From: a virus
Lineage: Duplodnaviria > Caudoviricetes
DNA: 32,852 nt
IMG/VR virus record: IMGVR_UViG_3300006097_000017
Coordinates: 1-32,852 of that record
Strand: one strand, 5' to 3'
The notes below the pieces were generated by a model. It saw only the letters and a program-made list of their open reading frames with translations. It made no database searches and had not been told where the DNA came from. Both the position numbers and the translations under genes were made by a program. Positions 1-32,852 of the stretch are shown here, one piece after another (positions within the stretch are counted from its first letter, which is position 1; each line of letters starts with the position of its first letter).

Positions 1-1
1 G

Positions 2-169
2 ATTTATGAGTGCGAACATTGCGGGTTTACGTATGAGGGTTCTGGATACGATGATAGCTATTTCCATCAATATGTTATACCTGAAATGAAATGTCCAAAC
101 TGTGGGAAAACTGCCAGTCCAGATTACCAGCCGCTGACTACGAAATATTTAGATTGGGAGCAAATATGA
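2..169 (+). CDS. Zinc-ribbon protein, 5'-truncated by the window edge
   Basis: Frame 2 reads IYECEHCGFTYEGSGYDD...MKCPNCGKT...WEQI* with two CxxC pairs; not in the ORF track. Confidence 0.7.
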   Translation: MYECEHCGFTYEGSGYDDSYFHQYVIPEMKCPNCGKTASPDYQPLTTKYLDWEQI

Positions 170-182
170 ATGGGGGTAGTGA

Positions 183-884
183 GTGATGGTGAAATATTAC
201 AAGGTCTTGGACAAGCACGGCCACTCTTGCCACGGCGGTGAGGCTGAGTGGTCCCTACCGACGCGAAATGAGGACGGGTCTTGGACACCCGGAGAGTGGA
301 TGCCACCGGTCGAAGGCGATTTGGAGCCATGTCTGAACGGGTACCACGTCGTGAGTATTGAACAATTGCCGAGGTGGCTCAGCGAGCGGATATTCGAGGT
401 GGAACCCGGCAAGGACGTCGTGAATGATGGCGACGAGATTATCACAAGGACTTGCCGCCTAACACGCGAATACCTGGGATGGAACGATTACACAGCTAGG
501 CTATTCGTTTGCGATTGTGCTGAACATGTATTGCCTTTATACGAGGCCGAGTACCCTAATGATGATAGACCGCGTAAAGCTATTGAGACAGCCCGGAGAT
601 ACGCTAATGGCGAAGCAACCGAACTAGAGATGAGTGCCGCACATATCGCCGCAGAGTCCGCACAGGTTGCAGCAGAGGGGGCCGCATTGGGCAACGCCTA
701 TGGGGCAGCACAGGTCGCCGTACTGGCTGCACTATCAGCGTGGGGTGCACGAGACCAAATGGTTCTCACAGACACTATACGTATAGCTGAAGGGGTTGCA
801 GCATCAAGGACAGCCGAACGGCAATGGCAGGCCGAGCGGCTGAAAAGACTTCTGGAGGAGGCGAACGGCAATGATAAAGAGTGA
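183..884 (+). CDS. Phage protein with Imm5-like domain (paralogue 1)
   Basis: ARLFVCDCAEHVLPLYE..YPNDDRPRKAIETARRY motif, Ala-rich helical repeat and ERQWQ end. Confidence 0.75.
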   Translation: MMVKYYKVLDKHGHSCHGGEAEWSLPTRNEDGSWTPGEWMPPVEGDLEPCLNGYHVVSIEQLPRWLSERIFEVEPGKDVVNDGDEIITRTCRLTREYLGWNDYTARLFVCDCAEHVLPLYEAEYPNDDRPRKAIETARRYANGEATELEMSAAHIAAESAQVAAEGAALGNAYGAAQVAVLAALSAWGARDQMVLTDTIRIAEGVAASRTAERQWQAERLKRLLEEANGNDKE

Positions 885-1101
885 AGTAATGGAAGAGCTG
901 TGCAATGCGTGCCCGCACATGCGGAAGAGTGTGGACACTGAAGAGTTTTGGGGCTTCCCGTCCGAGCGCGTCACATGGCAATGTGACCTGCTTTGCGGGG
1001 ACGCGGAGGATCCCGACTGCCCCATGCATAGTGCATGGTTGAAAATTGCCGCAGCCGGTGAAGAGACCGGCGATTATGACCTGTCGACCGCTATGGAATG
1101 A
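871..1101 (+). CDS. Small Cys-rich hypothetical protein
   Basis: GGAGGAGG RBS; overlaps upstream stop; CxxC...C..C...C pattern. Confidence 0.65.
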   Translation: MIKSEVMEELCNACPHMRKSVDTEEFWGFPSERVTWQCDLLCGDAEDPDCPMHSAWLKIAAAGEETGDYDLSTAME

Positions 1102-1145
1102 GAGCAAACAGGATATAGAGAGAACTAACCGGGAGGTGAAAGTGA

Positions 1146-1289
1146 ATGAAATATTGCGTAAAGCTAAAATCACGTAACATTATTTTGGCTCAAAATCTCA
1201 CAGCATCAGCAGCGGCGGAAATTTTAGTGGAAATTACGAATTGGTCTGGCTGGGATTGCTTTATCGAGCCGACGGGAGGTGGCGAGTGA
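1146..1289 (+). CDS. Hypothetical 47-aa protein
   Basis: GGAGGTG RBS; MKYCVKLKSRNII...TGGGE*; TGATG coupling to next gene; below the ORF-track cutoff. Confidence 0.6.
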   Translation: MKYCVKLKSRNIILAQNLTASAAAEILVEITNWSGWDCFIEPTGGGE

Positions 1290-1936
1290 TGGGAAAGTAT
1301 TACAAGACTTTGGATAAAGATGGCTGTTCCTGCCACGGCGGCGATGCGGAATGGTCACTGCCGACACAGAATGACGACGGCACATGGACACCCGGCGAGT
1401 GGATGCCGGAGGTGGAGGGGCCTCTAGAGCCATGCGCCAACGGTTACCACGTCGTGACGCTGGAGCAGTTGCCGGATTGGCTCGGTGAGCGGATTTTTGA
1501 GGTTGAGCCCGGCGACGAGATTGTGCACGAAGACAATAAATCTGTTACCCGCACTTGTCGCCTTACCCGTGAGTGCACTGGGTGGGATGAGCGCACGGCC
1601 CGGCTTTTTGCCTGTGACTGCGCGGAGCGGGTGTTGCCATTATACGAGGCGCAATACCCTGACGATCGCCCCCGCAAAGCCATCGAGGTAGCAAGGCGGT
1701 ACGCTGAGGGGGCGGCGACACGAGAAGAATTGGCCGCCGCATGGTACGCCGCAGAGGAGGCCGCATGGTACGCCGCACGACGGGACGCCTCATGGGCCGC
1801 CGCATGGGCCGCACGGGAGGCCGCAGGGGACGCCACACGGGCCGCCGCACGGGCCGCCGCATGGGACGCTGAGCGACAGTGGCAGGCCGGGCGGTTGAGG
1901 AAGATTTTGGAGGTGGAGGCGCACGATGAAAATTAA
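1289..1936 (+). CDS. Phage protein with Imm5-like domain (paralogue 2)
   Basis: GGAGGTGG RBS then ATG 1289 (MGKYYK); collinear with 183..884; ARLFACDCAERVLPLYE..PDDRPRKAIEVARRY. Confidence 0.8.
   Translation: MGKYYKTLDKDGCSCHGGDAEWSLPTQNDDGTWTPGEWMPEVEGPLEPCANGYHVVTLEQLPDWLGERIFEVEPGDEIVHEDNKSVTRTCRLTRECTGWDERTARLFACDCAERVLPLYEAQYPDDRPRKAIEVARRYAEGAATREELAAAWYAAEEAAWYAARRDASWAAAWAAREAAGDATRAAARAAAWDAERQWQAGRLRKILEVEAHDEN
1733..1870 (+). repeat. In-frame 12-nt tandem repeat (GCCGCATGGGMC-like) encoding AAWx/AARx
   Basis: About 10-11 imperfect copies such as gccgcatggtac, gccgcatgggcc, gccgcacgggcc, gccgcatgggac. Confidence 0.85.
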
Positions 1937-2477
1937 GAAAATCAACTGGATTGTCTACGACCGCTTCGACCACGATACACATTACACAGAGACAAAAGAA
2001 GAAGCAATGGATGTTGCACAAGGTATGCTGGACCGCTATTCCGAGGATGGCGAAGTCATCCCCGAAGAAGTCTCGGGTGGAGGAGTTGTTGTAGCTAAGG
2101 TGACTGATCGAAGTTTTTTTGAGGTGATAGAACGTAAAAGTGATTACGATGATCCCGAAGACTGGCCTTACGAAAACTCGTTGGATTGCGTTGGTGATTT
2201 GTATATGAAGTCAAATGAGGGGGAGGCGCACGATCGTGGGTATTTCCAGCCGAGTGACGCAAACGGTGAGGATAATGCTCGCTTGATCGCCGCCGCCCCA
2301 GAATTACTTGAGGCGTTGGAGATATGTAGGAAGGCTATTACTAGGCTCGATGAAGATGGGCTTGGAATGTACATGCGGGAGGATGGACATGGAGGTATCG
2401 ACTATTGGCCCTACACGGTTGAGTTGCTACAGCGGATTGACACTATCATCGCCAAGGCGAAAGGGGAATGTAAGTGA
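1926..2477 (+). CDS. Hypothetical early protein, probable fusion
   Basis: GGAGG RBS; C-terminal NARLIAAAPELLEAL...IIAKAKGE motif common in phage early genes. Confidence 0.7.
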   Translation: MKIKKINWIVYDRFDHDTHYTETKEEAMDVAQGMLDRYSEDGEVIPEEVSGGGVVVAKVTDRSFFEVIERKSDYDDPEDWPYENSLDCVGDLYMKSNEGEAHDRGYFQPSDANGEDNARLIAAAPELLEALEICRKAITRLDEDGLGMYMREDGHGGIDYWPYTVELLQRIDTIIAKAKGECK

Positions 2478-2692
2478 TGAGTATAAAGGAAATTCATGTT
2501 TGTGACGGATGCGGTATGGAGTTGAAAGAGACGAAAGATATATATCATCTCGTGTTAAAGACGGATAGGTACAACGACAGCATCGAGACGACATATGATA
2601 TAGAGCAACTGGAGTTTTGTCTGATCTGCGCAAGAGAGATTAAACAGGCTCTTAAACGGATAGCAGAACGACTGGAAGAAGGTGACGAATGA
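2474..2692 (+). CDS. Small Zn-finger hypothetical protein
   Basis: CDGC...CLIC; GTGA coupling. Confidence 0.7.
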   Translation: MMSIKEIHVCDGCGMELKETKDIYHLVLKTDRYNDSIETTYDIEQLEFCLICAREIKQALKRIAERLEEGDE

Positions 2693-2955
2693 CGCACACA
2701 TACCCGTCGATGGACAAGAAGATTGTTAGCCTTTTGAAGATTGACGGCTCAAGCCCAGTCAACGCATACGCCGCAAAGCGGATACAGGAACTGGAGGCCG
2801 AGCGGGATGAACTACTTGAGGCGGCAGAAGAATTTTTAGCCATAGAACTAAAAACAATATGGCCTAGGGCTTACGGCAAGTCAACCTATAATGATGCCTT
2901 CTATAAGCTCAAAAACGCCATTGCCAAGGCGAAAGGGGAGGTTTCCGATGGCTAA
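2689..2955 (+). CDS. Hypothetical protein
   Basis: ATGA coupling; ELLEAA...NAIAKAKGE motif. Confidence 0.7.
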   Translation: MTHTYPSMDKKIVSLLKIDGSSPVNAYAAKRIQELEAERDELLEAAEEFLAIELKTIWPRAYGKSTYNDAFYKLKNAIAKAKGEVSDG

Positions 2956-3193
2956 AACAATCTTCCTCGGAAATGAGAGCAATGGGATGTCCGTCACTTG
3001 GACCCACTCGGCGAATCGGATCGATGTTGACGGCTGGTATGACGGCATATGCGCGATCGACGGCGGGTCATTCCAGCTGTCCGAATTCTTCCGGAAGCTG
3101 GGGATCACTGAGAAGGATGTAAGGAAAGCGTTGAAGGAGGGGCAGAACGATGAAGTATTACATGGCAGATCATGCTATAGAAGCTGCCCTTAG
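2948..3193 (+). CDS. Hypothetical protein
   Basis: GGGGAGGT RBS then ATG 2948 (MAKTIFLG). Confidence 0.65.
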   Translation: MAKTIFLGNESNGMSVTWTHSANRIDVDGWYDGICAIDGGSFQLSEFFRKLGITEKDVRKALKEGQNDEVLHGRSCYRSCP

Positions 3194-3317
3194 TACTACA
3201 TATGAGTCAGCTTTCGAGGCGGTGTTGCATGCTGTGTTGTGGGTATTGTGTAGGGCCAACGATGAAGACCGGGAATGGATAACGGAAAGGGTTCGTCAGA
3301 TTGTAGAGTCAGCATAA
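3150..3317 (+). CDS. Hypothetical 55-aa protein
   Basis: AAGGAGGG RBS; MKYYMADHAIEAAL...IVESA*. Confidence 0.55.
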   Translation: MKYYMADHAIEAALSTTYESAFEAVLHAVLWVLCRANDEDREWITERVRQIVESA

Positions 3318-3367
3318 ACTACAACAGGCGCATCCTATATTTCAGGCAATTATGGAGGTGGAGTGTA

Positions 3368-3535
3368 ATGGATAAGCAAGAACTGATTGATATTTTGGAT
3401 GTTATGCTTGGACCGGCTTTAATTGGGGCATTGGATGATGACGAAATAGTCAGGGAATATGGGAATCTCGGCTTGGACATTGTCCGACGAGGCAGGAGAC
3501 TGTTGCACCGAGCAAAAGAAGGTGATGACCATTAA
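3368..3535 (+). CDS. Hypothetical 55-aa protein
   Basis: GGAGGTGG RBS then ATG 3368 (MDKQELID). Confidence 0.6.
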   Translation: MDKQELIDILDVMLGPALIGALDDDEIVREYGNLGLDIVRRGRRLLHRAKEGDDH

Positions 3536-3755
3536 GCGTTGCGGTTCCTGCATTCACTGGCGGGACGCCCTAACCGGCTGGTGCGACTACTACTCGTGGC
3601 CGATGGATTTTGACGACACCGAACCTTGCAAGGCTTACGAAGCCATAAGCGAAAGCGAGAATTACGTCCCAGTTATGGGGCATGAGCTTATTGAGCTTGA
3701 GAATGAATTGCGGAGGGAGGATGAAGGACATGATACCAAAAAGAGACTGGGATGA
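3525..3755 (+). CDS. Small Cys-rich protein
   Basis: MTIKRCGSCIHW...WC...PC; overlaps both neighbours. Confidence 0.55.
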   Translation: MTIKRCGSCIHWRDALTGWCDYYSWPMDFDDTEPCKAYEAISESENYVPVMGHELIELENELRREDEGHDTKKRLG

Positions 3756-3924
3756 CCTTATCAAACCGGTGCTTTTGGATACTCTCGAAGCATTGGAGAC
3801 TATAACATGGAGTGAAATTTCACAGTACAGCAACAAGCGTGATGCACAGATGCGTGTTGAGGCGAAGCGAAAAATCCGAAAGCTGATTGCCGAGATGGAA
3901 GGTCAAGGGGAGGGAGCAGAATAA
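3721..3924 (+). CDS. Hypothetical protein
   Basis: GGAGGGAGG RBS; start at 3721 or 3730; TAATG coupling to next gene. Confidence 0.55.
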   Translation: MKDMIPKRDWDDLIKPVLLDTLEALETITWSEISQYSNKRDAQMRVEAKRKIRKLIAEMEGQGEGAE

Positions 3925-4238
3925 TGGTTATATCGTTGAAAGAACCTGGAGATTTAAGGTACTGTGATGACAGATTCCATCGGATAGCTGAGGAAATAGC
4001 CGATATTGTCAGCCGCAAAAATGCGGACTACGGCGACAGTTATTTCAGGCTCCGACGTGAGTGGGGGCCGATGTCGTTCGGAGCCAGACTTGGAGACAAG
4101 TACTACCGCCTCACCAACCTACTACAAGGACATACGCCGCAGGTGGACGAGAGCGTGGAGGATACGATCCGGGACATAATCGGGTACTGTCTGCTGGAGC
4201 TTGCGTATAGGGAGCTTGATGACGGAAAGGAGGGATAA
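3924..4238 (+). CDS. DUF1599 / nucleotide-modification-associated domain 1 protein
   Basis: RKNADYGDS...RLGDKYYRL...ESVEDTIRDIIGYCLL signature. Confidence 0.8.
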   Translation: MVISLKEPGDLRYCDDRFHRIAEEIADIVSRKNADYGDSYFRLRREWGPMSFGARLGDKYYRLTNLLQGHTPQVDESVEDTIRDIIGYCLLELAYRELDDGKEG

Positions 4239-4240
4239 TA

Positions 4241-4459
4241 GTGGGAGGATATTGGATTAAGGCACTTGAAGAATGGACTCCCGATGAACCTCAACATTCA
4301 TGTCCTGAAATAGACCATGCAATTGCAGACCTTGAACGAATCCGGGACGTGAACGAGGATCTTCGAAAGGCCCTCGGAGAGGCTATCGAGATTATTCAAT
4401 CTCTTGACTACATGATCACTAATCTCAAGTCCGAATTACAAGAAAAAGAGGAGGGATGA
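4241..4459 (+). CDS. Hypothetical coiled-coil protein
   Basis: GGAGGG RBS, GTG start, ATGA coupling to next gene. Confidence 0.6.
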   Translation: MGGYWIKALEEWTPDEPQHSCPEIDHAIADLERIRDVNEDLRKALGEAIEIIQSLDYMITNLKSELQEKEEG

Positions 4460-4905
4460 AAATGTTACTGAAAGAAGCGTTATTCAGGCGGCATGAGAGG
4501 CTCAAGGGGATACCAAGCATAGCAAAGGCAAGGAAAGTGATCGACGTTGAATACGACCTGTTCAACATCAGCCATTTGCGACGAGAGGTCGAACAAGACG
4601 AAGAATGGTTCGCACTCACCGCAGACGAAGTGTTGCCCGTTCCGGTATGGGGTGGAGACAAGCTGGTTGACGGCATTGCCCAGCTTGGGAAGGAGGCACA
4701 ATATACAACAGACTACCTTGTCTGCGTTGGAAACTACTTCACACCAGAAGTGTATGTGACCATTTACGTAGTGAAAGACTTGGTCTCCTCGATGCGATCA
4801 GCCCTGGACGGTGAAATTGAAATACTTGGCATGCGGGAAAGTGCTGTCTTGGAATGGGTTATCGGCAGGGACGAAGAGACCAGCCCGGAGGTGTGTGATG
4901 AATAA
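4456..4905 (+). CDS. Hypothetical protein
   Basis: 149-aa ORF coupled on both sides. Confidence 0.65.
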   Translation: MKMLLKEALFRRHERLKGIPSIAKARKVIDVEYDLFNISHLRREVEQDEEWFALTADEVLPVPVWGGDKLVDGIAQLGKEAQYTTDYLVCVGNYFTPEVYVTIYVVKDLVSSMRSALDGEIEILGMRESAVLEWVIGRDEETSPEVCDE

Positions 4906-5566
4906 AGTTATAAGAGCCAGCAAGATAGGGTTCCCATGTATTCGTAACATCTGGTTGAACACGCTGGGAATCGAGGAAGTGTTCGATAAAAAAACCCTCC
5001 GGATGTTCGACTTGGGCAACCTTAGCGAACAGGCGGCTGTAAAGTGGCTACGAGAGGACGGCTGGAATGTCCAATGGAATGAAGGATCACAGGAGGCGGC
5101 ATGGGAGATAGAGATAACCTTGCCTGACGGGTCCATCAAGGGCCATCCTGACTGCATAATAGAAAACGATGAACACAAGCCCATCCTCGCCGACATCAAA
5201 AGCATGAACTCAAGGGCTTACCAATACTGGATTAAGGGAGGGACGGTAGAGAATAAGCTGAGCTACTTCGTACAGGTAAATATATACGCCCACGCTGCCG
5301 GACTTGACCATGTCGCAATTGTCGGAGTTAACAGGGATACAGCAGACTACACTATAGAGGTCCTCGACAAAGATGAAGAGGTAATTAAGGAAACATTGAA
5401 TAAAGCTCAATATATCCTTTCGGCTAAATCTATACCGCCCAAGACGGCATGGGCATATCCGCACCTGAACGTTACCAGTGAGATACCTGACTGGTGCTGT
5501 CGGTATTGCAGTTACAAGCCTTTAGGGCTGTGTGACGGAAAAGACAAACACAATGTGGAGGGATAA
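4898..5566 (+). CDS. Cas4-like PD-(D/E)XK exonuclease (recombination)
   Basis: GGAGGTG RBS, ATG 4898; RASKIGFPCIR, GHPD, ADIKS, QxxxY and C-terminal CCRYCSY...C (4Fe-4S-type Cys set); adjacent to ERF. Confidence 0.8.
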   Translation: MNKVIRASKIGFPCIRNIWLNTLGIEEVFDKKTLRMFDLGNLSEQAAVKWLREDGWNVQWNEGSQEAAWEIEITLPDGSIKGHPDCIIENDEHKPILADIKSMNSRAYQYWIKGGTVENKLSYFVQVNIYAHAAGLDHVAIVGVNRDTADYTIEVLDKDEEVIKETLNKAQYILSAKSIPPKTAWAYPHLNVTSEIPDWCCRYCSYKPLGLCDGKDKHNVEG

Positions 5567-5568
5567 AA

Positions 5569-6378
5569 ATGGGAAAGGGAAAGGAATCCAAAACCGCGGC
5601 ATTTGAAACAAAGGCAATTGAGGTTCTGGAGGCAAGCGATGATGCGCTTACGGTACAGGCCACATCGCCGGATATGGAGGTAAAACCGCTCATAGAAGTA
5701 GCCTTGTCACGGGAGAATTCCCTTGAGGCCGTCAGTGCATTGCTCGAAATGCGGCGTCAGCTGAAGGCCGAATGGGCAAGAGAAGCATATTACCGGGCTC
5801 TTTCCGAGTTACAGACCGAAATCCCGGCCATACCTAAGGACAAGGTCGTCAAAAACCGTGACGGTACAGTCAGGTACAGTTATGCCTCTTTCGATACCAT
5901 TATCGAGACGCTTAAACCGCTCCTCAAAAAGTACGGGTTCTCGTTCCGCTACGAGACGGCTCAAAGCGACAAGGCTATTGAGGTGCGATGCGTAGTCACT
6001 CACCTTGCCGGACACTCCGAGAGCGTTGCATTCAACGCCCCTGTAGGCAATTCAGGTCACATGCTCCCCATTCAGGAGTACGGAGCAGCTTTAACCTATG
6101 CTAAACGTTACACCCTTTGTATGGCATTTGGATTAACCACTGATGAAGACACAGACGCCATACAAGACGATGATGCGCAGATTAAAACTGTCGATACAAA
6201 TAAACTCAAGTGGATATGGAGTTCATATATGGAGCTATGTGACAAGAATGTCCCTCATGCCAAAAACGCCATCAAAAAGATCGTCGGAGATGCCCCTAAG
6301 GAACAGTGGACTCCAGAGCAGATAAAGGCTCTTGAGGAGGACATAGCACACAGGAAAAGTGAGTTACAGCAGGGGTAG
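5569..6378 (+). CDS. erf: ERF-family single-strand annealing protein
   Basis: YSYASFDTII..LKPLLKKYG and QEYGAALTYAKRYTL..AFGL..DEDTDA ERF signature. Confidence 0.9.
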   Translation: MGKGKESKTAAFETKAIEVLEASDDALTVQATSPDMEVKPLIEVALSRENSLEAVSALLEMRRQLKAEWAREAYYRALSELQTEIPAIPKDKVVKNRDGTVRYSYASFDTIIETLKPLLKKYGFSFRYETAQSDKAIEVRCVVTHLAGHSESVAFNAPVGNSGHMLPIQEYGAALTYAKRYTLCMAFGLTTDEDTDAIQDDDAQIKTVDTNKLKWIWSSYMELCDKNVPHAKNAIKKIVGDAPKEQWTPEQIKALEEDIAHRKSELQQG

Positions 6379-6400
6379 GGCGTAAGCCCTCCCCTGTTTT
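6370..6400 (+). terminator. Stem-loop with short U tract between erf and the initiator gene
   Basis: CAGGGG-t-AGGGC-gtaa-GCCCT-CCCCTG followed by TTTT. Confidence 0.55.
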
Positions 6401-6414
6401 CACAGGTGGTATTG

Positions 6415-7272
6415 ATGTGCAAAATACCTGGAGGATACATCCTTTTGTCGCGTAAACTGCTTGAGAGCGAGGTTATGCGTAAGCCTCCACTGTACCTGAA
6501 GGTCTTCGTGTGGTTGATGCTCAAGGCACAGCACAAGCCATACGACGGTCTTGAGAGGGGTGAGCTTGTGACAAGTATCGCTGAAATTCAAAAGGCAATG
6601 ACATACAAAATCGGCTTCAGAAAAGTCGTGCCGTCAAAAAAACAAATTTGGGACATTTTGGAGTGGATGCGAGGCTCAAACGCTGATCCTGACGAGGTTT
6701 CTACGAAGGTAACGATGAAGGTAACGAAAATAGAGACTATGAAGGTAACGAAGAAGATTCGCGTAAAGCTAGTCAACTACGACGTTTACCAAGATCCTGA
6801 GAGCTATGAAGGTAACGAAAAAAACTCTACGAAGGGAACGATGAAGGTGACGCCTAATAATAAACAAGAATGTTACAAGAATGATAATTATAAATACTCT
6901 CGTCAAAAAACCGCCGACGAGAGTAGCGAGCAGAGCATGAAAGTGCCGGTCAAAAAAATCGTCGATGCATGGAACGAAGTCTTCGCCGGGACGCTGGTTC
7001 CGAAAGTCCGTGAAGTAAATGCTTCTCGGGCTAAGTGGATAAAGCGGGAGTACCTCAAACAGCGGGACGACCTGAAGACCGTCGAAGACTTCAAAGCCTT
7101 GTTCGAGTATATCCGGGATGATTGCCCCTTCATCATGCAAAGTCTGGCTGACGGGCGGTCCTGGTTCTCGTTCAACTGGCTGTTCAAGTACGAGAACAAC
7201 TTCACCAAGGTCATCGAGGGGACCTACGAGGCTAGGAATAAAACTCCGGACAAGGGCAAACGTCCGATTTAG
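6415..7272 (+). CDS. Phage replication initiator (replisome organiser, lambda O-like role)
   Basis: N-terminal GYILLSRKLL..wHTH-like region, central repeats, C-terminal WFSFNWLF...NFTKVIEGTY motif. Confidence 0.8.
   Translation: MCKIPGGYILLSRKLLESEVMRKPPLYLKVFVWLMLKAQHKPYDGLERGELVTSIAEIQKAMTYKIGFRKVVPSKKQIWDILEWMRGSNADPDEVSTKVTMKVTKIETMKVTKKIRVKLVNYDVYQDPESYEGNEKNSTKGTMKVTPNNKQECYKNDNYKYSRQKTADESSEQSMKVPVKKIVDAWNEVFAGTLVPKVREVNASRAKWIKREYLKQRDDLKTVEDFKALFEYIRDDCPFIMQSLADGRSWFSFNWLFKYENNFTKVIEGTYEARNKTPDKGKRPI
6700..6896 (+). repeat. Iteron array and AT-rich tract (probable origin)
   Basis: GAAGGTAACGA at 6705, 6717, 6741 and 6808, variants at 6831 and 6843, then AT-rich 6856-6896. Confidence 0.75.
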
Positions 7273-7408
7273 TGTATACCAGACTGAAATAGAAGGGTCT
7301 GAGAGCAATGAAGTTATCCGAGAGGATAAATACCACTTGCAAAACAAGTTTCACCCCTCAGCGTTTGAATTTCGGGGGTCAGAAAGGAAATGGCAGGGAG
7401 GTGTTACC

Positions 7409-7813
7409 ATGAAAAAGACAAAGCGGTCAGGGAAAAGTGGAAAACCTTGGACTCCGGAAGAGCAATCTCAACTCCATAAACTCTTGCGGGAAGGGAGAAC
7501 TACGTCGGAAATAGCCGAGATAATGGAAAGGTCGCCTAATGCCATATATAAACACAAACGCACTCACTTGTCCAATAGACCTCTAAGTTACTATAACGCT
7601 ATACCGGGCAAGGTAAATATCGACATCAAGCTGGTGGAAAATGGACTCTATGTCATTCACGGTTTACTAGGAGAGAAAGGGGTGGATATGGTATACGAGG
7701 GCAAGCAAGGCGCAAATCATATCTTCAGGTCAGCGAAAGGAGGGTGGCGGACTTGCTATACCGATCAGCAGATGATCGGTTTAATGATATTCAGCAAAAA
7801 TAATAAAAAATGA
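7409..7813 (+). CDS. HTH (Myb/GcrA-like) DNA-binding protein
   Basis: GGAGGTG RBS, ATG 7409; KPWTPEE..L..L..EG.T.SEIAEIMERSPNAI. Confidence 0.7.
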   Translation: MKKTKRSGKSGKPWTPEEQSQLHKLLREGRTTSEIAEIMERSPNAIYKHKRTHLSNRPLSYYNAIPGKVNIDIKLVENGLYVIHGLLGEKGVDMVYEGKQGANHIFRSAKGGWRTCYTDQQMIGLMIFSKNNKK

Positions 7814-7831
7814 TTAAGGAGGGCGATTGTA

Positions 7832-8185
7832 ATGAGTGGAGTAATTTACTTGTCGATACCGTACAGGTGGAAGGAGCAATTGTCGTTTGACACGGCATGC
7901 GAGGTCACAAGCCATTTGATGAGGATGGGTAACGTGGTAGTGTGCCCGGCTATTCAGACTCACATTGTAAAAAATATGGTCGGCACCAACATTGAAGACG
8001 ACAACCTGCTTGAACATAACCTCGAAGTGTTGAAACATTGCGACATAATGGCCGTCGTAGTGATAGACGAATGGTATACATCGAAGGAGATGAAGGCCGA
8101 ATTGGAGCATGCCGAGGAGTGCAGGATCCCCATAATATACCTGGAGCCGGATATCCTGTTCCCCGGTAGAAGCTGGGAGGAGTAA
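7832..8185 (+). CDS. DUF1937 / nucleoside 2-deoxyribosyltransferase-like protein
   Basis: IYLSIPY...CPAIQTH...CDIMAV...WYTSKEMKAELEHA...IPI. Confidence 0.7.
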   Translation: MSGVIYLSIPYRWKEQLSFDTACEVTSHLMRMGNVVVCPAIQTHIVKNMVGTNIEDDNLLEHNLEVLKHCDIMAVVVIDEWYTSKEMKAELEHAEECRIPIIYLEPDILFPGRSWEE

Positions 8186-8189
8186 CGTC

Positions 8190-8657
8190 ATGTCCAAGTA
8201 TACCCGCAACAAGGGCCGACAATTTGAATTTTGGTGCAGAGAGGTCATAGAAAATGTACTGGGGTTAAGTAATGGGGATATAAATGTAAGGAGCAAGTCC
8301 GCTGCCGGGTGTGATTTATGGGTAAAAGAAGGCAGCAGGGCGCAGTTTCCCTACTGCGTCGAGGCCAAGAACAGGAAAAGACTCAACCTGTTTGAAGCCT
8401 TCAGACAAGCCCAGATGAACACCTACGACGGATACCTCCCGGTGGTATTTTGTCATCGTGACAAACATTACCTTGCCGTGGAGGACCTGCTCACCTTTCT
8501 GGCTAAACTGGATGTATTGCATGACCTGCTTGGTGACAAATGGATGGAGGAAGTGGAAGGTCGGATAAACAAGGCTAAAGATTCCATACCCTCGATTCAG
8601 GAAGCACGGCTGGAACATTCTGACATCAGGAAAAGACGTAAGGAGGGAAGTCAATGA
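8190..8657 (+). CDS. PD-(D/E)XK endonuclease, Holliday-junction-resolvase-like
   Basis: RNKGRQFE...GCDL...CVEAKNRKRLN motif. Confidence 0.7.
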   Translation: MSKYTRNKGRQFEFWCREVIENVLGLSNGDINVRSKSAAGCDLWVKEGSRAQFPYCVEAKNRKRLNLFEAFRQAQMNTYDGYLPVVFCHRDKHYLAVEDLLTFLAKLDVLHDLLGDKWMEEVEGRINKAKDSIPSIQEARLEHSDIRKRRKEGSQ

Positions 8658-9070
8658 AGCGGGTCGGAGATATGTTAGGGGGTGTAATCGACGACATCAT
8701 CAAAAAACATACCCCGTACAGTTCATACGAAGACCTTGTAGAACAGACCAGGCGTGAGAGCATAGAATACCTTAAAGAAAAATATCCATACGCAGAGTTC
8801 AATTACGACAAAATACCCCCAAGGGTAGTAAGGCAGCTGAAGTGGCAGGAGCAATTGTGCAAGATGAATTGCGAAACAAAGAAGTGTCCATGGTACGGAT
8901 GGGTCGTTTCATTACGTGAGAAAGGCGGGGAATTGGAAGTAGTGGAGGAACAATGCCCCCAGTGGGTATTTTGGAAACGTGAAGAAAACGGCGGAGAGAG
9001 TAAAGACAACGATAATGATATAGGCTTCAACTCTAAAAAAAGGAGGAAGAATGGGCAATGGCATGGTTGA
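8654..9070 (+). CDS. Hypothetical Cys-containing replication-region protein
   Basis: AGGAGG RBS; C-x3-C-x4-C...C pattern. Confidence 0.6.
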   Translation: MKRVGDMLGGVIDDIIKKHTPYSSYEDLVEQTRRESIEYLKEKYPYAEFNYDKIPPRVVRQLKWQEQLCKMNCETKKCPWYGWVVSLREKGGELEVVEEQCPQWVFWKREENGGESKDNDNDIGFNSKKRRKNGQWHG

Positions 9071-9381
9071 TTGCTGAAGTGGAAGTGGCTAAAGAGCCTA
9101 AAGAATTTTTTTACCGGAACAGGTCAAGCGAAGAGGAGCGAGGCATAGGGCTATGGCTCAAGGACTTGGAGAATCAGAGCCTCCAGTTTCCAGCAGTGTG
9201 GTTCAATTGCGAGGAGGAAGTCAGAGCCGGGTATCAATACAAGATAAAGTGTTATGTAACGAAGAAAAAGAACAAGAATACGCAACAGTATGAATACAGT
9301 TTCGTAATAGATAAAGCCCTGCTTATCAGGGGCGAGGACAAGGTGAAGACTGAAAACGACGAGGTAGACATACCATTCTAG
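9058..9381 (+). CDS. Putative single-stranded DNA-binding protein
   Basis: Beta-rich OB-fold-sized ORF ending in the acidic SSB-type tail DEVDIPF. Confidence 0.7.
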   Translation: MAWLIAEVEVAKEPKEFFYRNRSSEEERGIGLWLKDLENQSLQFPAVWFNCEEEVRAGYQYKIKCYVTKKKNKNTQQYEYSFVIDKALLIRGEDKVKTENDEVDIPF

Positions 9382-9392
9382 GAGGGTAACAC

Positions 9393-9698
9393 ATGGGCAA
9401 GAATAAAAAATCCTATAACAAATATCACGAAGAGCAGATGGCTAAGCATGAGGAATTGATTACAAGAGTAGACGAAGTCCTGATGGACCTTTACGCCGTT
9501 TTGGACTATACCCGCAATCCGGACGAAACACAGCAGGCGTTATACGAGCTTGAAGATTTGCTGGCGAAGGTCTACAAGAGGACTTATAATGCCGTAAAGA
9601 GTGAATCTCAGTTATTCAGCGTCAGAGCCCTTGCCAGGACACCTTATCCGGAAAGGCCGGAATCCTACAAAAGGAGGATGGAGGATGCCGAAAAATAA
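9393..9698 (+). CDS. Hypothetical protein
   Basis: AGGAGGG RBS; 101 aa. Confidence 0.65.
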   Translation: MGKNKKSYNKYHEEQMAKHEELITRVDEVLMDLYAVLDYTRNPDETQQALYELEDLLAKVYKRTYNAVKSESQLFSVRALARTPYPERPESYKRRMEDAEK

Positions 9699-10128
9699 AC
9701 CGCCCAGACAATGGGAACAGTGGGAAAAGGAATTCGTGAAAGATTGTGTCGAAAAGGGCTGGGCCTGTAAAGATATAGCTCCACATCTGCCGCACCGGTC
9801 GTTTCAATCTATATATGCCCTGGCCGTGAAATATGGTTATATCGGACTCAAGAAAAGAAAAGCCCTCGAAAGGGGGAAGACTCTTTACGTTAAAACTCAG
9901 AAGCCGGACATTACAAAAAACGCAGTATATGATATTAATTTGTACTGGGTAAAAGCAGGATATGGCGCGCCTTCGGAACGTCCTGAACCGTTCCGTTATA
10001 TACGTCGTACGAGAGGGTTCAATAACCTTAACATCTTCGAGCATATAAAGGGCAAATGGAAGCTGGCCCTTACCGACTACGAAACAAACGAGGCCCTCAA
10101 GAATGGTGCAATCAAGAAGAAGTGGTGA
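9685..10128 (+). CDS. HTH (Myb-like) protein, possible late regulator
   Basis: ATG 9685 after GGAGG; RQWEQWEKEFV...IAPHLPHRSFQSI. Confidence 0.65.
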   Translation: MPKNKPPRQWEQWEKEFVKDCVEKGWACKDIAPHLPHRSFQSIYALAVKYGYIGLKKRKALERGKTLYVKTQKPDITKNAVYDINLYWVKAGYGAPSERPEPFRYIRRTRGFNNLNIFEHIKGKWKLALTDYETNEALKNGAIKKKW

Positions 10129-10130
10129 AC

Positions 10131-10289
10131 ATGTTGTGCCTGCAATGTGTGGATTGTAAATTCTATGAAAACGGGAAGTGCCTGAAGGGAGTCAAATCTA
10201 TTTCCGGCGATATATGCTTGCTGCATAAAGAGAGGACGCCACAACATGAAGTAAATGAAGACCACCCCGGCCAGAAAAAACTGTTTTAG
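10131..10289 (+). CDS. Small Cys-rich protein
   Basis: MLCLQCVDCKFYENGKC...C; last gene of the + arm. Confidence 0.5.
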   Translation: MLCLQCVDCKFYENGKCLKGVKSISGDICLLHKERTPQHEVNEDHPGQKKLF

Positions 10290-10297
10290 AACAAGGT

Positions 10298-10335
10298 AAA
10301 AAGTAGGCCCCGCAGGGAGGGAAGCTGCGGGGCCT
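10298..10335 (-). terminator. Rho-independent terminator
   Basis: Perfect 11-bp stem AGGCCCCGCAG/CTGCGGGGCCT (10305-10335) followed on the - strand by ACTTTTT. Confidence 0.8.
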
Positions 10336-10364
10336 CGGGGTGGAACCTGTATCCAAAAGGCTAC
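10298..10364 (-). ncRNA. Candidate ~67-nt small RNA with anti-SD loop
   Basis: Lies between a consensus promoter and a terminator, has no ORF, loop reads CUUCCCUCC. Confidence 0.55.
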
Positions 10365-10370
10365 GATTTA

Positions 10371-10398
10371 ATTATAACATGTTTGTATGGCTTGTCAA
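10371..10398 (-). promoter_or_regulatory. Sigma70-type promoter
   Basis: TTGACA-N16-TATAAT with extended TG; both hexamers match consensus exactly. Confidence 0.75.
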
Positions 10399-10754
10399 TC
10401 TGCTGCAATGCCTATAACCACTCCGATTGCAAGACCTAAAACCCCCCACTTTGTCTTGTCTTTCCACGCCTGCAATTCCATGGCTTTCTGTTCTTCGTTT
10501 ATCACCCGTTCGAGATCCTTCATCCTCTGCAAGTATGCGTCCATGCTCTCCCGTTCTTCCACAAGGGCTTTCTCCAAGGCCTGCACCTTGGCTTCAAGGC
10601 GGATCAGGTCTATCTCCCTGTTCCGGAATACCTCTACAGGCATTATCACGTAATTGCCATCTTCACTTACCTTTATCGGCCCCTCGCTTGCGCTCACGCT
10701 CATTGGCATGAGCAATAAGGTCATCAATAGACATATCACTGTAATCCGCCTCAT
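10395..10754 (-). CDS. Spanin-like lysis protein (signal peptide, coiled coil, C-terminal TM)
   Basis: Hydrophobic N terminus ending VSA-S, heptad region, C-terminal GVLGLAIGVVIGIAA; last gene of the lysis cassette. Confidence 0.55.
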   Translation of the reverse strand: MRRITVICLLMTLLLMPMSVSASEGPIKVSEDGNYVIMPVEVFRNREIDLIRLEAKVQALEKALVEERESMDAYLQRMKDLERVINEEQKAMELQAWKDKTKWGVLGLAIGVVIGIAAD

Positions 10755-11001
10755 CTATCTCCTTAACCTCCTTGTCATGGGCTTCTCGCTGTTCCTTTAT
10801 CTCTTTCTCTTTTTCTTTCAAGTCACTGATGACAGGCTTGACCTTTTCTTCCTTATCCCGGACCTTCCCGGAAGAACCTATAATCGCTCCAAACAGGGCA
10901 AGGATAAAAGCTATGAGGCCATAAAAATAATTCTTCCTGAACGCCAAAAACAGAACAAGGGCCAACGCAACAATAATAGTGATTACTAATATGTTTTTCA
11001 T
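10663..11001 (-). CDS. i-spanin-like membrane protein
   Basis: N-terminal hydrophobic helices plus charged coiled coil; overlaps the downstream gene by 92 nt. Confidence 0.55.
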   Translation of the reverse strand: MKNILVITIIVALALVLFLAFRKNYFYGLIAFILALFGAIIGSSGKVRDKEEKVKPVISDLKEKEKEIKEQREAHDKEVKEIDEADYSDMSIDDLIAHANERERKRGADKGK

Positions 11002-11165
11002 TTTGGTACACCTGTTCTCCTGGAGAGATAACCTACAAGACCACCTAAAACGACTTTGGGGAGGTCCTCTCCACCGACTCCGTTTAATGACAGAATAACT
11101 ATTGCCACCAAAATTAGTGCGGCAAGTAAATCAGAGCCTTCAAGGTTCTCTTTCAGCCATTCCAT
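10998..11165 (-). CDS. Putative small holin (55 aa)
   Basis: GGAGGAG RBS; MEWLKENLEGSDLLAALILVAIVILSLNGVGGEDLPKVVLGGLVGYLSRRTGVPK*; two hydrophobic segments; ATGA coupling. Confidence 0.6.
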   Translation of the reverse strand: MEWLKENLEGSDLLAALILVAIVILSLNGVGGEDLPKVVLGGLVGYLSRRTGVPK

Positions 11166-11298
11166 CTATAAAACTCCTCCATATTCGCCCCGTAGGGCAT
11201 CTATGTTGACTTCAGAGGTGTATTTATATGCCTGAAACAAACTATACACACTATAGGACTTCTATTTGCGTCTGTGCACTTATGGATTATTATATTAC

Positions 11299-11652
11299 CT
11301 ATTCGCCCAATATTCTGACGATTAACGTCGCAACCAGTCCACCCATACCACCGGCAGCCATGACCATTCCTGTAAGCTTGGAGTTGCTCATGCTAACACG
11401 CCACAACCGCTCTGGTACGTCTCGTAGCGTGCCTAGTTCGCCCTCGACCGAACGAATACGTGTTTCGTGATTGTCCAATGCTTTTTCAAATTTTCTGAAT
11501 TGACATTCACGCTCGGACATTTGTGTTTCTATTTTTGTCAGTCTGTCATAAATGCGACCGAACGAAGTCCGGTTGTCCTCGCTAAGTGCTTGTACCTGCT
11601 TCGACAGGTCCGCAAGTGCTTCCCGCAGCATTTCAATTTCCGATACTGTCAT
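11299..11652 (-). CDS. Coiled-coil membrane protein of the lysis cassette (XhlA-like)
   Basis: AAGGGG RBS, ATG 11652; heptads, HETRIRSVE, C-terminal TM. Confidence 0.6.
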   Translation of the reverse strand: MTVSEIEMLREALADLSKQVQALSEDNRTSFGRIYDRLTKIETQMSERECQFRKFEKALDNHETRIRSVEGELGTLRDVPERLWRVSMSNSKLTGMVMAAGGMGGLVATLIVRILGE

Positions 11653-11698
11653 CGCTATGCCCCTTTCTATGCACGTTTTACACATGTGTTATGGGCGT

Positions 11699-12238
11699 CT
11701 ACGCACCCAATACACCACGTGTTATGGCGTCGGCAATTTTGTCGCGTCCGTCCTGCGAACGCAGAATATTGTAATCAACGCCACCGTCGCACGAGATAAA
11801 CGCCGTTTCGACCAATACAGCAGGCATTGCCGTACGACGTAGCACCGTAAGGTCAGGACGTGGCTTCACTCCACGGTTACGTAGTCCGAGTTCCGTAAGA
11901 TTGTCAAGTATGTCTTCAGCGACTGGTACCGACTGCGACGTTAGAGAATACACCAACACCTCGGAACCATGCGCTTGACGTGACGTGACAGCGTTTGTGT
12001 GGACCGAGATAAAAAGGTCAGCGTTTGCTTCGTTGGCAGCGTACGCTCGCTCAGACAAGGGAATGTATACATCGGCATCCCGTGTCAGCACCACGTCGAG
12101 TTCAAAGGATCGTAGTTTATCGGCCAGCTTGCGAGATATGTCAAGCACGATATCTTTCTCCTGCAAGCCATCAAAAGCGACAGCCCCCGGGTCCTTTCCG
12201 CCGTGTCCAGGGTCTACACAAACAACCGACCTAGGCAT
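11699..12238 (-). CDS. Endolysin, N-acetylmuramoyl-L-alanine amidase (Amidase_3)
   Basis: VDPGHGGKDPGA, QEKD, LTRDAD, FISVHTNA, PAVLVETAFI; GAGGAGGTG RBS before ATG 12238. Confidence 0.93.
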   Translation of the reverse strand: MPRSVVCVDPGHGGKDPGAVAFDGLQEKDIVLDISRKLADKLRSFELDVVLTRDADVYIPLSERAYAANEANADLFISVHTNAVTSRQAHGSEVLVYSLTSQSVPVAEDILDNLTELGLRNRGVKPRPDLTVLRRTAMPAVLVETAFISCDGGVDYNILRSQDGRDKIADAITRGVLGA

Positions 12239-12276
12239 CCGGCACCACCTCCTCAGGAATGAGATGACCATTCATA

Positions 12277-12675
12277 TCACCACTCCACAGCTTCCAACTC
12301 TTCGATGGTGGTCGCCGCTTCGATTTGTGTTTGAAGCATCTTTTCTTTCTGATACAGCCCTTGGAGAAATGTCTGAAATTCGTTGTAAAGCTCTATAAAG
12401 TCCGAAGCCGTCATTTCAAGCCAGCCGGTTTTAGTCTTCCAAATAGTAGTAAATGTCGGGTCGTTAATGCTTGCTATAAATGCTTGAAAGAATCGGTCTT
12501 GTGATTCACGGTCAGAATGAAACTCATGACCGTTATACATATAGCCTCCCGTTTCCTCCTGCCAGCGCAAGTCGGCGATCTTAGCTATTTTTTCAGCTTT
12601 CAGTTTTCCTAAATCAATAACCCACTTTTCACCATCCCACATATGAAGTGGGCTAGGTTGTCTAGGTTGTCCCAT
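12277..12675 (-). CDS. DUF4376-like tail fibre assembly protein
   Basis: WDGEKWV, SDRESQ, WKT, and QIEAATTIEELEAVEW terminus. Confidence 0.75.
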   Translation of the reverse strand: MGQPRQPSPLHMWDGEKWVIDLGKLKAEKIAKIADLRWQEETGGYMYNGHEFHSDRESQDRFFQAFIASINDPTFTTIWKTKTGWLEMTASDFIELYNEFQTFLQGLYQKEKMLQTQIEAATTIEELEAVEW

Positions 12676-12958
12676 TAATCATCGCCTCCGCCTCTTCTTT
12701 AGATATACCGAGCAGTGCAAGCTTGCAACCGGGGTCGAATCCCCATGTCAGCTGGTATCGCTCGCCGTTCTCATCGATTCTGACACAATGGGTAGCGTCC
12801 TCTATTCCAGTTTCGCCATCTGCAAGCTTTACGGGGTTTATCCAGTTTTCGCTTTCCTCGATGTACTTTTGCAAAAACGCTTTCATCTCAGCAGGGTGTG
12901 TATTGAGCAAAATCTCAACATCCCGCCGCGTATTTATATGTTTCGGAAACCCTCTCAA
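12662..12958 (-). CDS. Hypothetical tail-fibre-associated protein
   Basis: GGAGGTG RBS 6 nt before TTG 12958 (MRGFPKHINTRRDV); the ORF-track start at 13003 lies inside the TR fragment. Confidence 0.7.
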   Translation of the reverse strand: MRGFPKHINTRRDVEILLNTHPAEMKAFLQKYIEESENWINPVKLADGETGIEDATHCVRIDENGERYQLTWGFDPGCKLALLGISKEEAEAMINGTT

Positions 12959-12970
12959 ATAAGACACCTC

Positions 12971-13022
12971 CAACGTGAACCGCAATTCGTGCCATTGTCC
13001 CAATTACTGCCTGCCTGAAGCT
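12971..13022 (-). repeat. Truncated DGR template repeat (TR, 5' part only)
   Basis: 45/52 identical to 13138-13189; all 7 mismatches are A in this copy on the coding strand. Confidence 0.9.
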
Positions 13023-13064
13023 AAGGGGAGACCGCAAAACCAAAACATTAAATACTAGTAAATA

Positions 13065-13189
13065 CTAAACAGGCTCCGCCGCCCCCCGCGCCCCGCGATT
13101 CGAATCCGCAGTCCAGCGTGGGTTAGACGCATTTCGACAACGCGAACCGCAATTCGCGCCATCGTCCCAATCACCGCCCGCCCGAAGCT
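13065..13189 (-). repeat. DGR variable repeat (VR) at the 3' end of the tail fibre gene
   Basis: Encodes LRAGGDWDDGANCGSRCRNASNPRWTADSNRGARGAAEPV, a CLec-fold VR pattern; 22-nt G/C-only run at 13076-13097. Confidence 0.85.
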
Positions 13190-14591
13190 TCACATCCGCT
13201 CTACCATTTACTCCATCTTGGTTATACAAAGATCCCTTAGCGCCGGGCAGATCGTACCAACCCCACCCGGACACGTAATCGCTACGGAACGATTGGTCGC
13301 TCAGCCATTGCCACATCACCCCAGCACAATCTTCGCAGCCGATTGCAGAAATCATCCGTCTGCTAGCGGTATCGATGTGCCCGCCGGTTGTCCCGGGATC
13401 TGCTGACCCGGCAATATTTGTTTCCTCATTCCCGCCTGCCGCGATTTTCTGAAATTCGCCGTCGTCAAGCAAACGTTTATTCACCGCCGCGAGATCATCA
13501 ACATGATCCATCCACGTCCGAGTATCCGTGATCGTTGCGCCATAGGCGGATGCAGTGGTTGCGGCTGTGCCTGATTGCAGATAGATATCCACCCAGATGT
13601 TGGCGGCGGCGCACCATACCATCCCCTCAGGTGACGCTGATTTCGGACGGTGTTTCAAATCCCACACTGAAAGCGGAAGAATGTCACCAGCGACAAAATC
13701 AGACAGCGGGTGGCCGGGAATTGTGCCAACGTCTTCACACAGACAATGGAAGCCACCGATTTTCCGGCTTGTGTCGGCCGTATAGCCAGCGGGGTAGGTC
13801 GAGTTGGCCGACAATAACAGAACAGGCGTATTGCCCGACGTAGGCTCGCAAGCGTAGACGTAGAAATCCTTCCCTTTCCTGTTTGCCGCAACGGTGTAGT
13901 CAGGAGATGTGGTATCCCAGTGCGCGGGGTTGCTCAAGTCTAGTTCGATCTGGCTCGTGAGCGTGTACACTGCGCCGTTAATGCCAACGACAAGGCCGCC
14001 ACTCGGCGAAACCCACGTATACCTGTCAGCGGCAACAGAGGTGCCTTTAATTGCAGGCACGCTTCCACGCTCGTAGACGTTCGAGGCATCAGCAGTAGCG
14101 CCGATTTCGGATAGGTGCTTGCCGTCAAGTAGGTCGGCATTCAAACTCACGTTCAAAGTACCGTTGCTGACCGGCACATTACCGGACGCGTTGCCAGCAT
14201 GGTAGCCGTCTAGAGTGTCAGCGTTTACAGCAACAGGAACACCGTTTGTCCAAGTGACGCCATTGTCATTGCTGAACCTAACATAAGCATCGCCTTGCTG
14301 GTAATCCGTGTGCCAGTTGGCGTTGTCTGGCGAAAACTGCATAAGCACGTTAGGGGCGTCTTGTCCATCATCACCAATAAACTTGTAGCCCTGTGTCCAA
14401 GTGCTCCCGCCGTCCGTCGATATGCGCATATATATGTCTCCAGCTTGAAATGTGTCATGCCACGTTGAGTTGTCGGTTGAGTACTGTATTTTAAGCTCCG
14501 GGCCCGGAATCCCTTGCGGCCCTACGGCCAATCTGGGAGTTATAATCGGTTGTGTCCCAGTTTGAGCAATTATTACGATTTTTTCTCCCAT
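13065..14591 (-). CDS. Tail fibre / major tropism determinant (Mtd-like, C-terminal CLec fold), DGR target
   Basis: GPQGIPGP, duplicated N-terminal module, NAD(T/L)LDG repeats, SRKIGGFH, EDCAGVMWQW, GGxWxxGxxCGSR. Confidence 0.88.
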   Translation of the reverse strand: MGEKIVIIAQTGTQPIITPRLAVGPQGIPGPELKIQYSTDNSTWHDTFQAGDIYMRISTDGGSTWTQGYKFIGDDGQDAPNVLMQFSPDNANWHTDYQQGDAYVRFSNDNGVTWTNGVPVAVNADTLDGYHAGNASGNVPVSNGTLNVSLNADLLDGKHLSEIGATADASNVYERGSVPAIKGTSVAADRYTWVSPSGGLVVGINGAVYTLTSQIELDLSNPAHWDTTSPDYTVAANRKGKDFYVYACEPTSGNTPVLLLSANSTYPAGYTADTSRKIGGFHCLCEDVGTIPGHPLSDFVAGDILPLSVWDLKHRPKSASPEGMVWCAAANIWVDIYLQSGTAATTASAYGATITDTRTWMDHVDDLAAVNKRLLDDGEFQKIAAGGNEETNIAGSADPGTTGGHIDTASRRMISAIGCEDCAGVMWQWLSDQSFRSDYVSGWGWYDLPGAKGSLYNQDGVNGRADVKLRAGGDWDDGANCGSRCRNASNPRWTADSNRGARGAAEPV

Positions 14592-14595
14592 AACG

Positions 14596-14946
14596 TTATC
14601 CCCTTTCTATTACCCTTAGCCTGCCTACGACTATTTGATACTTTGGCACCCCACCCGGGAACATCATGTCTATGATATAGAACTTGCCACCCTGTGGGAT
14701 AATCGCAGTCTGCTCCGGAGTCATTTTTATCAAAACTTCACCTACTTCATTTAGCTCTATGTCACCCGTTGCGCTTGACAGTGTTATAATCGGGATTCCA
14801 TCCTCGAAACTGTCAAATATCCTCATCTCCATGGAATAGCCTGTAAAGTTAACAGGGGCGTCACCTATCTTGTAGATGAAACTTGTATCCCACGAATATC
14901 CGATTATAACCGGTTCAAAATCATCATAATGTGCAGGCAATATCAT
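14596..14946 (-). CDS. Tail fibre adaptor (BppU-like beta protein)
   Basis: PVNFTGYSMEMRI...ITLSS..G.I.L...MTPEQT pattern; directly upstream of the fibre gene. Confidence 0.55.
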   Translation of the reverse strand: MILPAHYDDFEPVIIGYSWDTSFIYKIGDAPVNFTGYSMEMRIFDSFEDGIPIITLSSATGDIELNEVGEVLIKMTPEQTAIIPQGGKFYIIDMMFPGGVPKYQIVVGRLRVIERG

Positions 14947-14958
14947 CGGACAGCCTCC

Positions 14959-17900
14959 TCACTTTTTATATCCTATCAAGTCTGCCAATTCCCCGGTCTC
15001 GGAGAATTTCAGGCCGCGCTTGATGGCTACGGCAGGTATAGGCGCACTGGTCATGATTAACTTGTGCAGACCTTCGAGCATCTTCGCAACATCACCCTCA
15101 CCGGCGGCTTTCAGGATTGTACCGGTACTTTCAAAAAGCTCCGTGCCGGGGATCGTTCCTCCATAATAAGTAGACTTCGCACCCATCTCTATTGATTTGC
15201 CTATGAAAGGCATCATCTTTATGAGATTGAGAATAAACTCCTGTCCAAATTCTGCAGCGTCATCTATTGCCCCGGCCAATGCAACTATAAAAGCGGAAGA
15301 TACCGCAAGTGCTGAGGCTTGTTTGATAGCTAATCCATAATCTCCGTCCCTGATGGAATTTGGTATATCATTGATGGCGACATTGAAATTCTGTGTCAGC
15401 TGGTTTGTAAAAAGCAGGATCCCCCTCATAATCTCGCCACCGAAGCCCTTACCGGTACGCATCCTGTTCAAGTATACAGCTTCCCCTTGCGGCTGTGTTT
15501 TGACTATGACCTTATCGGCATACATCCGGGCGGACTTTTCATCCATCCCTTTGCTTAAGGCTGTTTCGTAACAACTTAACCACCCCAAACTTACCGCGAC
15601 ACTATCTATAAATCCTTGCGGCGACATGCTAAGGTACTCAAGCCTGGCTATAGTTCGTCTGACTTCGCTTTCGGCATGTCTTATTTGTGAGCGGGCTTCT
15701 CTTGATACGATGTTAAATGTCCTGAACCTGACAGTAGGCGACATCATGTTGATACGTTTCCATGTTCCTATCGGATCTGCCACAAACCTGTTGAGCGCCC
15801 TTGCCACACCGTTAGCATTGGAATGGGCCAAGGCCAGTGTGATTGATGGAAACTGTCTCAATATCGAGACTCCGTTAAGGACTAGCACATTCAACGCTTT
15901 GGCATGCCGGAGCGTTCTGATTGTCCTGGCGAAAGCATCATGACTGTACATGGTCAGCGGGTTAAGTGCTACATCTATATATCTGTTAATGGCCTCTATT
16001 GAGCCTTTGCCATGGACGGCTTCGATACGATTGAGTAAATCATTGTCATTAAAAATACGCCTCATAAGCCCTATAGGCTCGCTGAAAGCCTTTATCCTTG
16101 CCTGTTGATCGATAGTGGTCGACCATATACCCGCAAAGTCCAGCGACAGTGCAGATTTAGGCTCCGGGTCAGTCGTTCTCTGTTTTTCTATGGAACGCCT
16201 TGCCGGGCCCTCAATTCTCAAAAACTGCGTGGCGAAGTCCTCGCTAGCCGTCCCTTCAATGGTGGTTTTACCAGCCAACCTCGCCAGCCTGAAATAGAAG
16301 TTTTCCCTTGAAAGCAATCTGCCTGTTCTTACCAATACGGCTTCGGCAAGAGCATCGTATTGCGCTTCCAAGTCCTTGACTATCATGTCTACGAATTGCC
16401 TGTCCTTGGTGCTGAGGCTGCTTATAGCCTTGTCTATGAAGGCTTCTGAATAGCCGTTGTCTCTTGTGAGTGCCTCGTATCCTCTTGCCTGCCTTGCATA
16501 GGCATAAATGCTAAACAGATTGTTTTTCGTAAACGTCTTGCCGTCGATTGTTACCCTCTTTTGCAGATAAGAGACACTACCAAAGAATTCCTTTACTTTA
16601 TTCTGGAGCCATCTCGTTCTTTCGTTTACTTCAAGATTGTATTGTCCATTGGCTTCTATCATGGAATCGCCCATAAGCTCAGCCAGCATGGACTTGTTGG
16701 AACCCGTAAGATATTCTCCCAGCCGCATAAAGTTTAACGTTGAATTCAGATATGCCTTGACCACGGATGACATTTTCCCGGGTTCCTTTGCGTAGGAAAT
16801 AGCCCTTCCTTTAAGGTTCACTTCCTCGCCCATGCTCAAGGCTTGTCTTGTAGCTTCATGTATAGCCTTGCTCTTTTCAGAAGCGTCAGGATTCATGACC
16901 GCATTCACGATATCCTTGAAGGTTACTTTCTCTCCGGTAGCTTTAGAGACATTGTCGACCAGCGTTTTTTGTTTCATGCCACCCTTTTTGAGCATGTTTT
17001 TCAGTCCGGTCTCGACAATCTGTCTGGAAAACCGGACGTCAATTCTCTTGTTAGTGTCTTCTGCAATCTCCTGTGCCTTTATGTCTACTGTACTTGTGAC
17101 TTGCTTCAGGGCATTAGACCCTATCTTTTTGGCAGCTACGACAAATCTGGAAAATTCCTCCAGCTCACCAAAGGTCAACATATCAAGATTGTCTTTTTGT
17201 ATTGCAGACCTTATTTTCGCTTCATCTACACCGGCGAATATCATTCGGTCGAATTTCTTAAGCCTGTCTATTGCCTCCAAGGCTTCATTCAAGGTCTTTG
17301 CCCTTGTTGCCTGGTCTGCTGACTTGCTTTTTGTTTTCTTAAAACCACGAAGAATCTCATTAAGCGGTATCGCCACCCTTGGATGTAAGGTAGCTTTAAC
17401 ATTCTCCCTGGTCATTTTGCTTATTGCGGTTGTATTTTTATTAATTGTGTTTATGAGTTTGTCTATACGCTTCAGCGCAAGCAACTGGTCGAACATCTTT
17501 TTTATCTTGTTGTCCAGTTCCTTGATTTTGTCCTTTTCGCCCTTTTGTACAGCTTCTTCTCGTTGTTTTTGTATGGACTTCAGAATATCGCTGCGGGTTC
17601 TCTTTTTCTCTATCTGCCTGATTTCAGCAAGGGTAAAATTCTCAAAAGGACTCTTCTTTGAACCGAATATCTGAAGGTCGAAAATCCTCTTGAAGATAGG
17701 GTTCATCTTCTCAGGATTAGTGAGATAATCCATCGCTTGCTGTTTCAAGGTTTTCGAGTCTATGGCTATGTCGAGGCCGAGATCGTTCAGGTCTTTCTGA
17801 ACAGCTTTCACGTATTCTTTGGAGCTAAGTTTTTCAGCTATATTCTCTACAGAAGCCTCCCTGAGGTTTTCTATCTCATTGGAAAACTCCAGATTCTGCT

Positions 17901-19458
17901 TTACATCTGCAGTCAGGTCTTGTGCAACCGCAACTTCTCCCTTGAACGTTTCATTCAAGACGGGCTCGGTTATTGTAACTAAAGTCTCCGTACTTATCCC
18001 GTCCAGTTCAGCCTGTGTCTCAGCAGGAGTTTTTACATCAAGCCTGCTTGACGGTGCAGTCTCAGTGGCTATTGTTTCGGTGACATCTCTGGCTACTACA
18101 GGACGCCCCCTGCCGGTACTTACAGCACCAACAAAGCCTGCTGTGGGAAGAGACACCGCAAAAGCCACCAAGGCGTTCTTCAAGGCTTCTTTATCAGTAA
18201 AGGGAACGTTATGAGCGAATGCAGTTGTTACATCTTCCTGTACTGCTTCCTGTACGCCTTCGGCAAGTGCACTCTTCCAGAACCTGGACAAAAAGTCCTG
18301 ACCGCCACGTTCGGCGAATACGCCCATTTTACCTGTAGCGGCTGTAGCCGAAGCCTCAATAAAGAAGTGAGTCCTGGCCGTTTGCATTGCAAAGTCGCTG
18401 TTATTGGTTCTTTTGTAGACTTCCCTGTATACTTCCCTTGAGTCTATGAGTGTTTCAAGGACGACCGGTACGGCTAAAGACAGTGCGGCTCCCAACGCCA
18501 TCCCTATAGGCCCCAGGAGGCTCCCTGCACCAATCATGGCGGCCCTTATCCCGGCATGTACGAGGACAAAGGAAGCTACGGAATGACCGGCCCCGGAAAC
18601 CATTTTCAAAGCCCATTCGAGCTTATTTTCGTCTGCTGTTTCAAGTGCTTCGGCCATCAGGTTCCATTCAGTCTGATGACGGGAAGTGATGGTACCTTCT
18701 ATTGCATCAAGCATCTTGAAAGCATTTGTAAAGAAAGGAACCATGACGACATTGTAGAATTTGTCCTTTTCAGCGTAGGTTTTTATGCTGTTTATAAATT
18801 CCTCTTGCTCCGTCGAGAGCTTGTTACGCTTGACCCAGTCCTCATAAGCATCTTGCTCGGCTACTATCATCGGATTCTTGGCCCTTTTGACACGCTCTTC
18901 CTTAGGGATACTGTTATACCGACTGTCATATTCGTCGAAGTTACGAAACACAAGCTGCGGGTCGTCTATGCCAAAATACTCGGCATAATAGAAAGCTCTT
19001 GACATCTTGTTTTCATCAATACCTAACTCTTGATACAGGTCGTCTTTACGTGCTTTGATATCAGTTTTGACCATGGCTAAGGCTTCCGGTGTTATGCCGA
19101 ATTTTTCCTGTATGTCGAAGTCACTTACACCTGAAGCCCGGGCGTCCATGATAACGCCTCTCATGATACGCATTGCGTAATCAGGCGATATGTTCTTGTT
19201 TTTCAATTCCTCAAGATTGTCTTTGATGTTAGGGAACAAGGCAGACAAGTGGTCATAGGTCATCATGGAGTCCTGAAATGCATAAGCCTCTACAACAGGG
19301 CCTCCATAACCAGAGATATATTTTCTCGACTCTTTGCTGGGAACAGGCTCCCTTGATTCCGCCAAGGACGGGAAGACGTTATTTATGTCTTCACCAAGAG
19401 TCCTGTCTGGGCCAAGATGTTTTTCAATTAATTCTCTCGGGCTTCCTACTAATCCCAT
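14959..19458 (-). CDS. Large internal virion / DNA ejection protein (~1500 aa)
   Basis: Largest ORF, helical with hydrophobic segments; third of three genes after tail tube B and the gp13-like gene; AGGTG RBS before ATG 19458. Confidence 0.7.
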   Translation of the reverse strand: MGLVGSPRELIEKHLGPDRTLGEDINNVFPSLAESREPVPSKESRKYISGYGGPVVEAYAFQDSMMTYDHLSALFPNIKDNLEELKNKNISPDYAMRIMRGVIMDARASGVSDFDIQEKFGITPEALAMVKTDIKARKDDLYQELGIDENKMSRAFYYAEYFGIDDPQLVFRNFDEYDSRYNSIPKEERVKRAKNPMIVAEQDAYEDWVKRNKLSTEQEEFINSIKTYAEKDKFYNVVMVPFFTNAFKMLDAIEGTITSRHQTEWNLMAEALETADENKLEWALKMVSGAGHSVASFVLVHAGIRAAMIGAGSLLGPIGMALGAALSLAVPVVLETLIDSREVYREVYKRTNNSDFAMQTARTHFFIEASATAATGKMGVFAERGGQDFLSRFWKSALAEGVQEAVQEDVTTAFAHNVPFTDKEALKNALVAFAVSLPTAGFVGAVSTGRGRPVVARDVTETIATETAPSSRLDVKTPAETQAELDGISTETLVTITEPVLNETFKGEVAVAQDLTADVKQNLEFSNEIENLREASVENIAEKLSSKEYVKAVQKDLNDLGLDIAIDSKTLKQQAMDYLTNPEKMNPIFKRIFDLQIFGSKKSPFENFTLAEIRQIEKKRTRSDILKSIQKQREEAVQKGEKDKIKELDNKIKKMFDQLLALKRIDKLINTINKNTTAISKMTRENVKATLHPRVAIPLNEILRGFKKTKSKSADQATRAKTLNEALEAIDRLKKFDRMIFAGVDEAKIRSAIQKDNLDMLTFGELEEFSRFVVAAKKIGSNALKQVTSTVDIKAQEIAEDTNKRIDVRFSRQIVETGLKNMLKKGGMKQKTLVDNVSKATGEKVTFKDIVNAVMNPDASEKSKAIHEATRQALSMGEEVNLKGRAISYAKEPGKMSSVVKAYLNSTLNFMRLGEYLTGSNKSMLAELMGDSMIEANGQYNLEVNERTRWLQNKVKEFFGSVSYLQKRVTIDGKTFTKNNLFSIYAYARQARGYEALTRDNGYSEAFIDKAISSLSTKDRQFVDMIVKDLEAQYDALAEAVLVRTGRLLSRENFYFRLARLAGKTTIEGTASEDFATQFLRIEGPARRSIEKQRTTDPEPKSALSLDFAGIWSTTIDQQARIKAFSEPIGLMRRIFNDNDLLNRIEAVHGKGSIEAINRYIDVALNPLTMYSHDAFARTIRTLRHAKALNVLVLNGVSILRQFPSITLALAHSNANGVARALNRFVADPIGTWKRINMMSPTVRFRTFNIVSREARSQIRHAESEVRRTIARLEYLSMSPQGFIDSVAVSLGWLSCYETALSKGMDEKSARMYADKVIVKTQPQGEAVYLNRMRTGKGFGGEIMRGILLFTNQLTQNFNVAINDIPNSIRDGDYGLAIKQASALAVSSAFIVALAGAIDDAAEFGQEFILNLIKMMPFIGKSIEMGAKSTYYGGTIPGTELFESTGTILKAAGEGDVAKMLEGLHKLIMTSAPIPAVAIKRGLKFSETGELADLIGYKK

Positions 19459-19474
19459 AACAAGCACCTGCCAT

Positions 19475-21037
19475 CTACTTCCCGAGCATATTCAACAAAT
19501 TCTGCATGGTCTTCTCTATTGTGCCTATCTGTTCTTCCTCGAATTCTTCTGTCGGGACTCCTATATTCAAGGAAAACTCTGCAAGCCTTTGGTAATCCGG
19601 CATACCTAAAGACTTATACAGGTTAGATGTATATTTAATCAACGTTCCATGATTATCCCTGTTGACATCGAATATCCTGTTTTCTCCTGTGGCATATTTG
19701 TTTATCACGTTCATAAACGATTCCTGTAAATCGAATTGTTCTTTCCCGGGAAGCGGCCTGTAACTTTGCCACAACGCAAGTATCTCTACAAAGTCCTCCA
19801 GGATAGGTAGTCTTAGCGATTCATCTATGACACCTTTGGAGATAAGTTTTTTGACATATTTCTCGGAGCTTTTGTAAATTTCACTAGCATCGATAAGTTT
19901 AATATCCCCTAATTTCTTTTCCAATGTGCCTTCTCTGAGTTTTGAAACAAACGATTCTCTTGTCTTTAACATCCCGTCAAGGATATCTGCAACGCTCTTG
20001 TCTCCGGCACTTTTCAGATAATCTATCAATATAGCAGCATCAGCAGTATGTACGGTAGGATCGAGAACATATGAAATAGCCATCTGCCTGATACTGGCTA
20101 TTTGCTCCGGAGAGAGCGGTACAGTCTGTTTGGCCAGACTAGTTTCAAGTGCTCCTACCCAGTTATGCATCGTTATCCGCATACTTTCGTCAATTTCCCC
20201 GTTTTCGTACAACCGTTCTATCTCCGGGTGGGTTATCGGTATACGCCCTGTCGCGTAATATTGAGCGTGCAAGTCACCAAGCAGGTCCTTTTGACGTGTC
20301 CGGAATTCCTCCTCGTAACGATTCTTGAAATACTCACGCTCACGTACCAATTTGGCCTGCAATTCAGGCGACAGGTCTTCAGGTATTTCATACTGGACAG
20401 GGTCTTGCATTATAAGGACACGTTCCCTGTTGAAGATGGCATCCTCTTCAGCCGCTTTTACAAGAGCCTGTTTCTTGGTTTCAGCGATCCATGTAGGAGC
20501 TATTGTCTCCAGTTGTTTTATTTCATCCACATCGCCGTTTGAAGCTGCTGTATCGAGGGCATCAGTCCACTGGGCAAGGGCCCTGTCATTTTTCCTGTTG
20601 GCTATAAAGGCAGCCACATCTATATCATGTTGCGCGGAGGCCAATTCCCAGTACTTATCGAATTCCTCCAGTACTTCTATATCTTCTATGTTAGACCTAA
20701 CAGTGGTGTAGGCTTTTTGCTTCGACTTTTCCCACTGTACCGGTATGTTTTCTATCTCTTCGTTTTCCAGCTGTAATTTAGCTTCCCCGAGAGAACGGAT
20801 AAGCTGTGCCTTGGAATAAGCGAACTCTATGGCCTGTCTGCGCTGTGCTTCTTCCTTGGCTTTCTCGACAAGGTCTTTTGAGAGCAAATAGGTGCGCTTG
20901 CCTGCTTCCTCAAGTACCTGGGCACCATACATCCTGGCTCTTGCCGCATCATCGAATACGTATGGTGTTTTTACCTCGCCACTATCTGCAGGCGGTAACT
21001 CTTGCGGTTGGTAAGTAGGTATCTTGCTTCTTGCCAT
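19475..21037 (-). CDS. Internal virion protein (gp15-like position)
   Basis: MARSKIPTY start, alpha-helical, synteny. Confidence 0.65.
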   Translation of the reverse strand: MARSKIPTYQPQELPPADSGEVKTPYVFDDAARARMYGAQVLEEAGKRTYLLSKDLVEKAKEEAQRRQAIEFAYSKAQLIRSLGEAKLQLENEEIENIPVQWEKSKQKAYTTVRSNIEDIEVLEEFDKYWELASAQHDIDVAAFIANRKNDRALAQWTDALDTAASNGDVDEIKQLETIAPTWIAETKKQALVKAAEEDAIFNRERVLIMQDPVQYEIPEDLSPELQAKLVREREYFKNRYEEEFRTRQKDLLGDLHAQYYATGRIPITHPEIERLYENGEIDESMRITMHNWVGALETSLAKQTVPLSPEQIASIRQMAISYVLDPTVHTADAAILIDYLKSAGDKSVADILDGMLKTRESFVSKLREGTLEKKLGDIKLIDASEIYKSSEKYVKKLISKGVIDESLRLPILEDFVEILALWQSYRPLPGKEQFDLQESFMNVINKYATGENRIFDVNRDNHGTLIKYTSNLYKSLGMPDYQRLAEFSLNIGVPTEEFEEEQIGTIEKTMQNLLNMLGK

Positions 21038-21047
21038 CAAGCTCGCC

Positions 21048-21674
21048 TCACTTCTGTTTCCCGCTGATTAAAGACGGAGGCTCGTATACCGGGAACGTTG
21101 GAGTTATAACTACACCTTTCCTTTTATCCTGTTCCTTCTTCTTGTCTGCACTCTTGAACGGGTTCTCAAACAATCCCAAATCTATGCCGGTCATATATGC
21201 CTGACCTAAACCGGTGGTCATAGTCAACAGGCTACCTGTACGGCCCACATATGTATAATAACCGGCAGTGCTTCTTAAGGACTGGGCTTTAGTCTTTTCC
21301 AGGGCGGCAGCCGAGTATTGTTTCCTGGCCTCTACGTCGCCCTGATATAGCTTCATCATCTTGTCAGTTTCTATTTTCCTGGCGGTCTCGGCCACCATAT
21401 GCAAAGGCGTACCTGTGGTAGTAGCATACCCTCTGGAGGCATATGCAGCCCTCTGCTCTGAAAGCATCCTTGCACCGGCCTGCCTTATCAAAGCCGCCTC
21501 GTAGGAGAACCTTTGCCGGACAGCTTCGGCTTCCTTTGCGCTTACGTCGGCGTTATATTCAAGAGCAGCAGCCTGCGCCTTGGCAGCCTCGGATTGTGCC
21601 TCAGCCGCCCTGTACTGGGCCACACCCTGGGCTATAGACGAAACAGCCTGCAAAGCTACCGCGACTTCACTCAT
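21048..21674 (-). CDS. Internal virion protein (gp14-like)
   Basis: Ala/Gln-rich, QRAAYASRG..TGTP motif, synteny. Confidence 0.7.
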   Translation of the reverse strand: MSEVAVALQAVSSIAQGVAQYRAAEAQSEAAKAQAAALEYNADVSAKEAEAVRQRFSYEAALIRQAGARMLSEQRAAYASRGYATTTGTPLHMVAETARKIETDKMMKLYQGDVEARKQYSAAALEKTKAQSLRSTAGYYTYVGRTGSLLTMTTGLGQAYMTGIDLGLFENPFKSADKKKEQDKRKGVVITPTFPVYEPPSLISGKQK

Positions 21675-22081
21675 GGTTTCATCACCACCATAAACGTTTT
21701 CCCCTTATAGACGCCGTCCAGATGGTAGTAGATACCCACAGGTTTCGTGAATCCCATCCATTCGATAAACCGCCTGTGCACTTCGTTATCTATGCCATAG
21801 GTGGCAGTTACGGCCTTCGCACCGGATTTTCTTACAAGTTCATCCAGCAGCTTCTTTATCTTCTTGCATACTGAAATGTAATATAGTTCAAATTTATCCC
21901 CGTGAATGAACCACGCTTCAGCAAGCCCGCCTGTAGAGGTCCTTACCCCGCCGCATGCTATAACCTTACCATCCTTTATCACGCTGTAGGCCGGCAGGTT
22001 TTCATCGTTCAGCATCATCATCTCAGGGTCATATCCTGTTTCTGTTAAATGCTCCGGCTTGTACTGGACAAATTCAATCAT
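21671..22081 (-). CDS. GNAT-fold virion assembly protein (gp13-like)
   Basis: VIACGG..AEAW...HRRFIEWMGF; follows tail tube B. Confidence 0.7.
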   Translation of the reverse strand: MIEFVQYKPEHLTETGYDPEMMMLNDENLPAYSVIKDGKVIACGGVRTSTGGLAEAWFIHGDKFELYYISVCKKIKKLLDELVRKSGAKAVTATYGIDNEVHRRFIEWMGFTKPVGIYYHLDGVYKGKTFMVVMKP

Positions 22082-24540
22082 TCTGCCAACACCAGCCTCA
22101 GTATCAGTGATGTTACATTCATCGGGTAAGGCTCGTTCTGCAAGATGGTAATGTATTGTCCATAATCCGATGGAGCATCGACCAGTATAGGCGGTGTATC
22201 CCCGGTGAACATCTCCGGCGAAACGACCAAGGGCTTACCAGCCTTGCTTATGTACTGTATCCTCTTTACGTCCGCTTCATTGAAACCTATATACCCTCCT
22301 ACCGTATTCACGAGTCTCGGAATCACATGCACCGTCCGCCTGATTGTACCGTGAGTGGTATCCGGCGGCGTGGCGTGCTCTGCATTAATAGTTTTTAACT
22401 TGCTCGTGTAATTGAGTCCTATCCAGACATTGCTTGCTTCGGTATCAAGGCTTATGGCTCCATTTACAACAGTTTTGTTTCCTGCATATTTCCCGTCTGC
22501 GATTATCGTCACCTTTTCGCCTTCTAGGTAGGACAGGCCGTATATTTCGGTTACCGGGGCTCCGTAATACTGTGCGGCACAGTCCATGAATACCGAGTTT
22601 TCAAGGGTACCATCCCACTCCTCGATATATTCTATGTATCGCTTCGTAACACCGTTGATTGTCCTTTTTACGACAACCCAAAGTTGATTCGGTATCGCAG
22701 CCACACTTTCCACTTCACTGCTTCCCGCCTTGGTCGACATTACATGCCTGCTCCAGGCAAAGACCTTGTGTTCCGGTGTATACGTCAAACCAAGCAATTG
22801 ACCGTCTTCTCTTATGGTCCAGACAGATGACCATGGGGATTTCAGATATGCAAGCCCCTTTATACCTTTGCCGGTTATATGGTCACTCATTACGGTCAGG
22901 TCAAAGGCATAATAGGTATCACTGGCCCAGTCATACTGAATGTTCCTCAGTATCTTACCTCCGTATTGAATGAACACCGCATAACCGTTGGCTACGACAG
23001 CCTGAGTGTCCTCGCTCCCGAAGTTGGTCTCACGTCTTAATCCAGGCGGATTGTCTGGTGTGATATTGCTCCCGTCAAATATCCATTCATCACCGGCAGT
23101 ACCAAGAATCAGGTTACCCTTGGAAGCCATCCATACTACAGTATTGACTTCGCTTGCGATAGGCTGTATGTCCAACGAATCATCGGCATTCCCCTCGCCT
23201 GCATCGAAGTTATCATAAGCATCGGACTTGGACGCCCATATTCTGTTCGGAGCCGTATAGGTTCCGCCAAACCAAAGCCTGCCGTCGTGGAATGTAATCC
23301 CTCTCGGGAACCCGGTGGTGTAACTCCATGCTCCGAGAGCCCAGCTGTATGCCGGTAAGCCGATCCAGTCGAGAGAACTCATTAATGTACCGGTAACAAC
23401 TGTTGATGATGTATAATCCGTTATCTTTATAAAGCCGTTCTTAAAAGAACGTTTCACCCTGAAATTCCACGTTATCTGGCTTGTTGCATTATCTGTGTGT
23501 ATCCTGAATTTGACTGGTGCTCCACTTTGAGAACCCAATTCCTCAGGTTCAGCACTGCCCTCTATAGTGGTGTTGATCCTGTCATCTATTGCATAGTAAT
23601 TCTTCCATGTAGTCCCGCCGTCGATGGAAAACTGCAAATACCATAACTTGCCGGTAGTGCCGGAAAATGTCGCCCTGAATTCCCATTCGCCTTCGCATTC
23701 CCATGAACTTGAACTCCATGGCGAGCCTGAGCCAGTCTGCTGTCCCGAAGAAAGACTTTCTGCTTCTACGGTGTATCGTATCTTTATCCATCTGCCTATA
23801 TCATCGGAAGAGAACAGTGCGCTTGAAGCGGTAACCGTACAGGTGGAACCTCTCTTTCCATCTGTATTGGATACAGTCAAATGATCTTTGCTGACATTTT
23901 CATCGAGGAAGGGCCCATATTTCGGTTCAAGGTCCTCGATAGTCCAGTCATCATGCCAGTACCTTGACAGCTTTTGCGGAGGATAGTCGGGATGTACGAG
24001 AAACAATACGTCTGCTGATTGCGCATATTTAATCAGGTCTAAATCATAATCTGCATACGGAGTATATATCTCATATACATCATCCTGTATCCAATAGGTC
24101 TCCCAGTTGATACCTGACCCCGGGCTGTTGGTGCTATCTGCCGTATGGTCTTGAATACATCTATAAACCAACCCGCCATTATTCACATAGTCATAAGCCT
24201 TGTATCCGGTACTACTGACCCACGCATCAGTGGTTCCGACAGTGCGTACGACATGTCCGCCGTTAGCGCAGACACGCATGTAATGGTCTCCGAATTCCAG
24301 GATATAGCTTTGCTCATTGGAGAAAATAAAGGGGATAAGTCTTGTCTTTTTTGAACTGTCCTTTACTTCGGAGACGAATCTTGTCCCCGGGCGCCTGATA
24401 AGACCACCTTGAGGGAGGACGATGAAATTCTCAAGGGTAAAACAACCGTTGTAATATCGCTCTACATCGGTTCTTCCCATCATATTCGGGGATAATTCCC
24501 CTGCCGTAAAGTTAGTCATAAAGTGGTCTATTATTCTCAT
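22078..24540 (-). CDS. Tail tubular protein B (nozzle)
   Basis: NFTAGELSP..GRTD, PQGGLIRRPGT, LIPF.FS, AQSADV, FP..ITFHDGRL. Confidence 0.9.
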   Translation of the reverse strand: MRIIDHFMTNFTAGELSPNMMGRTDVERYYNGCFTLENFIVLPQGGLIRRPGTRFVSEVKDSSKKTRLIPFIFSNEQSYILEFGDHYMRVCANGGHVVRTVGTTDAWVSSTGYKAYDYVNNGGLVYRCIQDHTADSTNSPGSGINWETYWIQDDVYEIYTPYADYDLDLIKYAQSADVLFLVHPDYPPQKLSRYWHDDWTIEDLEPKYGPFLDENVSKDHLTVSNTDGKRGSTCTVTASSALFSSDDIGRWIKIRYTVEAESLSSGQQTGSGSPWSSSSWECEGEWEFRATFSGTTGKLWYLQFSIDGGTTWKNYYAIDDRINTTIEGSAEPEELGSQSGAPVKFRIHTDNATSQITWNFRVKRSFKNGFIKITDYTSSTVVTGTLMSSLDWIGLPAYSWALGAWSYTTGFPRGITFHDGRLWFGGTYTAPNRIWASKSDAYDNFDAGEGNADDSLDIQPIASEVNTVVWMASKGNLILGTAGDEWIFDGSNITPDNPPGLRRETNFGSEDTQAVVANGYAVFIQYGGKILRNIQYDWASDTYYAFDLTVMSDHITGKGIKGLAYLKSPWSSVWTIREDGQLLGLTYTPEHKVFAWSRHVMSTKAGSSEVESVAAIPNQLWVVVKRTINGVTKRYIEYIEEWDGTLENSVFMDCAAQYYGAPVTEIYGLSYLEGEKVTIIADGKYAGNKTVVNGAISLDTEASNVWIGLNYTSKLKTINAEHATPPDTTHGTIRRTVHVIPRLVNTVGGYIGFNEADVKRIQYISKAGKPLVVSPEMFTGDTPPILVDAPSDYGQYITILQNEPYPMNVTSLILRLVLAE

Positions 24541-24541
24541 G

Positions 24542-25114
24542 CTACCACCTTGTTTCCGTAAAGGGTATCCTTATTTCGGGCTGGAACTTTTTAGTCCTTG
24601 CATCTGCGGCCAATACGTCTATCAAGGTCTTCTGGTAAAGCTCATAAGCAAGTGTCGCAAGTTGCGGGTTACCGGTAAGGCTTATAGCCACCTGAGAGGC
24701 TATAAGGTAGGCCAATGCAGCCCTTGCCTTGGCCTGCATATCCATAACAGTTATAGTGCTGTGGATATAGGTCAACGTTATCGGATTCTCGTTCGCATAT
24801 ATCTTGCCACCGGCAATCTCCCAGTTTATGGTTTCCTTTATCGTTTCACGTGTATTCTGAAGTGCCCTCAAGAAGTCCATAGGTAAATCGAATTCATAAG
24901 TGTAATCTGTATCATCGGGTGCTCCGCCTGTAGCGGTCAGTTTCCTTGTCTTTGTAGCGAAAGACCAGTCGGCCTCACCGAGGAACTCCCAAAAGCACTC
25001 ATAAAACACCATGGAACACGCCCTGGCTTCCTTGGTATCGTCCTGTAAAGAGATGATATTATTCACACCGAGAAACATTAAAGCCCTGTTGCATATAGAG
25101 ACAGGCTCTGCCAC
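24542..25114 (-). CDS. Tail tubular protein A (adaptor)
   Basis: ICNRAL..LG...I.SL, WSFATK, Y.F.LP.DFLR. Confidence 0.85.
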   Translation of the reverse strand: MAEPVSICNRALMFLGVNNIISLQDDTKEARACSMVFYECFWEFLGEADWSFATKTRKLTATGGAPDDTDYTYEFDLPMDFLRALQNTRETIKETINWEIAGGKIYANENPITLTYIHSTITVMDMQAKARAALAYLIASQVAISLTGNPQLATLAYELYQKTLIDVLAADARTKKFQPEIRIPFTETRW

Positions 25115-25130
25115 TTAAAACACCACCTTG

Positions 25131-25159
25131 AATAAAGGCGGGGCAGAAGCCCCGCCTTT
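25131..25159 (-). terminator. Terminator after the capsid/decoration genes
   Basis: AAAGGCGGGGC-ttct-GCCCCGCCTTT-ATT. Confidence 0.75.
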
Positions 25160-25164
25160 TAAGG

Positions 25165-25572
25165 TTATTCCAGCACGTACATGACCATCAGCTTTATGGT
25201 GCCTGTTGCAGCACCGCCAGCAAGAGTTAGAGTTATATTCTCTGTAGCGCTCAAGGCTTTAAACAGGTTGTCTATTTTGTCGAACTCCGCAGAACCAGCA
25301 GTAGACGTGTCAGTCGCAGACAAATATTTATCTGCGGTTGTCCCATCACCCACAGCCAAAGTAGTGAGAGCCCCGAGAGCATCAAAGTAGAGCTTACCTC
25401 CAAGTATCTTTGCGCCCTTCGGAACAGGCATCATAACTATAGTGCTCCCGTCAGCCAAAGAGCTGGCCTCATATTCATCAAACGACACCTTCACCCTAGC
25501 GTTCCAAGTCCCAGGGTCAAGGATATCGCCTCCATCAAACTTGGTCTTGTTAACTCCGTATACCGTCGCCAT
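25165..25572 (-). CDS. Capsid decoration/cement protein
   Basis: 135-aa beta-rich Ala/Gly/Thr protein immediately after the capsid gene. Confidence 0.6.
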   Translation of the reverse strand: MATVYGVNKTKFDGGDILDPGTWNARVKVSFDEYEASSLADGSTIVMMPVPKGAKILGGKLYFDALGALTTLAVGDGTTADKYLSATDTSTAGSAEFDKIDNLFKALSATENITLTLAGGAATGTIKLMVMYVLE

Positions 25573-25601
25573 TATTTAACACCCCCTTAATAGCCTAATC
25601 C

Positions 25602-26480
25602 CTAGGACTCGGCGCAGAGTATCTTGCCGACGCCCTCTTCTTGCATACGAGTCGCGCCCATGCCAAGCCACGCTTGAATGAGAAGGGACTGCCCTTTCTG
25701 AGGAACAGGATCTATCGAAGCACCTATCTCCCGACCGATACCGAGAAGAAGGGCGTTCTTGTGCCAGAACAGGCATTCACGGTATTGGTTCGCATCAGTG
25801 CTTAGCTTGTTGCTCTTGATAAACTTGAATCCAAGGAATGTGTCGAGATCGCCTGCCACAAGGGCTTTCACGGTGTTATAGTCAGCCGAAGTGACTTCCG
25901 TAGTAGCCAGAAGCTCCATCAACTGCTTCGGAGCGATGACTATATACCGTTCATCGTCCGGTGCTTCGTTTTCATCCAGTATTTCCTTGGCCGCACGAAG
26001 CTTGCCCAGATTCATCCCGGTTGCAGTGCTATCTCCAACAGTAACTGCGACCGTCATATTGGCATCATCGAACGGTACAAGCACTGACCCGGTTTCACCG
26101 GTATACGCATTACCGAGCGCAGCCGAAATTATCTCCTTATCGATAGCCCTATTCAACGCCATCGCAAAGTTCATCGCATAGGCATTGGTGGGGTTGTTGA
26201 GGATTTTGTACAAATCCTCCTGATCGATATAGTCAGCTACGTACTTGTCTACCGGCGCAACACGACGCCTTTTGTGCGGCGTGCTTACGACTTCCAGGTC
26301 AGCATGCCTGGTCGTTTTGTTCTTCGCTTCCACCGACGCTATCTGGTCGAAGAAAGCGTACTTACCTTCAACGGGCTCTACCCTTACAGCTTCACGAAGT
26401 TTGCTTCGTTTCTGCTGGTAAAGAATTTCTATGCCCGACTTATATTCCTGCACCATTGCAGTCGTAATCTGCATGGACAT
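25602..26480 (-). CDS. Major capsid protein
   Basis: QQK.SKLR..V, TPHKRR, A.NRAIDK.II.A, TSADYN.VKALV.G..DTFLGFKF, GATR.QE.GV. Confidence 0.9.
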   Translation of the reverse strand: MSMQITTAMVQEYKSGIEILYQQKRSKLREAVRVEPVEGKYAFFDQIASVEAKNKTTRHADLEVVSTPHKRRRVAPVDKYVADYIDQEDLYKILNNPTNAYAMNFAMALNRAIDKEIISAALGNAYTGETGSVLVPFDDANMTVAVTVGDSTATGMNLGKLRAAKEILDENEAPDDERYIVIAPKQLMELLATTEVTSADYNTVKALVAGDLDTFLGFKFIKSNKLSTDANQYRECLFWHKNALLLGIGREIGASIDPVPQKGQSLLIQAWLGMGATRMQEEGVGKILCAES

Positions 26481-26519
26481 TTTTATCAGCTCCCTTTGAT
26501 TAATATTTCGTTACACTTA

Positions 26520-26580
26520 CAGGGTATCCCTTTGCAGGGACCTGATAAAAACCGGTGCGCCGGACCTTACGGGTACCCGA
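26520..26580 (-). promoter_or_regulatory. Twin bulged GNRA hairpins in the capsid gene leader
   Basis: TCGGG-tac-CC-gtaa-GG-TCCGG and CAGG-TCCCT-gcaa-AGGGA-tac-CCTG. Confidence 0.55.
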
Positions 26581-26584
26581 CTAT

Positions 26585-27412
26585 CTATTCGCCAAACGCT
26601 ATTTCGTGGAGTCGCTTGAACTTCTTCACAGCTTCGTCGTGTTCGGGGTTCATCGAGTCTTGCAGGGCTTTAATGAACTTGGGGTCATTCTTCAGTTTTG
26701 CGAGCTCGCTCTTGGCATCTATGGTGAATCCACCTTTGCCTATTACTGAAGACAGCTTGTCTTCGCCAAGCATTTTACCTATACGGTTGAACAATCTGAT
26801 GACCCTCGGATCGTTACCAAGTCCTGCATTCAATAGTTGTTTTTGTTCATCGTCACATAGCGTTTCGACGGCTTTTCTCGCTGTTTCGATTTCAGTATCG
26901 AAATTGTTACCCCATTCTTTTTGTAACTCGGTCAATGCCGTTTCCTTCAATTGCTCGATCTGCTGTTCTACTTTCTCGGCAGTTTTCTGCCGGAACCCTT
27001 CCCAGAATTTTTCGATACCTTCTATCTGCTGTTGAGTGAATCCCTTTTCATGGGCCAATCTCTTGAATTCATTCAATATATCCTCATCAGCGTCTTCTAT
27101 GTTGATCTTGTACCCATCAGGGCTTTCCGGCCTGCCGATAGCCCGATAGAATTCATCCCACTCCTCTTTCGGAGCATCGGGAGTCGGCATGGCAATTCTT
27201 TTTTTGCCTATCAGCTTATTGGCATTGACCAAACCTCTTATTGCATCCTCCGTGCTTTTATACCTCTGCACGGTAGGTTCAGATTTGAGGTCGTCAGGCA
27301 AGCTCTCCCACCAAGCTCCGGTCTCCTCTTGAGAGGACGCAGCTTCGGTAGTAGTCTGTTCCTGTGTTTCTGTTTCGGGTGCCCCGTATTCGGGACCGAA
27401 ATCTTCAGTCAT
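26585..27412 (-). CDS. Capsid scaffolding/assembly protein
   Basis: Acidic N terminus, W..SLP.DL, GRPESPDGY, LQKEWG, GLGNDP.VIRLF..IG..L.ED. Confidence 0.85.
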   Translation of the reverse strand: MTEDFGPEYGAPETETQEQTTTEAASSQEETGAWWESLPDDLKSEPTVQRYKSTEDAIRGLVNANKLIGKKRIAMPTPDAPKEEWDEFYRAIGRPESPDGYKINIEDADEDILNEFKRLAHEKGFTQQQIEGIEKFWEGFRQKTAEKVEQQIEQLKETALTELQKEWGNNFDTEIETARKAVETLCDDEQKQLLNAGLGNDPRVIRLFNRIGKMLGEDKLSSVIGKGGFTIDAKSELAKLKNDPKFIKALQDSMNPEHDEAVKKFKRLHEIAFGE

Positions 27413-27647
27413 TATTCAAAACCTCCGTCTGTAATTTTTTGAACGTCTCCTCACCCAGCATATCCGCTATGTACTGAAATACCTCCTGCTTCGCTATCCG
27501 CCTGTCTGTCTCCCTCATGGAATCATGCACATAAGGCGAGAATCCATAATAACACACTGACTTCAAGTCCTTTAACACATCACCGCCTTCCTTGCTTGTA
27601 AATACCATCTGATATTCATGTTTCAGGTCCTCAAGATCTTTTTTCAT
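27405..27647 (-). CDS. Bbp19-like small protein between portal and scaffold
   Basis: Y..VF.S.EG..VL.DL motif and synteny. Confidence 0.7.
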   Translation of the reverse strand: MKKDLEDLKHEYQMVFTSKEGGDVLKDLKSVCYYGFSPYVHDSMRETDRRIAKQEVFQYIADMLGEETFKKLQTEVLNND

Positions 27648-27657
27648 TCAGCTACCC

Positions 27658-29253
27658 TCACATCTCTATCTGCGAAGCGGTTTTCCCCACTTCTGCGGCA
27701 TCTTTCATCAACTGCATCTGCTGCTGCATCGCTTGCGCCTGCGCCCTGGCCTGCCTTATGGCTTCCACGTCGTCCCTGTTTCTCAGAAGCCTCGCTGGTA
27801 CGCCTGTTATGTCGGCCACATGCCTTGCTGTTTCATCGAAGTCGAATACGTCAAGCATTTCAGGATTCACCTGAGCAAGTACGGATACGAACGAAAGTGC
27901 TCTCTGTATTGCGGCGACATCGCTCATTCTTTGCGCCCTGCTCATGGGAGACATGAATTCCACCTTGACGGGGCCTCCATATCTTTGAAGTATCGATGGC
28001 ATTTCAGGCAGTTTGTTCTTTCTTGCCATAATGCCTATCACCCTCTTCGTCAAGGGTTCCAGGTATTCATGCACAAGCCGTGAATAAGTAGGCCCCAGCA
28101 CCCTTATATTCTCTTCAACACGCTGCATGACTTCCGTAGCTGTCATTCTGTCCGCCCTGACCAGCGATATCGCATCATAGTAAAATGTCTCGTTGATTGA
28201 CTGTTTGACCCCGGTTATAAGGTGCTCGGTAATGGGTATGGTCTGGCCATCCACCACATACAGTGGTTGTATCCTCTCCGCACCCTTGGCCCTTGTGTTG
28301 ATAGCCCCCGGAGTGGCGTTCAATTCCGTCAGGTATGACTTGAATTCCACATCAAGCGGAGGATTGATGATTTTAGAAGAAGCCTCCAGTACGGATTTCG
28401 TCATGCTGTTGATGGTCTTTACATCCGGGAGGGCCTCCATGCCCGGTCCTCGTCCGAATATCTCTCCCGGGGCGGTAGCCCATCTGGTCACGAAAGCCGG
28501 AAACTCGTAATAACCGGCCTCTTTCAATACATGTTTCCAGTCGAGAGCAAGCCACACTGAAGCATAAGGTTTGTCCAGTTTGTTAAACTTGTTGTAGTCG
28601 TCTTTCGGGAATATTGCATGCAGTATTTTGATTTCTTCATCAGGATATTTCTCGGCTTTTTCGAGTATTGCCTTGTTGCATGCCTTTTCCCCGAATTGCC
28701 TGACTACATTCCTTGCCGACAATGAGAATTCCCTGAACAGGACATCCACAAAGCCATGCTCATTTTCGGCTATGACACATTGAGACACTGGCAGGCAATG
28801 GAACACTATATCCGGCTGGTTAGGATCTTCGTTGCTGTCCAGAAACAGTATCGCCGTCCCGAAAGCTATAAGGCTCAAATAAAATTCCTGGGCCTTCATG
28901 TGGAAATTGCTGGAGTTTATGGCTTCGAGACATATATCCTCGCATGACTGTACCCATCTCTGGACTTCGTTGTATTGCGCCAGTTCCCACGGTTGTATCT
29001 TCAGTGAAAGCCATAGTTGAGAGGGGTTGGTAAGCATCGAATGGAGAGTGGCTGCGAGCCTGTACAGGGCTCTGGTAGCCGTGGAGTCGTAAATGTTCGT
29101 ATGCCTTTTCCCGCCACGTGCTTTTGGGTAAATATTTTCCACCGGGATAATGTATCTGGAGACATCATCCCAGTGAGTCATCCACGGGATACGGTAATTC
29201 TTCAGGTTCTCGTATCGTTCAATAATCAACTTGAAGGATCGATCTTCCACCAC
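27658..29253 (-). CDS. Portal / head-tail connector (T7 gp8-like family)
   Basis: IYDSTA..A...LAA.L, SNF, FGTA, GE.FGRGPG..ALPD, RMTATEV..R.EE....LGP. Confidence 0.93.
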   Translation of the reverse strand: MVEDRSFKLIIERYENLKNYRIPWMTHWDDVSRYIIPVENIYPKARGGKRHTNIYDSTATRALYRLAATLHSMLTNPSQLWLSLKIQPWELAQYNEVQRWVQSCEDICLEAINSSNFHMKAQEFYLSLIAFGTAILFLDSNEDPNQPDIVFHCLPVSQCVIAENEHGFVDVLFREFSLSARNVVRQFGEKACNKAILEKAEKYPDEEIKILHAIFPKDDYNKFNKLDKPYASVWLALDWKHVLKEAGYYEFPAFVTRWATAPGEIFGRGPGMEALPDVKTINSMTKSVLEASSKIINPPLDVEFKSYLTELNATPGAINTRAKGAERIQPLYVVDGQTIPITEHLITGVKQSINETFYYDAISLVRADRMTATEVMQRVEENIRVLGPTYSRLVHEYLEPLTKRVIGIMARKNKLPEMPSILQRYGGPVKVEFMSPMSRAQRMSDVAAIQRALSFVSVLAQVNPEMLDVFDFDETARHVADITGVPARLLRNRDDVEAIRQARAQAQAMQQQMQLMKDAAEVGKTASQIEM

Positions 29254-29586
29254 CTACGCCCCCAACAGGGTCTTCCTGGAAACAGTAGCTCCTCCCATCA
29301 GACCTCCGCCCGGTGTCAAAAGAGTCGACATATATCCGCCTCTCCTGCGTGCCTCCTGTATAGCGGCTCTCCGCTGCGCTTCTGCACTTTCTATGGTAGC
29401 CTCACTCTGTGTTATCTCAGGATGAAGGACAGCTGCTTCTTCCATTTTTTGCTGTTGTTTTGTTTGTTCCTTGGCTATCTCGGCAGCTGAAGGCGGTTTT
29501 GGAGTACTTGGCTTGTCCAGTGCGGAAACAGTAGAGGCTACAGCCGCAGCACCGGTCAACCATGGAAGTATAGGCCCAATACTCAT
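29254..29586 (-). CDS. Small virion-associated protein upstream of the portal
   Basis: RRRGG..STLLT..GG.......KTLLG terminus typical of this position. Confidence 0.65.
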   Translation of the reverse strand: MSIGPILPWLTGAAAVASTVSALDKPSTPKPPSAAEIAKEQTKQQQKMEEAAVLHPEITQSEATIESAEAQRRAAIQEARRRGGYMSTLLTPGGGLMGGATVSRKTLLGA

Positions 29587-29617
29587 ATAGATTACCCCCT
29601 CTTGTAATATCTCTTTA

Positions 29618-29636
29618 ATTGTACCAGATTATACCA
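29618..29636 (-). promoter_or_regulatory. Tandem extended -10 elements
   Basis: TGGTATAAT-C-TGGTACAAT at the terL stop, upstream of the head genes. Confidence 0.4.
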
Positions 29637-31206
29637 GATAAAGCTCATTTCGAAAAGGGTCAAAGTTATTTATAACTTCATGTTGTATATCAGTATACTC
29701 TATCGGCGGACTTACGCCAAGGTCTGGATGGAACATGTTAGCCATGCAGTCAAGCATATCGTCATGCATTTGAATATTAGGCAGGTAGACAGAGTATTCT
29801 TCCTCGATGAATTGTTTTACGACATCTACTTCGATACCTTCCCAGTTGCGCTTGATTATCGACCTCGGAAGCAATACACGTCCTTCCTTGAAGGGCGAGA
29901 TAAGCCACGCTATACGTTCTGCTTTTGCTACCTTGAGGCTTAGCGGGATGATGTTGAATACGAAATTCACCTTGTTCTGGACATACTGGATGTGTTCTAT
30001 ATCCGCCTGCATGGAGTATTGTTCGTATCCCACAAGAATAGGCCGATATTTTTTCACCAGCGAGAAAAGTGTGCTTGTTCGCTCTTCAAGGTTCAGCTTG
30101 TCCCTGACCATATCTATGACGCGGTACACTTCGTCGGACCCTACGCCGAAGACAATCATCACTGTGTAGTCCCGGTCCTTTTTCTTCGTCCCAGCAGGAT
30201 CTACGACAATGTATACATTAAGTCCCTCTGTGTTGTAGTTTCCGGTAACCGGGTCGGGATCCCAGAATTTGAGCCATTCGAGTCTGAAGGACGATTCTAC
30301 GGCCGCCGACGGATTAAGAAGGATCTGGCATGCAAACGTATGCGGACCCATGGTCTCTTTCTTTTTCGCAAGCTCTTTTCTGTCCCAGTAGACAGGTGTC
30401 CCGTCAGGGAGCACTCCGGGGTATACCCTCGGTTTCGCAGCTGACCTTTTGATGATTTCCCTGTACGTATCCATCAGTGCCCACCTTGTGCCTATGTAGC
30501 GTATTTTACCCCCCGCCTTCGACAGGTTGAGCGAGTCGGCCCATGCTGAAGTGGTCTTTTCCACCATTTCCGTCGTGCTTACGCTTTCACGTGTCACGAC
30601 GTCGTCGTATACCATAAGGTCAAAGTGCCTGCTGGTAGGTTGGTTATCGACCAACCCCCACGCTTCCACGGTGGCTTCTTTGGGGTTTTTCTCACGCTTG
30701 ACGAGTATGGCGTCGTTTGTCCATTTAGGGGAATCTCTCTTAGGGTTCTCATAAAGCACATCAGGGAACAGTTGTTTGAGGAATTCGTTGGATTCCAGTT
30801 CACGTTTTATCTGTTGCAGGAAGCCTTGCGCTATCTCACGCTTGTGGGAGAATATCGCTATGGTTATATCAGGATTATTTAATATTTCCTGGATAGTCAA
30901 TCCGAAGGTGATTATGGAGCTTTTGTAATGTTCGCGGGCCCATAGGTCGAGGTACCCGTTAGGTTCGTCCTGCACTTCCCGGCACCGCTCGAAGCCCCAG
31001 TCCTGGTTGAAGGTAGCTCTTGGAGGCTTGTCTATATCCTTACGTCCGAGGACATAGACCAAGAGAAAAAAGAGGTCACTGCGACAAATGGCTCTTATAG
31101 CCTCTATGGCCAGGCGGTCATTGTCGAGCTCCCGTATTTGCTTGAAGAGTTTAAGATAAAAATACTTGGCCTTCAGCTTAGGCTTTAACCACGTTAATTT
31201 CCTCAA
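29629..31206 (-). CDS. terL: Terminase large subunit
   Basis: LWAREHYKSS (Walker A variant), YDDVV (Walker B), IGTRW, VDPAG, HDDMLD; GGAGG RBS before TTG. Confidence 0.9.
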   Translation of the reverse strand: MRKLTWLKPKLKAKYFYLKLFKQIRELDNDRLAIEAIRAICRSDLFFLLVYVLGRKDIDKPPRATFNQDWGFERCREVQDEPNGYLDLWAREHYKSSIITFGLTIQEILNNPDITIAIFSHKREIAQGFLQQIKRELESNEFLKQLFPDVLYENPKRDSPKWTNDAILVKREKNPKEATVEAWGLVDNQPTSRHFDLMVYDDVVTRESVSTTEMVEKTTSAWADSLNLSKAGGKIRYIGTRWALMDTYREIIKRSAAKPRVYPGVLPDGTPVYWDRKELAKKKETMGPHTFACQILLNPSAAVESSFRLEWLKFWDPDPVTGNYNTEGLNVYIVVDPAGTKKKDRDYTVMIVFGVGSDEVYRVIDMVRDKLNLEERTSTLFSLVKKYRPILVGYEQYSMQADIEHIQYVQNKVNFVFNIIPLSLKVAKAERIAWLISPFKEGRVLLPRSIIKRNWEGIEVDVVKQFIEEEYSVYLPNIQMHDDMLDCMANMFHPDLGVSPPIEYTDIQHEVINNFDPFRNELYLV

Positions 31207-31678
31207 GCTCTTCCTCCAGCTGGACTACCATCTTCTCGACAAAGTCCCTTGCGGCTTTCAGGCGGTCCTTTTCTTCGGCTTCGTCTATCTTTTCTGCGAT
31301 TTTAGCCCTCAGGTCTATGAGCTTATACAGCGAAGCAGCGTCTTTTTCGGTCTTCTCCGGGCGCTTCTGAATGCTTTTGATGATGTTGTCTATGGTTTTA
31401 AGCGTTTGCCTGTTAAGGGAGCTGGAGTCTATCTGCTGGACTATTTCACCATCAGGGGTGACGATGTTGTTAAGCTCCCTCGCTATACGTGCGTCCCAGT
31501 TATATTTTTTAGACCAGTTCAGTATAGTGGGATAGGATACTCCGCCCATATCCTTGTGGACTTTGTTGATACTTCTTTTAGGGCCGAGAGCATAGTAGTA
31601 GTCGAAGTACTTTTGCACATGCTCCGGCATCTGAATTACGTATTCCATGTGGTTTACTGTCTTTTCTTCCAGAACCAT
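31178..31678 (-). CDS. Putative terminase small subunit
   Basis: F..YY.LGPKRS..KV...WS.KYNW..R HTH-like N terminus; overlaps the terL start. Confidence 0.7.
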   Translation of the reverse strand: MVLEEKTVNHMEYVIQMPEHVQKYFDYYYALGPKRSINKVHKDMGGVSYPTILNWSKKYNWDARIARELNNIVTPDGEIVQQIDSSSLNRQTLKTIDNIIKSIQKRPEKTEKDAASLYKLIDLRAKIAEKIDEAEEKDRLKAARDFVEKMVVQLEEELEEINVVKA

Positions 31679-31782
31679 TCACCATCCTTGCGATATTTCA
31701 TAAAAGCGAAAAATGCGCCTATAAAAGTCAAAGCCAGGACAGCCTTAAGTATCTGACTCCATACGGGTCCTTCAAGGATCAT
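31654..31782 (-). CDS. Small membrane protein (42 aa)
   Basis: GGGGAGGTG RBS; MILEGPVWSQILKAVLALTFIGAFFAFMKYRK... Confidence 0.55.
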   Translation of the reverse strand: MILEGPVWSQILKAVLALTFIGAFFAFMKYRKDGEWFWKKRQ

Positions 31783-31787
31783 CCGGG

Positions 31788-31934
31788 TCACCTCCCCTTT
31801 TTCTTTTCACCCTTGCCTACAGGGCTATTCGGGTGCTGACTGTTCCAGATACGTGCCGCTTTCTTCTGTGCAGCCTCTTTTGATAACCCCTCTTTAATAA
31901 ATTTATCTCTCATCTTCTCGTAACCTTTTGGCAT
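31788..31934 (-). CDS. Small basic protein (48 aa)
   Basis: GGAGGTG RBS; MPKGYEKMRDKFIKEGLSKEAAQKKAARIWNSQHP... Confidence 0.65.
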   Translation of the reverse strand: MPKGYEKMRDKFIKEGLSKEAAQKKAARIWNSQHPNSPVGKGEKKKGR

Positions 31935-32040
31935 CCTTAGACACCTCCAATTCAACCCAAAGTTCATATTTGGGCTTTGACTTGGTGTTTTTATTCAGCC
32001 TTCCGGAGAGCTTATGTTTCCTGACATTAGGCTCACTCAT
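31903..32040 (-). CDS. Small basic protein (45 aa)
   Basis: GGGGAGGT RBS; MSEPNVRKHKLSGRLNKN... Confidence 0.55.
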   Translation of the reverse strand: MSEPNVRKHKLSGRLNKNTKSKPKYELWVELEVSKDAKRLREDER

Positions 32041-32197
32041 CTTTTACCTCCCCTGTCCTGAACAAAGTACAGTAATCAGCATAATTATTCCCTACTCCAC
32101 TAGCGTTACTCCAAACACTTGCAGGTACCCACTGAGGGACAGGTGCTTCACACTTACCCGACACTGCATTGAACCATAAACACTCTCTACAAGTCAG
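32033..32197 (-). CDS. Small Cys-rich protein with apparent CTG start (54 aa)
   Basis: AAGGGGGG RBS, 7 nt, then CTG; (M)TCRECLWFNAVSGKCEAPVPQWV...DYCTLF; overlaps the next start. Confidence 0.5.
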   Translation of the reverse strand: MTCRECLWFNAVSGKCEAPVPQWVPASVWSNASGVGNNYADYCTLFRTGEVKDE

Positions 32198-32220
32198 TTA
32201 TTATCCCCCCTTAAGTAAAT

Positions 32221-32248
32221 ATAATAGCAACTTACTCTACGCTGTCAA
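32221..32248 (-). promoter_or_regulatory. Sigma70-type promoter of the late/packaging operon
   Basis: TTGACA-N16-TATTAT with extended TG, just upstream of the first RBS. Confidence 0.65.
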
Positions 32249-32463
32249 AACACACCCTCTTTCATCGGCAATCCCAAATACACCTCAAAGGCTACCCCTG
32301 ATTTTGCTTTTAAGCCACTTTTCCCGCTCTCTAAGCTATCCTCTTTGTGAAACAGGTATATTTGTACCCCTTCGAGTAACTTCTTTCAATACAGAGCGTC
32401 TATGAAGGTCTGGTATACAGTAAAGCGTTTCTTGTGATGAAACTAAATTACCGCTACAGGTCG

Positions 32464-32472
32464 ATTATACCA
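32464..32472 (-). promoter_or_regulatory. Extended -10 element
   Basis: TGGTATAAT; no good -35 at 17 nt. Confidence 0.35.
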
Positions 32473-32554
32473 CACAAAACCTGCTTATAACTGCAAAATT
32501 TTTATTGTGTAGCGTGTATGGGTATTGTTGTGCGCTGGAGGAGTAATTTGGGGG

Positions 32555-32790
32555 ATCTAGGGTACCCTACAGAACTACAATACCAGTCTGGTAAATATAC
32601 CTGACTTACCTGCTGGAGTACAGTAAAATACCCGTGGTCTCTAGTACAGTACAGTAAAATACTCTATAGAGTATATATACCAGAGTATATATAAATAAAC
32701 TACTCTATAGTAGAGTAAACTATAGTGTATATATACTGTAGTGTACTTATAGAGTAATACTGAACTATAGTATAGTATTAAGTAGTTTAT
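32555..32790. repeat. Low-complexity TA/CTA/TAG/GTA palindrome-rich non-coding tract
   Basis: ATACTCTATAGAGTAT palindrome at 32659-32674, GTATATATAC at 32671 and 32727, many CTATAG/CAGTA words. Confidence 0.7.
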
Positions 32791-32852
32791 GACCTTCCTA
32801 ACAGGGATGGAAACAATCGCCAGCCTGATAGACAACCTTGGCTTCGCCATGT

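What the first reader, a model, noticed from the sequence alone, without database searches (positions are those of the whole stretch)
12959..13189. Broken diversity-generating retroelement: VR and half a TR, no avd or reverse transcriptase
Seen: 42 nt after the tail fibre stop is a 52-nt copy of the gene's 3' region. TR 12971-13022 reads ag ctt cAg gcA ggc Agt Aat tgg gac Aat ggc Acg aat tgc ggt tcA cgt tg; VR 13138-13189 reads ag ctt cGg gcG ggc Ggt Gat tgg gac Gat ggc Gcg aat tgc ggt tcG cgt tg. Seven of 13 TR adenines differ and none of the 39 non-A positions do. The match stops abruptly and runs straight into the RBS (GGAGGTG) of the next tail gene. Established: adenine-only TR/VR divergence at the C terminus of a CLec-fold fibre is the hallmark of BPP-1-type DGR mutagenic retrohoming. 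Inference: a deletion removed the 3' half of the TR plus avd/RT, freezing one receptor variant while leaving the late operon intact. The VR might still be diversified in trans by a related prophage.
Basis: partly seen in the sequence, partly recalled or inferred. Interest (0 to 1): 0.9.

Follow-up and report, generated by a model that had tools for sequence, protein, structure and literature searches.

The report
Phage tail-fibre mutator lost by deletion
This phage's tail-fibre gene keeps the mutated tip and under half the template of a protein-diversifying retroelement, while the enzyme and helper gene seen in relatives are missing; related fibre modules likely lost that machinery at least four separate times and likely still change their tips by exchanging DNA with relatives.

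Summary
The 52-nt TR/VR pair is real: 7 mismatches, all at TR adenines (P 1.3e-5), at the end of an Mtd-like fibre. Intact relatives read fibre(VR)-TR(~115 nt)-RT-96-aa gene-same downstream gene; the window lacks about 1.5 kb of this, and no RT lies elsewhere in its 32,852 bases. (1) No avd was lost: the lost helper is a predicted OB-fold, SSB-like protein found beside or fused to such RTs. This scan found that helper family, and other DGR relics, before on other DNA. (2) The VR is not frozen in the lineage: the same junction stands in two other data sets with other VRs, which also argues against misassembly. Of 13 close records, 11 lack the RT, in 8 junction types, at least 4 of them non-nested. 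RT-less targets are known (Treponema, PMC4891356). Best reading: a dead cis-element in a mobile fibre module whose tip is refreshed from DGR-bearing relatives by recombination; homing in trans is not excluded.

The parts
13065..14591 (-). Tail fibre gene, 508 aa, C-terminal part homologous to Bordetella phage Mtd (DGR target); reading frame intact
   Evidence: Pfam mtd_2nd E 1.7e-18; phrog_11262 tail protein E 2.4e-62; PDB 1yu4 Mtd E 1.1e-16
13075..13189 (-). Full variable region (VR), about 115 nt, with a GC-rich 3' end (IMH-like, inferred)
   Evidence: Against the TR of intact relative L021, 15 of 30 A sites differ and 2 of 71 non-A sites; extent from the L001 TR match 13189-13075
13023..13064 (-). 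42-nt spacer between fibre stop and TR, conserved in intact and deleted relatives; no stable hairpin
   Evidence: 47 of 52 identical to L023 over 13074-13023; folding z-scores -0.4 to +1.2 in 4 of 4 sequences
12971..13022 (-). 5' remnant of the template repeat (52 of about 115 nt)
   Evidence: 7 A-only mismatches to VR; 51 of 52 identical to the TR of L023, 47 of 52 to L001, 36 of 37 to intact L021
12970..12971 (-). Deletion junction; about 1.5 kb missing (3' TR, TR-RT spacer, RT of about 338 aa, 96-aa OB-fold gene); about 1 nt of microhomology
   Evidence: Comparison with L001 and L021; same junction in L020 and run X1
12662..12958 (-). Conserved 98-aa gene that follows the cassette in intact relatives; TTG start, GGAGG box at 12967-12971
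   Evidence: 72-93% identical in 13 close records; no Pfam or PHROG family
12277..12675 (-). DUF4376 tail-associated gene; end of the shared fibre module
   Evidence: Pfam DUF4376 E 8.8e-18; module limits

Best explanation
This is the remnant of a phage diversity-generating retroelement: the Mtd-like fibre gene and its variable region are intact, while about 1.5 kb present in relatives (the 3' half of the template, the reverse transcriptase and a small predicted OB-fold helper gene) is missing, so the element likely cannot mutate the fibre by itself. Shown: the parent layout target-TR-RT-OB gene, the break point, and the junction in three data sets. Inferred from the BPP-1 mechanism: cDNA is primed from the spacer 3' of TR and starts at the TR 3' end, both gone, so the half TR is no template even for an RT supplied in trans. 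Inferred: the fibre-DGR-chaperone stretch is a mobile module shared by otherwise unlike phages; the machinery has been dropped from it repeatedly, and RT-less copies get new tips mainly by homologous recombination with DGR-bearing relatives in the same communities.
For: A-only mismatches. Intact relatives L001 and L021 carry TR-RT-96-aa gene at exactly this site; 1605 against 106 nt. No RT, OB gene, TR 3' half or spacer elsewhere in the record; the complete relative G004 (terminal repeats, 100%) and G003 (91%) also hold no RT. Same junction in L020 (half TR 50 of 52 identical) and in a 340-nt gap-free X1 contig at depth 37. L020's VR differs from its own half TR at 8 non-A sites, and its fibre falls from 94% identity to the window (14051-13800) to 72-76% (13799-13300): recombination. 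11 of 13 close records lack the RT at this site (one of the 11, L022, judged from 92 nt only), in 8 junction types; window/L020, L002/L003, L005 and L022/L023 each keep sequence that the others lack. Five related virus records share only 259-1543 nt around the fibre with window 12001-32000. Priming from the 3' spacer: PMC6182149 (passages).
Against: The record is about 89% complete and the host genome is unknown, so a donor element elsewhere is not excluded. The X1 VR differs from the window's at 12 of 34 template-A sites but 2 of 81 other sites (Fisher P 5e-6; 18 of that contig's 20 differences were shown), which fits homing in trans as well as short-tract recombination. The window's own VR has no non-A mismatch to its half TR, so it may be the allele frozen at deletion. 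In a tree of the downstream gene the window pairs with intact L021, not with L020 (85/90, not starred), so one origin of the shared junction rests on the junction sequence alone. Only assembled contigs were laid, no raw reads. The priming mechanism is known for BPP-1, not for this Avd-less clade.
Confidence: 0.8

Rival explanations
1. RT-less 'cheater' target: the deleted phage keeps a working VR and is still mutagenised in trans by TR RNA and RT from a co-infecting phage or prophage with an intact cassette.
For: X1 and the window share the junction and differ almost only at template-A sites (12 of 34 against 2 of 81). Contigs in which the OB gene's end is joined to the downstream gene occur in X1, X9 and X15, and contigs with a longer TR in X15, so possible donors co-occur. 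A BPP-1 phage lacking avd, TR and brt is targeted from a donor plasmid (PMC3240598, passages).
Against: L020's VR and upstream fibre differ at many non-A sites, which homing cannot give. In X1 the junction and the whole VR lie in one unbranched 340-nt contig, which suggests one dominant VR allele (contigs drop rare variants). No hairpin after the VR, though intact L001 has none either.
Confidence: 0.3
2. Split but active DGR: a full TR and RT lie in the unassembled part of this genome.
For: The record is linear and about 89% complete.
Against: The cassette's native site is occupied by a clean junction; RT-less relatives at 100% and 91% completeness have no RT anywhere.
Confidence: 0.05
3. Assembly artefact joining the TR to the downstream gene.
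For: The source is a metagenomic assembly, and VR/TR repeats break assemblies (L004 ends in VR, L021 begins in TR).
Against: The junction has about 1 nt of microhomology, not a repeat; it recurs in L020 and X1 with sequence drift on both sides; the exact fibre protein is on record on 3 contigs (these may be re-assemblies of one sample).
Confidence: 0.03
4. Not a TR: a short tandem duplicate of the gene end that decayed by G-to-A changes, as all 7 differences are A/G.
For: 7 of 7 mismatches are A against G.
Against: The same adenines stand in the full TRs of RT-bearing relatives. A to G is the family norm: 726 of 1380 changes to G, C or T in 80 TR/VR pairs, and 96% of 68 C-A-G sites in 37 pairs; 5 of the window's 7 sites are in C-A-G or C-A-C.
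Confidence: 0.01

Closest known systems
Bordetella phage BPP-1 DGR (mtd-avd-TR-brt)
   Same: Mtd-homologous fibre with a C-terminal VR; A-specific TR/VR divergence; podovirus-like head-tail genes.
   Different: No avd in the parent cassette; TR directly behind the target; a small OB-fold gene behind the RT; here RT, helper and TR 3' half are deleted; no stable hairpin after the VR.
Avd-less DGRs, Architecture A (target-TR-RT), and PAG1 of Wu et al. 2018 (PMC5758913)
   Same: TR-RT core without avd; the survey found no avd elsewhere in such genomes (section read). The three PAG1 sequences in its supplement share a motif with the 96-aa family (FTGS/FTNS, FP/PF, C-terminal YY; by eye).
   Different: The paper calls PAG1 tenuous (3 elements). 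Here 99 of 104 loci fetched by the 96-aa family have an RT within 3.5 kb and 6 of 8 longer homologues are RT fusions. Homology to PAG1 was not computed. The length (96 aa) does not fit CH1 (160-169 aa).
RT/TR-less leftover targets in Treponema denticola (PMC4891356)
   Same: Target genes with A-diverged VRs in isolates with no RT (8 of 17 in its Table 1), read as multiple gains and losses (passages).
   Different: Those are bacterial lipoprotein targets with no TR at all; this is a phage fibre module with base-resolved junctions and a half TR.

Membership tests
DGR (functional) | TR/VR repeat pair differing only at TR adenines | tested here: met
   7 of 13 A, 0 of 39 non-A, P 1.3e-5
DGR (functional) | VR at the 3' end of a CLec-fold target gene | tested here: met
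   Mtd homology by sequence, E 1.1e-16 to PDB 1yu4, aligned through the VR; the fibre itself was not folded
DGR (functional) | Reverse transcriptase gene | tested here: not met
   None in 32,852 bases; present at this site in L001 and L021. About 11% of the genome is not assembled
DGR (functional) | Full TR with 3' end (IMH*) and downstream priming spacer | tested here: not met
   52 of about 115 nt; no copy of the 3' half or spacer other than VR itself
DGR (functional) | Ongoing A-specific variation of VR in the population | tested here: inconclusive
   Only contigs could be laid. Many VR alleles among relatives in X4; one dominant allele on the junction contig in X1
BPP-1 type (Architecture B, avd) | avd gene in the cassette (tested on the intact relatives) | tested here: not met
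   38-93 nt between VR and TR in 37 of 37 pairs; PF22296 in 1 of 31 virus records, beside a second, different RT; the 96-aa gene is mainly beta strand
BPP-1 type (Architecture B, avd) | GC-rich hairpin after IMH | tested here: not met
   No fold beyond shuffles in the window, L001, L020 or L023
OB-fold / SSB-like proteins (the deleted 96-aa gene of relatives) | OB-fold barrel | tested here: inconclusive
   Model pLDDT 90.5; best rows are OB folds: 2cqa Z 6.8 rmsd 3.2 over 69, SSB 3lgj Z 6.0 rmsd 2.3 over 68, but Z under 8 is middling; Atlas neighbour cluster 44% Phi29_Phage_SSB
OB-fold / SSB-like proteins (the deleted 96-aa gene of relatives) | Binds single-stranded nucleic acid or the RT | not testable with these tools
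   Needs a bench assay; natural RT fusions are indirect support
PAG1 (Wu et al. 2018) | Sequence homology to the three PAG1 proteins | not tested
   Motif likeness by eye only; the paper's sequences were not handed to any tool

The most novel reading that the evidence does not exclude
DGR hypermutation acts as a public good in this phage community: most copies of a mobile tail-fibre module have thrown away the RT and its OB-fold helper in many independent deletions and live off a minority of intact donors, taking fresh receptor tips by homing in trans and recombination.
Probability: 0.3. Interest if true: 0.7.

Novelty: new variant of a known kind. Interest (0 to 1): 0.42.

Why it matters
A dead DGR alone is ordinary. 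Two things lift it. First, the break points can be read to the base in a module where loss is the majority state (11 of 13 close records), which gives a natural test of when hypermutation is kept or dropped, a question so far modelled (10.64898/2026.02.18.706561, passages). If RT-less phages keep drawing tips from intact neighbours, surveys that require an RT (as in PMC12629997, passages) undercount the reach of DGRs. Second, the deleted helper points to a candidate partner for Avd-less DGRs, whose mechanism is open (PMC5758913); that gene is absent from this window and was noted before by this scan.

Tried and rejected
Junction pattern in viral contigs: 0 matches; a TR pattern found only L001. 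Anchoring on the genes at 14596-14946 and 12277-12675 found no relatives, so the census rests on the 98-aa gene and the fibre. No promoter- or terminator-like site in 12600-13400. No stable hairpin between VR and TR. The 96-aa gene has no Pfam or NCBIfam family, only phrog_19665 of unknown function and no sequence relative in the PDB; CH1 rejected by length; no likeness to the one Avd-like hit. A predicted RT-OB complex was not obtained, so binding is untested. The host could not be named: capsid relatives are under 47% identical and cluster members carry no useful names. The downstream-gene tree is poorly supported (8 of 10 inner branches open) and is not used to count losses. P0047 (MutL plus OB domain) was set aside as a probable chimera. 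Of 22 runs listed only 6 were laid (X1-X4, X9, X15); X2 and X3 look like one data set. Literature searches for repeated DGR loss in phage fibre modules or an OB/SSB accessory gave no such paper (open-access library only).

Full report
Observation. On the minus strand the downstream copy (12971-13022) differs from the gene-internal copy (13138-13189) at 7 places, all adenines of the downstream copy: 7 of 13 A, 0 of 39 other bases, P 1.3e-5. All 7 are A to G. The upstream gene (14591-13065, 508 aa) is homologous to Bordetella phage Mtd (Pfam mtd_2nd; PDB 1yu4 E 1.1e-16) and lies in the late operon of a podovirus-like phage (terminase, head-tail connector, capsid, tail, amidase). The record is the window alone, linear, about 89% complete. 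It holds no RT by Pfam or by a profile of 63 related RTs, best E 0.29, and no second copy of the TR 3' half, spacer or helper gene.

The parent element. L001 and L021 have, between the fibre and a homologue of the 98-aa gene at 12958-12662, a TR of about 115 nt, an RT of about 338 aa (RVT_1) and a 96-aa gene overlapping the RT stop. The stretch from fibre stop to next gene is 1605 nt in L001 and 106 nt here, so about 1.5 kb is gone, with about 1 nt of microhomology. The window's VR fits the TR of L021 over 101 nt: 15 of 30 A sites differ and 2 of 71 others. In BPP-1, cDNA is primed from the spacer 3' of TR and begins at the TR 3' end (PMC6182149, passages); both are missing, so I infer that the remnant is no template.

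No avd was lost. In 37 of 37 intact pairs with an Mtd-like target that I measured, only 38-93 nt separate VR and TR. PF22296 was found in 1 of 31 virus records and in 3 of 8 cellular genomes; the virus hit lies beside a second RT only 34% identical to L001's, and the cellular hits were not examined further. The 96-aa gene folds confidently (pLDDT 90.5) into a mainly beta structure whose best matches are OB folds and SSBs at middling Z (6.8 and 6.0); the ESM Atlas lists a neighbour cluster with 44% Phi29_Phage_SSB and RT proteins of 431-456 aa that contain it. Of 104 loci fetched by this family (the best 80 of 276 viral, and 24 of 24 genomic), 99 have an RT within 3.5 kb (82 directly upstream), 80 show a TR/VR pair, and 5 have no RT, two of them the deletion forms L002/L003. 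In L127 and L135 it sits between VR and TR, the place of avd. Six of 8 longer homologues carry RVT_1, and the sequences show the domain at the RT's C terminus. A motif likeness to PAG1 of Wu et al. (PMC5758913; passages, accessory section, supplement list, part 1 and two searches) is by eye only. That this protein helps the RT is inference; binding is untested. Earlier notes of this scan describe the same family on other DNA; I reached it independently before that look-up.

The junction is real and old enough to drift. L020 has the same join, with a half TR 50 of 52 identical. Run X1 has a 340-nt contig at depth 37 that spans 12854-13193 without gaps. Of 6 runs laid, only X1 showed a listed piece bridging this junction; the piece tables were cut.

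The tip is not frozen in the lineage. L020's VR differs from the window's at 38 of 115 sites, 16 of them non-A, and from its own half TR at 8 non-A sites; its fibre is 94% identical to the window's at 14051-13800 and 72-76% at 13799-13300. That is recombination. X1's VR differs at 12 of 34 template-A sites and 2 of 81 others (P 5e-6; 18 of 20 differences shown), which fits either recombination with a close DGR-bearing donor or homing in trans. Homing in trans works in BPP-1 (PMC3240598, passages). Possible donors co-occur: X1, X9 and X15 hold contigs in which the OB gene's end is joined to the downstream gene, X15 a longer TR, and X4 many VR alleles; whether those contigs carry an RT was not seen. 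Two further fibres, P0056 and P0070, are nearly identical to the window's upstream of VR and differ within it; their DGR state is unknown. Against refreshment in the window itself: its VR has no non-A mismatch to its own half TR, and the X1 junction contig is unbranched.

Loss is repeated. Anchored on the downstream gene, 26 loci came back (6, 20; L001 and L024 are one contig). Thirteen distinct records are at least 72% identical. Two have the RT (L001, L021); 11 lack it at this site (L022 judged from 92 nt), in 8 junction types: window/L020; L002/L003 (OB gene kept); L005; L022/L023 (76 nt of TR, then an HNH endonuclease gene); L025/L026; L027; L028 (last third of the OB gene kept); L029. Three pairs may each be one population. 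Four types each keep sequence that the others lack and cannot be steps of one deletion; the rest could be later trimmings. The complete G004 and the 91% complete G003 have no RT anywhere. Among the 12 distant loci (45% or less), 6 have the OB gene directly upstream, 1 its end, 2 are RT-less and 3 have another layout. Five related virus records share only 259-1543 nt around the fibre with window 12001-32000, so the unit is a mobile module, not a phage species. The downstream-gene tree is too weak to place the losses and pairs the window with intact L021 rather than L020.

The A-to-G skew is normal for the family: G 726, T 355, C 299 in 80 pairs; C-A-G gives G in 96% of 68 sites and C-A-C in 87% of 54; at fourfold-degenerate sites 25 of 32. 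These counts reuse homologous positions. In reconstituted BPP-1, the error giving A to G is 59% of all and depends on context (PMC12875486, passages).

Comparison and verdict. It works like a spent BPP-1-type target; it is not a functional DGR (no RT, no full TR) and its parent is not an avd-type element. RT-less targets and repeated gain and loss are in print for Treponema denticola (PMC4891356, passages); a global survey reports inactive VRs (10.1101/2020.04.01.020958, passages; its supplements were not seen and may bear on this). My eight searches found no paper on repeated cassette loss in a phage fibre module or on an OB-fold accessory. This scan noted several DGR relics before but nothing on look-alike DNA or on repeated loss with recombination. 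I rate it a relic of a new variant of a known kind, interest 0.42; the bolder 'public good' reading has probability about 0.3.

Noticed in passing
37 intact TR/VR pairs among L001-L123: TR adenines in C-A-G become G in 96% of 68 sites and in C-A-C in 87% of 54; at fourfold-degenerate sites 25 of 32 become G, which protein selection does not explain.
   Followed up: partly
Runs X2, X3, X4, loose ends before window 12972: A second deletion form appears to cut the TR within one base of the window's break but joins it to the L022/L023-type ribosome-binding site (8- and 31-nt loose ends). The shared left break is unexplained.
   Followed up: no
Runs X2, X3, 188-nt contig over window 12837-13045: A form about 21 nt shorter than the window across the junction; sequence not resolved.
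   Followed up: no
L023:526-1212: An HNH endonuclease gene stands in place of RT and helper after 76 nt of TR.
   Followed up: partly
Run X1, window 12976: The half TR itself has a VR-like A-to-G change in the junction contig; possibly conversion from VR or homing into the remnant.
   Followed up: no
L012:6945-7300; L006:4844-6897: L012 has a second VR-bearing gene end between target and TR; L006 has two tandem Mtd-like genes and no TR or RT.
   Followed up: no
L144 (record of L090): One phage record carries both an OB-type DGR and a second RT beside an Avd-like gene.
   Followed up: partly
L142: Fibre followed by only the end of the OB gene in a Geobacter-labelled assembly: another RT-less deletion in a distant relative.
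   Followed up: no
window 183-884 and 1241-1936: Two paralogous Imm5-like genes, the second with 12-nt tandem repeats at 1732-1877.
   Followed up: no
window 6700-6852 and 32645-32790: Short direct repeats inside the replication-initiator gene (iteron-like, my reading) and an AT-rich cluster of repeats and palindromes near the contig end.
   Followed up: no
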